Assembly (NCBI GenBank): GCA_002347615.1
Contig: DDYH01000050.1
Coordinates: 12,753-76,752, forward strand
Direction: 5' to 3'
From: Gallionellaceae bacterium UBA2239
GTDB taxonomy: Bacteria; Pseudomonadota; Gammaproteobacteria; Burkholderiales; UBA9220
Length of the DNA stretch: 64,000 nt
How positions within the stretch are numbered: position 1 is the first letter of the stretch; every line of letters begins with the position of its first letter. Below the pieces are notes generated by a model. That model was not told where the DNA came from. It ran no database searches and saw only the letters and a list, made by a program, of their open reading frames with translations. A program made the position numbers and the translations under genes. Of the stretch, positions 1-64,000 are shown in pieces.

Positions 1-762
1 CGCCAGGAGCACAAGCGGGACATGCTCAGCCACCTGATCCGCCACCACGACTGGCGCCAGGTGCTGGTGTTCACCCGCACCAAGCACGGCGCCAACAAGC
101 TGGCGGAAAAGCTGATCAAGGACGGCATTCCCGCCGCCGCCATCCACGGCAACAAGAGCCAATCGGCCCGCACCAAGGCCCTGTCCCAGTTCAAGGACGG
201 CTCCCTGCCGGTGCTGGTGGCCACCGACATCGCCGCCCGCGGCCTGGACATCGACCAGCTGCCCCAGGTGGTGAACTTCGAGTTGCCCAACGTGCCGGAG
301 GACTACGTCCACCGCATCGGCCGCACCGGCCGGGCAGGCAGCAGCGGCGCCGCGGTGTCCCTGGTGGACCACGAGGAGGTCAAGCTGCTGACCGGCATCG
401 AGCGCCTCATCAAGCGCCCCATCGAGCGGGTGGAAGTGCAGGGCTTCGTGCCCCCTCCCCCGTCGGCCAAGCCCGAAACCGATGAGCGGGAGCGCCCCCG
501 CCAGCAGCAGCGCCGCCCGTCCAACGGCGGCGGCCGCAGCGGCCAGCCCCAGGGGCGCAGCAATGGGCAGCCGTCCCGCTCGGGACAGTCGCAACCACCC
601 CGTTCCGGCCAATCGCAGCAGCCGCGCCAGTCCCAGGGCGGCAGCCAGCGCCAGGGGGAGCCCAACGGCAACCGCGCCCAGGGCGAACCCAACGGCAACC
701 GCCGCTCGGACCGCCCCCAGGCTGCCCTGTTCTCCCCGAGATCGGGCAACGGCAGCCGCTGA
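1..762 (+). CDS. rhlE: DEAD-box ATP-dependent RNA helicase, C-terminal part (5' end lies outside the window)
   Basis: In frame from nt 1. Helicase C-domain motifs are [26 protein letters not shown] and [17 protein letters not shown]-rich low-complexity tail follows. Stop TGA at 760-762. Confidence 0.85.
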
Positions 763-1214
763 TGCAGATATGGGTGGACGCCGACGCCTGCCCGGTCGTC
801 ATCAAGGACATCCTGTTCCGCGCCGCGACCCGGGTGGGGGTTCCCCTCACCCTGGTCGCCAACCGGCTGCTCCACGTTCCCCCCTCCCCCCACATCAAGG
901 CGGTCCAGGTTCCCCACGGCTTCGACGTGGCGGACAATCACATCGCCGAGCAGGTGCAGGCCAACGACCTGGTCATCACCGCCGACATCCCCCTGGCCTC
1001 CCAGGTGATCGAGCGCAGCGGCTTTGCCCTCAACCCCCGGGGCGAGTTCTACACCACCGAAAACATCCAGGAACGCCTGGCCATGCGCAACTTCATGGAA
1101 GAACTGCGCAGCGCCGGCACCGCCACTTCCGGCCCCTCCGCCTTTTCCCAGAGCGACCGCCAGGCTTTCGCCAACCAGTTGGACCGCTTCCTGGCCCGCC
1201 ATCACCGCGCCTGA
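762..1214 (+). CDS. YaiI/YqxD-family protein (UPF0178, DUF188)
   Basis: 150-aa ORF starting [22 protein letters not shown], with [11 protein letters not shown] later; both are characteristic of the YaiI family. The ATG overlaps the rhlE stop. Confidence 0.75.
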
Positions 1215-1225
1215 CGCGGCTTCCA

Positions 1226-1343
1226 GAGCCTATTTCAGCAGGATTCATACCCCGCGCCAGGGCCATCCCTTGGCAAGCCCTGCAACAACGCAGACGCCCT
1301 TTCTCGCCGCAACGCGGGGCACGAAACCTACTGAAATAGGCTC
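1226..1343. repeat. Structured intergenic element bounded by a perfect 13-bp inverted repeat
   Basis: gagcctatttcag (1226-1238) and ctgaaataggctc (1331-1343) are exact reverse complements. An inner ccccgcg/cgcgggg pair is nested between them. The element directly abuts the ddpX-like remnant. Confidence 0.6.
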
Positions 1344-1348
1344 CCCAC

Positions 1349-1437
1349 GGCTTCAAACCCTATGCCCAGGAGTGGTGGCACTTCACCCTGGACGGCGAGC
1401 CCTTTCCGGAAACCTATTTCGACTTTCCGGTCCTGTA
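1349..1437 (+). pseudogene. 3' remnant of a D-Ala-D-Ala dipeptidase (VanX/DdpX-type) gene
   Basis: Reads GFKPYAQEWWHFTLDGEPFPETYFDFPVL-stop. This matches the conserved C-terminus of VanX/DdpX dipeptidases (EWWHFTL ... TYFDFPV). No upstream catalytic part is present in frame. Confidence 0.6.
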
Positions 1438-1452
1438 AGCGGCACGGGGCTT

Positions 1453-1695
1453 CTAGTCGCCGCCACCATCGCCGCCCCCTCCCGAATCCCCGCCGCCGTC
1501 GCCCCAGTCCCCGCTGGCGCCGGCGCCACCGAACAGCCCGCCGCCGCCAGACCAGCCGCTATCGGTAGAGGATTCCGACGAGCTGGATTCGGAGGTTCCA
1601 TCCCCGCCTCCACGGCGCCGGCGGCGAGAAGACAAGCGGTAGGCCAAATAAATCAGCAGCAGCACGACGGCGACGAAAGCCAGAAACAGGGCCAT
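1453..1695 (-). CDS. Small single-pass membrane protein with a Gly/Ser/Asp-rich tail (hypothetical)
   Basis: The ATG at 1695 is preceded by aggaga. The N-terminus MALFLAFVAVVLLLIYLAY is hydrophobic, followed by RRRRR and then a G/S/D-rich tail. I recognise no family. Confidence 0.45.
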   Translation of the reverse strand: MALFLAFVAVVLLLIYLAYRLSSRRRRRGGGDGTSESSSSESSTDSGWSGGGGLFGGAGASGDWGDGGGDSGGGGDGGGD

Positions 1696-1932
1696 GTTTT
1701 CTCCTGAATTTCCCGGACCCGCTGGGACTCGGCCCCAATATAGTGAATGACGCAACTCTGCTCCAGCACATCATGTTCTCCCTCGGGGGGCGAAGACACG
1801 GTGGCGCCAGCCGTCATTCCCAGCAAAACAAATCAACCACCCAAACCGATTTCATATTAAACTCATTCCAAAATCCGCTGTAACGCGATAAAACAAACTA
1901 GAAATATTCCGGCAAAGGCCCCCAGGAGGAAC

Positions 1933-4900
1933 ATGAAAGTCAACCTGCCCGTCACCCAGCGCGAAGTCGATTACCCCACCTCCCAGACGCTGGTTTCCCG
2001 CACCGACCTCAAAGGCATCATCACCTACGTCAACCAGGATTTCATCGACGTCAGCGGCTTTACCGAGGAAGAGCTGATCGGTTCCTCCCACAACCTGGTG
2101 CGCCACCCGGACATGCCGCCGGAGGCCTTCGCCGACCTGTGGCAGACGCTGAAAAAGGGGCGGCCCTGGACCGGGGTGGTGAAGAACCGCTGCAAGAACG
2201 GCGACCATTACTGGGTGGTGGCCAACGTCACGCCGATCAGGGAAAACGGCCAGGTGACGGGCTTCATGTCGGTGCGGGCCAAGCCCAGCCGGGAGCAGGT
2301 GGCGGCGGCGGAACACATCTATCGCCAGCTGCGGGACAAGCAGCTCTCCCCGGCCAAGGTGTTCCGCAAGCCCGGGCTGTTCAACCGGCTCTCCCTGAAG
2401 GCCAAGCTCTCCGTCACCATCGGCATCCTCTCCCTGCTGCTCCTGGCCATCGGCTTTGCCGGCCTGAGCGGCATGCACGCCTCCAATCTGTCCCTCCAGT
2501 CGGTCTACAACGACCGCCTCGTCCCCACCGGCCAACTGGCCCGCATCAACGACCTGATGCGGGACAACATCCAGCACCTGCACCGGGCAACCGGCGACGG
2601 AGCCGCCGCCATCCAGGCCGTCCGCGGCAACATCGACACCATCAGCCAGACCTGGGACGCCTATCTCGCCACCTACCTCACCCCCGAGGAAAAGCAGCTC
2701 GCCGCCCAATTCGCCGCTTCCCGCGGCCGCTTCGTGCAGGAAGGCCTCAAACCCGCCATGGACCTGTACGCCGGAGGCAAGCCCGAGGAAGCCGAAGCCT
2801 TCCTCGGCCAGACCGTCTACCCCCTGTTCAACGCCGCCAAGAAAGACGCCGAATCCCTGCTGCAACTCCAGCTGGACGTGGCGAAGCAGGAATACGAAGC
2901 CGCCGAGGCCCACTATCAGCAACTGCGCCTGATCGCCTTCGGCGGCATCGCCGCCGGCATCCTGCTGGCGGCGATGCTGGGTTTCCTCATGCTCCGCTCC
3001 ATCCTGCGCCCCCTCCAGGCGGCCATCGGCCACTTCGAACGGATTGCCGAAGGCGATTACCGCAGCCCCATCCAGGTCGGCCAGGAAGACGAACTGGGCA
3101 AAGTGCTCTACGCCCTGAAATCCATGCAGATCAAACTGGGTTTCGACGTCAACGAATCCAAGCGGGTGGCCAACGAAGCCCTGCGCATCCAGGCGGCCCT
3201 GGACTCGGCCTCCACCAACGTGATGATCGGCGACAATAATGGCCGCATCATCTACATGAACCAGGCCATCGATGGCATGTTCCAGTCCGCGGAAGCGGAC
3301 ATCCGCCGGGACCTGCCGGATTTCCGCGCCGATGCCCTGATGGGAGCCAACTTCGACGCCTTCCACCAGAACCCGGCCCACCAGCGGGGGCTGCTGCAGT
3401 CCCTCACCGGCACCCACCGCGCCACCGTCCTGATTGGCGGCCGCACCTTCCGCCTCACCGCCAACCCGGTGGTGAACGGGGAAGGCCGCCGCCTGGGCAC
3501 CTCGGTGGAATGGCTCGACGCCACCCAGGAAGTGGCGATCGAGAACGAGGTCAAGGCCATCGTCCACGCCGCGGCGGAAGGCGACTTCAGCCGCCGCCTC
3601 GCCCTGGAGGGCAAGGAAGGCTTCATGAAAGAGCTTTCCGGCAATATCAACCGCCTGCTGGAAACCAGCGACGCCGGCCTCAACGAGGTGCTGCGGGTGC
3701 TGGAAGCCATTTCCCGGGGCGACCTGAGCCAGAAGATCACCAACGACTACCGGGGCAGCTTCGGCCAGCTCAAGGACTACAGCAACACCACGGTGGACGT
3801 GCTGACCCGCATCGTCAGCCAGCTGGAGCACGTGGTGGCCGAAGCCAACCGGGGCAACTTCAAGGTGAGCATCGACGCCGACGGCATGGCCGGCTTCCAG
3901 AAGGACATCGCCGACGGCATCAACACCCTGATGAAGACCAGCGACGTGGGTCTGGGGGAAGTGCTGCGGGTGCTGGGTGCCCTGGCCCAGGGCGACCTGA
4001 CGGAGACCATCAGCGGCGACTACCAGGGCACTTTCGGCCAGTTGAAGGACTACTCCAACACCACGGTGGAAAGCCTCAAGGACCTGGTGGGCCGGATCAA
4101 GGAAGCGGTGGACGCCATCCACACCGCCTCGGGGGAAATCGCCGCCGGCAACCAGGACCTGTCCCAGCGCACCGAAGAGCAGGCCAGCTCCCTGGAGGAA
4201 ACCGCGAGCAGCATGGAAGAGCTTACCTCCACCGTGAAGCACAACGCCGACAACGCCCAGCAGGCAAGCAAGCTGGCGGTTTCCGCCTCCGGCATCGCCT
4301 CCACCGGGGGCGAGGTGGTGCGGACTTCGGTGGTAACCATGGCGGAAATCAGCGACTCGTCCAAAAAGATCGCCGACATCATCGGCGTCATCGACGGCAT
4401 CGCCTTCCAGACCAACATCCTGGCGCTGAATGCCGCCGTGGAAGCGGCCCGGGCGGGGGAACAGGGCCGGGGCTTCGCCGTGGTGGCGGGAGAGGTGCGT
4501 AACCTGGCCCAGCGCTCCGCCAGCGCCGCCAAGGAGATAAAGGAACTCATCACCGACAGCGTGGCCAAGGTGGACAGCGGCACCGCCCAGGTCAACCAGG
4601 CCGGACACACCATGGAAGACATCGTACGCTCGGTGAAGCAGGTCACCGACATCATGGGGGAAATTTCCGCCGCCTCGTCGGAGCAGTCGGCGGGCATCGA
4701 ACAGGTGAATCAGGCCATCACCCAGATGGACGAGATCACCCAGCAGAACGCCGCCCTGGTGGAACAGGCGGCGGCGGCCGCCGAATCCATGCAGGAACAG
4801 GCGGAGCAGCTGGCCCGTGCGGTGGCCGTGTTCAAGCTGGACCGCGCCTCCGCCGTCGCCGTGCCGAAAATATCCGCGGCCAGAAAGCGGCTCCATGTGG

Positions 4901-4938
4901 TGGGCGGCAGCGACGAGGAGGAGTGGGAGGCGTTCTAG
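1933..4938 (+). CDS. Methyl-accepting chemotaxis protein (N-terminal PAS, TM/4HB-like region, second PAS, repeated HAMP-like modules, MCP signalling domain)
   Basis: Aer-like PAS ([33 protein letters not shown]). Duplicated HAMP-like segments carry [12 protein letters not shown]. The signalling hairpin is [37 protein letters not shown]. The C-terminal EWEAF resembles the xWxxF CheR/CheB tethering pentapeptide. Confidence 0.9.
4667..4936 (+). repeat. Direct repeat copy 1 (3' end of the MCP gene); left boundary of the island
   Basis: Matches 23145-23414 at a constant offset of 18478 nt. I could spot about 7 mismatches. Confidence 0.9.
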
Positions 4939-4971
4939 CCCCTATCAAATACCGTACGCCAGCACAGACGA

Positions 4972-5023
4972 CTCGCCTGCATCGGACCGTCAAGCCCGCT
5001 TTACGGCGGGCAATGCAGGCGAG
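4972..5023. repeat. REP-like hairpin (ctcgcctgcat ... atgcaggcgag)
   Basis: An 11-nt inverted repeat at 4972-4982 and 5013-5023. The same arms recur at 6628-6638 and 6710-6720. Confidence 0.7.
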
Positions 5024-5132
5024 GTACAAATGGCAACATTCCCCCGCGGCGCCTCCTCCCCCCTCACCATGGGGCCGTCCCTACGGACTGTGCATGGAGG
5101 AAATGATGGAGGATAGGGATGAGCCACCACCC

Positions 5133-6509
5133 CTACCGCTCCCTCCCCGCCTCATGAAACGCCTTCCGCACCGGCGACAGCAGATATTCCAGAATGGTGC
5201 GGTCGGCCAGCTTGATCTCCGCGCTCACCGCCATGCCGGGAGACATGCGGAAGCGCTCGTGGTCCGCCTCCAGTTCCTGGCGCTTCAAGCTCACCACCGA
5301 ACGGTAGTACAGCATGCCTGCGCCTTTGGATGGGTCGGGCGGCGCGGTGTTGCCGTTGGCTTCCCCTTGCCGGTCGCTGGCGTCGGCGCTGACGAAGCTC
5401 ACCGTCCCATCCGCCATGCCATACTTTTGGAATGGGTAGGCGGCGAGCTTGACCTTCACCTCCTGCCCCTCATGGACAAAGCCCACGTCCTCGTTGGACA
5501 GCCACACTTCCGCCTGGAGGGCTTCGTTGGCGGGCACCAGGGTGAGCAGCACGGTGCCGGGGGAGACCACGGTGCCCGGGGTGCGGGTGGCGAGGTCTTT
5601 GACGAAGCCGTCCTGGGTGGCCTTGAGTTCCATCAGTTCGTTGCGATGCTGCTGCTTGGCCCACGCCTGTCTAAGCTTCTCGTACTCGGTCATGGCATCC
5701 ACCCGCTCCTTCTGCAATTGCTGGCGGTAGGAGGAGGTGATCTGGGCAAGCTTGCGCTCCGATTGGGCGATGGTGCTCTTCAGCCCTTCTATGGTGTGGG
5801 TCTGGGAGCGCAGGTCCTGTTCCTTCTCGATGCGGTCGCGCTTTTTCTCCAGCACCATGAGATTGCCGGCGAAGCCCTTGGTGCCGAGCTTCTCGAAGGC
5901 CTGTTCCTGGGCCTGGTAGACCGGCAACACCTGCTTCAGCTTGGACTCGATCTCCCGGGCGGCGGCCAGGTCCTGGCGGGCCTTGTCGAGAACCGCCCGT
6001 TCCTGGGACAGGGCGTCCTCGTAGGCGCGGCGATTGGCCTGGTACTGGCCTTCCACTTCCCGGAACAGGTCGATGGGGTCGTCCCCGGCCCGGACCAGGG
6101 CAATGTCGTCCAGCTCGGCATCGATGCGCCGCAGTTGCAGGGATTTCTGCTTCAGTTCGGCGAACAGGGCACGGGTGTCGGCCTCCGACAGACGGGTGTC
6201 CATGCGCATCAGCACCTGCCCGGCTTTGACGAACTGGTTGTCCTTCACCAGTATCTCCCGCACCATGCCCTGCTCCGAGGGCTGGATGATCTTGAGATAA
6301 GACAGGGGCACCAACTTGCCCTCCGCCACCGCCACCACGTCCACCCGCCCTAAGGTGGCCCACAGGAGCAGGAAGCCCAGCAGCGCCAGCACCGCCTTCA
6401 GCAGCTTCCGAGGAAGCGGATGGGGCGGGCTGTGCTGAAGCTTGAGGAGGCCGGGGGCGAAGTCCAGGGCCTCCACGTCGTGGTGGGTGACGAGCTTTTC
6501 TACATCCAT
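5133..6509 (-). CDS. HlyD-family type I secretion membrane fusion protein
   Basis: The ATG at 6509 is preceded by aggagg. It has one N-terminal TM helix (LLKAVLALLGFLLLWATL), a long coiled-coil region, and a C-terminal ADRTILEYLLSPV motif typical of HlyD proteins. Confidence 0.85.
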   Translation of the reverse strand: MDVEKLVTHHDVEALDFAPGLLKLQHSPPHPLPRKLLKAVLALLGFLLLWATLGRVDVVAVAEGKLVPLSYLKIIQPSEQGMVREILVKDNQFVKAGQVLMRMDTRLSEADTRALFAELKQKSLQLRRIDAELDDIALVRAGDDPIDLFREVEGQYQANRRAYEDALSQERAVLDKARQDLAAAREIESKLKQVLPVYQAQEQAFEKLGTKGFAGNLMVLEKKRDRIEKEQDLRSQTHTIEGLKSTIAQSERKLAQITSSYRQQLQKERVDAMTEYEKLRQAWAKQQHRNELMELKATQDGFVKDLATRTPGTVVSPGTVLLTLVPANEALQAEVWLSNEDVGFVHEGQEVKVKLAAYPFQKYGMADGTVSFVSADASDRQGEANGNTAPPDPSKGAGMLYYRSVVSLKRQELEADHERFRMSPGMAVSAEIKLADRTILEYLLSPVRKAFHEAGRER

Positions 6510-6545
6510 GGAACTGCCTCCTAAAGAAACTACGAGCAGCAGTAG

Positions 6546-6733
6546 GTCGGGCACATGTGCCCGACATCCCGTCAGCAGTGTTGGGCATGTATGCCCAACC
6601 TACATTTACTGCCGTAGCGCAGGCGACCTCGCCTGCATCGGGCCGCAGGCCCGCCTTTGCGAGTTATGCGGCAAGCCGCCCATCCCTGCCAACCCCGCTT
6701 CGGCGGGCAATGCAGGCGAGTCGCCTGCGCTAC
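6546..6733. repeat. Cluster of REP-like palindromes between the HlyD gene and the RTX gene
   Basis: gtcgggcacatgtgcccgac (6546-6565) and gttgggcatgtatgcccaac (6580-6599). A nested hairpin follows, with outer arms gtagcgcaggcga/tcgcctgcgctac (6614-6626 / 6721-6733) and inner arms as at 4972-5023. Confidence 0.75.
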
Positions 6734-6775
6734 GAACGGAACGAGGATTGCCCGTTGCGCTTACGATTACGGGAA

Positions 6776-9700
6776 TCACCATCCCAAGTGGGTGAAACCT
6801 TCACGCAGGCCGGTGAAGGACTGCATGCCCCCTTTGCCGCCAGCATTGGAAGGGATGGAACCATGCCCTTTTTCGGCCCCCTTGCCACCCGAGCCCAACC
6901 CATTCGCAGCCTCGGAGAAGTGGCTATGGCCCGAAGGTGCCCCCAAATCGCCGTCGAAGGCGGCGAAGTGGGCATCCAGACGGGAATGCATCCTTCCCCA
7001 CTGGGCCTGGTAAGAACGGCCGTCTTCGTCGTCGCCCAGGCCGCGAAGCTGCTTGCCGCCTTTGGTGATGTCGTCGAAGTCGCTCAGGCGGACGGTCTGG
7101 TAACGCCCGCTTTGGTCGAACCAGCGGTGGAGCAGGCCGTCAATGCGCTCTTGCACCTTGTCCTTGTCGTTCCGCTTGCCGTAGTGGTCATGGTCCCGAT
7201 CTTCGTGGCGGTCGTGGTGATTATCATGGCCGTGGCCATGACCGGAACCGTGATGTCCCGGCCAGTTACCGGAACCGCCATCATGGCCGCAGTGGTGGCC
7301 GTTGTCTTCGCCGCCCTTACCCTTTTCAAGGGTAAGCCGGAAAACGTCCGAAGCCGATGCCTGGGAGTCATCCGTGGCGGTCACCTGAACGTCGAGAGTG
7401 CCGGAGGCGTTGGCCGGAGCAGTGCCGCTGAAGGTCTGGGTAGCGGCATCGAAAACCAGCCAACTCGGCAGGGCGGAGCCATCCGCCAGGGTGGCGCTGT
7501 AGGCCAGCGCATCGCCCTGATCGACGTCGGTAAAGCTCCCCGCTGGAACCTGCCAGGTGAAGGCCGCTTTGGTCTGGGCAGTCTGGTCAGCGAGGGGCGC
7601 AACCAAGATGGGAGCGTCGTTGACGTTGGCCACCGCGAGGTCGAAGGTGTCAGAAGCGCTGGCACCACTGCCGTCGGTGGCGGTAACGGTCAAACCCAAG
7701 GAGCCGACATCCCCGTTGGCCGGTGTGCCCGTAAGAGTACGGGTAATAGGGTCGAAGGTCAGCCAGTCGGGCAACGGCAGGCCGTCGGCCAGGGTGACGC
7801 CGAACTGGAGCGTATCGCCAAGGTCCACGTCGGCGAAGGCGCTGTCCGGCAGGGCATAGCTGAAAGGCGCGTCTTCAGTCGCCGTCTGGTCGGGAATCGG
7901 TTCCGCAACCAGGGGCGCATCGTTGACGTTGGCGACGCCGAGAGCGAACACCTGGGAGGCGGATGCCCCGGCGAGGTCGGTGGCGGTTACCTTGATATTC
8001 AAGGTGCCCACGTCGCCGTTTGCCGGCATGCCGGCAAAGGTGCGAGTGGCCCCGTCGAAACTGAGCCAAGCCGGCAGGGGATCGCCATTTTCCAGGGTGG
8101 CGGCGTAACTCAGGGCGTCGCCGACGTCCATATCCGCAAAGGCGCTTTCCGGCAAGGTGTAGGCAAAGGCGGCGTCTTCGCTAGCAGTCTGCGAGGCAAG
8201 GGGCTCCACCGCATAGGGGGCGTCGTTGACGTTGAGGACGTCGAGGGCAAACACCTGGGAGGCCGAAGCGCCGGCCGCGTCGATGGCGGTCACCATGAGT
8301 TGCAGGCTACCCACGTCTTCGTTGGCCGGAATCCCGCTCAGTGTGCGAGTGGCGGCATCGAAGGCGAGCCAGGCCGGCAGAGGTGTGCCGTCAGCCAAGG
8401 TAAGGCCGAAACTAAGGCTGTCGCCCTGGTCGATGTCGGCAAAGGCATCCGCCGGCAGGGTGAAGCTGAACAGCGCGTCTTCCGGCGCCGCCTGCTGGCC
8501 CACCGGAACGGCGGCGACCGGGGCGTCGTTGACATTGGCGACGCCGAGGGCAAACGCCGCTACCGTGCTCGCCCCTGCCAAATCGGTGGCCGTGACGGCC
8601 ACGCCGATATTTCCCACGTCGCCGTTGGCGGGGGTGCCGGCGAAGGTCAGCGTAGCCGGATCGAAGGTCAGCCAGGCCGGCAAGGGCGTACCATCGGCCA
8701 AGGCGGCGCTGTAGGAGAGCGTTTCGCCTGCATCAATGTCGGCGAAAGTTCCCGTCGGCACAGTGAAGACAAAGGACAAGTCTTCGGTGGCTGCTTGGTT
8801 GTCGATGGGGGTCACCGTGGCGGGAGCGTCGTTGACGTTGACCACCGTGAGGTCGAACAACTGCGTCGCCGCCATGCCCGCCCCATCGGTGGCAATGACC
8901 TGGACACCCCAAACGCCTACGTCGCCATTCGCCGGCGTGCCGGCGAAGGTACGGTTGACGGCATCGAAGCTGAGCCATGACGGCAGCGGATCACCGTTTT
9001 GGAGGGTGGCCGCAAAGCTAAGCGTATCGCCGGCATCGACGTCGGAAAAGGCGCCGTCGGGCAGCGCGTAGGTGAAAGGCGCATCCTCGGCAGCCGTTTG
9101 TGCGTCAATCGGAATGGCCGCAACAGGGGCATCGTTGACGTTGGCAACGGCCAGGTCGAAGGTGTCGGAAACCGCTTCCCCCGCCGGGTCGATGGCGGTC
9201 ACCGTCACGCTCAGGGTGCCCACGTCGCCGTCGCCCGGCGTGCCGCTGAAGGTGCCGGTGGAGGAGTCAAAAGCCAGCCAGCCGGGCAGCGGCGAGCCAT
9301 CAACAAGCGTGGCGGTGTAGCTCAGCACGTCGCCGGCGTCCGGGTCGATGAAGGTGCCGGCAGGAATCTGGTAGAGGAAGGCCGCATCCTCGTCCGCCGA
9401 CACATCCGGCAAGGCGCCCACCAGTTCCGGCGCACGGTTCAGGAAGTCGGTGATAGACACCTCGCTACCATCGGCAAAGCCCACCGTCGCAGTCACCAAT
9501 GAACCGGTAGCGCCCGTGGGGTCGAATCCTTCCAGGACCACGGCGTCGCCGGTGCTGCCGACTTGAAGGGTGAGCTTGCCGCTTTCCAGAACCGGCGTAA
9601 GGTCGGCCAGGGTAATCCCAGCGCCGAACTGGATGCGATTGCCGCCGGAGGCGTCAGCAATGTCGCGGATAATGTCGATGCCGTCACCCAGGTTGAAGAG

Positions 9701-16499: not shown

Positions 16500-18829
16500 G
16501 CCGCCCTCCTCCATGCCATGTCGTTACTTGCGCCACCCACCATCGGCATCGGGTTGCGGTTTTCAATCGGGCTGAAGTAGCGGTCGAAGGGGTTGCCGTA
16601 ATCGGCGGCGCTCCAGTCGAAGCCGGTGGCGGTGTAGTCGTCGTCGCCGTCGATGACGTCGTCGCCCGCTCCGCCCGCGAGGATGTCTTGCCCCTCCCCG
16701 CCGAAGAGGACGTCGTTGCTTGTTCCGCCCACGACGATGTCGTCGCCGGCGCCGCCGTTGAGCCAGTCGCCCTTCTGGCCGGTGCCGCCTTGGAGGTTGC
16801 CTTGGGTGATGGCGGTGGAGAGGTCAATTTCCGTGTCGGCGTAGAGGCGGTCGTTGCCTGCGCCGCCGTAGAGGATGTCGCTTCCTTCACCCCCTTCAAG
16901 AAGGTCGTTGCCCCCTCGGGTGGCGAGGAGCATGTCGTTGCCGCCCAGCCCTTGGACAAGGTCGTTGCCTTCGCCGTCGTAGAGCGTATCGTCACGGCCG
17001 GCTTCCTCGGTGCCGTCGGTGATGACGTTGTCCAGGTCGTCGGTGCGGTAGTCCTGGTTGGGCGGGTCGAAGTCGAGGGGGTGGAGGTCGCCGATAATGG
17101 TGCGGTCTACGGGAGCAGCATCCTCCGTGGCCAGATACAGGCCAAGGTCACCATCCTCGAAATTCTCGATGACGACGCGGGTTCCATCCGCCAAGGTCAA
17201 CGTGAGGTTGGCGTCTTTGGCAACGCTGATCGAGCGATCAGAAAGAAAAACATAATTTCCGGAAGCGTCCTTTTCGATGACACCGGAGATGACACGGCCT
17301 GTTTTGTCTTGGATGCGCCCCTGGCCGTCAGCGTCTTTTATCGTGTCGTAGCCCTCGATGATGTAGACGTCACTGCCAGCACCGCCGTCCAGAACATCGT
17401 CCCCTGCGCCGCCAACAAGCAGATCATTACCGCCGCCGCTGGATAAGGAATCGTTTCCCGATCCTCCAAGCATCAGGTCCTTCTTGTCGTCCTCCGTCGC
17501 CGTGGCAATCAAATTTCCTTCCGTAGCAAGCGAATAGCGGTCTACATTGCCATGGAAGGATATGGATAGTTCGTCATGGGCCTTGCGCAGTTCGCTATCC
17601 AGTTGCGCGAAGCTCTTTGCCACCCATTGGTCGTCTTCCGATTTGTGCTCGATCTGGACGCCGCCGCTCAGTGGCTTGAAGGCCGGGTCGAACGTGCCGG
17701 ATGCGATTCCATTCACGTGGTCCAACCCTTGCGCGTAGTGGAGATTGATGTCGAGGTCCACCAGCGCGGCTTTCAATGCGTCTGTGGCAAGCTCACCCTG
17801 AATGCGCCCGATGTCGCCTGCGAAGGCTTCCAGGGGGTTTTCGCCAGCCGTCTGCAGTTGGACCATGAGGTTGAGGAAGTTGATCTCAGCTTTACTAGGC
17901 GCTGTATTCCGCTCGGAGGTGAATATCTTTTGCAACACTTCCGGGTTGTTCTGGCTGGCGGCCAGGAATTCCGGCGATTGGAGAAACGCAGCCAGCAAGG
18001 GCATGTAGTGCAGGTCAACCGGGTCGCCGTTCAGGAGTGAATAGCCCCAGTCGTTGCCGGTGGTCGCTTTGGCATCGATTGCCTGTTCGTTGCCGGCGAT
18101 GTTGGTAACGTTGGCCGCGAGGAGGAGAATTGCGGGGTTGGAGAACAGGCCGAGCGCTACGGCGGCAATGCGCCCGGCGGGGGTTTGCGCCAGGGAGAGG
18201 ATTTCATCCTTGACGTAGATGGCGCTGACGTTTCCTTCGCGGGCGACGCGGGTGGGGCTGGGGAGGAGGGTGCCGGTCAGAGGGTCAACAGCGATATAGC
18301 CGGCAAAGGCGTCCGGCAAGGAGTAGCCTGCCGCTACAAGGGCCGCCTTGAGGCCGTTGACCACAATGGAGGAATCTGCCGATTTCTCGAAGGGCGCTTC
18401 GTCGAATACCTGTGCCGGCCGGTCAAAGTACACCGCCATCAGGGAAGCCAGGCCCCCACCCAGCGAGTGGCCGGTGAAGGTGATGGTCGCGCCGGGGTTG
18501 GCTTGGGCCACGTCCAGATAAAACTTGGCGGCATCGAGTACCTGAGGGGCAAGGGTCAGTCCGCTGCCTGCCGTGATGTTACCCGCCAGCCAATCTTTGG
18601 CTTTATCGAGCGATCCACCCTCGAAGGTGGTGCCGGTGTAGGCGATGGCAATCTCGCCGGTTTGAGTGTTTTGGTAGGCACGGGCGGTGAAGCCAGTGGC
18701 ATCGTTAATTCGATCGTCGAGTTTTACCCAGCCATCGGGGATTGGAATAGTGTTCTTATCACTGGTCACATCACGCTTTACCGCATAAGAATTGGCCGCC
18801 AGCAATGCATATTCAACATTAGTCGTCAT
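16496..18829 (-). CDS. Truncated RTX protein (777 aa) with an N-terminal alpha/beta-hydrolase lipase-like domain; orphan head cassette
   Basis: Nucleophile elbow FTGHSLGGGLASL in a class-3-lipase-like context. RTX nonapeptides are present (GGSGNDSLSSGGGNDLLVGGAGDDVLDGGAGSD). The protein then runs through the shared segment and ends ...NPMPMVGGASNDMAWRRAA-stop, at the point where the full-length paralogue continues VGGADILYGG... Confidence 0.85.
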   Translation of the reverse strand: MTTNVEYALLAANSYAVKRDVTSDKNTIPIPDGWVKLDDRINDATGFTARAYQNTQTGEIAIAYTGTTFEGGSLDKAKDWLAGNITAGSGLTLAPQVLDAAKFYLDVAQANPGATITFTGHSLGGGLASLMAVYFDRPAQVFDEAPFEKSADSSIVVNGLKAALVAAGYSLPDAFAGYIAVDPLTGTLLPSPTRVAREGNVSAIYVKDEILSLAQTPAGRIAAVALGLFSNPAILLLAANVTNIAGNEQAIDAKATTGNDWGYSLLNGDPVDLHYMPLLAAFLQSPEFLAASQNNPEVLQKIFTSERNTAPSKAEINFLNLMVQLQTAGENPLEAFAGDIGRIQGELATDALKAALVDLDINLHYAQGLDHVNGIASGTFDPAFKPLSGGVQIEHKSEDDQWVAKSFAQLDSELRKAHDELSISFHGNVDRYSLATEGNLIATATEDDKKDLMLGGSGNDSLSSGGGNDLLVGGAGDDVLDGGAGSDVYIIEGYDTIKDADGQGRIQDKTGRVISGVIEKDASGNYVFLSDRSISVAKDANLTLTLADGTRVVIENFEDGDLGLYLATEDAAPVDRTIIGDLHPLDFDPPNQDYRTDDLDNVITDGTEEAGRDDTLYDGEGNDLVQGLGGNDMLLATRGGNDLLEGGEGSDILYGGAGNDRLYADTEIDLSTAITQGNLQGGTGQKGDWLNGGAGDDIVVGGTSNDVLFGGEGQDILAGGAGDDVIDGDDDYTATGFDWSAADYGNPFDRYFSPIENRNPMPMVGGASNDMAWRRAA
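16530..17107 (-). repeat. Shared RTX segment, copy B (3' end of the lipase stub)
   Basis: See copy A. The identical out-of-frame ORF prefixes in the six-frame track (13914 and 16653) confirm the 2739-nt offset. Confidence 0.9.
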
Positions 18830-18859
18830 GATATGGGCTCCCTTGGTATGGTTAATTGG

Positions 18860-19582
18860 TCAGTGGCAGTCGTTGCGGGATGCGGGCAAAAAAACTTCCG
18901 CGGTATTTGTCGTTTGCACGTGGACGCTTCTGCATTCCTTACATGCGTCGCGGGCATATGTCGGGGGTTTGTTTCGCCCGCGGTAAGTTACCCATTCATT
19001 CAGGCCCGTTATTTCGGGTTTTTTTCGCATAAGCCAGTAGATATTCGTATCACGCGCCTCCTTTTGCGCGATAGTTACCAACCCGCGCACATCCCGCGAG
19101 CCATCATCGTCATATTCAGTGTTATTCAGCATGTTGTATCGCAGCCCCTTGGGATAGATTTCCGGGCCAATCTTTTTCCAGGTTCCATCTTCCCAGACAA
19201 AATATAGAGCGGAAGTGTCGGGATAGCCGTGCAACATGCATTGCTCACAACTACTGATTGACACCTTGACGTAAGCCTTACCATCGACGATGTCAAAAGT
19301 CTCGGGGAAATACCCAGGCTTCGATTTCCAGTGGATGCCCATGGGGGCATAGCAGAACTGCCAGTATTGGCGCGGTCCCCGATGAGAGAGCGGAAACCCG
19401 CTGGCGCCGAGTTCATCGTGTCGTTTGACGACGATGATCCGCCCGTCATGCAGCTTTACCTCTTCACTCCAGTCGAGCACCGTTGGGGCGCATTCGCCAT
19501 GGAGCGGTAGCATCATGACAATGCAAACCGTTAAAGCGCGCAACATTCGAGATACCAGTACGGTCCGTAAGTTAGTTTTCAT
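18860..19582 (-). CDS. Secreted/periplasmic Cys-rich hypothetical protein; candidate immunity protein (B)
   Basis: The N-terminus MKTNLRTVLVSRMLRALTVCIVMMLPLHG is signal-peptide-like, and there are 8 or more Cys. The ATG overlaps the stop of the stub remnant (ATGA). The gene is AT-richer than its flanks and unrelated in sequence to protein A. Confidence 0.7.
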   Translation of the reverse strand: MKTNLRTVLVSRMLRALTVCIVMMLPLHGECAPTVLDWSEEVKLHDGRIIVVKRHDELGASGFPLSHRGPRQYWQFCYAPMGIHWKSKPGYFPETFDIVDGKAYVKVSISSCEQCMLHGYPDTSALYFVWEDGTWKKIGPEIYPKGLRYNMLNNTEYDDDGSRDVRGLVTIAQKEARDTNIYWLMRKKPEITGLNEWVTYRGRNKPPTYARDACKECRSVHVQTTNTAEVFLPASRNDCH

Positions 19583-19683
19583 GCTGCCCTCCTATAATGA
19601 TCGTCATTGCTTGCACCACCCATCATCGGCATGGGATTGCGGTTTTCAATCGGGCTGAAGTAGCGGTCGAAGGGGTTGCCGTA
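19579..19683 (-). pseudogene. Remnant of a third RTX stub 3' end (junction only)
   Basis: Reads YGNPFDRYFSPIENRNPMPMMGGASNDDHYRRAA-stop. It is near-identical at nucleotide level to 16496-16600 and, in part, to 13801-13862. Homology ends at 19683. Confidence 0.8.
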
Positions 19684-19788
19684 GGGAGGTGCAGTTGGAT
19701 GCGCTGGCCCCCTTGGCCGGCTTCGTTAGGGTTGTCAGATTTCTGACCGCCGTTGACATAGGGAATTAATTTCCCTAGCATTCGGAAT

Positions 19789-20019
19789 ATGCCGCGTGTA
19801 AAGACTTTCTCAAGTTTCGCCCTCTGGTTGTATGCCAAGGAACGGCATCGCTTACCCCATGTCCATATCGAGGCGCCAGGCTTGCGCGCCACGCTGGCTA
19901 TCGAGACAGGCAAGGTGATGGTGGGTTTTGCCCCGGATGACCTGGTGCGCGAGGCACGGGCATACATTGCGGAAAATCGCGCCGCGCTGCTCGAAAAATG
20001 GAAGGAGTTGAACCCGTGA
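19789..20019 (+). CDS. DUF4160-family small protein
   Basis: 76 aa. The segment WLYAKERHRLPHVHIEAPG is the motif typical of DUF4160 (HxxPHxH). Confidence 0.65.
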   Translation: MPRVKTFSSFALWLYAKERHRLPHVHIEAPGLRATLAIETGKVMVGFAPDDLVREARAYIAENRAALLEKWKELNP

Positions 20020-20462
20020 ACAAGCCTGTTCTGATTACCGCCGTCGCCGCCGTTGAGTCTGGCGTCCTTGAGATTACCTTTGACGGCAAGAAGTCGTTTC
20101 GCGTCGATTTGCGGCGTGATATTGCCGACTACCCTGTCCTTGCTCCGCTTTCCGATCCCGCTTTGTTCGGCACTGTCCATGCGGATGAATTCGGCCATGC
20201 CGTGCGCTGGAACGATGACATTGATCTGGGCGCCGACGGGCTCTGGATGGAGGCCCATGTCCAGGCCGGGCTGGCGGTACGCTTTGAGGAGTTCGATGCC
20301 TGGCGCAAGCGAAACGGCCTGTCCCTGACGGATATTGCCAACATTCTTGGAGTCAGCCGCCGCACGGCGACAAATTATGCCGGGGGCTTTCATTTGATCC
20401 CGAAAATCGTCGGCTTGGCTATGGTCGGGTGGGAAACTCTCAAGGCCCGCAAGGCTGCCTAA
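19998..20462 (+). CDS. DUF2442-like protein with a C-terminal helix-turn-helix
   Basis: ITAVAAVESGVLEITFDGKKSFRVDL is DUF2442-like. The C-terminal LSLTDIANILGVSRRTATNYAGG is HTH-like. The real start may be the GTG at 20015, which overlaps the upstream stop (GTGA). Confidence 0.6.
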   Translation: MEGVEPVNKPVLITAVAAVESGVLEITFDGKKSFRVDLRRDIADYPVLAPLSDPALFGTVHADEFGHAVRWNDDIDLGADGLWMEAHVQAGLAVRFEEFDAWRKRNGLSLTDIANILGVSRRTATNYAGGFHLIPKIVGLAMVGWETLKARKAA

Positions 20463-20497
20463 GGCCACTGCGGTTCGGTTTTCCTTCCTGCTCGCCG

Positions 20498-22852
20498 TCA
20501 TTTTTCTTCCTCCTCCGGCGCATCGCTTTTCGTCTCCCCCTTCCCCCCCAACATCACCACCTCATCCACCTTCAGCCCCTTGGGCAGCTGATGGGTGATG
20601 AACAGCATCCCCACCTTGCCCCGCAGCTTGTTCACGGTCTGTGCGAAGTGTTCGGCGGTGTGCTGGTCCAGGTTGCTGGTGGCTTCGTCGAAGATGAGGA
20701 TTTTGGGTTGCTTGAGCAGGGCCCGGGCGATGGCGAGGCGCTGCTTCTGTCCGCCGGAGAGGCCGGAGCCGTGTTCGCCGATGGGGGTCTGGTAGCCCTG
20801 GGGGAGCTTGTCGATGACGTCATGGATTTCGGCCATGGAGCAGGCTTCGACGATCTGCGGGAAGCTGGCGTGGGGGTTGGCCATGAGGAGGTTGTCGTAG
20901 AGGGTGCCGGAGAAGAGGTAGGTTTCCTGGGGCACGACGCCGAAGTAGCTGCGCAGCTCGTTGGCGGCCAGGTGGCGGATGTCCCGGCCGTCGAGGAGGA
21001 TGCGGCCCTCGTTGGGGGTGTAGAAGCCTTGCAGCAGTTTGGCGAGGGTGCTCTTGCCGGAGCCTGAGGGGCCCATCATCACCACGCAGTGGCCGGGGAG
21101 GAGGTCGAGGCTTAAGTTGCGGTAGAGCCAGGGTAGGTCGTCGCCGTAGCGGAAGGAGATGCCTTCGATCTCCACCTTGCCGGCGGCGCCGGGGGCGCGG
21201 CTGGGCAGCAGGGTGTAGGGCTCGGTGGGGGCGGACATGACGTCCCCCAGGCGCTTGATGGAGATGGAGGCTTGCTGGAATTCCTGCCACAGGCCAACCA
21301 GGCGCATGACGGGGCCGGAGAGACGGCCGGAGAACATCTGGAAGGCCACCAGCATGCCGATGGTGAAGTCGGTATCGTGCATGACGATCCAGGCGCCGAC
21401 GCACAGGATGGCGAGGGTCTGTATCTGGTCCAGGGCGCTGGCGGCGGTGTTGTAGGTGTTGGACAGCTGCCGGGTGTTGAAGCCGGCGGCCAGGGCTTCG
21501 GCCAGGTAGTCGCCGTATTTGGCCTTGAGCTGGGGTTCCATCTGGAGGGATTTGACGGTCTCCATGCCTGCCACGTATTCGGTGACGAAGGCCTGGTTGC
21601 GGGCGCCCACCAGGAATTGCTTGTTGAGGCGCTCCCGGAACAGGGGCGTGACAATAAAGCTTAAGCTTGCGATGAGGACGAGAATGGCGAGGGAGATGAG
21701 AGTGAGCTTCCAGCTGTAGTAGAACATCACCGCCAGGAAGATGACCAGGAAGGGCAGGTCGAGGAGCAGGGAGACGGCGGTGCCGGTGATGAATTCGCGG
21801 ATGGTTTCCACGCCCTGGAGCCGGGCGACTACCGTGCCGGTGGGGCGGCGCTCGAAGTAGCGGGGCGGCAGGTGGACCAGGTGCTCGAAGACCTTGGTGC
21901 CGAGGACGGCGTCGATGCGGTTGCCGGTGTGGAGCACCAGGTATTGGCGCACCCAGGTCATGACGGCGGTGAACACCATGAAGGCCAGCAGGGCCAGGGC
22001 GATGACCACCAGGGTGCTTTGGGTGTGGTGGACGACGACCTTGTCGATGATTACCTGGGTGAACAGCGGCGTGGCAAGGCCCACCAGCTGGATGGCGAGG
22101 GAGGCGGCGAGGACTTCCTTCCACAGCTTCTTGTGCTTGAGGAGTTCGGGAACGAACCATTGGAAGCCGAAGGCGGCTTCGGGCTGGCCGTCTTCGTCGG
22201 GGAGGGGTTGGCCTTCCTTGGCGAAGAGGAGGGCCCAGGGTTCGAAGGCGGTTTCGAATTCTTCGGCGGTGGCGGTGCGGGGTTGTTCTTCGCCGGGGAG
22301 GAAGTAGAGGAGCTGGTCGCCTTCGGCTTTGAGGATGAGGGCGGGGCGGAGGGGTGGGGTAGGTGGTGCTGCGGTAGTTTCGTCGGATGGAGCATCGTCC
22401 GCATTTCCCTCTCCCCCTGCCCCTCCCCCGCTTGCGGGGGAGGGGAGCGAGAAGCTGTCCTCTTCTTCCACACTCCCCTCTCCCTCCGGGAGAGGGGCTG
22501 GGGGTGAGGAACAATCCTCCGGCTTGAGAAAGCCCAAGCACGGCAACGGAAAACGTTGCAAATCCCCAGCCGCAGCAGCGCGAATCCCCGAGCGCAGCTT
22601 CAGCCCCTGGGCGGCATGCTGGAGGCTGGCGAGGTGGTAAGGGGGCGGGAACTGCTGGAGCAGCAGGTTGGGGTCGAAGGGCTGGCGATGGAGCTGGCAC
22701 AGGCTGCCGAGACACCAGAGGAATGCATCCCGTTCCAAGAGCGCCGATAAATCAGCGTTCGGCCCCGGCTCTGGGACTTCACGATAGGACTCGATGTGGC
22801 GCAGGAGGGGCCGCGCCATATCAAATGCGTGTTTGTAGGCCGCGCGCAGCAC
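20498..22852 (-). CDS. Type I secretion ABC transporter (permease/ATPase) with an N-terminal C39-peptidase-like domain
   Basis: Walker A GPSGSGKST, signature LSGGQKQRLAIARAL, Walker B ILIFDEATS, and six TM helices. The N-terminal ~200 aa resemble the HlyB-type C39-like domain. The start is uncertain (M1 at 22852 or M12 at 22819). Confidence 0.9.
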   Translation of the reverse strand: MLRAAYKHAFDMARPLLRHIESYREVPEPGPNADLSALLERDAFLWCLGSLCQLHRQPFDPNLLLQQFPPPYHLASLQHAAQGLKLRSGIRAAAAGDLQRFPLPCLGFLKPEDCSSPPAPLPEGEGSVEEEDSFSLPSPASGGGAGGEGNADDAPSDETTAAPPTPPLRPALILKAEGDQLLYFLPGEEQPRTATAEEFETAFEPWALLFAKEGQPLPDEDGQPEAAFGFQWFVPELLKHKKLWKEVLAASLAIQLVGLATPLFTQVIIDKVVVHHTQSTLVVIALALLAFMVFTAVMTWVRQYLVLHTGNRIDAVLGTKVFEHLVHLPPRYFERRPTGTVVARLQGVETIREFITGTAVSLLLDLPFLVIFLAVMFYYSWKLTLISLAILVLIASLSFIVTPLFRERLNKQFLVGARNQAFVTEYVAGMETVKSLQMEPQLKAKYGDYLAEALAAGFNTRQLSNTYNTAASALDQIQTLAILCVGAWIVMHDTDFTIGMLVAFQMFSGRLSGPVMRLVGLWQEFQQASISIKRLGDVMSAPTEPYTLLPSRAPGAAGKVEIEGISFRYGDDLPWLYRNLSLDLLPGHCVVMMGPSGSGKSTLAKLLQGFYTPNEGRILLDGRDIRHLAANELRSYFGVVPQETYLFSGTLYDNLLMANPHASFPQIVEACSMAEIHDVIDKLPQGYQTPIGEHGSGLSGGQKQRLAIARALLKQPKILIFDEATSNLDQHTAEHFAQTVNKLRGKVGMLFITHQLPKGLKVDEVVMLGGKGETKSDAPEEEEK
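22420..22497. repeat. Two REP-like palindromes lying in frame inside the ABC transporter gene
   Basis: cccctcccccg-cttg-cgggggagggg (22420-22445) and cccctctccc-tcc-gggagagggg (22475-22497). They encode ...PLPEGEGSVEEEDSFSLPSPASGGGAGGEG... Confidence 0.8.
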
Positions 22853-23144
22853 GGCCAGGAGGCGCCCTCCTCCGTCTAGGACTTTTTTACCACGCCCATC
22901 TCCAAAAGCTTGTGATTATGGGAAACGGTCCGGTGGCCGCTTCTTCCATTTGTTTTCTTATGCTCTGCCCTGCCGGCAGCTTCTATGGCGCCGTGTCATG
23001 ACATCGTTATATCAATGCCTCGTCATATTTGGCACGAATATACCACTACGACGTCATGGATAAAGTCCGTACTTTTACGTACGGAGGGGTCAAGGGAGAA
23101 GCGGAGATGGGGGGATGACCGGAGGATTTTCAATCCAACCCAAG

Positions 23145-23416
23145 CCGCCGCCTCGTCGGAGCAGTCGGCGGGCATCGAGCAGGTGAACCAGGCCATCACC
23201 CAGATGGACGAGATCACCCAGCAGAACGCCGCCCTGGTGGAACAGGCGGCGGCGGCCGCCGAATCCATGCAGGGACAGGCAGAGCAGCTGGCCCGTGCGG
23301 TGGCCGTGTTCAAGCTGGACCGCGCCTCCGCCGTCACCGTGCCGAAAATATCCGCGGCCAGAAAGCGGCTCCATGTGGTGGGCGGCAGCGACGAGGAGGA
23401 GTGGGAGGCGTTCTGA
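23145..23416 (+). pseudogene. Orphan 3' fragment of the MCP gene (direct repeat copy 2); right boundary of the island
   Basis: Encodes [34 protein letters not shown]...[11 protein letters not shown]-stop, i.e. the last ~90 codons of the gene at 1933-4938. The upstream in-frame sequence is unrelated. Confidence 0.9.
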
Positions 23417-23577
23417 TTGCCGGGAAGGCGCGCCTACCTCCAAGTTAGGGATTGCCTTACGTAATTAGCGGTTTCCCCTACGTAGCTTTCCTTAGCGCCA
23501 ACCGGCATTTTCCTAATTGTACCGCGGCGGGAACATCGCTAGATTAAGCTCATCGAGACAACAGCCGGTGGTGAACC

Positions 23578-23853
23578 ATGCTCCACGTAACGAAACACGG
23601 CCACAAATGCTGCGGCACCTGCGAACACTGGAACGGCGTTCGGGTGCATGAAGACGACGGCCACATCTACTCCCTGGGAAACGTGGAAGCCGTGTGCCGC
23701 AAGCTGGTGGGCGCCGGCGGAAACTCCGTTCCGCTCACCCTGCCGTCGGGGCCCGCCTGCCCGGAATGGGAAAGCTGGGATGAGACCCTCACCCCGTCGG
23801 GCCTACCGGAACGCCGCAGCGGCTGGGTAAGCCGGGCTTTCTGGCCGGACTGA
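23578..23853 (+). CDS. Small Cys-containing hypothetical protein
   Basis: 91-aa ORF containing HKCCGTCEHW and PACPEW. I recognise no family. Coding status rests only on ORF length and GC3-type codon usage. Confidence 0.35.
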   Translation: MLHVTKHGHKCCGTCEHWNGVRVHEDDGHIYSLGNVEAVCRKLVGAGGNSVPLTLPSGPACPEWESWDETLTPSGLPERRSGWVSRAFWPD

Positions 23854-23861
23854 TCCCGCCG

Positions 23862-25931
23862 TCAGTCGATCCGGAAGCGCCCCACCACCTCCCGCAACCG
23901 CAGAGCCAGTTCGCTCATGCGATGGGCGTCGGAGGCGGATTTCCCGACGGCGGCGCTGTTTTCCTCCGCCATGCCTGAAATGGCTTCCACGTTGCGGGCG
24001 ATATCATGGCTGGCGGCCTTCTGTTCCGCCGCCAGGGCGCTGATGTCGTCCACGCCGTGGGTGGTCCGGGTGACGGAATTGTTGGCTTCGGCCAGCACCT
24101 CCGCCACGTTTTCCAGGTAGTCCTGGCTGGTCTGGAGGGAGTGGACCCCCTGCTGAATCGCCGCTTCCACCGACCCCGCCTGATTTCCCAGCAATTCCGT
24201 CACGCTGTCGATTTCCCGCGCCGACTGGGCGGACATCTCCGCCAGCTTGCGCACCTCGTCGGCCACCACCGAGAAGCCCCGCCCGTGCTCCCCCGCCCTG
24301 GCCGCCTCGATGGCGGCGTTGAGGGCCAGCAGGTTGGTCTGGTTGGCGATGTCCTTCACCTGGCCGGTCATGCCGGTGATGGCCCGGGTGCTGGCGACGA
24401 ATTCGCCCACCGCCAGGGCGATCTGCTGCACCGCTTCCTCCACCCGCCCCATTTCCCCCATCAGGCCGGACAGGCTTTCGTTGCCCCGATGGGTCTGGGC
24501 CAGGCCCTCCTGGGCGACGCGGCGCACCTCCGCCGCGCTGTCCGCCACCGCTGCGATGCTCACCGTCATCTGCTCCACCGCCGCAGCGGTGGAGGAGGAG
24601 GTTTCGCTCTGCACCTGGGAACTGCGGCTCACCTGGTCCGCCGCATCCACCTGCGCCCCCGCCGCCTCGGCCACTTCGGCCACCGCCTCATGCACTTCCC
24701 GCAGCACCGACTGCAGCTTCTCCACGAAGTGGTTGAAGGCGGCCGAGGTGCTGCCCACCTCGTCCCTGGCGTAGGCATCCAGGCGCTTGGTCAAATCCCC
24801 TTCGCCGGCGGACAACTCCACCATGGACGAGCGCAGATGGTCCAGGTGGTGCAGCTTCAGCACCAGCATGCGCAGGGTGACCAGGGACACCCCCACCATC
24901 GCCACGAACAAGCCCATGTAGCCCACCATCTGCAGCAGGCTGATCCGGGCCGCCCGTTCGGCCTCCCGGTTGCCCACCGCAGACAGGGCATCGGCCACGG
25001 CGGAGATGGAGTTGATGGCGTCGGTGGCCTGCCGGAACCATTCCCCCGCCGCAATGCCGTAGTGGCCCGGCAGGCCGCTTTCAGCCGCCACGGCTTCGGC
25101 ATAGATACGGTTGCGGGTGTCGTTGAAACGGCCGAGGAAGTTGGCCTCCATGGCAGAGATGGCCTGTTTTACGGACGGGTCGCCCCCCGGGACATCCTTC
25201 AGGAACAGGATTTCCCGCAGATTGCCATCCACCGTCTGGCGATAGGCCTGGAGCTTCTGCAGCAGCTCCGGCTTGGCAGGGGCGTGGCTGTTGATGAGGG
25301 CGGCGATGTTGGCCCGCTCCAGGCCGGCGTATTCGCTCGCCAGCCAGACCGCGTGCTTGATGGTGAGGTTGGGAAAGGTGACGGAAGGCGGCGCGGTTTC
25401 GCCGCCGAAGGCGGTGATGCGCAGCCGGGCGGCATCGCCGATGAAACCGGTCATGGTGCCCAGCCACTCCGCCACCTGGATGTCGCGGCTGTCTTTTTTC
25501 AGGCTGCTGTCCACTTGCAGCCGGGCCTGTTCCACCGCCCGGCGCGATTTCATCACCTGGTCCAGGGCGGGGGGAAAGCCGGCGTAAACGCCCCCCTGGG
25601 TGCTCAGCTGGCGGGCAATGGCCGCCGCTTCGCCCCAGGCCCCGTCCCCCGATTCCCGTGCCTTGCGGATAGTCTCCAGGGCCGCTGGCTGGGCCGGGCC
25701 GGAAGCGCTCAGGGCCGCGGCCGACGCCCCCCGTTCGATGGCCTGCTGGGCAGCGGCGTAGATGATGCGGTCCGCCATGTGGTTGGCCTGGATGGTAAAG
25801 CGGGCAATTTCATGCCCGTGCCAGCTGTGCCAGGCATAGTAGCCGGCAATCCACAGCAGCAGCAGCGGCGCCCCCAGGCTGGCATACACCACGGCACGCA
25901 ACTTGAGGTCGTCCAGACGCCTGATATCCAT
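23862..25931 (-). CDS. Methyl-accepting chemotaxis protein with a periplasmic NIT (nitrate/nitrite-sensing)-like domain
   Basis: The ATG at 25931 is preceded by a G-rich RBS. The sensor carries two NIT-type motifs ([17 protein letters not shown] and [16 protein letters not shown]), followed by a TM helix and a HAMP domain. The signalling hairpin is [37 protein letters not shown]. Confidence 0.8.
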
Positions 25932-25982
25932 ACCCTTCCCCCCTTTTCCGCCCGCCCCCCTCACGGCACGGCAGCAAGGGGC

Positions 25983-26594
25983 CTAGCGCCGGACGAAGCG
26001 GCAATACACGAACTGCTGGGCTGCCCCCCCGGGGGTGGTGTGGATTTCCTCCACGCTTTCCACCCGCTCAAACCCTGCCGAAAACTGGCCATCGAGGTCC
26101 GACGGGGCATACCTCACCACCGGCAGGCCGCTGCATTGTTCCGGCCCCTGGGGGCCGAAGGTGGCCACGATCAGGCTGCCCCCGGGCCTTACCGCTTTCA
26201 TGGCAACCATCACGTAGGCCGCCCGCTCCGCCGGGTCGGTAAGGAAGTGGAACACCGCCCGGTCGTGCCACAGGGCATATTGCCGCAGGGGCTCGAACTT
26301 GGCCGCGTCCTCCACCAGCCAGTGGACCCGGTTGGCCCAGCCGCCGAGGCGCCGGTAGGCGACATCGATGGCGGCGGCGGAGATGTCCAGCACCGACACG
26401 TCCCCATAGCCCGCGTCCAGCAGCCGGTCCACCAGCAGGGAGGCGCCGCCCCCCACGTCGATGAGGGGCTCGCCCCGCTCGACGCCGGCCCGGGCGATCA
26501 GCTGCAAGGAGGTCTCCGGCCGGGGCTGAAACCAGCCCACCTCGTGGGCGGCCCTGGTGGTGTAGACGGTTTCCCAATGCGCTTTTCTGTCCAT
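25983..26594 (-). CDS. Class I SAM-dependent methyltransferase
   Basis: SAM-binding motif LIDVGGGASLLVDRLL and DVSVLDIS. The start is taken at the ATG at 26594; an upstream TTG at 26630 is possible. Confidence 0.7.
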   Translation of the reverse strand: MDRKAHWETVYTTRAAHEVGWFQPRPETSLQLIARAGVERGEPLIDVGGGASLLVDRLLDAGYGDVSVLDISAAAIDVAYRRLGGWANRVHWLVEDAAKFEPLRQYALWHDRAVFHFLTDPAERAAYVMVAMKAVRPGGSLIVATFGPQGPEQCSGLPVVRYAPSDLDGQFSAGFERVESVEEIHTTPGGAAQQFVYCRFVRR

Positions 26595-26646
26595 GGACGA
26601 AAGTATCGCCCAAGACGGACCAATATTCAAACGTATGTTTGAGCGC

Positions 26647-27009
26647 CTAGTGCTCGCCCTTGGTCCGCAACAGCCCCGCCAGGCGGTTGCCCTGCTTCTG
26701 GGGGCCGCCCATGGGGAAAATCTTGTGCAGGTAGATGTTGTTGCCCCGCTCCGGGCCCCACACCTCCTGGAAGTGCTTGATCATGGCCCGCACCTGGGCC
26801 TGGACCGCGTGTTCCTGGTAGTAGTCCCGCAGGTAGCGGATCACGTCCCAGTGCTCGTCGGTCAGCTCCAGTCCTTCCTGGGCCGCCAGGGCGCAGGCGA
26901 AATCCTCCGACCAGTCGTCCAGGTTTTTCAGGTAGCCCTCGGAGTCGGTCAGGATGTCCCGGCCGTTGACCTGTACGGCGCGGGTGTGCAGCGGCAGTTG
27001 CATGTCCAT
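26647..27009 (-). CDS. TusE/DsrC-family protein lacking the C-terminal cysteine(s)
   Basis: Contains TDSEGYLKNLDDWSEDFA, LTDEHWDVIRYLRDYY and YLHKIFPMGGPQKQGNRLAGL. It ends LLRTKGEH where the family normally has a ...P.GC. tail. Confidence 0.7.
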   Translation of the reverse strand: MDMQLPLHTRAVQVNGRDILTDSEGYLKNLDDWSEDFACALAAQEGLELTDEHWDVIRYLRDYYQEHAVQAQVRAMIKHFQEVWGPERGNNIYLHKIFPMGGPQKQGNRLAGLLRTKGEH

Positions 27010-27225
27010 GATAGGTCCCTCCTGTTCAGTGCCAATGTTGTTGCACGGCTATGATCGCTTGCCCTCCACTTTGCCGGCCTTGATCCAGATCAATAACCGA
27101 CAACCGCACTCAACAATAACACACATTGTAGGGACCGGCGTCCGACCCCCCGTTGGCAGCGGAGGTGAGGAAAGACAAGAGGTCGGGGCCGGTTGACGGG
27201 GCGGGGGACGAATCCCCCTTGTTCG

Positions 27226-27921
27226 TTAGCGTGCCAGGGCGCGCTTGGTACGCACGATCTGGTAGGACCGGGCCAGGTAGCCGATGGGCGCACTCCAGAT
27301 GTGCACCAGACGGGTGAACGGGAACAGCAGGAACACCGTCATGCCGAAGAACAGGTGCGTCTTGAAGATGCCGTCCACGTTGGCCAGCAGCGCGGGGTTG
27401 GGGTGCAGGTAGACGATGCTCTGCACCCAGTCCGCCAGGGCGATCATCACGCTGGGGTCGTTGTGCTCGGCGTGGCCCATGGACACCGGGATGGTGGACA
27501 GGCCCAGGGTCAGGGTCACCAGCAGCCAGGTGAGGATGAACTTGTCGGTGCCCCGGCTGGTGGCCGAGATGCGCGGGTTGAACATGCGCCGGAACCACAG
27601 CATGGCGCCGCCGATGATGCACAGGGTGCCGAACACCGATCCGGCCACGATGGCGACCATCTGGTGGGCCATGTCGGATACGCCCAGGGCCAGGAACACG
27701 CCGTGGGGCGTCAACAGGCCCACGGCATGGCCGAAGAAGATGGCGATGATGCCGATGTGGAACAGATTGCTCGCCACCCGCATGTTGGCCTTGGACAGGA
27801 GCTGGCTGGAATCGCTCTTCCAGGTGTACTGCTCCCGGTCGAAACGCAGCCAGCTGCCAAAGATGAAGATGGTGAGGGCGATGTAGGGATAGGCCCCGAA
27901 GATGAAGTTGTGCAGGTTCAT
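27226..27921 (-). CDS. narI: Respiratory nitrate reductase gamma subunit
   Basis: 231 aa with five TM helices. The N-terminus MNLHNFIFGAYPYIALTIFIFGSWLRFDREQYTW is typical of NarI. The gene is the last in narGHJI order. Confidence 0.9.
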   Translation of the reverse strand: MNLHNFIFGAYPYIALTIFIFGSWLRFDREQYTWKSDSSQLLSKANMRVASNLFHIGIIAIFFGHAVGLLTPHGVFLALGVSDMAHQMVAIVAGSVFGTLCIIGGAMLWFRRMFNPRISATSRGTDKFILTWLLVTLTLGLSTIPVSMGHAEHNDPSVMIALADWVQSIVYLHPNPALLANVDGIFKTHLFFGMTVFLLFPFTRLVHIWSAPIGYLARSYQIVRTKRALAR

Positions 27922-27959
27922 GATGTTCTCCTAGTTACGAAATTCCTTGGCTGCCCCCT

Positions 27960-28048
27960 CCTTCCCCCTTGAAGGGGGAAGGTTGGGATGGGGGTGATGG
28001 ATGCGCCGCGACACCCCCACCCTAACCCTCCCCCTTCAAGGGGGAGGG
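27960..28048. repeat. Pair of REP-like palindromes in the narJ-narI spacer
   Basis: ccttcccccttgaagggggaagg (27960-27982) and ccctcccccttcaagggggaggg (28026-28048). Confidence 0.8.
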
Positions 28049-28081
28049 AATTTCCGGGCTCGGCTTGCCTATTTCCTGAAT

Positions 28082-28600
28082 TCACGCCGCCAGCCGGGTC
28101 AGGTTGCCCCGCCCCTCGACGATGCGCAGCAGCGGCGCGTAGGGGCTCTTGGCTTTTTCCAGGTTGGCGGCCAGCACCGACAGCACCTTGATGCCGTCGG
28201 ACAGGAACATTCGCGCCTCGCTGTCCTCCAGGTAGGCGGTGAACTCCAGGATCAGGGGCAGGTAGTCCGGCAGCTCGTTGGCCGCCACTTCCACCCCGTA
28301 GTCCTTGTACAGCTCGCCCAGGTCGATCAGGGCCGGCCCCCGGTTCTTGTCGTCGCCGAACAGGTGGTGGGTCAGGTGCAGGCTGTGCTCCGCCGTGAGG
28401 TCGAAGGTCTGCACGTAATCCGCCTGGAGGGCGGTGAGGTCCTCCTCTTCCAGGTAGGCGAGGAACTTGCGCACCCCCGCCCGCTCCGCCTCGTCGACAT
28501 CCAGGCTGTCGGCCAGGGCCTGGCGGATTTCCGGCAGGTGGTCGATCAGTTCCCGGTCCGGGTACTCCAGCAGCACCGATAGCAGCTTGTAGAGTTTCAT
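28082..28600 (-). CDS. narJ: Nitrate reductase molybdenum cofactor assembly chaperone
   Basis: 172 aa beginning MKLYKLLSVLLEYPDRELI, in the NarJ/TorD-like family. It lies between narH and narI. Confidence 0.85.
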   Translation of the reverse strand: MKLYKLLSVLLEYPDRELIDHLPEIRQALADSLDVDEAERAGVRKFLAYLEEEDLTALQADYVQTFDLTAEHSLHLTHHLFGDDKNRGPALIDLGELYKDYGVEVAANELPDYLPLILEFTAYLEDSEARMFLSDGIKVLSVLAANLEKAKSPYAPLLRIVEGRGNLTRLAA

Positions 28601-28610
28601 GGCGAGTCTC

Positions 28611-30158
<1,548 letters not shown>

Positions 30159-30181
30159 GTTTCTCTCCTAAATCTGTTTAA

Positions 30182-30259
30182 CCGCGGAGGACGCGGAGGT
30201 CGCAGAGGAAAGGCGGGGGAACCTCAGATTTTCCTCCGCGTCCCCTGCGTCCTCTGCGG
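30182..30259. repeat. REP-like imperfect inverted repeat in the narG-narH spacer
   Basis: ccgcggaggacgcggaggtcgcagagg (30182-30208) pairs imperfectly with cctccgcgtcccctgcgtcctctgcgg (30233-30259). Confidence 0.7.
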
Positions 30260-30268
30260 TGAATGCCT

Positions 30269-33200
30269 TTACCTCGGGCCGATGCCAACCGGGTTGAGCT
30301 GCGCTTCCCGCTCGGGGGTGAGCGGCCGCTCCAGCCAGTCCACGTCCTTGTCGGCCACCTTGTGCAGCACCACTTGCTCGTCACGCTGGCAACCCACGGT
30401 GCCGTAGTAGTTGAAGCCATAGGCCAGCTGGGCGTAGCCGCCGATCATGTTGGTGGGCTTCACGATCACCCGGGTCACCGAGTTCAGGATGCCGCCCCGC
30501 TTGCCGGTGGAAGGCGAGCCCGGCACGTTCACGTTCTTCTCCTGGGCGTGGTACATCAGGGCCATGCCTCTCGGAACGCGCTGGGACACCACGCAGCGGG
30601 CCATGGTGGCACCGTTGGCGTTCACCGCTTCCACCCAGTCGTTGTCCTTGATGCCGATGGACTGGGCGTCGTCTTCGGAAATCCACACGTAGGGGCCGCC
30701 GCGGAACAGCTGCAGCATCCGCAGGTTGTCCTGGTAGCTGGAGTGGATGCCCCACTTGGAGTGCGGCGTGATCCAGTTCAGCACCAGGTGCGGCTTCTTG
30801 GCCACGGCGGCGGGAACGGTGTTCTGGGCCTTCATGTCCACCGGCGGACGGTAGGCGCAGAAGCCTTCGCCGAAGTCCAGCATCCACTCGTGGTCCTGGT
30901 AGAAGTGGGCGCGGCCGGTGAGGGTGCGGAACGGGATGTGCTCGTGGATGTTGGTGTAGCCCGCGGTGTAGGACACCTTCTCCGATTCGATGCCGGACCA
31001 GGTGGGCGCAGTGATGATCTTGCGCGGCTGGGCCTGGATGTCACGGAAGGTGATCTTGTCCTCGTGACGGCCGGCGTAGAGGTGGTGATGGTCGATGCCG
31101 GTCTTCTTGGACAGGGCGGACCACGACTTGTGGGCCACCTCGCCGTTGGTTTCCGGCGCCATGCGCATCACCGCGTCGCACACCGCGATGTCTTCCTCCA
31201 GGGACGGCATGCCGTAGGAAATGCCCGGCTCCTTCACCGTGTAGTTGCACTTCTTGAGCTCTTCGTACTCCTGCTCGGTGTTCCAGTCCAGGCCCTTGAT
31301 GTTGTTGCCGATCTTCACCATCAGGGGTCCGAGGGCGATGAACTTCTTGTAGGTGTTGGGGAAGTCCCGCTCCACCACGCGCAGGATCGGCATGGTCTTG
31401 CCGGGGATCGGCTCGCACTCGCCGTTCTTCCAGTCCTTCACCTGGCCCAGGGGCTGGGCCAGCTCGGCGGGGGAATCGTGCTGCATGGGCAGGGCCACCA
31501 GGTCCTTGCGGGTGCCCAGGTGCTTTTCCGCCAGCTTGGAGAAGGTCTTGGCGATGGTCTTGAAGATCTGCCAGTCGGACTTGGATTCCCAGGCCGGGCT
31601 CACCGCCTCCGACAGCGGGTGGATGAAGGGGTGCATGTCGGTGGTGTTGAGGTCGTGCTTCTCATACCAGGTGGCGGTGGGCAGCACGATGTCCGAGTAG
31701 GCGCCGGTGGAGTTGAGGCGGAAGTTGATGTCCACCATCAGGTCCAGCTTGGCGATGGGGGCGTCCTCGTGCCACTTGATCTCCTTGTTGTTCCGGCCGT
31801 CGCCGCTTTCCTGCAGCACGCCGTTCTGGGCGCCCAGGAGGTGCTTGAGGAAGTACTCGTGGCCCTTGGCGGAGGTGCCGATCAGGTTGGCGCGCCACAC
31901 GAACAGGTTGCGGGGCCAGTTCACCGGGTTGTCCACGTCGGCGTAGGCCACGTCCAGGCTGCCGTCCTTCAGCTTGCCGATGACGTGCTTGGCGATGCCC
32001 GCTTCGTCGGTGGCGCCCGCCTTCTCGGCTTCGGCCACCAGCTCGATGGGATTGGCGTTCCAGTGGGGAGCGGAAGGCAGCCAGCCGAGGCGGGTGGAGA
32101 CCACGTTGTAGTCGGCCAGGGAATAGCCCTTGTACTTGCCCTTGGCGGCGGGCTGCAGGAACTGGTCCGCGTCCACCGTCTCGTAGCGCCACTGGTCGGT
32201 GTGGAAATACCAGTAGGAGGTGGAGTTCTGGTGCCGGGGCGGGCGGTTCCAGTCCAGGGCGAAGGCGATGGGCGCCCAGCCGGCCTGGGGCCGCAGCTTT
32301 TCCTGGCCCACGTAGTGCGCCCAGCCGCCGCCGCTCTGGCCGACGCAGCCGCACATGTGCAGCAGGTTCATGATGGAGCGGTAGGCCAGGTCGTTGTGGT
32401 ACCAGTGGTTGATGGCCGCGCCCATGATGACCATGGACTTGCCCTGGGTCTTGGAGGCGTTTTCGGCGAACTCGCGGCCGGTGCGCTCCAGGTCGGCCGC
32501 CTTGACGCCGGTGACCCTGGACGCCCAGGCCGGGGTGTAGGCCACGCTGGCGTCGTCGTAGGAGGACGCCACGTTGCCGCCGCCCAGGCCCCGGTCGATG
32601 CCGTACTGGGCCACCTGCATGTCGAACACCGAGGTGACGTAGGCGTCGGAGCCGTCGGCCAGTTTGATCTTGCGGACCGGCACGTTGCGGTACAGCAGTC
32701 CTTCCTCGCCGGGCTGGAAGTGGGGGAAGCCGACGGAAACCACGGCGTCATGAGAGCTGACACTGCTCAGTTCGGCGCGGATTTCCGCCTGGCTGGCGGC
32801 GTTCTTGGGCAGCAGGTTCCACTTGCCTTCCTCGCCCCAGCGGAAGCCGATGCTCCCGTTGGGGGCGACGAAGGACTTGCTGTTCTCGTCATAGACGATG
32901 GTCTTCCATTCCGGGTTGTTGGTCTCCCCCAGTGCGCCGTCGAAGTCGGAAGCGCGCAGGAAGCGGTCGGACACGTAGCCGTCGCCGTGCTTACGCAGGA
33001 TCACCTGCATCGGCAGATCGGTGTAAGTGCGGGCGTAGTCGGTGAAGTACGGGTCCTGCTTGTCGATGAAGAATTCCTTCAGGGCCACGTGGCCCATGGC
33101 CAGGAAGGCGGCGGCGTCGGTGCCCTGCTTCACCGGCATCCACAGGTCGGCGAACTTCACGTATTCGGCGTAGTCCGGCGCCATGGACACGATCTTGGTG

Positions 33201-34024
33201 CCCTTGTAGCGGGTCTCGATGGCGAAGTGGGCGTCCGGCGTCCGGGTCATGGGCAGGTTGGCGCCGGTGATGATGAGGTAGGTGGAGTTGTACCAGTCCG
33301 CCGCTTCCGGCACGTCGGTCTGCTCGCCCCAGGTCTGGGGGGAGGCCGCCGGCAGGTCGCAGTACCAGTCGTAGAAGCTGCCGCAGGCGCCGCCGATGAG
33401 GGACAGGTAACGGCTGCCGGCCGCGTAGGAAATCATCGACATGGCGGGAATCGGCGAGAAGCCGTAAATCCGGTCCGGGCCCCACTTCTTGATGGTGTGC
33501 ACGTTGGCGGCGGCGATGATCTCGTTCACCTCGTCCCAGCCGGCGCGGACGAAGCCCCCCAGGCCGCGCACGGAGGTGTACTTCTTGCGCTTGGCCGGGT
33601 CGGCCTGGATGGCGCCCCAGGCTTCCACCGGGTCCTTGCCCGCCTTGCGCTCGGCCCGGTACAGGTCCAGCAGGCGGCCGCGGATCAGGGGATGCTTCAC
33701 CCGGTGCGGGCTGTACAGGTACCAGGAGAAGCTGGCGCCCCGCTGGCAGCCCCGCGGCTCGTGGTTGGGCATGTCCTCCCGGGTGCGGGGGTAGTCGGTC
33801 TGCTGCATTTCGAAGGACACCAGGCCGTTCTTGACGAAAATCTTCCAGGAACAGCCGCCGGTGCAGTTCACCCCGTGGGTGGAGCGCACCACCTTGTCGT
33901 GGCGCCAGCGGTTGCGGTACACGTCCTCCCAGTGGCGGTCCTCATGGGTGACGATGCCGTGGCCGTTGGAGAAGGTCTCCTTGACCTTGTCGAAGAACTT
34001 CAGTCGGTCGAGAAAGTGGCTCAT
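30269..34024 (-). CDS. narG: Respiratory nitrate reductase alpha subunit
   Basis: 1251 aa beginning MSHFLDRLKFF. The HGVNCTGGCSW Fe-S motif is present, followed by molybdopterin oxidoreductase sequence throughout. Confidence 0.95.
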   Translation of the reverse strand: MSHFLDRLKFFDKVKETFSNGHGIVTHEDRHWEDVYRNRWRHDKVVRSTHGVNCTGGCSWKIFVKNGLVSFEMQQTDYPRTREDMPNHEPRGCQRGASFSWYLYSPHRVKHPLIRGRLLDLYRAERKAGKDPVEAWGAIQADPAKRKKYTSVRGLGGFVRAGWDEVNEIIAAANVHTIKKWGPDRIYGFSPIPAMSMISYAAGSRYLSLIGGACGSFYDWYCDLPAASPQTWGEQTDVPEAADWYNSTYLIITGANLPMTRTPDAHFAIETRYKGTKIVSMAPDYAEYVKFADLWMPVKQGTDAAAFLAMGHVALKEFFIDKQDPYFTDYARTYTDLPMQVILRKHGDGYVSDRFLRASDFDGALGETNNPEWKTIVYDENSKSFVAPNGSIGFRWGEEGKWNLLPKNAASQAEIRAELSSVSSHDAVVSVGFPHFQPGEEGLLYRNVPVRKIKLADGSDAYVTSVFDMQVAQYGIDRGLGGGNVASSYDDASVAYTPAWASRVTGVKAADLERTGREFAENASKTQGKSMVIMGAAINHWYHNDLAYRSIMNLLHMCGCVGQSGGGWAHYVGQEKLRPQAGWAPIAFALDWNRPPRHQNSTSYWYFHTDQWRYETVDADQFLQPAAKGKYKGYSLADYNVVSTRLGWLPSAPHWNANPIELVAEAEKAGATDEAGIAKHVIGKLKDGSLDVAYADVDNPVNWPRNLFVWRANLIGTSAKGHEYFLKHLLGAQNGVLQESGDGRNNKEIKWHEDAPIAKLDLMVDINFRLNSTGAYSDIVLPTATWYEKHDLNTTDMHPFIHPLSEAVSPAWESKSDWQIFKTIAKTFSKLAEKHLGTRKDLVALPMQHDSPAELAQPLGQVKDWKNGECEPIPGKTMPILRVVERDFPNTYKKFIALGPLMVKIGNNIKGLDWNTEQEYEELKKCNYTVKEPGISYGMPSLEEDIAVCDAVMRMAPETNGEVAHKSWSALSKKTGIDHHHLYAGRHEDKITFRDIQAQPRKIITAPTWSGIESEKVSYTAGYTNIHEHIPFRTLTGRAHFYQDHEWMLDFGEGFCAYRPPVDMKAQNTVPAAVAKKPHLVLNWITPHSKWGIHSSYQDNLRMLQLFRGGPYVWISEDDAQSIGIKDNDWVEAVNANGATMARCVVSQRVPRGMALMYHAQEKNVNVPGSPSTGKRGGILNSVTRVIVKPTNMIGGYAQLAYGFNYYGTVGCQRDEQVVLHKVADKDVDWLERPLTPEREAQLNPVGIGPR

Positions 34025-34114
34025 GTTTTGCTCCTTGCAGTCGCGGTAAGGCGAGAGGCGTTAGGCGGGGGAAGGCGGAGGCGCACCCCTCTCGCCTCAC
34101 CCCTCACCGGTTAT

Positions 34115-35800
34115 TCACGGATTCTTGACCTCGGCCTTGGGGCCCAGGTAGTACCACCAGTTCAGCAGCAGGCAGACGGTGTAGAAGATGGCGAAGCCGT
34201 AGAGGGCGTTCTCCGGGGTGGTGGCCTTGATCTGCTCGCCGAACACCTGGGGAATGATGAAGGCGCCGTAGGCCGCCACCGCCGAAGTCCAGCCCAGGGC
34301 GGGACCGGCCTGCTCCTTGGGGAACACCATGGCGATGGTGCGGAAGGTGGAACCGTTGCCGATGCCGGAGGCGGCGAACAACACCAGGAACAGCAGGAAG
34401 AAGGGCATGAAGTACTGTTCCGGCGTGGCCGACTGGTAGGCGGCCTTCATGAAGTAGGCCACGCCCAGCGCCGCGCCCACCATCAGGATGGTGGTGAACT
34501 GGGTCACCTTGGCACCGCCCAGCTTGTCGGCGATCCAGCCGCCGATGGGACGGATCAGAGCGCCGATGAAGGGGCCCATCCAGGCGTACATCAGGGCGCT
34601 GGGGGCGTTGGGGTTGACGGCGGTGTGGGTCAGCAGGCCGTCGGCGCCGGGAAGGTGCTGGAAGCCGAAGATCACCTTGATGGCCAGGGCGAAGGCGGCG
34701 GAGTAGCCGATGAAGCTACCGAAGGTCATGGTGTAGATGACGCTCATCACCCAGGTGTGCTTGTTGCCGAAAATCTTGAACTGGCGCTGCAGGTTGGGCT
34801 TGATGTCGCCGGGGATCAGTTTCATCAGGAACACGGTGGCGGCCAGGATGCCGGCCAGCACGAACCACTTGGCCCAGCCGGGAGCGCCGAGGCCGGTGGG
34901 AGCGGGGAGGATGATGTAGAGGCCGGCGGCGGCGGTGACGAAGCCGATGGCCAGCATCCCGGCGATTTTCATCATGGCCCCTAGAGGCGAGCCGATATGG
35001 GGCGACACCTCGTCGGTGCGGATGTTGTTCATGCCGAACCAGCCAAAGAAAGCCAGGGGAATCAGCAGGAACAGCCAGACGAAGCCGGCATTCTGGATAT
35101 AGGTGAGGGAGCCGGCAGGCGATTTGCCGATCAAGCTGCCGGAAGCCTGCACCAGGGTCATGGGGTCGCCGCCCATGGCACCCAACAGGGGAAACGTCAT
35201 CACCAGGGGCACCAGTATCTGCATGGTGGTCACCCCGGCATTGCCCAGGCCCGCGTTCAGCCCCAGGGCCAAACCCTGCATCCGCTTCGGGAAGAAGAAA
35301 CTGATGTTGGACATGGAGGAGGCGAAATTGCCGCCGCCTAAGCCCGACAGCAGCGCCAGGACCTGGAACATCCACAGGGGCGTGTTCTTGTCCTGCAATG
35401 CGAGGCCGAGGCCCAGGGCCGGAATCATCAGCAAGGCGGTGGTGAAGAAGATGGTGTTGCGGCCGCCGGCGATGCGGATAAAGAAGCTCGAAGGAATGCG
35501 CAGGGTGGCGCCGGCCAAGCCGGAAATGGCCGACAGGGTGAACAGCTCCGCCGGCTTGAAGGGAAAGCCCGCGTTCATCATCTGCACCGTCACCATGCTC
35601 CAGATGATCCACACCGCGAAGCCGGTCAGCAGGCTGGGGATGGAAATCCACAGGTTGCGGTTGGCGACCTTCTTGCCGGTGGTTTCCCAGAAAACACTGT
35701 CTTCCACGTTCCAGGTCTGAATATCGGTGGGCACGCGGCCGCCGTGGGCCACTCCTGCGGCGGCTCCCACCGACCCGCGCTGTTTGCTCTTCGTCGTCAT
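34115..35800 (-). CDS. narK: NarK-type MFS nitrate/nitrite transporter (long form)
   Basis: The ATG at 35800 is preceded by aggagg. It is a polytopic MFS protein with NarK-like signatures (GGNFASSMSNISFFFP and GLNAGLGNAG). Confidence 0.85.
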   Translation of the reverse strand: MTTKSKQRGSVGAAAGVAHGGRVPTDIQTWNVEDSVFWETTGKKVANRNLWISIPSLLTGFAVWIIWSMVTVQMMNAGFPFKPAELFTLSAISGLAGATLRIPSSFFIRIAGGRNTIFFTTALLMIPALGLGLALQDKNTPLWMFQVLALLSGLGGGNFASSMSNISFFFPKRMQGLALGLNAGLGNAGVTTMQILVPLVMTFPLLGAMGGDPMTLVQASGSLIGKSPAGSLTYIQNAGFVWLFLLIPLAFFGWFGMNNIRTDEVSPHIGSPLGAMMKIAGMLAIGFVTAAAGLYIILPAPTGLGAPGWAKWFVLAGILAATVFLMKLIPGDIKPNLQRQFKIFGNKHTWVMSVIYTMTFGSFIGYSAAFALAIKVIFGFQHLPGADGLLTHTAVNPNAPSALMYAWMGPFIGALIRPIGGWIADKLGGAKVTQFTTILMVGAALGVAYFMKAAYQSATPEQYFMPFFLLFLVLFAASGIGNGSTFRTIAMVFPKEQAGPALGWTSAVAAYGAFIIPQVFGEQIKATTPENALYGFAIFYTVCLLLNWWYYLGPKAEVKNP

Positions 35801-35853
35801 GATTTGTGTCCTCCTGTTGCAGTCAATAAACATCGCGCAGCGATTCTTCGTCC

Positions 35854-35916
35854 CCCTCTCCCGTCCCGACGTGGTCACCGCGAAGCGGCGGGTGCCCCGT
35901 CGAGGACGGGAGAGGG
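35854..35916. repeat. REP-like hairpin in the narK-narK spacer
   Basis: ccctctcccgtcc (35854-35866) pairs with ggacgggagaggg (35904-35916). Confidence 0.75.
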
Positions 35917-35933
35917 CAGAGGTGAGGGAAACG

Positions 35934-37196
35934 TCATTCCATGTTGTCCATGATCTTCACCGGACGCCGGCGGATAGCGTCGAGGGGCCGGACCTCGGTG
36001 AAATACATCCACATCAGCGACACCCAGACGATGCCGAACATCAGCATGAAGGCCGAGGAGCGGATGCCGGTGAGGTCCACCAGGGCGCCGAACAGGATGG
36101 GCAGGACGAAGCCCCCCAGCCCCCCGGCCAAGCCCACCACGCCGGAGATGACGCCGATGTTGTGGGGGTAGTCGTCGGAGATGTACTTGAACACCGAGGC
36201 CTTGCCCACGGCCCAGGCCACGCCCATGCTGAACATCAGGACGGTGAAGGGCACCACGGACAGGCCCACGTGGTAGGTCTGGGGACCTTTCACGGTGTGG
36301 ATGGTGAAATCGGTCTGGGGATAGGACAGGAAGAACAGGCACACCAGGGACACCCACAGCACCCACCAGGTCACGGTATGGGCGCCGAACTTGTCCGACA
36401 GCACGCCGCCGATGGCCCGCAAAACGCCGCCGGGCAGGGAAAAAGCCGCCGCCAGCAGCGCCGCCGCCTGGAGGCTGAAGCCGTACTCGGAGACGTAGTA
36501 CTTGGTCATCCACAGGGACAGGGCCACGTAGCCGCCGAAGACGATGGAGTAGTACTGGCTGTACTTCCACACCCTGGGGTCCTTCAGGGCGGCCAGCTGC
36601 TCCTTGATGGTGACCCCGTTGCCCACCTTGTGGTCCGGGTCGTCGTAGGTCATCACCCAGAACAGCACCGCCACGGCGGTCATCATCACCGCGTACACCT
36701 GTGGCACCATGGTCCAGCCGTAGGCCACCACGATGGTGGGCGCCACCAGCTTGGTCACCGCCGCCCCGGCGTTGCCGGCGCCGAAAATGCCCATGGCCGT
36801 CCCCTGCTGGTTTTTGGGGAACCAGCGGGCGCAGTAGGCGATGCCCACGGTGAAGGAGCCCCCCGCCACGCCGACGAACAGGCCGGTCACCAGGAAATGC
36901 CAGAATTGGGTGCCGTAGGAAATGAGGTAGATCGGCACGATGGTGCACAGCATCAGAATGAAAAACACGATGCGCCCGCCGAACTTGTCGGTGAGCATCC
37001 CCAGGGGCAGCCGGATCAGGGAACCGGTCAGCACCGGCGTCGCCACCAATACTCCGAACTCGGTCTCGTTGAGGCCGAGGTTGTTCTTGATCGGGATGCC
37101 GATCACCGCAAACATCATCCACACCATGAAGCACGCCGTGAACGCCAGCGTGCTCATGATGACCACCGACCATGCTTTCTGTTTCTGCGTAGCCAT
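35934..37196 (-). CDS. narK: NarK-type MFS nitrate/nitrite transporter (short form)
   Basis: The ATG at 37196 is preceded by aaggagg. It has 12 predicted TM helices and the motifs GIFGAGNAGAAVT and GGLGGFVLP. It is the first gene of the nar cluster. Confidence 0.85.
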   Translation of the reverse strand: MATQKQKAWSVVIMSTLAFTACFMVWMMFAVIGIPIKNNLGLNETEFGVLVATPVLTGSLIRLPLGMLTDKFGGRIVFFILMLCTIVPIYLISYGTQFWHFLVTGLFVGVAGGSFTVGIAYCARWFPKNQQGTAMGIFGAGNAGAAVTKLVAPTIVVAYGWTMVPQVYAVMMTAVAVLFWVMTYDDPDHKVGNGVTIKEQLAALKDPRVWKYSQYYSIVFGGYVALSLWMTKYYVSEYGFSLQAAALLAAAFSLPGGVLRAIGGVLSDKFGAHTVTWWVLWVSLVCLFFLSYPQTDFTIHTVKGPQTYHVGLSVVPFTVLMFSMGVAWAVGKASVFKYISDDYPHNIGVISGVVGLAGGLGGFVLPILFGALVDLTGIRSSAFMLMFGIVWVSLMWMYFTEVRPLDAIRRRPVKIMDNME

Positions 37197-37325
37197 GTTC
37201 CCCTCCTTTGGAGTAGTGTTCTGACCCACGCCGCAAGATTAGGCCCGCGCACCCCTGAAACCCATTCTCACGAAGTACGGTTGGGGCGCGGCAAAAGGGG
37301 GATGGAAGGTCGGCTGGAGGGGGGA

Positions 37326-37363
37326 GGAAGGGACTAGTTCTTCGGGGGAAGGGGTAGTTCTTT
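37326..37363. promoter_or_regulatory. Two 17-nt direct repeats spaced 21 nt apart, upstream of the nar cluster (candidate regulator binding sites)
   Basis: ggaagggactagttctt (37326-37342) and ggaaggggtagttcttt (37347-37363). On the nar coding strand the second contains TACCCCT, which fits the NarL heptamer TACYYMT. Confidence 0.3.
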
Positions 37364-37513
37364 TGGCTAGGAGGGGTGACGAGTTAGGATATTGTGCGGG
37401 GAAGGGAACATCGCTTTTGCGCCCATATTTTGGGAATCCGTGGACTCACCTTCCCCCGAAAAATCGTCTTCCAACGGTGACATAAAATCGCAGTCACCTT
37501 GGAAAGGAAGAAG

Positions 37514-37800
37514 ATGAAGATACCGAAGCAGGAATACACGCCCGAGTTCCGGGAATTGGCCGTCAAGCGGGGGAAGGCTGGTCAAACGGTCGGCGCAATC
37601 GCTTGCTGGGATTGGTCGAACAGACACGGCGCAACGGGGTCAAGGCGGCGGATGCGGGGAAGTTGAATGTTGCGGGCGGCAAGGTTGTGACGCCGGAGCC
37701 GATGGAGTTATCCCGGCTGCGGGCCGGAAACATCCGGCTGAAACGGGAGTGCGAAATCCTAAAAAAAGCGACGGCGTACTTCGCGACAGAGGTGCAGTGA
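37514..37800 (+). pseudogene. IS3-family transposase orfA, interrupted by a frameshift
   Basis: MKIPKQEYTPEFRELAVKRGKAGQTVGAIA is in one frame and hits a stop at ~37663. The rest (LLGLVEQTRRNGVKAADAGKL...RLKRECEILKKATAYF) continues in another frame from ~37603. Confidence 0.7.
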
Positions 37801-38687
37801 AGTACGCCTGGATTGACGCCCAGCGCGGGGAGTACGGCGTGGATGAGATGTGCCGGGTGCCGGATGTCAGCGAGAGCGGCTACCGGTCGTGGAAGAACGG
37901 CGGCAAGCCACAACGGAAGCGGCTGACCGGTGCGCGGATGCTGGCGCTGATCCGAGCCATCCATGCGGAGTTCAAAGGGGCATATGGCAGCCCGCGCATG
38001 GTCAGGGAGTTGCGCTTGCGCGGCTTCCCGGCCAGCCAGGATCGTGCTGAACGGCTGATGCCGGAGAATGGCATCAAGGCCAAGCACAAGCGCCGCTTCA
38101 AGGTCACGACCGACTCGACGCGCAACCTGCCGATTGCCGCGAACCTGCTGGGTCGGAACGTTACGCCGGATGCGCCCAATCAGGTCTGGACCTCCGACAT
38201 CACCTATCTGTGGACGGACGAGGGCTGGCTGTACCTGGCGATCGTGATCGACCTGTTCAACCGTGAAGTGGTGGGCTGGTCACTGAAGCCGCGCATGACG
38301 GCGGACATTGCGACCGACGCGCTGACCATGGCCTGGTTCCGCCGCAAACCGGCGGCCGGCCTGATCCATCACTCGGATCGCGGCAGCCAGTATGCCAGCC
38401 ACGCCTTCCAGGCCAAGCTCGCCGAATACGGCATGCTCTGCTCGATGAGTCGCAAGGGTAACTGCTGGGATAACGCCCCGGCAGAAAGTTGGTTCGGCAG
38501 CTTCAACAACGAGCGGGTGCATGGCGAGCGATTCGAGACGCGGGACGAGGTGATCGCCATGGCGTTTGAGTACATCGAGGTGTTTTATAACCGGAAGCGG
38601 CTACACTCGACGCTCGGATACAAGTCACCTGAACGATTCCTGGACGACTGGCTTAACGGTCAGTCCCCGGAAAAACTGGTAGCATGA
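37749..38687 (+). CDS. IS3-family transposase orfB (DDE/rve integrase domain)
   Basis: Contains WTSDITYLWTDEGWLYLAIVIDLFNREVVGW, HHSDRGSQYAS and CWDNAPAESWF. It would normally be made as an OrfAB fusion by a -1 frameshift. Confidence 0.85.
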   Translation: MRNPKKSDGVLRDRGAVKYAWIDAQRGEYGVDEMCRVPDVSESGYRSWKNGGKPQRKRLTGARMLALIRAIHAEFKGAYGSPRMVRELRLRGFPASQDRAERLMPENGIKAKHKRRFKVTTDSTRNLPIAANLLGRNVTPDAPNQVWTSDITYLWTDEGWLYLAIVIDLFNREVVGWSLKPRMTADIATDALTMAWFRRKPAAGLIHHSDRGSQYASHAFQAKLAEYGMLCSMSRKGNCWDNAPAESWFGSFNNERVHGERFETRDEVIAMAFEYIEVFYNRKRLHSTLGYKSPERFLDDWLNGQSPEKLVA

Positions 38688-38744
38688 ACCCGTCCCTTGG
38701 AAGACGAAAAACCGGGGGAAGGTCACTGTAGTGAACACGCAAAT

Positions 38745-40235
38745 CTAGACCGCGCATCCCACTTCCCCCGCCCCATCCTTGTACACCCGATCCAACGCCC
38801 TCCCCTCCGCATCCAGGATTTCCACCATCAACGGCATCTTCCCCACCGCATGGGTCGCGCAAGACAAGCACGGATCAAACGCCCGAATCGCCACCTCGAT
38901 ATGATTCAGCAGAGGCTCCGTAACGGTATGCCCATCCAGATACTGCTTCGCCACCTGCCGCACCGCCTCGTTCATCGCGTGGTTGTTGCTGGTGGTGGAA
39001 ACGATCAGGTTGGCCATGGTGACCTGGTCGTTCTCGTCGATGCGGTAGTGGTGGAACAGGGTGCCCCGGGGGGCTTCCAGCACGCCTACGCCTTCCAGGG
39101 CTTTTTCGCCTTTGACCATCAGGTCGTTGCCGGAAACATCGTCGTCGTGGAGCAGGTCCTTGATGGTTTCGGCGGCGTGGAGCATTTCGATCATCCGCGC
39201 CCAGTGGTAGGCCAAGGGCGAGTGGATGGGGAAGCCGTGGCCGTAGGCGACGAAGTCGCGGCGCTCGGTTTCGGCCAGGGGGGTGTCGATGAAGTCGCAG
39301 TTGTTGATGCGGGCCAGGGGGCCCACCTTGTACCAGCCGTCCTGGGTGCCCTTGCTGATGATGAAGGGGAACTTCATGTAGGACCAGCTCTTCACTTCCT
39401 CGTTGATGTAGTCGCTGTAGTGGCTGTAGTCCACATGGTCGAAGATGGTTTCGCCGGTTTCGGTCCTCGCCCGCAGGCCGCCGTGGTAGAGGTCCAGGGC
39501 GCCGTCGGCGCGGATGAGGCCCAGCATGTTGGAGCGGAAATAGCCGAACTGGGTGTTGCGCTCCATGTCGTCGGTGTAGAGCTTTTTCGCCAGGTGCACG
39601 GCGTCACGGCTCCAGGCCACCATGTGGTAGATGTCCTTGAGCAGGATTTCCCGCTCTTCCCTCGACAGGTTCTTGTTCATGCCGCCGGGGATGGCGCCGG
39701 TGCCGTGGACCCGCTTGCCGGCGGTGAGGCGGATCACTTCCTGGCCAAACTTGCGCAGCAGGACGCCCTGCTTGGCGATCTCCGGATACGCCTCCACCAC
39801 GGCGACGATGTTGCGCTTGGCGATGTCGCTGTCGAAGCCGAACAGCAGGTCCGGCGAAGCCAGGTGGAAGAAGTGCAGGGCGTGGGATTGCAGCATCTGG
39901 CCGTAGTGCATCAGGCGGCGCAGTTTCTCCGCCGTGGGGGTGAGCTGCTTGGCGCCCACGATCACGTCCATGGCCTTGGCCGCCACCAGGTGGTGGGACA
40001 CCGGGCAGATGCCGCACAGGCGCTGCACCATCACCGGCACTTCCCAGTAGGGGCGGCCCTGGATGAAGCGCTCGAAGCCGCGGAATTCGACGATGTGCAG
40101 GCGCACCTGATGCACCCGGTCCTCATCGTCCAGCAGGATGGTGACCTTGCCGTGGCCTTCCACCCGGGAGACGGGCTCGATCACCACGCGCTTGAGTTTT
40201 TCGGGTTCCTTGGCGGTTTCCAGTTCGAATGTCAT
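38745..40235 (-). CDS. hoxH: NAD-reducing [NiFe] hydrogenase large subunit
   Basis: The ATG at 40235 is preceded by aggaaa. Motifs are RVEGHGK, QRLCGICPVSHH and a C-terminal DPCLSCATH followed by an extension (AVGKMPLMVEIL...). Confidence 0.9.
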   Translation of the reverse strand: MTFELETAKEPEKLKRVVIEPVSRVEGHGKVTILLDDEDRVHQVRLHIVEFRGFERFIQGRPYWEVPVMVQRLCGICPVSHHLVAAKAMDVIVGAKQLTPTAEKLRRLMHYGQMLQSHALHFFHLASPDLLFGFDSDIAKRNIVAVVEAYPEIAKQGVLLRKFGQEVIRLTAGKRVHGTGAIPGGMNKNLSREEREILLKDIYHMVAWSRDAVHLAKKLYTDDMERNTQFGYFRSNMLGLIRADGALDLYHGGLRARTETGETIFDHVDYSHYSDYINEEVKSWSYMKFPFIISKGTQDGWYKVGPLARINNCDFIDTPLAETERRDFVAYGHGFPIHSPLAYHWARMIEMLHAAETIKDLLHDDDVSGNDLMVKGEKALEGVGVLEAPRGTLFHHYRIDENDQVTMANLIVSTTSNNHAMNEAVRQVAKQYLDGHTVTEPLLNHIEVAIRAFDPCLSCATHAVGKMPLMVEILDAEGRALDRVYKDGAGEVGCAV

Positions 40236-40260
40236 GGGGTTTTTTCCTGATTTTATTTTC

Positions 40261-40329
40261 GCCGCCAAGACGCCAAGAGCGCCAAGTTATTTTGAGAAGA
40301 TTTCTTGGCGCTCTTGGCGTCTTGGCGGC
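40261..40329. repeat. Perfect 26-nt inverted repeat (REP-like) in the hoxY-hoxH spacer
   Basis: gccgccaagacgccaagagcgccaag (40261-40286) and cttggcgctcttggcgtcttggcggc (40304-40329). Confidence 0.85.
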
Positions 40330-40336
40330 TAAGAAT

Positions 40337-40966
40337 TTAGTCGTAATGTAAGGTCTCGTATTCCAGCTTGGGTTCCCTGCCCGCCAGGAGGTCGGTGAGG
40401 AACTTCCAGATGGCGTCCGCCGAGGGCGGGCAGCCGGGGAGGAAATAATCCACCTTCACCACCTCGGCGATGGGGTGCACTTGGTCGAAGGGCAGGGGCA
40501 GTTCCGGGTCGTTGGGAATCATGCCGTTCTTGAGGCCGATGCCGTAGTGGTACACCTCCTGGAAGCATTCCCACAGGTCGATGTTGTTGCGCACCGTGGG
40601 CACGCCGCCGTTCACCGAGCAGGCGCCGATGGCCACCAGCACCTTGCAGTTCTTGCGGAACTCCTTCAGCACGTGGACGTTCTCGGAGTTGCACACCCCG
40701 CCCTCGATGATGCCCACGTCGCAGGGGCCGCAGTGCTTGATGTCGGTGAGGGGGGTGCGGTCGAATTCGATCAGCTTCAGCAAATCCAGTATCCGCTCGT
40801 CGATGTCCAGGAAGGAGGTGTGGCAGCCGAAGCAGCCGGCCAGGGAACAGGTGGCGACGCGGATTTTCCGTTTTTCCTCCGCCGGGGCCAGGATCACCGG
40901 GCCGGCGTCGGGCAGGGCGCAGGCGGTGCCGGCGGCTTCGGTGGTGAGCAGGGGTTTTTGGCTCAT
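40337..40966 (-). CDS. hoxY: NAD-reducing [NiFe] hydrogenase small subunit
   Basis: Contains VATCSLAGCFGCHTSFLD and DYFLPGCPP. The start ATG overlaps the hoxU stop (ATGA). Confidence 0.85.
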   Translation of the reverse strand: MSQKPLLTTEAAGTACALPDAGPVILAPAEEKRKIRVATCSLAGCFGCHTSFLDIDERILDLLKLIEFDRTPLTDIKHCGPCDVGIIEGGVCNSENVHVLKEFRKNCKVLVAIGACSVNGGVPTVRNNIDLWECFQEVYHYGIGLKNGMIPNDPELPLPFDQVHPIAEVVKVDYFLPGCPPSADAIWKFLTDLLAGREPKLEYETLHYD

Positions 40967-41673
40967 TTTCCGGCCTCCTCCATGTGCACGTCCTTGATCG
41001 TCTTGTGGTCGTAGGTGCGCTGGCCGATGGGCACCTCGAAGCCGTGGCGCTTCTTGAGGATGGCCCCCACCGGGCAGACGTCGGCGGCCCGGTCGGTGAC
41101 CGCCATGTCGGTGTCCCCCAGCCGGCCGCTGGCCGAGTTCACCGTGATGCGGGTGTGGGGGCCCCGGCCGGTGACGCCGAACACGTTCTTGCCGTCCACG
41201 TCCCGGCTGGCGCGGACGCACAGCTCGCACAGGATGCAGCGGTTGAGGTCCAGCAGGATGTCGGGATGGGAGGCGTCCACGTCCCGGGGCGGGTAGAACT
41301 GGTCGTAATGGGGGTCCATCATGCCGAGGAAGTAGCCCATGGCCTGGAGCTGGCAGTTGCCGCTTTTCTCGCAGAAGGGGCAGACGTGGTTGCCCTCCAC
41401 GAACAGCATCTGGGTCAGGGCGCGGCGGTTGGCGTTGAGCTCCTCGGTGTCGTTCTGCACCACCATGCCGGGGGCGGCGGGCATGGTGCAGGAGGCGGCG
41501 TTGCGGCCGTTGACCGTCACCGTGCACAGCTTGCAGCTGCCGTGGGGGGTGAATTCCGGGTTGTGGCACAAATGGGGGATGTACACCCCCGCCGCCATGG
41601 CCGCTTCCATGATGGTCTGGCCGGGGGCGAAGGGAACGGCCTGGCCGTCGATGGTGATGGTGTTGTCGCTCAT
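40963..41673 (-). CDS. hoxU: Hydrogenase diaphorase Fe-S subunit (NuoG-like)
   Basis: 2Fe-2S motif HGSCKLCTV and 4Fe-4S motifs (CPFCEKSGNCQLQ and CILCELCVRAS). Confidence 0.85.
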   Translation of the reverse strand: MSDNTITIDGQAVPFAPGQTIMEAAMAAGVYIPHLCHNPEFTPHGSCKLCTVTVNGRNAASCTMPAAPGMVVQNDTEELNANRRALTQMLFVEGNHVCPFCEKSGNCQLQAMGYFLGMMDPHYDQFYPPRDVDASHPDILLDLNRCILCELCVRASRDVDGKNVFGVTGRGPHTRITVNSASGRLGDTDMAVTDRAADVCPVGAILKKRHGFEVPIGQRTYDHKTIKDVHMEEAGK

Positions 41674-41682
41674 TGCCTCTCC

Positions 41683-43527
41683 TCAATCCGCGCTGATGTG
41701 GGCCCAGGCGTCGTCCCGGCCGGTGATCTTGCGCGCCGTTTCCAGGGCCTTGTCCAGGTCGAAGCTGGGTTCGAATTCCTTGGAGCGCAGGCGCTTGTCG
41801 TAGTGGTCCCAGAATTTTTCCAGGGTCTGCATCACCGGGTTGGCGGCGGTCTGCCCCAGGCCGCAGTGGCTCATGGTGCGGGTCAGGTGGCCGAGGCGCT
41901 TGAGTTCCTCCACGTCGGCGCAGGTGCCGTGGCCGGAAGCGATCTTGTCCATGCCCTTGGCGATGAGGCGGCTGCCCACCCGGCAGGGGGTGCAGAAGCC
42001 GCAGCTCTCGTGGGCGAAGAAATGGGCGAAGTTGCGCGCCGCCTCGAACACGTCCCGCCCCTGGCCGAACACCATCATGGAGCCGCCGGTGGCCAGGTCC
42101 TCGAAGGCGATTTTGCGGTCGAATTCGGCCTCGCCGATGATGGTGCCCGACGGCCCGCCCACCTGCACCGCGTGGATGTCCTTGGCGCCGCAGTCGGCCA
42201 GCACCTGGCGCACGGTGACGCCGAAGGGGTATTCGTACACCCCCGGCCGCTCGCAGTCACCGGAGATGGACAGGACCTTGGTGCCGGTGGACTGGGCCGT
42301 GCCGATCTGGGCGAACCACTCCCCGCCCTTGGCCGCCACCTTCGCCGCCGAGGCATAGGTTTCCACGTTGTTGACCACCGTGGGCTTGCCCAGGTAGCCG
42401 TGGGTGACGGGGAAGGGAGGACGGTTGCGGGGGGTGCCCCGCTTGCCTTCCAGGGACTCGATCAGGGCCGATTCCTCGCCGCAGATGTAGGCCCCGGCGC
42501 CCAGGTGGATGGCGATGTCGAAACTGAAGTCGGTGCCCAGGATGCGCTCCCCCAGCAGGCCGTCCCGGCGGCGCTGCTCCAGGATGCCGTTGAGCTTGTC
42601 CAGCAGGTAACGGTATTCCCCCCGCAGGTAGAGGAAACCCTGCCTGGCGCCGATGACCCGGGCCGCCACGGTCATGCCCTCGAACACCAGGTCGGCGTAA
42701 CTGTTGAGCAGCACCCGGTCCTTGAAGGTGCCGGGCTCGCCCTCGTCGGCATTGCATACCACGTAGCGCACGGTGGCGGCGGTATTGTCGCAGATCGTGC
42801 CGCCCACCTCCTGGCATTCCGCGCCGGTATCCACCGCCTTGCGGCAGAAGTCCCATTTGACGGCGGTCTTGAAGCCGGCGCCGCCCCGGCCCCGCAGGCC
42901 GGACTTGTCGATTTCCGCCAGCATGCCGTCGGCGCCCTTCTCCAGCACGGCGCGGACGCCCGCGCCCCGCTCCAGGGGCTCGCCCAGCAGGGCATCGGCC
43001 CGGCGGAGGTTGTCCGCCACCTGGAAGAACTCGGCGGGCCATTCGGCCGGGGGCTTGCCAGCCTTCACCAAGTCCACCAGGGCGGTGACCCGCTCCATGG
43101 TCAGGCGGGTCACCGGCAGGCCGTTCACCAGGGCCGCCGGACCCTGGTCGCTCATGCCGATGCAGGAGGTGCTGCCCACCCGCACCATGCCGTCCTCGGA
43201 CACCCGCTCCGGCTCCACCCACAACTGGGTGCATATATAGTTCAGCAGCTCCTGCTTGCCCTGGAAGTGCTCGATGATGTTGTCGCTGAACAGGATGTCA
43301 TAGCGGCCGTGGGGGCGGTCGTGGAAGAAATGGTAGAAGCCCCGCACCCCTGCCACCTTCACCGGGGGAATGCCCAGGACGCGGGCAACCTGGTCCACGG
43401 CCTGCTCCGGAATATGGCCCAGCTGGTTCTGGACGTCGTGCAGAATCTGCACCAGGTTGGCGGCATCGTGGCTGTGGCGGGCGACAGCGGCTTGGACGGC
43501 GGACGGGATGGTGTCGTTTTCCGGCAT
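41683..43527 (-). CDS. hoxF: Hydrogenase diaphorase NAD/FMN subunit (fused NuoE-like plus NuoF-like)
   Basis: Contains GLRGRGGAGFKTAVKW, VVCNADEGEPGTFKDR and ESCGFCTPCRVG. The N-terminal part is thioredoxin-like NuoE-type. Confidence 0.9.
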   Translation of the reverse strand: MPENDTIPSAVQAAVARHSHDAANLVQILHDVQNQLGHIPEQAVDQVARVLGIPPVKVAGVRGFYHFFHDRPHGRYDILFSDNIIEHFQGKQELLNYICTQLWVEPERVSEDGMVRVGSTSCIGMSDQGPAALVNGLPVTRLTMERVTALVDLVKAGKPPAEWPAEFFQVADNLRRADALLGEPLERGAGVRAVLEKGADGMLAEIDKSGLRGRGGAGFKTAVKWDFCRKAVDTGAECQEVGGTICDNTAATVRYVVCNADEGEPGTFKDRVLLNSYADLVFEGMTVAARVIGARQGFLYLRGEYRYLLDKLNGILEQRRRDGLLGERILGTDFSFDIAIHLGAGAYICGEESALIESLEGKRGTPRNRPPFPVTHGYLGKPTVVNNVETYASAAKVAAKGGEWFAQIGTAQSTGTKVLSISGDCERPGVYEYPFGVTVRQVLADCGAKDIHAVQVGGPSGTIIGEAEFDRKIAFEDLATGGSMMVFGQGRDVFEAARNFAHFFAHESCGFCTPCRVGSRLIAKGMDKIASGHGTCADVEELKRLGHLTRTMSHCGLGQTAANPVMQTLEKFWDHYDKRLRSKEFEPSFDLDKALETARKITGRDDAWAHISAD

Positions 43528-43680
43528 TGCGTTCCTCGCTTCATTGTTATTTCCGCAGGCCTCAATCTAGTCCCCGCGGATGACAAAACGGTTTCAGTAT
43601 AGACCATGGCCCAAGGAGGACTTGGCCATCAAAGTCTGATATGGTTAGCCGGTTTCCAACCCAAGAAAAGGAGAATCCCC

Positions 43681-44145
43681 GTGACCCGTTTCACCCCCTA
43701 CATCGCCGGCGTCCTGATGCTCGGCGCCGCCGCCCCGTCCCTGGCCGCCGACGAAAGCAAGGCCGACGAGCAGATCAAGTACCGCCAGTCCGCCATGACC
43801 CTGGTGAAGACCTATTTCGGCCCCATGGGCGCCATGTCCCAGGACAAGATGCCCTTCGACAAGGCGAGGGTGGCGCAGTACTCGGAAATCCTCGCCATGC
43901 TGGCCAAGCTGCCCGTGGACCAGTACCCCGCCGGCTCGGAGAAAGGCGACAAGCTGAAGACCCGTGCCAAGGCGGAAGCGTGGACCGACGGCGCCAAGCT
44001 CAAGCAGGTGAACGACAAGTTCGTCCAGGAAAGCGCCAAGCTGGCCCAGGTGGCCAAGGGCAACGACGTGAAGGCGATCAAGGCCCAGATCGGTGCCGTG
44101 GGCAAGACCTGCAAGGCCTGCCACGACGACTTCAAGGAGAAGTGA
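43681..44145 (+). CDS. Class II c-type cytochrome (cytochrome c' / c-556 family)
   Basis: The GTG at 43681 is preceded by aaggag. It has a signal peptide ending PSLAA and IKYRQSAMTL near the N-terminus. The single heme site CKACH lies close to the C-terminus. Confidence 0.8.
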   Translation: MTRFTPYIAGVLMLGAAAPSLAADESKADEQIKYRQSAMTLVKTYFGPMGAMSQDKMPFDKARVAQYSEILAMLAKLPVDQYPAGSEKGDKLKTRAKAEAWTDGAKLKQVNDKFVQESAKLAQVAKGNDVKAIKAQIGAVGKTCKACHDDFKEK

Positions 44146-44196
44146 CCCACCCCACTCCCCTCCCCCGCAGGCGGGGAGGGGATGGGGGAGAGGGAA

Positions 44197-44231
44197 AATA
44201 AAAAAGCGCAGCCGAGGCTGCGATTTTTTGT
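44197..44231. terminator. Bidirectional rho-independent terminator between the cytochrome gene and valS
   Basis: The stem gcgcagcc/ggctgcg is flanked by an A-run (aaaataaaaaa) and a T-run (attttttg). Confidence 0.75.
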
Positions 44232-44249
44232 TGCCTTTCCCTCACCCCT

Positions 44250-44355
44250 GCCCTCTCCCGCACCCGAAAGGGGTGTTCTCGCCGGGTACCCGCCGCGTTG
44301 CGGCGACCACGGCGGAACGGGAGAGGGGGACTTTGGCTCGCTTCGCGAGTTTCGT
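44250..44355 (+). repeat. 106-nt structured repeat, copy 1 (downstream of valS)
   Basis: gccctctcccgcacccgaaaggggtgttctcgccgggtacccgccgcgttgcggcgaccacggcggaacgggagaggggg... aligns with 47295-47400 in the same orientation. The outer inverted repeat is ccctctcccg/cgggagaggg. Confidence 0.8.
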
Positions 44356-44365
44356 TTAACCCGGC

Positions 44366-47143
44366 TTACTTCAGCTTGTCGAACTGGGCCTGGAGCTTCT
44401 CCAGGGTGGCGCCGAAGTTGGCCAGGCGTTCTTTCTCCTGGGCCACCACCGCGGCGGGGGCACGCTCGACGAAGGAGGCGTTGGACAGCTTGGCTTCCGC
44501 TTTGCCGATTTCTCCCTTGAGGCGCTCGATCTCCTTGGACAGGCGGGCCAGTTCGGCCTCCTTGTCGATCTCCACCTGGAGCATGAGGCGGAAGTCGCCC
44601 ACCACCTGCACCGGGGCGTCGGCGTCGGGCAACTCGCCTGCGGCGGCGGTCACTTCGGACAGCTTCACCAGGGCCTTGAGGTAGGGGCCGAAAGCTTCCA
44701 CCGTGGCCTTGTCCCCGAGCACCACCAGGGGCACCCGCTGGGCGGGGGAAAGGTTCATTTCCCCCCGCAGGGTGCGGCAGGCGTTGACCATTTCCTTCAG
44801 CAGGGCGAGGCGGGCTTCGGCGTCCTTGTCCACCTTGGCCGGGTCGGCCTCGGGGAAGGGAGACAGCATGATGGACCCGCTGGACATGCCGGCCAGGGGC
44901 GCCACTTTCTGCCACAGCTCCTCGGTGATGAAGGGGATCAGCGGGTGGGCCAGGCGCAGGATGGCGCCCAGCACCCGCACCAGGGTGCGGCGGGTGGCCC
45001 GCTGCTGGGCCTCGTTGCCTTCGTTGAGGCGGACCTTGGCCAGCTCCAGGTACCAGTCGCAGTACTCGTCCCAGATGAATTCGTACACCGCCCGGGCCAC
45101 CATGTCGAAGCGGTAGGCCTTGAAGGCTTCTTCCACTTCCATCTCCGCCTGCTGCAGGCGGCTGATGATCCAGCGGTCCACCTCGGAATACTCAAGGTAG
45201 CCCTCTCCCCCCTCCCCTCCCCCGCCTGCGGGGGAGGGGAGGTCCAGGCCCACGTCCTTGCCTTCGCAGTTCATCAGCACGAAACGGCTGGCGTTCCACA
45301 GCTTGTTGCAGAAGTTGCGGTAGCCCTCGGAGCGCTGGATGTCGAACTTGATGTCCCGGCCGTGGGTGGCGAGGCTGGCGAAGGTGAATCTAATCGCATC
45401 GGTGCCGAAGGCGGGGAAACCATTGGGGTAGTCGGCGCGGGTCAGCTTGGCGATACTTTCCGCCTGCTTGGGGTTCATCAGGCCGGTGGTGCGCTTGGCG
45501 ATGAGCTCGTCCAGGGTGATGCCGTCGATCAGGTCGATGGGGTCGATGATGTTGCCCTTGGATTTCGACATCTTGTTGCCGTGGGCATCCCGCACCAGGC
45601 CGGTGACGTAGACTTCGCGGAAGGGCACCTTGCCGGTGAAGTGCAGGGACATCATCACCATGCGGGCGACCCAGAAGAAAATGATGTCGAAGCCGGTGAC
45701 CAGCACGCTGGTGGGCAGGTACCTGTCCAGCTCGGGGGTCTTGTCCGGCCAGCCCAGGGTGGAGAAGGGCCACAGGGCGGAGGAGAACCAGGTGTCGAGG
45801 ACGTCCTCGTCCTGGCTCAACTTGGCATTGGGGCCGGCCTTGGCCTGGGCTTCTTCGGCGGTGTGGGCGACGTAGACGTTGCCGTCCTCGTCATACCACG
45901 CCGGGATGCGGTGGCCCCACCACAGTTGGCGGGAGATGCACCAGTCCTGGATGTTTTCCAGCCACTGGTTGTAGGTGCTGGTCCAGTTCTCGGGGACGAA
46001 CTTGATGTCGCCCTTGGCCACGGCATCCAGGCCGGCCTTGGCCATGCCTTCCATGGCCACGTACCACTGGTCGGTGAGCATGGGCTCGATCACCACGTGG
46101 GTGCGGTCGCCCCGGGGCACCATCAGCTTGTGGGGCTTGGTGTCCACCAGCAGGCCCTGGGCGTCCAGTTCGGCCACCAGCTTCTTGCGCGCATCAAAGC
46201 GGTCCAGGCCCTGGTATTCGGCGGGGCCGAAGTCGTTGATGCGGGCGTCCAGGGTGAAGATGTTGATGGGCTCCAGCTTGTGGCGCTGGCCCACCTGGTA
46301 GTCGTTGAAGTCGTGGGCCGGGGTGATCTTGACGCAGCCGGTGCCGAACTCGGGATCGACATAATCGTCGGCGATGATGGGGATGGTGCGCTCGGCGATG
46401 GGCAGGCGCACGTGCTGGCCGATGAGGTGCTTGTAGCGCTCGTCCTCGGGGTGGACCGCCACGGCCACGTCGCCCAGGAGGGTCTCGGGGCGGGTGGTGG
46501 CGACGATCAGGGCGCCCTCGCCTTCTTCCAGCGGGTAGCGGATGTGCCACATGAAGCCGTCTTCTTCCTCGGAGACCACCTCCAGGTCGGAGACGGCGGT
46601 TTGCAGCACCGGGTCCCAGTTCACCAGGCGCTTGCCGCGGTAGATCAGGCCCTCGTTGTAGAGGCGCACGAAGACTTCGGTGACGGCGCGGGACAGGCCC
46701 TCGTCCATGGTGAAGCGCTCCCGGGACCAGTCCGGGGAGGTGCCCAGGCGGCGCATCTGGCGGGTGATGGTGCTGCCGGATTGCTCCTTCCACTCCCACA
46801 CCTTTTCCACGAAGGCTTCCCGGCCCAGGTCGTGGCGGGAAATCTTCTTCGCGTCCAGCTGGCGCTCCACCACGATCTGGGTGGCGATGCCGGCGTGGTC
46901 GGTGCCCGGCTGCCACAGGGTGTTGAGGCCCTTCATGCGGTGGTAGCGGACCAGGGCGTCCATCAGGGTGTGCTGGAAGGCGTGCCCCATGTGCAGGGTG
47001 CCGGTGACGTTGGGGGGCGGCAGCATGATGCAGTAGGCGTCGCGGCCGGGCGTGTTGCCCGCGGCGAAGTAGCCGCTTTCTTCCCAATGCTGGTACCAGC
47101 GTTGTTCGATGTCGCGGGGCTCGAAGCTTTTGGCGAGTTCCAT
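44366..47143 (-). CDS. valS: Valine--tRNA ligase
   Basis: Starts [21 protein letters not shown] at 47143. HIGH-type motif [18 protein letters not shown] motif, and a C-terminal coiled coil. Confidence 0.95.
45200..45241. repeat. REP-like palindrome lying in frame inside valS
   Basis: cccctcccccg-cctg-cgggggagggg (45214-45239). The 42-nt stretch encodes [14 protein letters not shown], between the conserved NKLWNASRF and DRWI motifs. Confidence 0.8.
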
Positions 47144-47294
47144 GGTATATCCGGTATCGTCGGCGAAACCCGGCATTATAACCGAACGATCATGGCGAGT
47201 CGCCGCCCCGGTAATAAGGCAGCAATTCGCCATGATCGTTTGCGAGGTGGGCGGTGTGCCGCCCATCCCTGCCCACTTCCTATCCCCCACCCCA

Positions 47295-47400
47295 GCCCTC
47301 TCCCGCGCCCACAGGGGGTGTTCTCGCCGGGTACCCGCCGCTTGGCGGCGACCTCGGCGGAACGGGCGAGGGAGACGCTGTGTCGCTGCGCGACTTTCGT
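47295..47400 (+). repeat. 106-nt structured repeat, copy 2 (upstream of valS)
   Basis: See 44250-44355. Confidence 0.8.
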
Positions 47401-47412
47401 AATCGGGCGGGG

Positions 47413-47925
47413 TCAGTGAGGCGAGCGGTGATCGTCGCCCAGGGTGTCCAAGTATTGCTGCAATTCGCTGGCCACGGCGTCTTTCACCATGTGCCCGATT
47501 TCCACCCGGAATTGCTCCAGCAATTCCCCCAGGGCCAGGTCCAGCTTGCCGGCGAGGCGGGGGGCGATGCGGTTTTCCACCGCTTCCATCACCCGCTGCT
47601 CCAGGCCGGCGGGGGGGTCGGGAACGGGGGGAACCGGCGCCGCCGGTGCCTCTTCGGAAGCGGCCACAACCGGCGCTTTTTCCGGGGCGACGTCCACGAT
47701 CAGCTCACCCGGAAATTCGACCATCGTTTCCGCCTCTTCCACCACTTCCGTCAGCACCGGAATGGACGAAGTACGCAAAGCCTCTTCCGGCACTTCTTCC
47801 GTCAACACGGGAATGTCCGGTTCAGGCTCCGCGGCGGGCTCCGGCGGCTCCGTCTTGGCGGCGACACCTTCCGCCCGATGCTTGTTCATCAGGGAGTCGA
47901 GCTTGTCGAAGATGTCTTCGCTCAT
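47413..47925 (-). CDS. Acidic Pro/Glu/Ala-rich hypothetical protein
   Basis: 170-aa ORF sitting tightly after holC, with a 2-nt gap. I recognise no family. Confidence 0.5.
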
Positions 47926-47927
47926 GG

Positions 47928-48359
47928 CTAGCCCTTGGCGCGGGCGGAGAGATCGTGGGTGCGGATTTCGTAACCCCGGTCCCGGTAGAACTTGTAGCGC
48001 TCCCGGGCCTGTTGCTTATCCTCCTCGTCCTGTCCGACGATTTCCACCAGGCGGTGGAAGCGGCTGTAGAAAGGCGGGGTGCCCGAATGCAGGTTCACCA
48101 GCACGTCGTCCCGGTCGATGTTTTCCGGATTGTGGTCGATCACCACCGGCGTCACCGGGGCCAGCCGATGGCCGCCGCGGCAATGGGGCACGAAGGCCAG
48201 TTGCTGCCAAGTCCACAGCAGCTGGTCCATGCGCTCGGCGGCCTCCCGGTCCTGGGTGTAAACCAGCACCCTCAAGCCCCGCTCCACCGCCTTGGCGGAA
48301 AGGGCGCAGGCCACCTGGTACTTGTCCCCCACGTGGGTATAGAAATCCACCTCGGTCAT
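47928..48359 (-). CDS. holC: DNA polymerase III chi subunit
   Basis: MTEVDFYTHVGDKYQVACALSAKAVERGLRVLVY and ERMDQLLWT are chi-family features. The gene sits in the conserved pepA-holC-valS neighbourhood. Confidence 0.8.
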   Translation of the reverse strand: MTEVDFYTHVGDKYQVACALSAKAVERGLRVLVYTQDREAAERMDQLLWTWQQLAFVPHCRGGHRLAPVTPVVIDHNPENIDRDDVLVNLHSGTPPFYSRFHRLVEIVGQDEEDKQQARERYKFYRDRGYEIRTHDLSARAKG

Positions 48360-48369
48360 GGCGAGACGC

Positions 48370-49884
48370 TTACTTGTGCTCGCCCCGGCGGCGCCCTTCT
48401 TCCGCCACCTGGATCAGGAAGTGGGTCAGCATGGGCACCGGGCGGCCGGTGGAGCCTTTGTCCTTGCCGGACTTGTAGGCCGTGCCGGCCACGTCCAGGT
48501 GGGCCCAGTCGAACTTCTTGGCGAAGCGGGCCAGGAAGCAGGCGCCGGTGATGGTGCCCGCCATGCGGCCGCCGATGTTGGCCATGTCGGCGAAATTGCT
48601 TTTCAGCTGCTCCTGGTAGTCGTCCCACAGGGGAAGCTGCCAGGCGCGGTCGCCGCTGTATTCGCCAGCCCGCAGCAGCTCCCGGGCCAGGGTGTCGTTG
48701 TTGGCCAGCAGGCCGGTGGCGTGGCTGCCCAGGGCGATGACGCAGGCGCCGGTAAGGGTCGCCACGTCCACCACCAGCTCGGGGTCGAAGCGCTCGGCGT
48801 AGGTGAGGGCATCGCACAGGATCAGGCGGCCTTCGGCGTCGGTATTGAGCACTTCCACCGTCTGGCCCGACATGGTGGCGATGACGTCGCCGGGCTTGTT
48901 GGCGTTGCCGTCGGGCAGGTTCTCGCAGGTGGGGATGATGGCGACCACGTTGATCGGCAGCTTGATCTCGGCGATGGCCTTGATGGTGCCCAGGACGCTG
49001 GCCGCGCCGCTCATGTCGAACTTCATTTCGTCCATGTCCGCGGGGGGCTTGAGGGAAATGCCGCCGGCGTCGAAGGTGATGCCCTTGCCCACCAGCACCA
49101 CCGGCTTCTGCTTGGCGACGCCACCGTTGTAATGCAACACGATGAGTTTCGGCGACTGGCGGCTACCCTTGGCCACGGAAAGCAGGGCGCCCATGCCGAG
49201 CTTTTCCATCTCCGCCTGCTCCAGCACCTCGATTTTCAGTTTGTGCGCCTTGGCCAGTTCCTTGGCCTGGTCGGCCAGGTACGACGGGGTGCAGATGTTG
49301 CCCGGCAGATTGGCCAGGTTTTTCATCAGCGCCATGCCGCGGGCGATGGCCAGACCCCGTTCCACCGCTTCTTCGGCGAGGGTCAGCTCGTTGCGGCGGG
49401 TGACGGAGAGGGTGATCTTGCGCAGGGGACGGCGCACTTCCTCCTGCTTGCTCTTCAGCTGGTCGAAGCGGTAGATGGCCTGCATGGCGGACGTCACCGC
49501 CTGCTCGATCTTCCACGCCATGTCGCGCTTTCTCACCCCCAGTTCCGGAAGGTAGAAAGAGGCTTCCATGGAGCCGGTGTCGTTGAGGGTCCTCACCGCC
49601 GTCGCAACGGCATTGCGGTATTCGCCGTCCTTGAACTCCCGCTCTTTGCCCAAGCCCACCAGAAGAACGCGGTCGCACAGGGTGTTGGGGACATTGTGCA
49701 GCAGGAGGACGGAACCGGCCTTCCCTTCCATGTCGCCGCGGCGGATAATGTCGCTCAAATAGCCGTTGGAAATGCGGTCGATCAGGTCTGCGGCGAGGGA
49801 AAGCTTGCGCGGTTCGTAAACCCCCACCACCAGGCATGCCGTGCGCTGTTTTTCCGGGCTACCGCTTTTTATGCTAAATTCCAC
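48370..49884 (-). CDS. pepA: Leucyl aminopeptidase (M17)
   Basis: GTG start preceded by aaggag. Motifs are VGKGITFDAGGISLKP and NTDAEGRLILCDAL. Confidence 0.9.
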   Translation of the reverse strand: MEFSIKSGSPEKQRTACLVVGVYEPRKLSLAADLIDRISNGYLSDIIRRGDMEGKAGSVLLLHNVPNTLCDRVLLVGLGKEREFKDGEYRNAVATAVRTLNDTGSMEASFYLPELGVRKRDMAWKIEQAVTSAMQAIYRFDQLKSKQEEVRRPLRKITLSVTRRNELTLAEEAVERGLAIARGMALMKNLANLPGNICTPSYLADQAKELAKAHKLKIEVLEQAEMEKLGMGALLSVAKGSRQSPKLIVLHYNGGVAKQKPVVLVGKGITFDAGGISLKPPADMDEMKFDMSGAASVLGTIKAIAEIKLPINVVAIIPTCENLPDGNANKPGDVIATMSGQTVEVLNTDAEGRLILCDALTYAERFDPELVVDVATLTGACVIALGSHATGLLANNDTLARELLRAGEYSGDRAWQLPLWDDYQEQLKSNFADMANIGGRMAGTITGACFLARFAKKFDWAHLDVAGTAYKSGKDKGSTGRPVPMLTHFLIQVAEEGRRRGEHK

Positions 49885-49992
49885 GAAATGCTCCTTTTTC
49901 GATAACTTCCGACAGCCAGACCGGCTGCTTTCTCCATAAAGAATAGATTATCTGCGCAGTTTGCGGAAAAAGTCAAAAACACCCCAAAAAAC

Positions 49993-51075
49993 ATGATTTT
50001 CAAGCGAGCACTGTTCCGGGAACTGACCGGGGCCTCGGTGACGGTCTTTTCGACCCTGCTGGCCATCGTGATCACCATTCTGGTGGTACGCTTCCTGGGA
50101 GAGGCCGCCAGCGGCGCCATCACCAGCGCGGCGGTGGCGCCCATGCTGGGCTTCAGTCTGGTGAACTACCTGCCGGTGCTGCTCTCCCTCACCCTGTTCA
50201 TCGCCGTCCTGCTCGCCCTCACCCGCTGCTACCGGGACAACGAGATGATCGTCTGGTTCAGCTCCGGCGTCAGCCTCACCGCCTGGGTGCGGCCGGTGCT
50301 GCTCTTTTCCCTCCCGGTGACCCTGGCCATCTCCCTGCTGTCCTTCGTCCTCGCCCCCTGGGCCCTGGACCGGAGCGCCGAATACCGCCGCCAGATGGAC
50401 AGCCAGGACGAGGTGGCCTCCGTCGCCCCGGGCGTGTTCAAGGAATCCAAGCAGGCGGATCGGGTGTACTTCGTGGAAAACTTCACCCAGGGACAGAAAA
50501 CCGTCGGTAACGTCTTCATCCAGTCGGTGCAGCACGGCAAGCTGGGAGTGATGGTGGCCCAGCAGGGTTACCAGGAGGTGGCCCCCAACGGGGACAAATT
50601 CCTGGTCCTGCTCAACGGGCGCCGCTACGAAGGCCAGGCAGGCAGCCCCGACTTCCGTATCCTGGAGTTCGAACGCTACGCGGTACGTGTGGAACCCTAC
50701 GAAGCGCAGAACAAGGACATTTCCCCCAAGTCCATGACCACCGCCGCCCTGTTCCGCGACCGCACGCCACCGGCCATGGGGGAACTGCTGTGGCGCTTCG
50801 GCCTGCCCCTGAGCGCCATCCTGCTGGCCTTGCTGGCCATCCCCCTGAGCTTCGTCAATCCCCGCGCCGGCCGCTCCCTGAACCTGATCCTGGCGGTGCT
50901 GATCTATATGGTGTACAGCAACTTCATCAGCATTGCCCAGGCCTGGGTCATCCAGCAAAAGATTTCCTTCGCCATCGGGGTATGGGCGGTGCACGCCGTC
51001 ATGGCCGGCCTGCTGCTGCTCCTGTTCCAGCACCGGCTGTCCCTGTATTCGGTTTTCTCGCTCCTGAGACGATAG
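49993..51075 (+). CDS. lptF: LPS export ABC transporter permease
   Basis: MIFKRALFRELTGASVTVFSTLLAIV marks the YjgP/YjgQ family. The gene is divergent from pepA, as in many proteobacteria. Confidence 0.85.
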   Translation: MIFKRALFRELTGASVTVFSTLLAIVITILVVRFLGEAASGAITSAAVAPMLGFSLVNYLPVLLSLTLFIAVLLALTRCYRDNEMIVWFSSGVSLTAWVRPVLLFSLPVTLAISLLSFVLAPWALDRSAEYRRQMDSQDEVASVAPGVFKESKQADRVYFVENFTQGQKTVGNVFIQSVQHGKLGVMVAQQGYQEVAPNGDKFLVLLNGRRYEGQAGSPDFRILEFERYAVRVEPYEAQNKDISPKSMTTAALFRDRTPPAMGELLWRFGLPLSAILLALLAIPLSFVNPRAGRSLNLILAVLIYMVYSNFISIAQAWVIQQKISFAIGVWAVHAVMAGLLLLLFQHRLSLYSVFSLLRR

Positions 51076-52149
51076 ATGCGAATTCTTCACCGTTACCTGG
51101 CCCATGAAGTTCTCGGCGGCACCCTGCTGGTGCTGTCCGGCCTGCTGATGCTGTTTGCCTTCTTCGACCTGATCAACGAACTGGGCGACCTGGGCAAGGG
51201 CAACTACAGCCTGGCACGGATCCTCGGCTTTGTGCTGCTGTCCTTGCCAGGCCACGTTTACGAACTGCTGCCCATCGCCGCCCTGATCGGTACCCTTTTC
51301 GCCCTCTCCCAATTGGTGGCCCATTCCGAATTCACCGTCATGCGCGCCTCCGGCATGTCGGTGTCCCAGGTGGTTCAAAGTCTGGTGAAAGGCGGAACGG
51401 TGGTGGTGGTGCTGACCCTGCTGTTCGGAGAACTGATCGCCCCCGCCAGCGAAAAAGCCGCCCAGCAGGTGAAACTGAAGGCAACCAGCACCCTGGTTGC
51501 CCAGAAGTTCCGTTCCGGCCTGTGGGTGAAGGACGCCAGCAACTTCGTCAACGTGCGGGAAATGCTGCCGGACTCGACCCTGCGGGGCATCAGTATCTAC
51601 GAATTCGACCGCAACGCCCAGTTGCGCACCATCAGCCATGCCGAAAAAGGGGTATTCCAGGCGGAAAACCGCTGGAAGCTGCACATGGTTTCCCAGACCC
51701 TGTTCCAGGGCAACACCGCCCGCACCATCAGGCTACCGGAAGCCGAATGGCGTTCCGAGATCAACCCGGACCTGTTGGGAGTGCTGCTGGTCGTGCCGGA
51801 GCAGATGTCGGCCTGGAACCTGTTCTTCTACATCCAGCACCTGAGGGAAAACCAGCAGAGCACCACCCGCTATGAGATCGCCATGTGGGGCAAGCTGTTC
51901 TACCCCTTCGCCTCCTGGGTGATGATGCTGCTGGCCCTCCCTTTCGCCTTGGTCCATGCCCGGGCCGGCGGCGTCAGCGCCAAGATTTTTGCCGGCATCA
52001 TGCTGGGCCTGGGCTTCCACCTGCTCAACCGGATTTTCGCCCACCTCGGGCTGCTGGAAGCGTGGCCGCCCCTGTTCAGCGCGGTATTCCCCTCTTTGGC
52101 TTTTTTGGGGGTGGCTGTGACGCTGATGTGGTGGCAGGAACGGCGATAA
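51076..52149 (+). CDS. lptG: LPS export ABC transporter permease
   Basis: MRILHRYLAHEVLGGTLLVL marks the YjgP/YjgQ family. The gene directly follows lptF. Confidence 0.85.
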   Translation: MRILHRYLAHEVLGGTLLVLSGLLMLFAFFDLINELGDLGKGNYSLARILGFVLLSLPGHVYELLPIAALIGTLFALSQLVAHSEFTVMRASGMSVSQVVQSLVKGGTVVVVLTLLFGELIAPASEKAAQQVKLKATSTLVAQKFRSGLWVKDASNFVNVREMLPDSTLRGISIYEFDRNAQLRTISHAEKGVFQAENRWKLHMVSQTLFQGNTARTIRLPEAEWRSEINPDLLGVLLVVPEQMSAWNLFFYIQHLRENQQSTTRYEIAMWGKLFYPFASWVMMLLALPFALVHARAGGVSAKIFAGIMLGLGFHLLNRIFAHLGLLEAWPPLFSAVFPSLAFLGVAVTLMWWQERR

Positions 52150-52171
52150 CTTAACCGCCGGAAATGGAAGT

Positions 52172-52585
52172 TTATTTCTTGGTGACCAGGCGGGTGCCGG
52201 CCAGGCGATCGTGAAGAAACTGGCGGTCCCGGTCGAAAAAAGCCCACAGGACGCTGACTCCCAGCAGGCACAGCCAGGCCAGGGCGAAGCGCCGCATCGC
52301 CTGCATCAGGGTCAGCGGCTTCCCATCGACGGATTCCAGCCGGATATGCCAGGTTTTCATGGCCAGCGTCTGACCGCCATGGAGCCAGAACCACAGGTAG
52401 TAGGCGGCGATCACCCCCACCAGGTAGGCCTGAAAAAAGGGCCGCATCTGGAGCTGACCGGCGTAGCGCGTCAGGGCCACGAAGAGAAAACCGGCTATGA
52501 ACACCACCGCCACCACCAGCACGGCATCGTAGGCCATGCTCATCAGACGGCGCCAGACACCCGGCACGGACAAAGAATCGGTCAT
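52172..52585 (-). CDS. RDD-family membrane protein
   Basis: Start at the ATG at 52585 (MTDSLSVPGVWRRLMSMAYD). It has three TM segments, and FFDRDRQFLHDRLAGTRLV is typical of the RDD family. Confidence 0.7.
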   Translation of the reverse strand: MTDSLSVPGVWRRLMSMAYDAVLVVAVVFIAGFLFVALTRYAGQLQMRPFFQAYLVGVIAAYYLWFWLHGGQTLAMKTWHIRLESVDGKPLTLMQAMRRFALAWLCLLGVSVLWAFFDRDRQFLHDRLAGTRLVTKK

Positions 52586-52595
52586 CGGTAAGGCT

Positions 52596-53126
52596 TTACT
52601 GTTGAACCGGCGCAGAGGGGACGGCGGAAGCCCCCTCCGGAACCGGGGATTCGGGTTGCGGAGGGGGGACGGCAGGCGCAGGCGCAACCGCTTCCACGGG
52701 GCGATCGCTCCATTTCCGCCGGATCTCCTGCCGCCTCTCCGGAGGGAGCTGGTACAGCTTGACGAACTTGTGACGGGCCTTTTCACGCTGCTCAGGGGTA
52801 AGCTTGCTCCACTCCTCCAGGCGCGAGCGCACGCGCTCCTTTTGCTCCGCGCTCATTTTTGGATAGCGCTTGGCCATCATCAGCAGGCGCTTGCGCTGCT
52901 GGGGAAGCAGGCGGTTCCATTCCGGCGCCAGGGGGGCCAGAACACGTTTCTGCTCAACGGTGAGATCCGCCCACAGCAGGGCCTCGGCCGGCTTCGGCGC
53001 CGCCACCGCCGCCTCGGGCTTGGCGGCCGGGGGAGCCTCGCCGAGAACGGGGACCACCACCACCGCCAGCACCAGCATCAGCGCCAGGGAAACGGCGATC
53101 AGCCCTCGGAGGAATCGTCCAGCCAT
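52596..53126 (-). CDS. DUF3106-family protein
   Basis: Signal/TM segment followed by repeated W..L.PEQR-type motifs (WNRLLPQQRKRL, WSKLTPEQREKARHKF, LPPERRQEIRRKW). Confidence 0.7.
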   Translation of the reverse strand: MAGRFLRGLIAVSLALMLVLAVVVVPVLGEAPPAAKPEAAVAAPKPAEALLWADLTVEQKRVLAPLAPEWNRLLPQQRKRLLMMAKRYPKMSAEQKERVRSRLEEWSKLTPEQREKARHKFVKLYQLPPERRQEIRRKWSDRPVEAVAPAPAVPPPQPESPVPEGASAVPSAPVQQ

Positions 53127-53488
53127 GTGTCCTCGTCTTCGTCCAGATAGGCCTGGATCGGCAGGTCGCTGGAAAGCAGGCCCATGTCGATGCCCGCCAC
53201 CTCGGACACCTCCTCGATGAAATTGTCCTGGGGCCGGCTCTGCCAGTAGAAGGAAAAAGACAGCGCCGCCATCAGCAGCAGCATCGGCAGCAGATAGCCG
53301 TAACGGCCACGAAAACCCCCGCCGGCAATGCCCGCCCACACCGGCTCCGCAACATAGGCCGGCTCCCGGTAGGCTTGCAGTGCCTTCTCCCGCCCCTGGG
53401 CGAGCCGGGCGAGGGCATCACGGTCAATCTGCGTCAAGCCGCGATTCAGGTGGCCAGCCAATATTCGGCCGAACTCGCGCTCGTTCAT
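53099..53488 (-). CDS. DUF3619-family protein (putative anti-sigma partner)
   Basis: The ATG overlaps the sigma gene stop (ATGA). LTQIDRDALARLAQGREKAL followed by one TM helix is typical of the sigma/DUF3619/DUF3106 trio. Confidence 0.65.
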   Translation of the reverse strand: MNEREFGRILAGHLNRGLTQIDRDALARLAQGREKALQAYREPAYVAEPVWAGIAGGGFRGRYGYLLPMLLLMAALSFSFYWQSRPQDNFIEEVSEVAGIDMGLLSSDLPIQAYLDEDEDTWLDDSSEG

Positions 53489-54084
53489 AAGCTGATTCCT
53501 TTTTTCTCCAGCAACGCCGCTAACGCGTGCGCCGCCCTGGAACAATGAGTTTTCACGCTCCCTTCGGAGCACCCCATGGCAGCGGCGGTAGTGGCGACAT
53601 CCATATTTTCCCAGTAACGCAAAAGGAAGGCCTCCCGTTGACGGGCCGGCAGATTTTTCAGCGCATCCTCGATGGCATCCAATACCTGGGCGCTTTCCGC
53701 CAGCCTCGCCGGATCTTGGAAATGATTCGAATCGGATTCGGCCTGAAGAGTTTCCAGGGGGTCCCGCTCATCGTCGTCGCCGTCGCCGGAAAAAAGCGAC
53801 GACAGGGGCATGGTCCAGAAGTTGCGCACCTTCTGCCGCCGGTAATAATCCCGAATGGTGTTTTGGATGATGCGATGAAACAGCAGGGGCAGTTCCTCCG
53901 CCGGCCGTTCGGCGTATTTGTCGCTGAGCTTGAGCATGGAATCCTGGACGACATCCAAGGCCGCCTCCTCGTCCCGGACGGCGAACATCGCCTGCTTGAA
54001 AGCGCGCCTCTCGACTCCTTTGAGGAACTCGGAAAGCTCCCGATGCGTAGCCAGTTTTCCACCCCGATGTCTGCAACCGGGCAA
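53485..54084 (-). CDS. ECF-type RNA polymerase sigma-70 factor
   Basis: Region 2 (FHRIIQNTIRDYYRRQ) and region 4 (LPARQREAFLLRYWENMDVATTAAAMGCSEGSVKTHCSRA). The start codon is uncertain. Confidence 0.8.
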   Translation of the reverse strand: MPGCRHRGGKLATHRELSEFLKGVERRAFKQAMFAVRDEEAALDVVQDSMLKLSDKYAERPAEELPLLFHRIIQNTIRDYYRRQKVRNFWTMPLSSLFSGDGDDDERDPLETLQAESDSNHFQDPARLAESAQVLDAIEDALKNLPARQREAFLLRYWENMDVATTAAAMGCSEGSVKTHCSRAAHALAALLEKKGISL

Positions 54085-54188
54085 ATCTTACCACGCCCCA
54101 GCGCCGCAACCCCCCTCCCCCGGGGTCAACTTGACCAAATCGTGGCCAAACGTTACTGTTTCACCTTTTCCCCAAAGAACAGCAGAGC

Positions 54189-55892
54189 ATGGAAATTACG
54201 GGTGCAGAGATAGTTGTGCGCTGCCTCCAGGAAGAGGGAGTCGAGTTCGTTTTCGGCTACCCCGGCGGCGCGGTGCTGAACATCTACGACGAGATCTACA
54301 AGCAGAACCAATTCAAACACGTGCTGGCGCGCCACGAGCAGGGCGCGGTCCATGCCGCCGACGGCTATGCCCGCGCCAGCGGACGGGTGGGGGTGGCCCT
54401 GGTCACCTCGGGCCCCGGCGCCACCAACGCGGTCACCGGCATTGCCACCGCCTACATGGATTCCATTCCCATGGTGGTCATCACCGGCCAGGTGCCCACG
54501 GCCGCCATCGGCCTCGACGCCTTCCAGGAAGTGGATACCGTAGGCATCACCCGGCCCTGCGTGAAGCACAATTTCCTGGTGAACGACGCCAAGGACATCG
54601 CGGCGACGATCAAGAAAGCGTTCTTCATCGCCGCCAGCGGCCGGCCCGGCCCGGTGGTGGTGGACATCCCCAAGGACATCACCATCAACAAGGCGGAGTA
54701 CGACTATCCGAAGCAGATCAGCCTGCGCTCCTACAACCCGGTGACCAAGGGCCATACCGGCCAGATCAAGCGCGCGGTGCAGATGATGCTCGCCGCCAAG
54801 CGCCCCATGATCTACACCGGCGGCGGCGTGATCCTGAGCAATGCCTCCGAGGCCCTGACCAAGCTGGTGAAGCTGCTGGGCTTCCCCTGCACCAGCACCC
54901 TGATGGGCCTGGGCGCCTACCCGGCCACCGACTCCCAGTCCCTGGGCATGCTGGGCATGCACGGCACCTTCGAAGCCAACATGGCGGTGCAGCACAGCGA
55001 CGTGCTGATCGCCATCGGCGCCCGCTTTGACGACCGGGTCATCGGCAACCCGGAGCACTTCTTCCAGGAAGACCGCAAGATCATCCACATCGACATCGAC
55101 CCGGCTTCCATCGCCAAGCGGGTGAAGGTGGACGTGCCCATCGTCGGCAACGTGCACGACGTGCTGGAAGAGATGATCAAGCTGATCCAGGCCAGCCACG
55201 AGAAGCCCGACGCCAACGCCCTCAAGACCTGGTGGACCCAGATCGAGCTGTGGCGCTCCCGGGAATGCCTCAAGTACGACCGGGGCGGCGACGTGATCAA
55301 GCCCCAGTACGTGCTGGAAAAACTGTACGAAATCACCAAGGGCGACGCTTTCGTCACTTCCGACGTGGGCCAGCACCAGATGTGGGCCTCCCAGTTCTAC
55401 AAGTTCGACAAGCCCCGCCGCTGGATCAACTCCGGCGGCCTCGGCACCATGGGCTTCGGCCTGCCGGCAGCCATGGGCGCCCAGTTCGCCAACCCGGACG
55501 CCACCGTGGTGTGCGTCAGCGGCGAGGGCAGCATCCAGATGAACATCCAGGAACTGGCCACCTGCAAGCAGTTCCACCTGCCCCTGAAGATCGTCCTGCT
55601 CAACAACGGCTACCTGGGCATGGTGCGCCAGTGGCAGGAGTTCTTCTACGGCAACCGTTATTCCGAGTCCTACATGGACGCCCTGCCGGACTTCGTCAAG
55701 CTGGCGGAAAGCTACGGCCACGTGGGCATGCGCATCGACAAGCCGGAAGACGTGGAAGGGGCCCTGAAGCAAGCCTTCAGCCCGGAGATGAAGGAGCGGC
55801 TGGTGTTCATGGACTTCCGCACCGACCCGAAAGAAAACGTTTACCCCATGGTCCCGAGCGGCAAGGGGTTGTCTGAAATGCTGCTGGTGTAA
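54189..55892 (+). CDS. ilvI: Acetolactate synthase large subunit
   Basis: Contains MEITGAEIVVRCLQEEGVEFVFGYPGGAVL and the ThDP motif GLGTMGFGLPAAMGA...GDGSIQMNIQEL-type sequence. Confidence 0.95.
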   Translation: MEITGAEIVVRCLQEEGVEFVFGYPGGAVLNIYDEIYKQNQFKHVLARHEQGAVHAADGYARASGRVGVALVTSGPGATNAVTGIATAYMDSIPMVVITGQVPTAAIGLDAFQEVDTVGITRPCVKHNFLVNDAKDIAATIKKAFFIAASGRPGPVVVDIPKDITINKAEYDYPKQISLRSYNPVTKGHTGQIKRAVQMMLAAKRPMIYTGGGVILSNASEALTKLVKLLGFPCTSTLMGLGAYPATDSQSLGMLGMHGTFEANMAVQHSDVLIAIGARFDDRVIGNPEHFFQEDRKIIHIDIDPASIAKRVKVDVPIVGNVHDVLEEMIKLIQASHEKPDANALKTWWTQIELWRSRECLKYDRGGDVIKPQYVLEKLYEITKGDAFVTSDVGQHQMWASQFYKFDKPRRWINSGGLGTMGFGLPAAMGAQFANPDATVVCVSGEGSIQMNIQELATCKQFHLPLKIVLLNNGYLGMVRQWQEFFYGNRYSESYMDALPDFVKLAESYGHVGMRIDKPEDVEGALKQAFSPEMKERLVFMDFRTDPKENVYPMVPSGKGLSEMLLV

Positions 55893-55894
55893 TC

Positions 55895-56386
55895 ATGCGA
55901 CACATCATTTCGATTTTGATGGAAAACGAAGCGGGCGCCCTGTCCCGGGTGGCCGGCCTGTTCTCGGCCCGTGGCTACAACATCGAGTCCCTCAACGTGG
56001 CTCCCACCGAGGACGAAACCCTGTCCCGCATGACCATCGTCACCCGCGGCTCCGACGAGGTGATCGAGCAGATCATCAAGCAGCTCAACAAGCTGGTGGA
56101 CGTGGTGAAGGTGGTGGACCTGTCCGAAGGGCGCCACATCGAGCGGGAAATGATGCTGGTGAAGGTCAAGGCCGAAGGCTCCTGGCGGGAGGAAATGAAA
56201 CGCATGGCGGACATCTTCCGCGGCCGCATCATCGACGTTTCCGACAGCACCTACACCATCGAGCTGACCGGCAACGTCTCCAAGCTGGACGCCTTCCTGG
56301 AGGCCATCGACCCCAGCGCCATCCTGGAAACGGTACGCACCGGCGCTTCCGGCATCGGCCGCGACGATCGCATTCTGCGGGTTTAA
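55895..56386 (+). CDS. ilvH: Acetolactate synthase small (regulatory) subunit
   Basis: The ACT domain begins MRHIISILMENEAGALSRVAGLFSARGYNIESL. Confidence 0.9.
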   Translation: MRHIISILMENEAGALSRVAGLFSARGYNIESLNVAPTEDETLSRMTIVTRGSDEVIEQIIKQLNKLVDVVKVVDLSEGRHIEREMMLVKVKAEGSWREEMKRMADIFRGRIIDVSDSTYTIELTGNVSKLDAFLEAIDPSAILETVRTGASGIGRDDRILRV

Positions 56387-56391
56387 GGTAA

Positions 56392-57456
<1,065 letters not shown>

Positions 57457-57543
57457 GGGACTAGAGGCTAGAGGCTAGGGACTAGAGGCCAGCAACAGAC
57501 CTCGGGTTTTTCCTAGCCCCTAGACCCCAGCCCCCAGCCCCTT
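57457..57543. repeat. REP-like short-period repeat cluster downstream of ilvC
   Basis: gggactagaggctagaggctagggactagaggcc faces the partly complementary cctagcccctagaccccagcccccagcccc. Confidence 0.6.
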
Positions 57544-57552
57544 TAATTCCCT

Positions 57553-58218
57553 ATGCGCATCGGCGTGGCCTCTCCCAAACAAAACTATCCCCATCCCATC
57601 ATTGCCCGTGAAGGCTGGCCTTTCCTGGCCATAGCCGTTGCGGTGGCTTTGCTGGCGACCTATTTCGTTGGCAGCGCATGGGCCTTCCCCCTGTGGGTCA
57701 TCGCCCTGTTCGTGCTGCAATTTTTCCGCGACCCGGCACGCAACGTCCCCCGAGGTGAAAACCTGGTAATCGCCCCGGCGGATGGCCGCATCGTGGCGGT
57801 GGAAAAGACCCGCGACAACTATCGCCAGCAGGACGCCCTCAAGGTGAGCGTGTTCATGAACGTGTTCAACGTCCACTCCAACCGCAGCCCGGTGGACGGC
57901 GAAGTGACCGGGGTGCAGTATTTCCCGGGCAAGTTCGTCAACGCCGACCTGGACAAAGCCTCCTTGGAAAACGAGCGTAACGCGGTGCTGATGACCACCC
58001 CCACCGGCAAGGAAATCACCGCCGTGCAGGTGGCCGGCCTGATCGCCCGCCGTATCCTGTGTTACGTCAAAGCCGGCGACAAGCTGGTCAAAGGCCAGCG
58101 CTACGGCTTCATCCGTTTCGGCTCCCGGGTGGACGTCTACCTCCCCCTCGACGCCCGGGTGAAAGTGAGCATCGGCGACAAGACCCGTGCCGGCGAAACG
58201 GTGCTCGCCGAGCTGTAG
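57553..58218 (+). CDS. psd: Phosphatidylserine decarboxylase proenzyme (short type)
   Basis: 221 aa. Contains [13 protein letters not shown] and the self-cleavage region [10 protein letters not shown]. Confidence 0.85.
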
Positions 58219-58296
58219 ACATCCCAGCCCCGCGGGAGGACAATTGGCGCGGATTCCTGTAATGTGCCGTTAACCCACGAAGCCGAAAATTACCGG

Positions 58297-59064
58297 ATGC
58301 ACCCCATACACAAGCCCATTCTCACCCCTCATATCCGCAAGCGCGGGATATACCTCCTGCCCAACCTGTTCACCACCGCCGCCCTCTTCGCCGGCTTCTA
58401 CGCCATCGTGATGGCCATGAGCGGCCGCTACGAGCACTCCGCCGTGGCGATTTTCGTCGCCATGGTGATGGACGGCCTGGACGGCCGGGTTGCCCGCCTC
58501 ACCCACACCCAGAGCGCTTTCGGCGCCGAATACGACAGCCTGTCGGACATGGTGTCCTTCGGCGTCGCCCCGGCCCTGGTGGTCTACGTCTGGGCCCTGA
58601 AAGACATGGGCAAGCTGGGCTGGCTCGCCGCCTTCGTCTACTGCGCCGGCGCCGCCCTGCGCCTGGCCCGCTTCAACACCCAGCTGGAAGTCCAGGACAA
58701 GCGCTGGTTCCAGGGCCTCCCCAGCCCCGCAGCCGCCGCCCTGATGGCCGGGCTGGTGTGGGTGATGTACGACCTGCAGATCCGGGGCGAAGACATCAAG
58801 TGGTTCGCCTGGGCCCTGACCCTGTTCGCCGGCATCACCATGGTGAGCAACATCCGCTTCTACAGCTTCAAGGACGTGAACCTGCGCAAGAGCATTCCCT
58901 TCGTGTTCCTGCTGCTGATGGTGGTGGCGATCATCCTGGTCTCCTCCTACCCCCCGGGCGTGCTGTTCGGCCTGTTCGTAGTCTATGCCCTGTCGGGCTA
59001 CGGCATGGCGGTGTGGGATTTCAGGAGAGGCAAGCCCGCGCCGAAAACGGCGGAGCCGGAATAA
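58297..59064 (+). CDS. pssA: CDP-diacylglycerol--serine O-phosphatidyltransferase
   Basis: CDP-alcohol phosphatidyltransferase motif DGLDGRVAR...GAEYDSLSDMVSFG. The start is taken at the ATG at 58297; an upstream GTG at 58264 is possible. Confidence 0.85.
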   Translation: MHPIHKPILTPHIRKRGIYLLPNLFTTAALFAGFYAIVMAMSGRYEHSAVAIFVAMVMDGLDGRVARLTHTQSAFGAEYDSLSDMVSFGVAPALVVYVWALKDMGKLGWLAAFVYCAGAALRLARFNTQLEVQDKRWFQGLPSPAAAALMAGLVWVMYDLQIRGEDIKWFAWALTLFAGITMVSNIRFYSFKDVNLRKSIPFVFLLLMVVAIILVSSYPPGVLFGLFVVYALSGYGMAVWDFRRGKPAPKTAEPE

Positions 59065-59111
59065 GAAAAGAAAAAGGCCCGGGAAACCCGAGCCGTTTCC
59101 TAAATCTGTTG

Positions 59112-59288
59112 AACCCAGATTATCCATTAGGACGCGAGATGATGGCGAGGTAGGTTGCGAGACAGTTTCGTTGCTTGCGAGGAGTTCATGGTTATTCCAT
59201 GGACGACGAACAAGCGGCAAAAATGGCCGCAAACCGACCGCCAGCGCTCGCGTAGGCGCGAAGCGCCGCCTAATGGATAATCTGGGTT
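59112..59288. repeat. 177-nt element bounded by perfect 20-nt inverted repeats (MITE-like)
   Basis: aacccagattatccattagg (59112-59131) and cctaatggataatctgggtt (59269-59288). There is no credible ORF inside. Confidence 0.65.
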
Positions 59289-59363
59289 GAAATGATTCAG
59301 GGCCAGCGGCGAGGGGTGGCAGAGGCGGAAACGTTCAAATCCGCCCAGTCCGCGCAAGAAAAC

Positions 59364-59400
59364 AAGAGGGGGAACCGAAGCCGGTTCCCCCTCTTTTCGT
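59364..59400. terminator. Rho-independent terminator hairpin (usable in both directions)
   Basis: aagagggggaaccg (59364-59377) pairs with cggttccccctctt (59382-59395). It is followed by ttcgtt on the plus strand and gttttctt on the minus strand. Confidence 0.7.
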
Positions 59401-59555
59401 TCCGGCGCCGGAAGCCGTCAGTCGCCCAGATTGACGGTCAAGTCGGAGCCGAAGCGCAAGCCGACGACACCGCAGGCCATTTCGATGCCCAGAAGGAACG
59501 ACGTTTCACCTAAACGGCAAAGGCCTGCCGGGGAGTCCCCTCGCGGGCTTTGCAT

Positions 59556-59583
59556 TTGACACCCGATTTTCGGGCAATATACT
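59556..59583 (+). promoter_or_regulatory. Sigma-70-like promoter for the binding-protein/sensor-kinase pair
   Basis: TTGACA (59556-61), a 16-nt spacer, then TATACT (59578-83). It lies ~30 nt upstream of the ATG at 59615. Confidence 0.45.
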
Positions 59584-59614
59584 GCTGAATTCAGCCCTTG
59601 GAATATGCATCGCC

Positions 59615-60865
59615 ATGAAAAGCCTATTGCAAAAAGCGTTTGGCTTCGTGCTGGCCGGCCTGTCGGCCGTCAGTGCGGCGTTCGGCGCGCCCGCGGGCGC
59701 GCCGCTCATCATCGCCCACGTGGGGCCCACGACCGGGCGTTTCGCCTTGCATGCGGAGGCCGACCGCCGGGGCGCCGACATGGCGATCGAGGAGTTCAAT
59801 GCCCGCGGTGGCGTGCTGGGGCGGGAGATCATTCTGGTGTCCCGGGACCCCACCTTGGACGCGGGCCGCGCCGCCCGGGTGGCCGAGGAGCTCATCACCC
59901 AGACCAAAGTGGGATTCATGGTGGGCGCCATCCACTCCGGCGTTGCCGCGAGCATGTCCGCGGTTTGCCAAAAGCACGGGGTCATCTTCATCAACACCAA
60001 TTCCTCGGCGCCGTCGGAGTCGGTGGAGAACGCCCACCGCACCAAGTTCGTGTTCGACACCAGCGCCGCCAACATCAACCGCGCCCTGCTCAAGTACGCT
60101 CTGGCGAGCCACAAGTCCAAGCGGGTGCTGCTGCTGACGGAAGATGACGAATGGGGCCACAGCAGCGCTGCGGCGTCGCGGCCCTACATCGCGGAATACG
60201 GCGGCACGGTGGTGGCGGAAGTCGTCGTGCCGGAATCCCTGCCCGACCCCGCCGGGGCCCTCAGGCAGATCGCCGCCGTCCGGGCGGACGTGGTGGCGGT
60301 GAACATCAGTGGCGACAACCAGATCAAGCTCTTCGCCCAGATCGACCCCCAGACCCTCAAGAAGCAGTCGTGGGTGGTGGGCGAAGTGGATTGGGAGGAA
60401 CTCTATCCCGCGCCGGGAACGCCGCGCCCCCTGTTCGGCACGACCTGGGCCTGGAACTTGAAAACGCCGGGGACGGCGGAATTCGTGGCCCGCTACCGGA
60501 AACGCTACGGCCACACCAAGCTGGACTATCCCGGCGACGTGACCCATGCCGCCTATCTCGCCACCAAGGCCCTGCTCACGGCCATCGAGCGCGCCGGCAC
60601 CACGGACAACCATGCGCTCATCCAGCAGCTGGAAAACTACAAATCCAGCCCGAAGGAGCGCATGCAGAACGCCGCGGCCTACATGGACCCGGCCAGCCAC
60701 CACCTTCAGCAGAGCATCTACATCGCCCGCTGGAATCCCCAGGCCGAGCATCCCGAGCGGGGTATCGAAATCCTGGGCCACTTCCCCCCCGAGCAAGTTC
60801 GGTATGAGCGGGAACGGGCGACCCGCCTGGAGTCCCTGGCCGACACCCCCCACTATGCGCCTTGA
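59615..60865 (+). CDS. Periplasmic substrate-binding protein (branched-chain amino acid/amide-binding-like type)
   Basis: Signal peptide ...AVSAAFGAP. IAHVGPTTGRFALHAEADRRGADMAIEEFNARGGVLGREI is typical of LivJ-like type I binding proteins. Confidence 0.75.
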   Translation: MKSLLQKAFGFVLAGLSAVSAAFGAPAGAPLIIAHVGPTTGRFALHAEADRRGADMAIEEFNARGGVLGREIILVSRDPTLDAGRAARVAEELITQTKVGFMVGAIHSGVAASMSAVCQKHGVIFINTNSSAPSESVENAHRTKFVFDTSAANINRALLKYALASHKSKRVLLLTEDDEWGHSSAAASRPYIAEYGGTVVAEVVVPESLPDPAGALRQIAAVRADVVAVNISGDNQIKLFAQIDPQTLKKQSWVVGEVDWEELYPAPGTPRPLFGTTWAWNLKTPGTAEFVARYRKRYGHTKLDYPGDVTHAAYLATKALLTAIERAGTTDNHALIQQLENYKSSPKERMQNAAAYMDPASHHLQQSIYIARWNPQAEHPERGIEILGHFPPEQVRYERERATRLESLADTPHYAP

Positions 60866-63486
60866 AATTGATTAAGTTCGGCCTCATTACGCGCATTGCC
60901 CTGCTGGTGGTCTGCGTGGAAGTCGTTGCCTTCGGCTCCCTCGGCTGGTTCTACACCGACCGGTTCAGCACCGCCGCCGAAAAACAGATTCGTTCGCGCC
61001 TGCACCTGGTGGGGAAAATGATCGCCGACGACGAGCTGGCGGTCAGCGCCATCTCCCGCCAAGCGCTGGTGAGCGAACTGGTGGGAGCCCCCTACCTGGA
61101 CGGCATGGTCATCGGCGGCAACGGGCGTGTCATCGTTTCCACCAACCCCGCCTACCTGGGCCGACCGGCCAGCGGCATTCCGGGCATCGATTTCCAATGG
61201 CTCGCCGATTCCGCCCCCGCCGAGCAGTTCATCGCCGGCACGAACACCCTCACCGGCGTGACGCACATCCGCAGCTCAGCGGGCGGTTCGCCCCTCTATT
61301 ACACGGTGATCAAAATCAGCACGGCGGAACTCAACGCCCAGAAGCAGTCCATCGTCTTGTGGGGCCAAATCGGCTCCGGGCTGTTCATCCTGTTCAGCTC
61401 CGCCAGCATCGTCCTCATCGCCCAAAGGCTCATCACCCGCCGCGTGCGCGCCTCCCTCGCGGTGCTGAAGGAAGTGGAAAACGGCGCCCTCGACGCCCGC
61501 ATCCCGATCTCATCCAACGACGAGTTGGGGCAGCTTCAGCGGGGCATCAACTCCATGACCGCCGAAGTCGGCGCCCTGCTGAACCAGCACCGCCGCAACG
61601 AGGAAGAACTCAGCACCATCCTGAACGCCATCGGGGACGGGGTGATCGCTGTCGGAACGGATGGCAGGGTTCTCCGCTGCAATCCCAGTGCGGCGGCGTT
61701 CCTCGGCGAAAGCGTCGATCACCTCGAAAACGGCCAAATAGGCGAACTTCTGCCGGAGTTGCCAGGAGAAAACGATCAACGCTGGTGGCGGGCACCGGAA
61801 AGCCTGACCGCGCTCGGGCGAATCCACTTCGAACGCAAGGCGCCGGATGGCAGCCTGCGGTCGATTGAACTGGGCCACGGGCCGATCAAGGACCCGGACG
61901 GGACCGTTGTCGGCGCGGTCCTGGTGCTGCAAGACATTACGGCCCGGAAGCGGAACGAAGAGAAAATCCGCACCACCAGCCAGTTGCTCGACTCCATCGT
62001 CGAGAACATTCCCAATATGATCTTCCTGAAGCGTGCCTCGGATCTGCGCTTCGTTTTTTTCAACAAGGCGGGCGAGCAATTACTGGGATTTCAACGGGAG
62101 GAACTGCTCGGCAAGAACGACTACGACTTTTTCCCCAAGGAACAGGCAGACTTCTTCACCGCCAGGGATCGCGAGGTATTGGGGTCGACGGCAGTGCTGG
62201 ACATTCCGGAAGAGTCCATTGACACGCGCCATCATGGCCCGCGTATTCTGCATACCCGGAAGCTGGCGCTGCTCGATGACAAGGGCGAGGCGGAATACCT
62301 TCTCGGCATTTCCGACGACATCACCGAACGCAAGCATTACGAAGCGGCCCTTGAGCGCGAAGCCCAGGAATGGACCCAGGCGATGGATTCGTTCGCGGAT
62401 GCGATCTATCTGCTGGACATGAATCGCCGCGTGGTGCGGGCAAACAAGACCTTCTACGCCTTGGCCGGCAGCGCGCCGGAGCAGGCCATCGGACGGCACC
62501 TCGCGGAGCTTGTCCATCCTAGCGGGGAACTCGGCCTGTGCCCGGTATGCCTCGCGCAGGAAGAAAGACGCGACGCAGTGATCACCCTGGAGGCCGATGA
62601 CCCCAACAATTTCGCCGGCTACCCGGTCGAAGTGACGGTGAAGGTTATCCGCGATATATCCGGCGACCCCCACTATTTGTTGGGGAGCATTCACGACCTG
62701 ACCAATACGCGCAAGTTCGAAAGCGAACTGCGCAGGCTCAACGAGTCCCTGGAACGGCGGGTCCAGGAAGAGGTGGCGAAAAACCGCGAGAAGGACGCCA
62801 TGATGATCCAGCAATCGCGCCTGGCCACCATGGGGGAAATGATGCACAACGTCGCCCACCAATGGCGACAGCCGCTGTCGGCGATGTTGCTCATCCTCAC
62901 CAACATCGAGGATGACTTCAACTATGGCGAATTGAGCCGGGAAGCCCTTCATAAGCACGTGGAAACCGGCATTATGCTGGCGAAAAAAATGTCGTCGACC
63001 ATCGACGACTTCCGGAATTTCTTCCACCCGGACCACGCGCCTACGCGCTTTAATCTGAAAGACTCCATACAGGAAGCCTTGCACCTGATGGAGGCCAGTT
63101 TCCGCAACAACGAGATACGCGTCGAACTGGACGCCGCCGAGGACATTTATGTCGAAGGCTTCGCCAACGAATACTCCCAAGTGCTGCTAAACGTCCTCGC
63201 CAACGCCAAGGACGTCCTGATGAGCAAGCGGGGCAGCGGCGTTGTGCATATCTCGGTGGTTAGAACCGACGGCATGGGAGAGGTGCGCATCCGCGACAAC
63301 GGCGGCGGCATTTCGGAAGATGCCTTGCCAAAGATATTCGACCCCTACTTCACCACCAAGGAAACCGGCAGCGGCATCGGCTTGTACATGTCGCGCATGA
63401 TCATGAGCCACATGCACGGCCAGATCACGGCCCGGAACGTCGAGGGCGGCGCGGAATTCATTGCCTCCGTTCCGATTGCGTCCTGA
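60862..63486 (+). CDS. Membrane sensor histidine kinase (periplasmic/TM region, HAMP, three PAS-like modules, HisKA-like H-box, HATPase)
   Basis: TTG start overlapping the upstream stop (cTTGA). H-box HNVAHQWRQPL, N-box NVLANAKD, and G-boxes RDNGGGI and GSGIGLYMSR. Confidence 0.8.
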   Translation: MKLIKFGLITRIALLVVCVEVVAFGSLGWFYTDRFSTAAEKQIRSRLHLVGKMIADDELAVSAISRQALVSELVGAPYLDGMVIGGNGRVIVSTNPAYLGRPASGIPGIDFQWLADSAPAEQFIAGTNTLTGVTHIRSSAGGSPLYYTVIKISTAELNAQKQSIVLWGQIGSGLFILFSSASIVLIAQRLITRRVRASLAVLKEVENGALDARIPISSNDELGQLQRGINSMTAEVGALLNQHRRNEEELSTILNAIGDGVIAVGTDGRVLRCNPSAAAFLGESVDHLENGQIGELLPELPGENDQRWWRAPESLTALGRIHFERKAPDGSLRSIELGHGPIKDPDGTVVGAVLVLQDITARKRNEEKIRTTSQLLDSIVENIPNMIFLKRASDLRFVFFNKAGEQLLGFQREELLGKNDYDFFPKEQADFFTARDREVLGSTAVLDIPEESIDTRHHGPRILHTRKLALLDDKGEAEYLLGISDDITERKHYEAALEREAQEWTQAMDSFADAIYLLDMNRRVVRANKTFYALAGSAPEQAIGRHLAELVHPSGELGLCPVCLAQEERRDAVITLEADDPNNFAGYPVEVTVKVIRDISGDPHYLLGSIHDLTNTRKFESELRRLNESLERRVQEEVAKNREKDAMMIQQSRLATMGEMMHNVAHQWRQPLSAMLLILTNIEDDFNYGELSREALHKHVETGIMLAKKMSSTIDDFRNFFHPDHAPTRFNLKDSIQEALHLMEASFRNNEIRVELDAAEDIYVEGFANEYSQVLLNVLANAKDVLMSKRGSGVVHISVVRTDGMGEVRIRDNGGGISEDALPKIFDPYFTTKETGSGIGLYMSRMIMSHMHGQITARNVEGGAEFIASVPIAS

Positions 63487-63515
63487 CCGGACCCAAGCGG
63501 AAAGAAAATACCTAA

Positions 63516-64000
63516 TCAGTCCGCGCCCTGCGCCCCCCGCAGCATTACCACCGCCTGCTCCGCCGGCAACGGGTGACCCAGGTAGAAGCCCTGGACGAAA
63601 TCGCATTCCCGCGCCTTGAGGAATTCCATCTGCTCCACGTTCTCCACGCCTTCGGCCACCACTTTCAGGTGCAGGCTGTGGCCCATGGCGATGATGGCGG
63701 TGGCGATGGCGGCGTCGTCGGCGTTGGTGGCCATGTCCTGGGTAAAGTGGCCGTCGATCTTGAGGCGGTCGAGGGGAAAACGCCTGAGGTAGTTGAGGGA
63801 GGAATAGCCCATGCCGAAGTCGTCGATGGCGATGCCCATGCCCATGTCCTTCAGCTGCTTGAGGACCAGGCTGGCCTTTTCCACGTCTTCCATCACCGCG
63901 CTTTCGGTCAGCTCGATCTCCAGGCCGTTGGGATCGGTGCCTTTTTCCTCCACAATGCGGCGGATGGCCTGGATCAGGTCCTTTTGCCGGAATTGGCGGG
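63516..64000 (-). CDS. EAL-domain (c-di-GMP phosphodiesterase-type) protein, C-terminal part; the N-terminus lies beyond the window
   Basis: Contains LEIELTES, IAIDDFGMGYSSLNYL, LKIDGHF, VVAEGVEN and QGFYLGHP. The reading frame is open to nt 64000. Confidence 0.85.
   Translation of the reverse strand, partial: RQFRQKDLIQAIRRIVEEKGTDPNGLEIELTESAVMEDVEKASLVLKQLKDMGMGIAIDDFGMGYSSLNYLRRFPLDRLKIDGHFTQDMATNADDAAIATAIIAMGHSLHLKVVAEGVENVEQMEFLKARECDFVQGFYLGHPLPAEQAVVMLRGAQGAD

What the first reader, a model, noticed from the sequence alone, without database searches (positions are those of the whole stretch)
4667..23416. 18.2-kb island bounded by a ~270-nt direct duplication of a chemoreceptor gene 3' end, with no integrase visible
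Positions 4667-4936 (the last ~90 codons of the MCP) recur at 23145-23414 with a constant offset of 18478. The differences I could see were gaacaggtgaat/gagcaggtgaac, caggaacaggcg/cagggacaggca and gtcgcc/gtcacc, plus the stop codon TAG versus TGA just past that range (4936-4938 / 23414-23416).

Homology starts abruptly at 23145 and ends at the stop codon in both copies; the sequences after each copy are unrelated. This is the footprint of an element that inserted into the 3' end of a gene while carrying a near-identical replacement end.

I see no integrase, tRNA or transposase inside the island. It may therefore be old, mobilised in trans, or lost and gained by homologous recombination between the repeats. 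Both copies keep the C-terminal EWEAF pentapeptide.
Basis: seen in the sequence. Interest (0 to 1): 0.7.

Follow-up and report, generated by a model that had tools for sequence, protein, structure and literature searches.

The report
Secretion-gene island flanked by target duplication
An 18-kb block of protein-secretion genes was inserted exactly at the stop codon of a chemoreceptor gene in one bacterial strain, copying 270 bases of the host gene in the process; the insertion is real and strain-specific, but it looks like a one-off recombination accident rather than a new kind of mobile element.

Summary
Bases 4667-4936 recur at 23145-23414 (265/270 identical), and 18,208 bases lie between the copies.

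Two relatives have the predicted empty site. In each, the chemoreceptor (MCP) stop codon is followed directly by the sequence that starts at window 23417. One relative's MCP is 96% identical in protein to the window's, the other's 68%. The block is therefore a lineage-specific insertion.

Its cargo is a complete type I secretion operon:
- an HlyB-type ABC exporter and a HlyD adaptor;
- a 2999-aa RTX/Ig-repeat protein and an RTX lipase;
- several small ORFs.

It has no integrase, transposase or tRNA.

The "replacement end carried by an element" reading is not supported. The two copies are each other's closest relatives. They share 11 substitutions and a 3-nt indel against the empty-site allele, in a strain-variable tail. 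The functional copy has only synonymous private changes. The repeat is therefore a duplication of the host's own target.

Relatives of the operon sit at three other chromosomal loci without MCP fragments. The same organism seems to keep a diverged native copy next to pilR.

Best reading: a horizontally acquired second copy of the operon, inserted once by illegitimate, probably replicative, recombination. The repeats now allow RecA-dependent loss. Interest is modest.

The parts
1933..4938 (+). Intact methyl-accepting chemotaxis protein gene (1001 aa; PAS, TarH/4HB, HAMP, MCPsignal; C-terminal EWEAF)
   Evidence: Pfam; orthologues at 96% and 68% protein identity in syntenic contexts
4667..4936 (+). 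Repeat copy A: the last 270 nt of the functional MCP gene, up to the T of the stop codon
   Evidence: Its two private changes (4701, 4710) are synonymous
4937..5132 (.). Left terminal spacer of the insert. It supplies the AG of the new TAG stop codon and contains a REP-like hairpin (4972-5023). It has no homologue downstream of hlyD in relatives.
   Evidence: The hairpin family also occurs at 6616-6720 and in the core genome (L001 7139-7202; L084 4374-4426)
5133..6509 (-). HlyD-family type I secretion adaptor (458 aa)
   Evidence: TIGR01843, 323 bits, above the cut-off; Pfam HlyD_3. 92% nt identity to the copy next to glycogen phosphorylase in the relative
6776..15775 (-). 2999-aa RTX protein: lysozyme-like N-terminus, RTX repeats, seven He_PIG Ig-like repeats. 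It looks like a fusion of a ~660-aa RTX effector with a giant adhesin-like protein.
   Evidence: Pfam. 13791-14090 is 94% identical to the C-terminal region of the lipase gene. The separate 672-aa homologue in L169 aligns only as far as 13791
15789..16514 (-). 241-aa ORF with a signal-peptide-like N-terminus. It overlaps the lipase stop by 19 nt and matches no family.
16496..18829 (-). 777-aa RTX lipase/phospholipase
   Evidence: Pfam Lipase_3 and HemolysinCabind; precomputed Phospholipase-like hit
18860..19582 (-). 240-aa ORF with a signal-peptide-like N-terminus, unrelated to the 241-aa ORF
19603..19683 (-). Remnant of a third RTX C-terminal (secretion-signal) segment
   Evidence: 93% identical to 16520-16600; matches RTX gene ends in L169
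19882..20462 (+). Truncated DUF4160 ORF (45 aa) plus a DUF2442-HTH ORF (148 aa), in a low-GC patch
   Evidence: JGI gene calls; Pfam; GC profile
20498..22852 (-). HlyB-type type I secretion ABC exporter (784 aa). A REP-like palindrome lies in its linker coding region (22407-22447).
   Evidence: Pfam and NCBIfam TIGR01846; 94% protein identity to the pilR-adjacent copy of the relative; repeat family D11
22853..23083 (-). Upstream (promoter) region of the secretion operon. It is homologous to the pilR-ABC spacer of relatives as far as the palindrome GTACGTAAAAGTAC.
23084..23144 (.). Right terminal 61 nt of the insert. Origin unresolved; at best weakly similar to the pilR-ABC spacer.
23145..23416 (+). 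Repeat copy B: orphan MCP 3' end with the ancestral TGA stop, contiguous with the ancestral downstream flank. Probably a pseudogene fragment.
   Evidence: Its three private changes include two non-synonymous ones. No Pfam MCPsignal hit
23417..25931 (.). Ancestral right flank: a 91-aa ORF (23578-23853, +) and a second MCP (23862-25931, -). Both lie directly after the MCP stop in the empty sites.

Best explanation
The organism is an uncultured betaproteobacterium, probably of the Sulfuricellaceae. It carries dsrC and narGHJI. It acquired a second, horizontally derived copy of a type I secretion operon that is typical of its lineage.

The insert comprises the operon's promoter, the ABC exporter, RTX cargo genes, the HlyD adaptor and a terminal hairpin. 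It runs from 4937 to 23144 (18,208 nt).

It entered the chromosome once, with no recombinase of its own, by illegitimate recombination.
- The left joint lies after the first base of the MCP stop codon. The insert supplies AG, which makes a new TAG stop.
- The right joint lies 270 nt further back in the same gene.
- The host's own last 270 nt were therefore duplicated, like a very long target-site duplication.

The most likely route is a replicative template switch, or a pair of illegitimate joints made on two sister chromosomes. Synthesis leaves the MCP end, copies foreign DNA, and re-enters 270 nt behind the point of departure.

After insertion, copy A stayed under selection as part of the working chemoreceptor. 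Copy B decays as an orphan fragment. The repeats now make the island deletable by RecA-dependent recombination, which would restore an intact MCP.

Functionally the island exports RTX proteins: a giant Ig-repeat adhesin-like protein and a lipase.

Shown:
- the insertion and the empty site;
- the host origin of the duplicated segment;
- the absence of mobility genes;
- the cargo families;
- paralogous loci elsewhere.

Inferred:
- the recombination route;
- the foreign donor;
- the expression and function of the cargo.
For: (1) Empty sites. L084 (MCP 96% identical in protein; core about 95% nt identity) and L085/L086 (MCP 68%) read MCP, a small ORF, a second MCP, a methyltransferase, dsrC, then nar. 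At nucleotide level L084 reads ...TTCTGA followed by the homologue of 23417 onwards.

(2) The copies are sisters.
- A versus B: 5 differences. A versus L084: 13 plus an indel. B versus L084: 14 plus an indel.
- 11 substitutions and the 3-nt indel are shared by A and B.
- The tail differs between strains.
- A's private changes are both synonymous; two of B's three change an amino acid.

(3) There is no integrase, transposase or tRNA in the island and no terminal inverted repeats. The longest inverted match between the ends is 10 nt, against a null maximum of 12.

(4) The same operon type lies at other loci without any MCP fragment:
- between pilSR and glycogen phosphorylase in the relative that has the empty site (L087, L177);
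- between dsbD and a HAD hydrolase gene (L169/L171);
- near the PEP synthase gene (L088).

(5) The window's own sample has a pilR contig that continues into an ABC-like copy. That copy is only 84-89% identical to the island's. All four assemblies of this locus break just after pilR. The island is therefore not a recent internal duplicate, because the flanking repeats differ by only 1.9%.

(6) The island's ABC and HlyD genes are 90-92% identical in nucleotides to the relative's copies, against about 95% for core genes. The island interior has atypical tetranucleotide use (r = 0.72-0.84 against 0.94 +/- 0.02).

(7) The insert is a complete transcription unit. Homology to the pilR-ABC spacer runs to within 61 nt of the right joint.
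Against: - The donor sequence across both breakpoints is unknown, so microhomology at the joints could not be scored. The recombination route is inferred by exclusion.
- Gene conversion between the copies could mimic a recent common origin.
- With only 5 differences, the pattern of synonymous versus non-synonymous changes is suggestive, not significant.
- Assigning the pilR contig (L173) to the same genome as the window rests on co-occurrence in two datasets and on matching divergence from the relative. It does not rest on physical linkage.
- A 270-nt target duplication is unusually long for any documented bacterial insertion route that I know of.
Confidence: 0.55

Rival explanations
1. Homology-driven insertion. 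Either a circular intermediate that already carried a 270-nt MCP fragment integrated by a single RecA crossover (Campbell type). Or there were two steps: a simple insertion at the MCP stop codon in a sibling strain, then transfer by homology-facilitated illegitimate recombination. In the second step the MCP served as anchor and the far end joined 270 nt back in the recipient.
For: - Both routes give exactly this architecture.
- The copies are conspecific in sequence.
- 270 nt with perfect runs of up to 85 nt is ample for RecA.
- The REP-like hairpin family of the island's left end also occurs in this lineage's core genome, so the donor was a close relative.
Against: - It needs an earlier event that placed the operon next to an MCP end, or that captured an MCP fragment on a circle. 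That is one more step than direct duplicative insertion.
- No sibling with a simple insertion was found, and no plasmid matches the island.
- Relatives of the operon at other loci carry no MCP fragment.
Confidence: 0.2
2. An integrative element mobilised in trans (CIME- or MGI-like). The repeats would be attL and attR for a tyrosine or serine recombinase encoded elsewhere, and the element would bring its own copy of the gene end, as phage 21 and e14 do at icd.
For: - Direct repeats of a gene's 3' end flank the block.
- The gene stays intact, down to a regenerated stop codon.
- The cargo is compositionally atypical.
- An IS3 transposase gene lies elsewhere in the window (37749-38687). It shows that mobile DNA is present, although an IS3 element would not act on such sites.
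Against: - No recombinase lies in or beside the island.
- The supposed element-borne copy carries this host's strain-specific tail.
- Related islands sit at three other loci without such repeats.
- Both relatives examined have plain empty sites with no element at that attB.
- 270 nt is far longer than usual att identity blocks (my own knowledge).
Confidence: 0.1
3. The island is ancestral at this site. It was lost twice, in both relatives, by recombination between the repeats, and gene conversion keeps the copies alike.
For: Deletion between direct repeats leaves a clean empty site that cannot be told from a site that was never occupied. 270 nt is enough for both deletion and conversion.
Against: - It needs two independent losses plus continuing conversion of an orphan fragment.
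- Both relatives keep the MCP-small ORF-MCP2 order.
- The relative has the operon at the pilR locus instead, and the window organism appears to have that copy as well.
- The island interior is compositionally foreign.
Confidence: 0.07
4. Assembly artefact: a metagenomic chimera joined at a shared MCP 3' sequence.
For: The window is a metagenome contig, and related strains exist in public data.
Against: - The right joint (23144/23145) has no shared sequence to its left, so a collapsed repeat cannot create it.
- Copy B has three private SNPs and is linked to the right flank.
- Flank genes and island genes all list the same 83,167-bp NCBI/ENA record as their longest contig, and a third contig of 20-50 kb has the same neighbours.
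- The Logan contig break fits two real copies.
Confidence: 0.03

Closest known systems
Phage 21 and e14 integration into the 3' end of icd in E. coli (an element-borne replacement gene end; from my own knowledge, not tested here)
   Same: A direct repeat of a gene's 3' end flanks the inserted DNA. The target gene keeps a complete reading frame.
   Different: Those elements encode an integrase next to att and bring a diverged, foreign copy of the gene end. Here there is no recombinase, and both copies carry the host's own strain-specific sequence.
Integrase-less islands mobilised in trans (CIMEs of Streptococcus; MGIs of Vibrio; my own knowledge)
   Same: A block flanked by direct repeats, without its own integrase.
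   Different: Their repeats are short att sites shared with a helper element that uses the same attB. No helper was seen here, and the relatives examined have plain empty sites. The repeat is a 270-nt host duplication.
Illegitimate integration of foreign DNA: double illegitimate recombination and homology-facilitated illegitimate recombination in natural transformation (Hulter and Wackernagel 2008, as cited in PMC12359135); microhomology-mediated break-induced replication (PMC2621351)
   Same: Foreign DNA is inserted without mobility genes. The end points are non-recurrent. A switch back behind the point of departure gives a flanking duplication.
   Different: Microhomology at the joints could not be checked because the donor is unknown. 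I know of no natural bacterial case described with an 18-kb insert and a 270-nt duplication.
HlyB/HlyD-type type I secretion operons with RTX substrates (E. coli hlyCABD; RTX adhesin and lipase loci)
   Same: An ABC exporter with an N-terminal extension, a HlyD adaptor (TIGR01843), and substrates with RTX nonapeptide repeats and shared C-terminal segments.
   Different: The exporter and adaptor genes sit at opposite ends of the operon with the cargo between them. There is no outer-membrane component in the block. The ABC protein scores below the TIGR01846 cut-off.
Target-site duplications of transposons
   Same: The flanking repeat is a copy of the target itself.
   Different: Transposon duplications are 2-15 bp and come with a transposase and terminal inverted repeats. 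None of these is present.

Membership tests
Integrase-type integrative island or prophage at a gene 3' end | Site-specific recombinase gene inside the element, next to an att site | tested here: not met
   Pfam and NCBIfam scans of the ORFs I picked, plus the JGI gene calls with their precomputed Pfam hits, show none
Integrase-type integrative island or prophage at a gene 3' end | Direct repeats (attL/attR) at both ends | tested here: met
   270-nt repeat, 98% identical
Integrase-type integrative island or prophage at a gene 3' end | The element-borne copy of the gene end has its own history, distinct from the host allele | tested here: not met
   The copies are sisters. They share 11 substitutions and an indel against the empty-site allele
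Integrase-type integrative island or prophage at a gene 3' end | Recurrent use of the same attachment site by related elements | tested here: not met
   Related operons lie at the pilR, dsbD and PEP-synthase loci without MCP fragments
Integrase-type integrative island or prophage at a gene 3' end | Excision to a circular form at a defined core | not testable with these tools
   Needs reads or PCR
Element mobilised in trans (CIME/MGI-like) | A helper element with a recombinase that uses the same attB in related genomes | tested here: inconclusive
   Only the relatives found here (two lineages, three contigs) could be read, and all have plain empty sites. The rest of the genome was not available.
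Transposon or composite transposon | A transposase, terminal inverted repeats and a short target duplication | tested here: not met
   No transposase in the island. The ends share no inverted repeat beyond chance. The duplication is 270 nt. The only transposase in the window lies 14 kb away.
Type I secretion system operon (HlyB/HlyD/RTX) | ABC exporter with a transmembrane domain and a nucleotide-binding domain | tested here: met
   ABC_membrane and ABC_tran; best NCBIfam hit TIGR01846 at 598 bits, below its 726-bit cut-off
Type I secretion system operon (HlyB/HlyD/RTX) | HlyD-family periplasmic adaptor | tested here: met
   TIGR01843 at 323 bits, above the 209-bit cut-off
Type I secretion system operon (HlyB/HlyD/RTX) | Substrates with RTX repeats and a C-terminal signal | tested here: met
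   HemolysinCabind in the 2999-aa and 777-aa proteins. Conserved C-terminal segments are repeated at 13791-14090, 16530-16829 and 19603-19683. Secretion itself was not tested.
Type I secretion system operon (HlyB/HlyD/RTX) | TolC-like outer-membrane channel | not tested
   None in the island. The rest of the genome was not examined.
Illegitimate or replicative duplicative insertion | An unoccupied site in relatives, with the duplicated segment derived from the target | tested here: met
Illegitimate or replicative duplicative insertion | Microhomology between donor and target at both joints | not testable with these tools
   No donor sequence across the breakpoints was found. The terminal 194 nt and 61 nt have no homologue in any locus fetched.

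The most novel reading that the evidence does not exclude
The 270-nt repeats are not a scar but a working address. The island would pop out as a circle by RecA recombination. After transfer to an island-free sibling it would re-enter by a single crossover in the chemoreceptor tail. That would make it an integrase-free genomic island targeted by homology. Alternatively, an undescribed insertion mechanism makes target duplications hundreds of bases long.
Probability: 0.08. Interest if true: 0.6.

Novelty: new member of a known kind. Interest (0 to 1): 0.3.

Why it matters
It is a clean natural example of how a complete 18-kb functional operon can enter a bacterial chromosome with no mobility genes. 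Both joints are resolved to the base and an empty site is available for comparison.

It also shows that a repeated gene 3' end flanking an island is not in itself evidence for site-specific integration. Comparing both copies with an unoccupied allele separates an imported att site from a target duplication.

For the organism, the island adds a second RTX adhesin and lipase secretion system. Its flanking repeats predict frequent reversible loss.

None of this opens a long-standing question.

Tried and rejected
- GTDB species-representative scan with the MCP. No close relative was found (best 46-70%, partial), and none of the 80 loci was syntenic.
- JGI metagenome scan with the ABC protein.
- Look-up of P0249, a 55-aa 'member' of the MCP cluster on a 2.5-Mb contig. 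It is a spurious cluster member and irrelevant.
- Exact look-up of the second MCP with a GTG start. It is not on record, because the called gene starts elsewhere.
- Search for decayed MCP homology upstream of 23145, and for homology between the two downstream flanks. None.
- Plasmid collection search with the whole island. No match.
- PDB sequence searches with the N-terminal domains of the two RTX proteins. No match.
- Three-way comparison of the island, same-sample and relative copies of the ABC upstream region, to place the donor. The result is star-like and unresolved.
- Consensus promoter and terminator scans at both joints. Uninformative.
- Literature searches for a precedent for long target duplications. 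They gave only general papers on mechanism.
- Considered and rejected: a recent intragenomic duplication of the pilR-locus operon. The divergence is 11-16%, against 1.9% between the flanking repeats.
Full report
**Observation.** Bases 4667-4936 and 23145-23414 align without gaps, with 265 of 270 identical. They are the only two copies in the window. Homology begins abruptly at 23145. No significant similarity was found between 22300-23144 and the rest of the MCP gene. Homology ends after the T of the stop codon, and the downstream sequences are unrelated. Both copies encode the C-terminal EWEAF.

**Is the structure real?** The window is JGI contig Iso3TCLC_10000420 of sample 3300002821.
- The left-flank, island and right-flank proteins each list the same 83,167-bp record as their longest contig, in NCBI and/or ENA, so the flanks and island probably lie on one contig there too. 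A third contig of 20-50 kb has the same neighbours.
- A Logan contig from run SRR5324054 starts exactly 31 nt before the first base that is specific to copy B. A k = 31 graph branches there if both copies exist.
- The right joint has no shared sequence to its left, so a collapsed repeat cannot produce it.

**Content of the block (4937-23144).** All the main genes are on the minus strand:
- a HlyB-type ABC exporter (20498-22852);
- a remnant of an RTX C-terminus (19603-19683);
- a 240-aa ORF (18860-19582);
- a 777-aa RTX lipase (16496-18829);
- a 241-aa ORF that overlaps the lipase stop codon (15789-16514);
- a 2999-aa RTX protein with a lysozyme-like N-terminus and seven He_PIG repeats (6776-15775);
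- a HlyD adaptor (5133-6509; TIGR01843, above its cut-off).

A truncated DUF4160 ORF and a DUF2442-HTH ORF lie on the plus strand in a low-GC patch (19882-20462). There is no integrase or transposase in the block, and no tRNA or Rfam family in the window. The ends share no inverted repeat beyond chance. The block is a complete type I secretion operon with RTX cargo.

**Empty sites.** A homologue search with the MCP gave a 96%-identical protein (P0001) and a 68%-identical one (P0002).
- On a 141-kb contig of sample 3300005144 (L084), the gene order is DEAD helicase, DUF188..., MCP, the 91-aa ORF, the second MCP, a methyltransferase, dsrC, then narIJHG.
- The more distant L085/L086 have the same order downstream of the MCP.
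- At nucleotide level, L084 reads ...GAGTTCTGA followed by the homologue of window 23417 onwards.

The block is therefore an insertion in the window's lineage, or far less parsimoniously two losses.

**Whose sequence is the repeat?** With L084 as outgroup, copy A differs from copy B at 5 sites. A differs from L084 at 13 sites plus a 3-nt indel, and B at 14 plus the same indel. Eleven substitutions and the indel are shared by A and B. These shared states lie mostly in the C-terminal tail, which differs between strains (P0247; L085).
- A is derived at 4710, and at 4701 relative to L084. Both changes are synonymous.
- B is derived at 4796, 4803 and 4858. Two of these changes are non-synonymous.
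- B keeps the ancestral TGA and is contiguous with the ancestral flank. A ends in T plus AG supplied by the insert.

The two copies therefore descend from one sequence of this very lineage, after its split from a relative with about 95% nucleotide identity. The repeat is a duplication of the target, not a foreign replacement end.

**Where the cargo comes from.** The closest ABC homologue (P0121, 94-95% protein identity) lies in the same sample as the empty site, directly after pilS-pilR (L087). Nucleotide homology to the window runs from the ABC stop codon to 23082, which is within 61 nt of the right joint. The matching HlyD of that organism lies next to a convergent glycogen phosphorylase gene (L177). 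It is 92% identical in nucleotides, and homology stops at the hlyD stop codon.

Other relatives of the operon lie between dsbD and a HAD hydrolase gene (L169/L171). Another lies near the PEP synthase gene, next to a Y1 transposase (L088). None of these has an MCP fragment.

In the window's own sample, the pilR contig (L173) continues into an ABC-like sequence that is 84-89% identical to the island's. All four assemblies of this locus end just after pilR. L173 and L087 are 95.8% identical over 9.9 kb, and the window and L084 are 94.5% identical over 14.6 kb. This fits two organisms, each with a native pilR-linked operon, and one of them with the extra island.

The island is too diverged from that native copy to be a recent internal duplicate, given that the flanking repeats differ by only 1.9%. 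Its transport genes are more diverged from the relative's (90-92%) than core genes are (about 95%). Its interior has atypical tetranucleotide use. Its left terminal spacer carries a REP-like hairpin of a family that also occurs in this lineage's core genome. The donor was therefore probably a related bacterium.

**Mechanism.** A site-specific element is disfavoured for four reasons:
- there is no recombinase;
- the repeat is derived from the host;
- the target is not used recurrently;
- the relatives have plain empty sites.

A transposon is excluded. What remains is illegitimate insertion in which the two joints fall 270 nt apart in reversed order. That requires two copies of the target, as at a replication fork or on sister chromosomes. 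Two routes fit: a replicative template switch of the kind proposed for microhomology-mediated break-induced replication (PMC2621351), or double illegitimate recombination of incoming DNA (Hulter and Wackernagel 2008, as cited in PMC12359135).

The left joint spares the whole reading frame and regenerates a stop codon. The insert is a complete transcription unit. Both features are more likely to be filters of selection than properties of the mechanism.

I could not test for microhomology because no donor sequence spans the breakpoints. A homology-driven two-step route remains possible. Either way, 270 nt with perfect runs of up to 85 nt should permit RecA-dependent deletion, which would leave an intact, possibly chimeric, MCP.

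**Verdict.** The feature is a strain-specific insertion of a secretion operon, flanked by an unusually long target duplication. It is a new member of known kinds: a genomic island or indel made by illegitimate recombination, carrying an RTX type I secretion operon. Interest is modest at 0.3. The only reading that would raise it is an integrase-free island addressed by homology, or a mechanism that makes long target duplications. I put that at about 8%.

Noticed in passing
window 1215-1932 versus L084 6563-10000: Between DUF188 and the MCP, the 96% relative has a PAS-GGDEF gene, an M15 peptidase gene and a TerC gene (3.4 kb). The window has only 0.7 kb there, with an 86-nt remnant (1346-1431, 94% identical). 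The 68% relative also has the M15 peptidase, so this is a deletion in the window lineage. The MCP is flanked by rearrangements on both sides.
   Followed up: partly
window 22407-22447; also 44144-44184 and 45201-45241; L173 tail; L088 about 9970-10010: A REP-like G/C-rich palindrome (CCCCTCCCCCGC..GCGGGGGAGGGG) lies inside the coding region of the ABC exporter, in the linker between the N-terminal domain and the membrane domain. It encodes a low-complexity stretch. The same family occurs in intergenic DNA elsewhere in the window and at the same place in the pilR-linked ABC copy.
   Followed up: partly
window 13791-14090 and 16530-16829; ORF 6776-15775: The first ~660 aa of the 2999-aa ORF correspond to a separate 672-aa lysozyme-like RTX protein in L169. 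They end in a segment that is 94% identical to the C-terminus of the lipase. The giant ORF looks like an in-frame fusion that removed a stop codon and the following ~284-aa gene. It could also be an assembly collapse in RTX repeats.
   Followed up: partly
window 15789-19582 (and L169 13570-20288): The RTX lipase has an unrelated ~240-aa ORF with a signal-peptide-like N-terminus on each side; the downstream one (241 aa) overlaps the lipase stop. In L169 the lysozyme-like RTX protein is likewise followed by such an ORF (284 aa), which overlaps its end. This resembles the effector-immunity pairs of antibacterial secretion systems. No family or structure match was obtained.
   Followed up: partly
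window 19882-20462 (+) and 19603-19683: A truncated DUF4160 ORF and a DUF2442-HTH ORF sit in a low-GC patch on the opposite strand, next to a remnant of an RTX C-terminus. This is probably a small toxin-antitoxin-like hitch-hiker that displaced an RTX gene.
   Followed up: no
window 37749-38687 (+): An IS3-family transposase gene (rve, HTH_21) lies between the nitrate-transporter genes and the hydrogenase genes, 14 kb to the right of the island. It is the only mobility gene seen in the window.
   Followed up: no
L173 11372-12076; L174, L175 and L176 ends: Four independent assemblies all break within 200-700 nt after pilR, where a second ABC-like copy begins. The window organism probably carries two paralogous RTX secretion loci.
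   Followed up: partly
window 23417-23445 versus L084 13010-13060: The G/C-rich palindrome just after the MCP stop in the relative (GGGGCGCCCC...) is missing from the window, as a 21-nt gap directly downstream of the orphan copy.
   Followed up: no
window 44234-44355 and 47279-47400; also 35833-35897: A 122-nt direct repeat (85% identical) brackets the valyl-tRNA synthetase gene (44366-47290). Part of it recurs inverted at 35833-35897. It is probably another dispersed repeat family.
   Followed up: no
L088 12004-12567: In a more distant relative, the ABC exporter is C-terminally truncated and is followed by a Y1 (IS200/RAYT-type) transposase gene.
   Followed up: no

Follow-up and report, generated by a model that had tools for sequence, protein, structure and literature searches.

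The window, i.e., the whole 64,000-nt stretch of DNA that was analysed, contains a type I secretion (T1SS) locus whose genes are read on the minus strand in the order ABC transporter, remnant, ORF240 with a lipase head-RTX stub, ORF241 with a lysozyme head-RTX-body protein, and HlyD (Table 1). The window derives from JGI metagenome 3300002821, and within the species-representative collection its best match was a Sulfuricellaceae MAG with 67% identity. The stub is genetically linked to T1SS genes of the same strand: the HlyB-type ABC gene matches NCBIfam TIGR01846 (type_I_sec_HlyB, E=1.7e-179), and the HlyD gene matches TIGR01843 (type_I_hlyD, E=3.6e-96), passing the cut-off of that family. As read from its sequence, the ABC transporter carries an N-terminal C39-like domain in which the catalytic Cys is seemingly absent. 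A search for the origin of the spacer at 19685-20497 gave no Pfam match for its ORF, no homologues of an ORF within it and no resemblance to the loci fetched. The remnant runs into ORF240 by an ATGA overlap; neither this third remnant nor the flanking periplasmic immunity-like genes had been mentioned in the first-pass annotation. The 2999-aa protein ends in ..FTGLREGFTHLGW, its last 130 aa match other proteins at their extreme C-terminus, and its C-terminal motif class is common to other long relatives.

Table 1. Features of the T1SS locus in window coordinates, listed in the direction of reading
Feature	Coordinates	Strand	Remarks
T1SS ABC transporter, HlyB type	20498..22852	-	Pfam ABC_membrane + ABC_tran; first gene of the locus
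Spacer, 813 nt	19685..20497	.	Separates the ABC gene from the first remnant
Earlier-stub remnant	19579..19684	-	Last ~72 nt of the shared block + tail ..GGASNDDHYRRAA-stop
ORF240, candidate immunity	18860..19582	-	Signal peptide, Cys-rich, beta-rich
Stub head, lipase/phospholipase, aa 1-340	17810..18829	-	Pfam, model, triad alignment
Helical extension of the head, first RTX repeats and linker, aa 341-574	17108..17809	-	Stub-specific
Shared RTX recombination block, upstream copy	16530..17107	-	94.5% identity to 13791-14368
11-codon tail ASNDMAWRRAA + TGA	16496..16531	-	Resembles the ssrA tag
ORF241, exported, candidate immunity for GH24-lysozyme head	15789..16499	-	Start overlaps the stop of the stub
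Full-length RTX protein, 2999 aa	6776..15775	-	GH24 lysozyme-like head, RTX blocks, 7 He_PIG repeats
HlyD-family T1SS membrane-fusion protein	5133..6554	-	Pfam HlyD_3; last gene of the locus

The stub ORF (16496..18829, minus strand) encodes 777 aa from an ATG start, and the span 17108-18829 is the portion found in this ORF alone. Pfam recognizes Lipase_3 (E=7e-7, passing the cut-off) and five stretches of HemolysinCabind/RTX (E=4e-26); Ca-binding GGxGxD nonapeptide repeats are present, with a beta-roll in the AF2 model. The head was modelled by AF2 with a pLDDT of 91.4, and Foldseek searches with this model retrieved fungal class-3 lipases and feruloyl esterases and the T6SS lipase effector 9cys_A (TMt 0.48). 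In a profile search against PDB sequences, the closest solved relative was the Enterobacter cloacae T6SS lipase effector Tle (E=5.9e-15), bearing out the lead to Tle families given by the first-pass annotation. Ser341, Glu393 and His448 of Tle align with S122 (18464-18466), E209 (18203-18205) and H274 (18008-18010) of the stub; the triad spacings of 52 and 107 in the head match those of the Tle chain, and S122 lies in the GxSxG elbow GHSLG (stub aa 118-130, FTGHSLGGGLASL). Since the Tle triad maps onto these residues, the triad of the stub is complete, as the first reading had required, although it is Ser-Glu-His and not the expected Ser-Asp-His. Among 99 head homologues, S122 and H274 are invariant and E209 is kept in at least 90%, and the lipase domain shows a dN/dS of 0.08, indicating strong purifying selection. 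Homologues of the lipase head include Xanthomonas lipase-family proteins.

Judged from these alignments, the head of the stub is homologous to the E. cloacae phospholipase Tle, a Tle6-group protein (PDB 7UBZ/9CYS) whose N-terminal EYALxAxxVY helix and GHSLGGGLAS elbow align with the head along with the triad. The periplasm is the site of action of Tle, whose activity is that of a phospholipase A1/A2 (PMC11470151). In contrast to Tle, which is delivered by a T6SS and encoded alongside an ankyrin-repeat Tli partner, the head described here is fused to RTX repeats, lies in a T1SS locus and is preceded by the gene of an unrelated beta-rich, Cys-rich exported protein; around the stub, neither a T6SS delivery context (VgrG/PAAR/Hcp neighbourhood) nor an ankyrin-repeat Tli partner was found, the neighbours being ABC, HlyD and RTX genes.

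The stub shares with the 2999-aa gene a block of 578 nt (16530-17107 and 13791-14368), which is in frame on both sides, stub codons 575-767 corresponding to codons 470-662 of the 2999-aa gene. Its stop lies some 10-11 codons past the block, with tail codons 767-777 overlapping the last partial codon of the latter. The description given at first pass, a lipase-core RTX stub that ends near the shared block and lacks ~2300 aa of its paralogue, is thus confirmed: residues 663-2999 (2337 aa), C-terminus included, are missing. The C-terminal secretion region that follows the repeats is likewise absent, and the stub has no ..GLREG..L.. end of the kind seen in the paralogue and long relatives; T1SS signals being degenerate, a cryptic one might nevertheless permit export of the stub. 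Upstream, the RBS AAGGGAG is placed 9 nt before the ATG and is identical to that of the full-length gene, no terminator-like site was found on the strand of the stub, and the 2.3-kb ORF has stayed intact both here and in relatives (dN/dS 0.08-0.13). Because of the good RBS and the position inside the operon, the stub is probably translated.

At first pass, the stub was described as stopping right after the shared block. Its end is no arbitrary break, being formed by an 11-residue tail which is conserved throughout the family and which coincides in part with the signals for starting the next gene; the truncation is no accident. The tail reads ASNDMAWRRAA here and A-A-N-D-x-x-W-R-(aliphatic)-A-A-stop in its family form; within it, TGGAGGAGG is the Shine-Dalgarno of ORF241, and the terminal GCATGA provides an ATGA stop/start overlap with that gene. 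Two occurrences of the tail pattern are present in the window against 0.00 expected from shuffles and, with a third, truncated copy of the block end followed by the same tail at 19579-19684, the stub-block-tail arrangement exceeds chance. Residues 758-761 and 763-777 have a pLDDT below 50 in the AF2 model of the stub, the tail being predicted as disordered.

The tail was found on 46 distinct stubs of 344-1089 aa, with N at position -9 in 28, D at -8 in 25, W at -5 in 28, R at -4 in 38 and A at -2 in 35, position -3 being mostly R, M, V, I or L. At the DNA level, 16/17 distinct genome-locus tails read xGG-AGR-NNN-NNN-GCA-TGA, most commonly TGG AGG nnn GCn GCA TGA, which corresponds to a GGAG(G) Shine-Dalgarno, a spacer, and an ATG overlapping the TGA stop. 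Scanning metagenomes with the tail DNA pattern recovered at least 120 loci, and in 105 distinct metagenome tails Ala occupies -11 in 51 and -10 in 59, both positions left free by the search pattern, and residue -3 is aliphatic; information resides at codon positions 1 and 2, with none at position 3. Codons for N, D and Ala(-2) differ synonymously, the reading frame and 11-codon length are invariable, and AAND together with the penultimate Ala is conserved in Betaproteobacteria, Nitrospira and Thermodesulfobacteriota alike, while the third codon positions are free to vary. An RNA element at the junction was also considered and rejected, as folding of 16455-16575 (minus strand) gave z=+0.77, not above shuffles, and the metagenome tails display no conservation beyond the 11 codons.

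In composition, the tail resembles the ssrA tag AANDENYALAA, with which it shares its length of 11 residues, A-A-N-D (the adaptor-binding part) at positions 1-4, an aromatic residue at 7, an aliphatic one at 9 and a terminal Ala-Ala-COOH at 10-11, features that include SspB and ClpX determinants of the tag. It differs in being encoded by the gene and not added by tmRNA, and in the Arg at position 8, which is forced by the overlapping Shine-Dalgarno; the copy described here (ASND..RRAA) further departs from ssrA in that Ser replaces Ala at position 2 and Arg replaces Leu at -3. No tmRNA or tRNA genes were found within the window or in any fetched locus. The strongest C-terminal ClpXP degrons follow the experimental consensus [L/F/Y/W]-[L/A/R]-L-A-A (PMC10862746), with which the W-R-x-A-A of the tail agrees at positions 1, 2, 4 and 5; the present copy departs from it at -3. 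This agreement is in part imposed by the DNA, since the Shine-Dalgarno TGGAGG encodes W-R, and the ATGA overlap requires an A as third base of the last codon.

Related loci hold arrays of units in which a periplasmic immunity-like gene precedes a toxin head-RTX stub. In the window and in L008, the array is flanked by the T1SS ABC gene and by the full-length RTX gene with HlyD, and the plan is common to L002, L003, L008, L024, L026, L031, L033 and L041. The closest relative, L001, starts with the ABC gene, an ORF240-like gene with a lipase stub, an ORF241-like gene with a lysozyme stub, and a gene for 285 aa with a second lysozyme stub, and continues with an ORF241-like gene and an IS-broken lysozyme head, an RTX fragment, a membrane protein gene and one more head. 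Fifteen tail-bearing stubs had room downstream, and a script confirmed an immunity-like gene plus another head gene in 12; by inspection, what then follows in the other three is the IS-disrupted head (L001), a 2351-aa open RTX gene (L010), or a head with frameshifted RTX fragments (L033).

The same heads also occur on full-length proteins. The lysozyme head and block of the 2999-aa gene are 86% identical to a 672-aa stub of L001 that ends in ..GGASNDMAWRRAA, lipase heads are carried by 2000-3300-aa proteins in at least 17 genomes, and a Dechloromonas genome holds one head type in both states, stub and full-length. These comparisons suggest that cassettes move between orphan and expressed positions. 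The idea that the stub is a protein of normal size, with all head homologues below 1000 aa, was refuted by the many long lipase-headed proteins found in the genome scan; the first listing of head homologues was apparently biased to short sequences. As for the silent orphan awaiting recombination that had been proposed at first pass, the orphan part stands, considering that the heads are found both as stubs and as full-length N-termini and that one homologous crossover could fuse the stub to the body, while silence is at odds with the RBS, the lack of a terminator-like site on the strand and the dN/dS of 0.08.

Head types are linked to characteristic upstream genes. Members of the ORF240 family lie directly upstream of 27 of 54 lipase heads, mostly those of the closest relatives and alike for stub and full-length proteins, and an ORF241-family gene immediately precedes the GH24 head in 3/3 cases. 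Both proteins bear export signals, ORF241 having a signal peptide and a mosaic structure. The 113 homologues of ORF240 are all unannotated, its dN/dS is 0.10, and its beta-rich AF2 model (pLDDT 91) retrieved no PDB fold at E<0.001. For the same reason, and with no Pfam or NCBIfam match, identification of ORF240 as a Tli ankyrin protein, an FrpD/Smlt3025-type protein or a lysozyme-inhibitor fold was rejected. Conserved linkage makes ORF240 a candidate cognate immunity protein of the lipase head, and ORF241 a candidate for the GH24-lysozyme head of the 2999-aa gene.

With a probability of roughly 60%, we interpret the 777-aa ORF as a displaced N-terminal toxin cassette kept in reserve by a polymorphic RTX toxin locus whose toxin is exported by the T1SS, the product of the displaced cassette being tagged for proteolysis. 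Because T1SS signals are C-terminal, the variable toxin would be N-terminal and spare heads would gather on the 5' side, each retaining an RTX block homologous to the expressed gene. Recombination of 16530-17107 with 13791-14368 by a single crossover would remove 2739 bp, comprising the tail, ORF241 and the lysozyme head, and would yield an in-frame lipase-headed protein of ~3104 aa, with the candidate immunity gene ORF240 remaining upstream. Until then, translation of the stub would bring ribosomes to the overlapping start of ORF241, and the product, having no C-terminal export region and ending instead in an ssrA-tag mimic, may be directed by its tail to ClpXP/SspB-type proteolysis, which would dispose of an unexportable and potentially membrane-damaging lipase. 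A dN/dS of 0.08 in the lipase head would not be expected of a product destined only for destruction, and on this reading it would have to be explained by frequent cycling through the expressed position or by horizontal exchange.

The overlap of coding and initiation signals also admits a plainer reading, which we consider unlikely: the stub would be a non-functional leftover of cassette insertion, and its tail the Shine-Dalgarno and ATG of the next immunity gene read in frame by chance, with AAND inherited as part of a widely exchanged junction module having no role as a protein signal. The W-R of nearly all tails examined is indeed TGGAGG at a fixed distance to the ATG, the tail variant goes with the downstream signal peptide and not with the upstream head, and tails still follow destroyed stubs, being retained behind decayed remnants of 20-60 aa. 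Moreover, conservation of Ala(-11/-10) behind these remnants is, in small samples, no weaker than behind long stubs, a comparison that lends no support to selection for a degron function in the latter. However, A-A-N-D and the penultimate Ala are unnecessary for an RBS and yet are conserved while third codon positions are free, the frame and 11-codon length are constant, and the 2.3-kb ORF is kept intact under the constraint described above, here and in relatives.

That same constraint, together with the intact ORF and good RBS, would also suit a complete short RTX lipase toxin exported independently, the tail serving as a new C-terminal T1SS signal for the adjacent ABC/HlyD and the array constituting several active toxin-immunity pairs. 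The encoded T1SS, RTX repeats adjoining the C-terminus in the fashion of T1SS substrates, the occurrence of this ending on many 500-1000-aa relatives and its conservation at the protein level agree with such a role. It becomes quite improbable when the distribution of the tail is considered: it is carried by 0/28 long relatives, many of which end in one of two recurring C-terminal types of their own (one of them, ..GLREG..L.., matching the 2999-aa gene), and never by the last toxin gene of an array. Characterized T1SS signals are ~50 residues long, whereas the tail comprises just 11 residues straight after the RTX repeats; it persists behind decayed remnants, also terminates non-RTX stubs, and in every case has a stop that overlaps the following ATG, a feature linking it to the junction and not to a protein family. 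A role inside the producer, as a cytoplasmic lipase/esterase or as a regulator or partner of the secretion machinery or immunity proteins, would fit the complete triad, the purifying selection and the absent export end, but is very improbable given that the exported ORF240 partner could not act on the stub in the cytoplasm, that the same head elsewhere is the N-terminus of giant secreted-type proteins, that RTX domains fold only at high calcium, and that phospholipase activity in the cytoplasm would be harmful.

The displaced reserve cassette that we favor has counterparts among known systems, as the CdiA-CT/CdiI and Rhs orphans follow the same orphan toxin/immunity cassette design. In Neisseria, tpsC and mafB-CT cassettes are truncated copies with adjacent immunity genes and homology for toxin switching (PMC5472700). 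As in these systems, one expressed giant gene is accompanied here by an array of truncated copies, each with a different toxin domain, an adjacent immunity gene (a candidate in our case) and homology to the main gene for recombination. Unlike them, the toxin is N-terminal, the spares are located on the 5' side of the expressed gene, the candidate immunity gene stands before its toxin, and switching would go by deletion; further, known orphans are 3' fragments lacking initiation signals, whereas the stub is 3'-truncated and has its own ATG and RBS and a conserved tail.

Among RTX proteins, FrpC/FrpD of Neisseria meningitidis is similar to the locus described here in combining an RTX T1SS substrate, variable in an N-terminal domain of ~350 aa, with an exported (lipo)protein that is encoded upstream and binds it, and the X-Tfe/X-Tfi pairs of the X-T4SS have toxin domains homologous to the N-termini of RTX proteins. 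For neither system have stub arrays or tails been described, and the head here is a lipase; ORF240, whose predicted fold has no significant PDB match, shows no likeness to FrpD or to another known immunity fold. By overall layout, the top Foldseek matches were the family I.3 lipases (Pseudomonas sp. MIS38 lipase, Serratia LipA), T1SS substrates in which an N-terminal lipase precedes an RTX beta-roll, albeit with low TM-scores (0.15-0.19); in contrast to the stub, they belong to another lipase family, possess a real C-terminal secretion end and are accompanied by neither an immunity gene nor a cassette array. Our search of the literature, which covered T1SS polymorphic toxins headed at the N-terminus, arrays of stubs and ssrA-like encoded tails, returned only speculation on FrpC/FrpD and a degron screen, and the literature searched does not describe stub arrays with an ssrA-like tail.

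As a general principle, which we put forward tentatively and at slightly less than even odds, polymorphic toxins exported C-terminus first may widely keep their spare heads as translated 5' stubs, the RBS and start at the junction doubling as an ssrA mimic, so that silencing would be achieved by proteolysis and not at transcription or translation. If our interpretation is true, swappable antibacterial toxins would be carried by type I-secreted RTX proteins as well as by the CDI, Rhs, Maf, T6SS and T7SS systems, in a mirrored geometry (toxin at the N-terminus, immunity gene upstream, reserve cassettes on the 5' side) which follows from the C-terminal secretion signal. To our knowledge, this would also be the first gene junction found to encode an ssrA-tag mimic that disposes of a displaced product while driving translation of the next gene. 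A function would also be provided for many unannotated "Ca2+-binding RTX toxin-like" proteins of 500-1000 aa, and for their small neighbours, in environmental Betaproteobacteria, Nitrospira and Desulfobulbia, and the tail DNA pattern would constitute a handle for finding such arrays along with new toxin and immunity families.

The lipase-headed stub, the big RTX gene and the two exported candidate immunity genes, ORF240 and ORF241, lie between the two genes of a type I secretion system (T1SS; ABC and HlyD), and no terminator-like site was found between the locus genes on their strand. A 578-nt block of RTX sequence in the stub (16530-17107) is 94.5% identical to positions 13791-14368 of the 2999-aa gene, and the two copies share their codon phase (stub codons 575-767, big-gene codons 470-662). 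The stub stops 10 codons past the block, its last 11 codons (the tail) overlapping the block's last partial codon; therefore, the paralogue's last 2337 residues are absent, which bears out the first-pass annotation that the stub ends right after the shared block and lacks the remaining ~2300 aa. The remnant is a third, truncated block copy, comprising the last ~72 nt and the same kind of ending. The stub as an artefact or dying pseudogene was rejected, and the feature is real. We conclude that the stub is a polymorphic-toxin reserve cassette belonging to a 5' array of toxin heads, a reading of the locus to which we assign a probability of about 0.85.

Features of the locus in their order on the minus strand, followed by transposase sites in related loci
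Feature	Position	Strand	Remarks
HlyB-type ABC transporter	22852-20498	-	first gene of locus
Spacer between ABC stop codon and remnant tail	19685-20497		813 nt, GC 0.58
Remnant	19579-19684	-	ends ..GGASNDDHYRRAA-stop
ORF240	19582-18860	-	signal peptide at start
Stub	16496-18829	-	777 aa; Lipase_3 match around FTGHSLGGGLASL (aa 118-130); five RTX stretches
ORF241	16499-15789	-	signal peptide at start
RTX protein, 2999 aa	6776-15775	-	GH24 lysozyme-like head, RTX blocks, seven He_PIG repeats
HlyD-family adaptor	6554-5133	-	last gene of locus
Y1 transposase sites	L001 19224-19919; L008 3578-4945; L040 4302-5036; L100, L168, L178		in or beside arrays

The ribosome-binding site AAGGGAG, located 8-9 nt before the ATG, is identical for the stub and the full-length gene, and the stub has normal translation signals. 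Within the spacer, neither an ORF with homologues nor similarity to any fetched locus was found; at the equivalent place L001, a metagenome contig and the closest relative, carries a GerE-type regulator and a 183-aa membrane-protein gene. The ABC gene harbors a Pro/Gly/Glu/Ala-rich low-complexity insert between its C39-like and membrane domains (22346-22519), which the L001 gene, 93% identical elsewhere, lacks. The big protein displays a GH24 lysozyme-like head (E24/E25...D36...T42-IGIG), He_PIG repeats of 303 nt each (7422-9385), and a His-rich stretch (GHHCGHDGG...HGHGHDNHHDRHEDRDHDH) ahead of a rare C-terminal domain.

The stub was modeled (pLDDT 91.4) as an alpha/beta-hydrolase head, a helical extension and a beta-roll, with low confidence only in the last ~20 residues. 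In Foldseek searches the overall layout matched RTX-bearing family I.3 lipases, and the head matched fungal class-3 lipases and the Enterobacter cloacae T6SS lipase effector Tle (9cys_A), whose sequence was also matched by the head profile (E=5.9e-15). Residues S122, E209 and H274 align with the Tle triad Ser341/Glu393/His448 (PMC11470151); among 99 head homologues, S122 and H274 are invariant and E209 is at least 90% conserved. Thus, the earlier lead to Tle-family effectors was right, and the triad is complete, its acid being Glu (Ser-Glu-His) rather than Asp. The lipase domain shows a dN/dS of 0.08 and has therefore been kept as a working enzyme, a value which fits a reserve often re-used or exchanged, and also an active short toxin. 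Furthermore, dS reaches ~2.2 in the head, compared with 0.39 for the block and 0.42 for the ABC gene, indicating that heads are older alleles moved between backgrounds and that the block has been homogenised.

The stub-type ending occurs in none of 28 long relatives, many of which carry one of two recurring C-terminal types; one of these, ..GLREGLxxLxx, matches the big protein's ..FTGLREGFTHLGW, and the stub has neither the big gene's C-terminal end nor these types. For the 130 C-terminal residues of the big protein, only five informative matches turned up among 1.8 billion representatives, always at the extreme C-terminus, a placement that fits a C-terminal export region.

The truncation of the stub is not accidental, since related loci carry arrays of stubs. 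In L001, the same ABC gene is followed first by an ORF240 homologue with an 823-aa lipase stub. Next come an ORF241 homologue with a stub of 672 aa whose GH24 head is the same as in the window's full-length gene, a 285-aa gene with the second of the lysozyme-type stubs, and another ORF241 homologue with a GH24 head that an IS200-like transposase interrupts. An RTX fragment, a gene for a membrane protein and one more head complete the series. In Dechloromonas sp. ZY10 (L002), two lipoprotein genes each precede a lipase head: the first head belongs to an 859-aa stub, and the second is joined via a frameshift to an RTX body of 1717 aa. This locus appears to be decaying, given the frameshifted full-length toxin gene, an ABC fragment, and no T1SS genes found within 10 kb; the fragment is a 191-aa N-terminal piece of a C39-like/ABC gene left upstream of the array (8239-8814). 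In a scan of species-representative genomes, at least 17 had lipase heads of the stub's family on 2000-3300-aa proteins, often with stubs upstream. Among the 15 stubs with enough downstream sequence, a scripted check identified an immunity-like gene and another head gene downstream of 12; by inspection, what follows the other three is the IS-disrupted head in L001, an open RTX gene of 2351 aa in L010 and, in L033, a head whose RTX fragments are frameshifted. IS200/RAYT-like Y1 tyrosine transposase genes recur in or beside cassette arrays of unrelated contigs, one of them splitting a lysozyme head in L001.

An ORF240-family gene lies directly upstream of 27 of 54 lipase heads, mostly in the closest relatives and in stubs and full-length genes alike, and an ORF241-family gene precedes the GH24 head in 3/3 cases; therefore, the unit is an exported partner followed by its head, and the partner of the lipase, as read from sequence, is ORF240, not ORF241. 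The 113 homologues of ORF240 are unannotated, and its confident, beta-rich and Cys-rich model had no match among solved structures; from linkage and location, we infer that it is the immunity protein of the lipase head. ORF241 is a mosaic when compared with L001 (12454-13200, 15214-16068, 18270-19016): its signal peptide (MMGAIFKVGLLFAVFLGQAAWADQP) matches that of the different, 285-aa gene, and its mature part matches the 249-aa genes. Tail variants (ASNDMAWRRAA versus DDMMNKEWRIAA) move together with the signal peptide downstream of them, which places one recombination breakpoint at the signal-peptide/mature junction. In five loci (L125, L135, L136, L195, L198), genes starting at the tail ATGA encode a signal peptide and then AASFDC(G/S/A)K..., which we take to resemble DUF1311/LprI-type lysozyme-inhibitor proteins; in at least three of them (L125, L195, L198) they stand ahead of lysozyme-like heads.

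The tail recurs in 46 distinct proteins of 344-1089 aa, retrieved from head homologues and genome loci and selected for A at -1, with N(-9) in 28, D(-8) in 25, W(-5) in 28, R(-4) in 38 and A(-2) in 35. The consensus is A-A-N-D-x-x-W-R-(aliphatic)-A-A-stop, the stub reading ASNDMAWRRAA. In DNA, 16 of 17 distinct genome-locus tails read xGG-AGR-NNN-NNN-GCA-TGA, most commonly TGG AGG nnn GCn GCA TGA, the sole exception (L010) ending GCA TAA with no overlap. The TGGAGG is a Shine-Dalgarno sequence, with the next gene's ATG ~7 nt on and overlapping the TGA, as in the GC-ATG-A overlaps at both stub endings of the window (remnant to ORF240, stub to ORF241); translational coupling thus explains W-R and the A closing the last codon, and does not account for the rest of the tail. 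A metagenome scan with AAYGAY-N6-TGGAGG-N3-GCNGCATGA matched at least 120 loci, against only a few chance matches by a rough estimate assuming several hundred billion bases; the window holds two matches versus 0.00 expected. Among the matches listed (105 distinct tails), Ala fills the two pattern-free positions before N-D in 51 and 59 tails and is written with all four of its codons. Residue -3 is chiefly I, V or M, information resides in codon positions 1 and 2 with none in 3, and no conservation was found outside the 11 codons. Synonymous codons are likewise used freely for N, D and the penultimate Ala, which together with conservation at codon positions 1 and 2 is the mark of selection acting at the peptide level. 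The genes downstream mostly encode exported proteins (N-terminal hydrophobic stretch in 66/80, lipobox-like motif in 24/80), a further long head gene follows in 37/54 cases, and the heads are diverse, including several GxSxG hydrolase types, lysozyme-like domains and unknown types. In four metagenome loci (L088, L121, L122, L127) the same tail ends stubs without RTX repeats, for instance DxDxDG-type repeat proteins sharing ..SGRVRDLREAA with the next gene; therefore, the junction element is not confined to RTX toxins.

The tail shares its length and key residues with the E. coli ssrA tag AANDENYALAA, in which AAND-NY binds SspB and LAA-COOH binds ClpX. The experimental consensus of the strongest C-terminal ClpXP degrons is [L/F/Y/W]-[L/A/R]-L-A-A, with Ala-Ala ending 91% of the top 100 tags (PMC10862746), and the tail's last five residues fit it at positions 1, 2, 4 and 5. 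Conversely, W-R and the last base are forced by the gene overlap, and the stub's copy departs from the ssrA-like consensus by Ser at position 2 and Arg at -3; Ala is retained as often behind decayed stubs as behind long ones. We give even odds to the tail acting as a degron.

In the proposed mechanism, the full-length protein would be exported by ABC/HlyD and its head would attack competitors, with ORF241 and ORF240 protecting the producer's periplasm. A single crossover between block copies would remove 2739 bp and leave ORF240 in place, the product being a lipase-headed protein of ~3104 aa. The GH24 head with its block is full-length in the window and a tail-ended stub in L001 (86% identity), so such state changes have occurred. 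Meanwhile, translation of the stub would spare the genes downstream of it (immunity, toxin and HlyD) from polar effects and couple ribosomes to ORF241, and the tail may route the product to ClpXP-type proteolysis, which would make sense for an unexportable phospholipase whose immunity protein resides in another compartment.

The array follows the same logic as the orphan cassettes of CDI, Rhs and Maf systems, in mirrored form: the toxin is N-terminal, the 5' spares keep their start signals, the candidate immunity gene is upstream, and switching would proceed by deletion. The closest published proposal concerns Neisseria: the RTX protein FrpC, whose N-terminal domain varies, may form a T1SS effector-immunity pair with FrpD, a lipoprotein encoded upstream, and X-T4SS effectors are homologous to RTX-protein N-termini (PMC6759196; PMC5472700); a 2012 polymorphic-toxin survey mentioned RTX toxins only as host-directed. 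Stub arrays or an encoded ssrA-like junction tail were not found described in the incompletely covered literature, which is absence of evidence only. If its degron function is confirmed, the dual-use ssrA-like junction would be new in kind.

Follow-up and report, generated by a model that had tools for sequence, protein, structure and literature searches.

The stretch of DNA analysed here, called the window throughout, is 64,000 nt long and contains the gene of a T1SS ABC transporter whose N-terminal domain carries palindromic repeats in frame. This gene, its relevant parts and the other genes of its locus are the following.

5133-6554: HlyD (HlyD_3), membrane-fusion protein of the transporter's locus
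6776-15775: RTX/He_PIG giant protein of the same locus
16496-18829: RTX lipase of the same locus
20498-22852, minus strand: HlyB-type T1SS ABC transporter gene, host of the repeats (784 aa ORF)
22217-22741, minus strand: N-terminal C39-like domain, residues about 38-212, split by the loop (AF2, Foldseek, Pfam)
22364-22513, minus strand: disordered hypervariable hairpin loop, residues 114-163, with a variable region of about 110-167 (AF2, homologue alignment)

From their sequence, the ABC transmembrane and ATPase domains are assignable to the HlyB subfamily. Pfam ABC_membrane covers residues 249-515 and ABC_tran residues 578-726, the top PDB matches are the HlyB structures 7sgr/8dck (3.5e-137), and the top NCBIfam match is TIGR01846 type_I_sec_HlyB, with 598 bits, that is, below the cut-off of 725. 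The gene is associated genomically with a membrane-fusion protein and RTX substrates. The original prediction had placed the repeats in a C39-like domain. At the sequence level this assignment is weak: the Pfam search of the intact N-domain gave no C39 match reaching threshold, and positions 11-131 (of 133) of the Peptidase_C39 profile matched it weakly, only with the loop deleted (E = 0.04, 14 bits compared to a cut-off of 22). A phmmer search of the N-domain against the PDB found 0 chains. The structural comparison was more favorable, since Foldseek aligned the transporter with full-length HlyB over 731 columns; outside the loop, the AF2 pLDDT of the C39-like domain is 75-89.

The segment bearing the repeats is predicted to be disordered in the model (residues 114-163, pLDDT below 50, no secondary structure), between two strands of the folded domain (E105-109 and E168-177), in agreement with the surface loop that had been expected. 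The flanking strands FPLPCLGFLK and PALILKAEGDQLLYF, which had been designated as conserved, are indeed so in the homologue alignment. A further expectation, that the extra ~40 aa would be lineage-specific, holds for the repeat-derived content and not for the loop itself, which is present in all orthologues and varies in sequence and in length (in 40 homologues, from about 5 to about 60 aa). The loop sequence of the window was found in no orthologue outside the lineage of at least 91% identity. Given this hypervariability in every orthologue, an already permissive linker would have received the repeats or been overwritten by them. No orthologue of the ABC gene with an empty site was found, the next relatives being at most 70% identical with unrelated loops. 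Consequently, we infer the 'insertion' in this gene, and the repeats may have overwritten the linker there rather than added length.

An inverted doublet of repeat units in the transporter

Two palindromes had been noticed inside the ORF and both were recovered, one with a perfect stem of 12 bp and a 2-nt loop (22420-22445), the other with a perfect stem of 10 bp and a 3-nt loop (22475-22497). Neither pattern arises in 100 dinucleotide-preserving shuffles of the window. The translation, ...PPAPLPEGEGSVEEEDSFSLPSPASGGGAGGEGNADDAPSDE..., is exactly as had been quoted. The repeat unit turned out to be more than a palindrome: it consists of a C-box, a loop, a G-box, 2 nt and a second G-box. Two such units of different types face each other in the transporter.

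22402-22517, minus strand: whole inverted doublet, one long hairpin of 116 nt (RNA folding)
22407-22447, minus strand: element A (type 1), 41 nt, CTCCCCTCCCCC-GCAAGC-GGGGGAGGGG-CA-GGGGGAGAGGG
22448-22472, minus strand: spacer between the inverted units, 25 nt, encoding VEEEDSFS, at the tip of the long hairpin
22473-22509, plus strand: element B (type 2), 37 nt, CTCCCCTCTCCC-TCC-GGGAGAGGGG-CT-GGGGGTGAGG

Element A is sense to the transporter, begins in codon phase 0 (Leu136) and encodes LPSPASGGGAGGEG; element B is antisense and is read as SPPAPLPEGEG. The predicted RNA hairpin of the doublet has an MFE of -81.8 kcal/mol (z = -5.86), and 0 of 200 shuffles fold as well. The repeat units contain no stop codon in any frame, and the doublet is read in the transporter as a Pro/Ser/Gly/Glu-rich peptide.

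The two close relatives, L001 and L002, have continuous transporter ORFs across the doublet, as does the window, and both have kept element B. The second unit lies at identical boundaries in the three genomes; it is of type 1 in the window and of type 2 in L002, and is decayed in L001. The gene call of the transporter in L002 starts at an internal ATG located within the repeat.

We infer that the repeat peptide is translated and that it is neutral; its predicted disorder and the conservation of the flanks point to a neutral surface appendage. For the transporter itself the effect is likely to be small, namely the lengthening of a flexible loop in the domain that docks the substrate.

Other copies in the window

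The family is represented elsewhere in the window by the copies listed below, together with its second host gene. Element C was not part of the original prediction.

27960-28048: intergenic inverted doublet of a third subtype (27960-27997, plus strand; 28014-28048, minus strand)
35852-35925, plus strand: long-loop variant of type 2, with C-box, G-box and second G-box as in element B and a loop insert of ~45 nt
44155-44194, plus strand: element D (type 1), in intergenic DNA, with the cytochrome c' stop codon on one side and a terminator-like hairpin on the other
44239-44327, minus strand: long-loop variant, 89 nt, just downstream of the ValRS gene
44366-47143, minus strand: valyl-tRNA synthetase (ValRS) gene (NCBIfam NF004349, 1315 bits)
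45201-45241, minus strand: element C (type 1), in frame in the ValRS gene
47284-47372, minus strand: slightly degenerate 89-nt long-loop variant, just upstream of the ValRS gene

Element A is identical to element D at 37 of 41 nt and to element C at 38 of 41 nt; mutually, units A, C and D share 37 to 39 of 41 nt. The two palindromes of the transporter had been assigned to the families of the intergenic repeats 44157-44181 and 35854-35916. This relationship stands with a refinement, since the latter repeat is a long-loop variant, which has the stems and the trailing G-box in common with element B. The intergenic doublet forms a predicted DNA hairpin (27955-28050) with an MFE of -38.6 kcal/mol (z = -7.6). 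Overall, three of the nine window copies are intragenic, and all three are in frame.

The high G+C content of the window (63%), the low complexity of the loop and the metagenome-type assemblies could suggest a chance resemblance of G/C-rich coding sequence, or an artefact of assembly or sequencing. This explanation is effectively refuted by the zero matches expected from shuffles, by the identity among copies, by the presence of the doublet in three independent assemblies, and by the exact occurrence of the core in more than 100 genomes, cultured isolates included.

Filled and empty sites in the ValRS gene

Element C has the orientation and the reading frame of element A, begins in codon phase 0 (Leu635) and encodes 14 residues, which correspond to a gap in the solved ValRS structures 4xkz and 1gax. 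This site (site 1) is filled in the window. The orthologues in two related genomes, L114 and L115, are 93% and 91% identical and lack element C; they therefore represent empty sites. L114 is syntenic with the window, with about 81-91% nucleotide identity over three aligned blocks (90.7% over ValRS), and lacks all four elements that surround and interrupt ValRS in the window. At a second site, a different copy is present in the close relative L115, and the site is empty in the window and L114. Filled and empty sites thus occur in genomes that are more than 90% identical, and copies appear to be gained and lost among these.

Clean insertion junctions were sought at ValRS sites in two clades and were not found, target bases being replaced instead. 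At site 1, 11 nt of the target are replaced, for a net gain of 33 nt, and neighbouring codons differ at both sites. Because of the replaced bases, an independent insertion in the Thiobacillus-type clade is inseparable from one insertion followed by 5' deletions.

As judged from these sequences, the junctions could result from repair or conversion no less readily than from transposition. It could be envisaged that the transporter had always possessed a long low-complexity linker, into which repeat sequence was copied from elsewhere in the genome by ectopic gene conversion, or by template switching at a stalled fork, and that no transposition took place. The ValRS junctions would fit, as they replace target bases with no target-site duplication, and both ValRS target sites share GAGAG/GAGGG microhomology with the end of the second G-box; the Thiobacillus-type empty site lacks this microhomology, however. 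In the transporter, the loop is long and variable in repeat-free orthologues as well, and the change of second-unit subtype between the window and L002 keeps the exact boundaries and involves paired stem changes. TMECO sites, which are compared with the family below, are hot spots of small rearrangements with no link to transposons (Holder et al. 2015, PMC4666352). Yet the de novo arrival of repeats at two ValRS sites devoid of prior repeat homology exceeds homologous conversion, and inverted doublets and hairpin-plus-tail units look like substrates of HUH enzymes. We consider such an overwriting rather doubtful as the explanation, if far from negligible.

Distribution of the family across genomes

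Species-representative genomes contain the exact 28-nt core of the repeat in at least 111 stretches, mostly from Betaproteobacteria. Cultured isolates with the exact core include Ferriphaselus sp. R-1 and Thiobacillus denitrificans RG. Of the exact-core copies, 89 are followed by the second G-box, and the modal length is 41 nt. A phage origin was rejected, as only a single match was obtained among 2.9 million viral contigs.

The proportion of exact copies lying in frame within genes was 44 out of 108 testable copies (about 40%), as called by a period-3 GC test of the flanks, which was verified by Pfam and by random positions. ORF length, also considered as an intragenic criterion, was dropped, since shadow ORFs on the antisense strand distort it when the DNA is rich in GC. 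Among additional family members in the flanks, 22 of 67 were in frame. Pfam matches were found for 19 of the 20 host ORFs examined, which include IleRS, CysRS, Mfd, MetH, Tex and HsdR. Besides ValRS in the window, the family thus lies in frame in dozens of conserved genes from related bacteria. The proportion of about 40% in frame in conserved, often essential genes is almost that expected from random placement.

In-frame copies are strongly biased. The frame LPSPA[SG]GGGxGGEG is used by 36 of 44 (p = 4e-21), a bias that may be inflated because the search seed, with its 5' CT, was derived from in-frame copies. Forty of the 44 are sense to the host gene, and the two Arg-rich frames were used by 0 of 66 in-frame copies. 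The encoded peptide therefore appears, from these sequences, to bear a strong signature of selection. Together with the ValRS loop, which was struck in at least three clades, the bias toward one frame and the sense orientation could be taken to mean that LPSPASGGGAGGEG-type peptides are protein modules, selected as functional linkers or motifs, and that intergenic copies are coding relics. This is very improbable: the DNA of the unit is perfectly palindromic and bears a conserved tail of non-coding type, copies of the family are found between genes, in either orientation and in four of the six frames, and identity at the nucleotide level spans unrelated host genes, synonymous positions included. 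Moreover, the host proteins are functionally unrelated, the nearest relatives are devoid of the peptide, and the peptide is predicted to be disordered.

Target sites were also compared. No target-site duplication was found in 79 of 89 copies, the remainder having 2-3 nt, and a weak preference for T was observed at positions -3 and -2.

A possible history of the repeats

We conclude, with a probability of about 0.82, that the transporter segment consists of two inverted units of a dispersed repeat of non-coding type, which lies in a permissive loop and would have spread by copying. The original prediction of a dispersed palindromic element tolerated in frame in a loop is supported by the empty ValRS sites, by the 44 of 108 in-frame copies and by the disorder of the loop.

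The following scenario may be proposed. The family would spread inside genomes through a copying process without target-site duplication. A single-stranded hairpin would be mobilised by an enzyme of the HUH/Y1 type, as is the case for REP/REPIN and IS200/IS605; mobilisation in trans by such an enzyme, which is suggested by analogy, is our preferred guess, held at about even odds. No Y1/RAYT gene was detected in the 64-kb window by tblastn with the Y1_Tnp protein of L002, and among 113 loci this protein matched only L002 itself, with a weak match in L056. The Y1_Tnp gene of L002 adjoins a transporter remnant and is not flanked by the repeats. Copies would afterwards be homogenised or swapped through ectopic gene conversion, and genic copies would persist only in permissive loops and in frames giving flexible uncharged peptides. 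Finally, the hairpin- or triplex-forming DNA may destabilise its site, and such instability would account for the three versions of the second unit in three genomes that are at least 90% identical.

Palindromic repeats in frame are already known, as RPE and as GTAG/CGTC REPs; the behaviour is unreported for this repeat family. A full-text literature search returned reports on the triplex motif, on GTAG/CGTC REPs and on RPE, and no description of in-frame copies of this family. Whether the BoxC/triplex-type repeat is a coding-tolerant, perhaps even coding-adapted, selfish element across free-living Betaproteobacteria (Thiobacillus, Sulfuricellaceae, Gallionellaceae, Hydrogenophilales) seems to us an evenly balanced matter. 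If so, this would be the first evidence for mobility of BoxC/PIT, and an RPE-like phenomenon would extend beyond obligate intracellular bacteria, at a much larger taxonomic scale. The filled and empty pairs offer concrete, datable insertion events for studying junctions, targets and rates. The 14-residue Gly/Pro-rich inserts flag permissive loops in essential enzymes (ValRS, IleRS, CysRS, Mfd, MetH), and the repeats can misdirect gene callers, as with the transporter start in L002.

Comparison with known systems

The host transporter resembles HlyB in its full-length alignment with the HlyB structures and in its neighbouring HlyD and RTX proteins. With respect to the CLD of HlyB, the loop bearing the repeats is the turn that joins two strands after the helical half of the domain. 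In E. coli HlyB this turn is presumably short, whereas in the present protein family it is expanded and hypervariable (5-60 aa).

The family shares with REP/REPIN elements the short G/C-rich hairpins, often arranged as inverted dimers able to form one longer hairpin, and the absence of target-site duplication. Such folding was predicted here for the doublet of the ABC gene (z = -5.9) and for 27955-28050 (z = -7.6). REPINs and RAYT transposases were reportedly treated by Bertels and Rainey in 2011. The label 'REP-like' that had been given to the palindromes was nevertheless not borne out as regards GTAG/CGTC REP identity, the repeats being BoxC/PIT/triplex-motif-like: no consistent GTAG (GT[AG]G) or CGTC tag flanks units A to D, the additional G-box tail is no REP feature, and the sequence, instead of being species-specific, is nearly the same from one order to another. 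For GTAG/CGTC REPs, intragenic, codogenic copies have been described from Opitutus, Thauera, Thioalkalivibrio and Rickettsia, and many of these copies lie in genes of DNA repair (Di Nocera et al. 2013, PMC3733652).

The analogy to Rickettsia palindromic elements gains weight from the in-frame copies in many genes. Like the repeats found here, RPEs are palindromes in frame in many unrelated, often essential genes, with a preferred reading frame, fold-compatible sites (surface loops) and presence/absence polymorphism among relatives (Ogata et al. 2000, 2002, via PMC10969869 and PMC3733652). What both have in common is therefore the presence of in-frame copies in many unrelated protein-coding genes, at sites where the structure is permissive. 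Size, composition and host set them apart: RPEs are about 100-150 bp long, AT-rich and limited to obligate intracellular Rickettsia, whereas the units described here are 37-41 nt long, G/C-rich and triple-boxed, encode a disordered Gly/Pro/Ser peptide, and reside in free-living sulfur/iron-oxidising Betaproteobacteria.

The BoxC/PIT/TMECO motifs have been known since the 1990s. BoxC and PIT elements are reportedly due to Bachellier, in the 1990s, and to Hoyne et al., in 2000, and to our knowledge neither the mobility mechanism nor the function of these motifs has ever been established. They are the closest described relative of the family. Both have a C-rich box, a short loop, a complementary G-box, a short loop and a mirror-like second G-box, and the box sequences, CCCTCTCCC / GGGAGAGGG / GGGTGAGGG, are nearly those of the units here. 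Likewise shared are the many dispersed copies, the frequent inverted pairs of two subtypes, and the link with local rearrangement. The units have the TMECO hairpin, that is, a C-rich and a complementary G-rich box separated by a 3-6-nt loop. A triplex would be allowed as well, with the second G-box in mirror register: by a sequence rule, allowed purine-motif triads (G.G:C, A.A:T, T.A:T) amount to 9/10 for A, 9/9 for B, 9/10 for C, 8/9 for D and 10/10 for the L002 allele. The strict TMECO pattern, CCCTCNCCC-N3-6-GGGNGAGGG-N3-GGGNGAGGG, had no match in the window, because the stems, at 10-11 nt, exceed those of the pattern by 1-2 nt and the second loop has only 2 nt; the type 1 stems (CCCCTCCCCC/GGGGGAGGGG) represent a distinct subtype. 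Table S1 of the TMECO paper reports 25 copies in Sulfuricella denitrificans, and the E. coli triplex motif is described as exclusively intergenic (Holder et al. 2015, PMC4666352). In contrast to the latter, 3 of the 9 copies in the window, and about 40% of those in related genomes, lie in frame within genes.

Repeat units in the window

The original prediction placed two REP-like palindromes in frame within the C39-like domain of a T1SS ABC transporter. Both are present, at 22420-22445 (perfect 12-bp stem, 2-nt loop) and 22475-22497 (perfect 10-bp stem, 3-nt loop); neither pattern was seen in 100 shuffles, and the translation across them is as originally quoted. A second G-rich box follows each palindrome after 2 nt. 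Besides these two units, designated A and B, six further units were found in the window, counting an inverted doublet as one.

Repeat units of the window, by position
22407-22447 (-): unit A, type 1, in the transporter gene, CTCCCCTCCCCC-GCAAGC-GGGGGAGGGG-CA-GGGGGAGAGGG
22473-22509 (+): unit B, type 2, in the transporter gene, CTCCCCTCTCCC-TCC-GGGAGAGGGG-CT-GGGGGTGAGG
27960-28048: inverted doublet of a third subtype, intergenic
35852-35925 (+): long-loop variant of type 2 (for all three such variants, 45-59-nt loop insert)
44155-44194: unit D, type 1, intergenic
44239-44327 (-): long-loop variant of type 2
45201-45241 (-): unit C, type 1, inside valyl-tRNA synthetase (ValRS, 44366-47143)
47284-47372 (-): long-loop variant of type 2

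Unit A is in sense orientation to the transporter gene, begins in codon phase 0 and encodes LPSPASGGGAGGEG, while unit B is antisense and read as SPPAPLPEGEG. The two are inverted, 25 nt apart, and the region containing them is computed to fold into one hairpin (-81.8 kcal/mol, z = -5.9). Units A, C and D agree pairwise at 37-39 of 41 positions, A and B at 32 of 41. Unit C, a third in-frame unit missing from the original inventory, matches unit A in orientation and codon phase; no intragenic copy beyond A, B and C was found in the window.

The insert of the long-loop variants is a REP-like hairpin itself (CGCCGC-aac-GCGGCG, flanked by GTTC...GAAC), inverted relative to the stems of the unit in 35852-35925; these variants look like one repeat nested inside another. 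Two of the long-loop copies, each of 89 nt, form direct repeats on either side of ValRS, separated by about 3 kb. Because four G-runs separated by 1-2-nt loops lie in the 3' half of the type-1 units A, C and D (GGGGGAGGGGCAGGGGGAGAGGG; for example 22407-22429, -), this half has predicted G-quadruplex potential, and could form a quadruplex competing with the hairpin or triplex.

A hypervariable loop in the transporter

The label 'T1SS ABC transporter' is sound, because Pfam, NCBIfam and HlyB matches agree with the neighboring HlyD and RTX genes, which lie on the same strand of this 63% G+C window.

Transporter gene and neighboring secretion genes
5133-6554 (transporter's strand): HlyD membrane-fusion gene
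6776-15775 (transporter's strand): RTX/Ig-domain protein, 2999 aa
16496-18829 (transporter's strand): RTX lipase
20498-22852 (-): T1SS ABC transporter ORF, 784 aa

The transporter contains ABC_membrane (residues 249-515) and ABC_tran (578-726) domains; in NCBIfam, TIGR01846 (type I secretion HlyB) scores best, at 598 bits and thus under its cut-off of 725, and the closest solved structures are those of HlyB (7sgr/8dck, E = 3.5e-137). For the C39-like domain, the sequence signal is weak: with the loop excised, Peptidase_C39 matches over profile positions 11-131 of 133 (E = 0.04, 14 bits), and with the loop retained over positions 11-81 only. An AlphaFold2 model (39 sequences) has a folded N-domain (pLDDT 75-89), and the Foldseek alignment of this model with full-length HlyB over 731 columns gives the assignment some support.

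Several features of the surroundings were also recorded. A DUF2442-family ORF on the opposite strand (19998-20462, +), possibly a small toxin-antitoxin-type insertion, abuts the transporter stop codon and splits the transporter from the remaining T1SS operon. A 143-aa ORF just upstream of the transporter (22985-23416, +) is probably a gene remnant; its translation, read by eye, looks like a methyl-accepting chemotaxis protein reduced to the C-terminal signalling end. About 70 nt, gacgacatcgtcgtgggcggaacaagcaacgacgtcctcttcggcGGGGAGGGGcaagacatcctcgcgggcgg (13952-13960 and 16691-16699, -; about 45 nt of context each), are identical between the genes of the giant RTX protein and the RTX lipase, two substrates that appear to share a recently exchanged RTX-repeat segment.

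An alignment was made of the N-terminal 300 residues of the 40 best homologues. The segment between FPLPCLGFLK and ALILKAEGD turned out to be hypervariable in every sequence, its length ranging from some 5 residues (Sulfuricella, Burkholderiales MAGs) up to some 60, and is mostly acidic and of low complexity. Contrary to what had been proposed, the extra length is therefore not lineage-specific per se. The repeat-derived DNA is: it was found only in the window and in two relatives, P0001 (locus L001, 92% aa identity) and P0004 (locus L002, 91%), the next homologues being at most 70% identical. As for the proposed loop between conserved strands, residues 114-163 were modelled with pLDDT below 50 and devoid of secondary structure, between strands 105-109 and 168-177.

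Unit B is common to the window, L001 and L002. The second unit has identical boundaries in all three, but is of type 1 in the window, of type 2 in L002 (both arms being identical 35-mers), and a decayed remnant devoid of C-box in L001. These alleles amount to turnover within 8-10% protein divergence, which fits the instability reported around the intrastrand-triplex motif BoxC/TMECO (Holder et al. 2015, PMC4666352). No empty site was present among the orthologues examined. In the transporter, the repeats are an ordinary decoration of a permissive loop, and a probably neutral one.

In L002 (11575-12567), the transporter ORF departs from the homologous frame after ...ILFSGT and stops early, the transporter call (598 aa) starts at an ATG within the repeat loop, and a 237-aa Y1_Tnp gene (IS200/RAYT-like, HUH motif HVHLL) follows the remnant. 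This arrangement suggests that the locus is rearranged or inactivated in L002.

Filled and empty sites in ValRS

The insert-free form of ValRS site 1, GKDVGLDESLPLEHS[EV/DI]DRW, is found in the closest two orthologous proteins, P0121 (93% identical) and P0201 (91%), and in 105 of 120 homologues. In the DNA, 11 nt of the relatives' loci L114 and L115 correspond to 44 nt of the window (the 41-nt unit plus CTA), a net gain of 33 nt; relative to solved ValRS 4xkz and 1gax, the unit C segment is a pure insertion between two helices. At site 2, L115, which derives from the metagenome that also yielded L002, is filled by a different unit (...LAKVQLT-SPLPQAGEGQGER-ERIEAQQ...), while the window and L114 are empty.

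Unit at ValRS site 2
L115 1666-1704: in-frame unit, CCCCTCTCCC-GCAGGC-GGGAGAGGG-ACA-GGGGGAGAGGG, read SPLPQAGEGQGER

L114 is syntenic with the window over ValRS and both flanks (about 81-91% nucleotide identity in three blocks, 90.7% across ValRS), and has none of the four units around or within the window ValRS. Between ValRS and cytochrome c' (window 44147-44363, L114 4804-5215), L114 carries a DUF1622 gene where the window has 216 nt with unit D, a terminator-like hairpin and a long-loop unit. On the upstream side of ValRS, L114 has a spacer of 12 nt, and the window 227 nt with a repeat. Differences in gene content therefore coincide exactly with the repeats. Taken together, the ValRS empty sites, the L114 synteny and the transporter turnover support the view that the units are added DNA rather than native coding sequence.

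An insert in the loop that holds unit C was found in 13 of 121 ValRS sequences, in at least three clades. Outside the loop, the nearest insert-free relative of the window ValRS is 96% identical, the nearest insert-bearing one 79%. In a Thiobacillus-type clade, insert-bearing sequences are interleaved with insert-free ones at 90-95%, and three filled alleles have a common 3' junction but different 5' junctions; a single gain followed by deletions may explain this clade. In the third clade, the insert is type-2-derived (LPSP[ST]GRGxGGEG).

Distribution and reading-frame bias

A scan of GTDB species representatives with the exact 28-nt type-1 core matched at least 111 stretches. The matches listed came mostly from Thiobacillus, Sulfuricella/Sulfuricellaceae, Gallionellaceae, Hydrogenophilales, Nitrosomonadales and Tepidiphilus, with few elsewhere, and included the cultured isolates Ferriphaselus sp. 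R-1 and Thiobacillus denitrificans RG. Among 2.9 million viral contigs, there was one match.

Because ORFs that are long but spurious abound in DNA of high G+C, location in genes was assessed by the period-3 G+C pattern over 360 nt per side. A copy counted as intragenic if its two flanks were coding in one common frame and strand and this frame stayed open across the unit. By this test, 44 of 108 testable exact copies, and 22 of 67 unseeded family members in the flanks, lie in frame inside genes. Random positions at the same loci passed the same-frame test in 46% of cases, and the family therefore shows little depletion from coding DNA. Of 20 host ORFs scanned, 19 gave clear Pfam domains, which often extend across the unit; families included N6_Mtase, IleRS (twice), MmeI (twice), PEP synthase, Mfd, HsdR, Tex, phosphoglucomutase, HrpA-like helicase, Radical_SAM_N, MetH, molybdopterin oxidoreductase, amine oxidase and CysRS.

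The unit is free of stop codons in all six frames. The frame LPSPA[SG]GGGxGGEG was used in 36 of the 44 in-frame exact copies (binomial p = 4e-21 against 1/6), a dominance that may be inflated because the search seed, including its 5' CT, was derived from in-frame copies; the unseeded in-frame set covers four frames. Exact in-frame copies were sense to the host gene in 40 of 44 cases, and the two Arg-rich frames (one being PLPRKRGRGRGRG) were used by none of the 66 in-frame copies, seeded and unseeded. Such a frame and strand bias is what translation, then purifying selection, would produce. The G-rich half lies on the coding (non-template) strand in 40 of the 44.

How copies may arise

Target-site duplication was absent in 79 of 89 copies, flanks showed a weak preference for T at positions -3 and -2, and a few target bases were replaced at the ValRS junctions. 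These features fit mobilisation of the IS200/IS605-RAYT type, in which the hairpin directs the movement of a single strand, and they are at least equally compatible with template switching or ectopic conversion. We favor, with a probability of about one half, such mobilisation acting in trans and followed by conversion; pure templated repair is a possible source of copies, although we lean against it. No Y1 transposase gene was found in the window, and the Y1_Tnp gene of L002 has no flanking repeats.

Comparison with known repeat families

The original observation is confirmed, and its reading as a tolerated in-frame palindromic repeat is supported by the ValRS empty sites and the in-frame copies elsewhere; corrections concern the family label, the loop (not lineage-specific), the transporter gene (no empty site among orthologues) and the weak C39 sequence signal. 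As for the label 'REP-like', the units lack the GTAG/CGTC tags of the REP superfamilies; in architecture and in the sequences of their boxes, they correspond to the BoxC/PIT/TMECO intrastrand-triplex motifs. By sequence rule, they satisfy the purine-motif triad at 8/9 to 10/10 positions; they depart from the strict published pattern, CCCTCNCCC-N3-6-GGGNGAGGG-N3-GGGNGAGGG (PMC4666352), because of their longer stems and shorter loop 2. That study counted 3610 copies in 262 proteobacterial genomes, and gives 25 copies for Sulfuricella denitrificans (Table S1). In E. coli, it described the motif as "always located intergenically" and not associated with transposons, with inverted A+B pairs and linked local instability (PMC4666352).

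In-frame palindromic repeats as such are already known, from the Rickettsia palindromic elements (PMC10969869 and PMC3733652) and from codogenic GTAG/CGTC REPs in Opitutus, Thauera and Thioalkalivibrio (PMC3733652). For the BoxC/triplex family, our full-text literature search found no report of in-frame copies. The broader interest is that in-frame copies of a supposedly intergenic family are now found in essential genes of many Betaproteobacteria, a pattern that comes with apparent frame selection and recent turnover.
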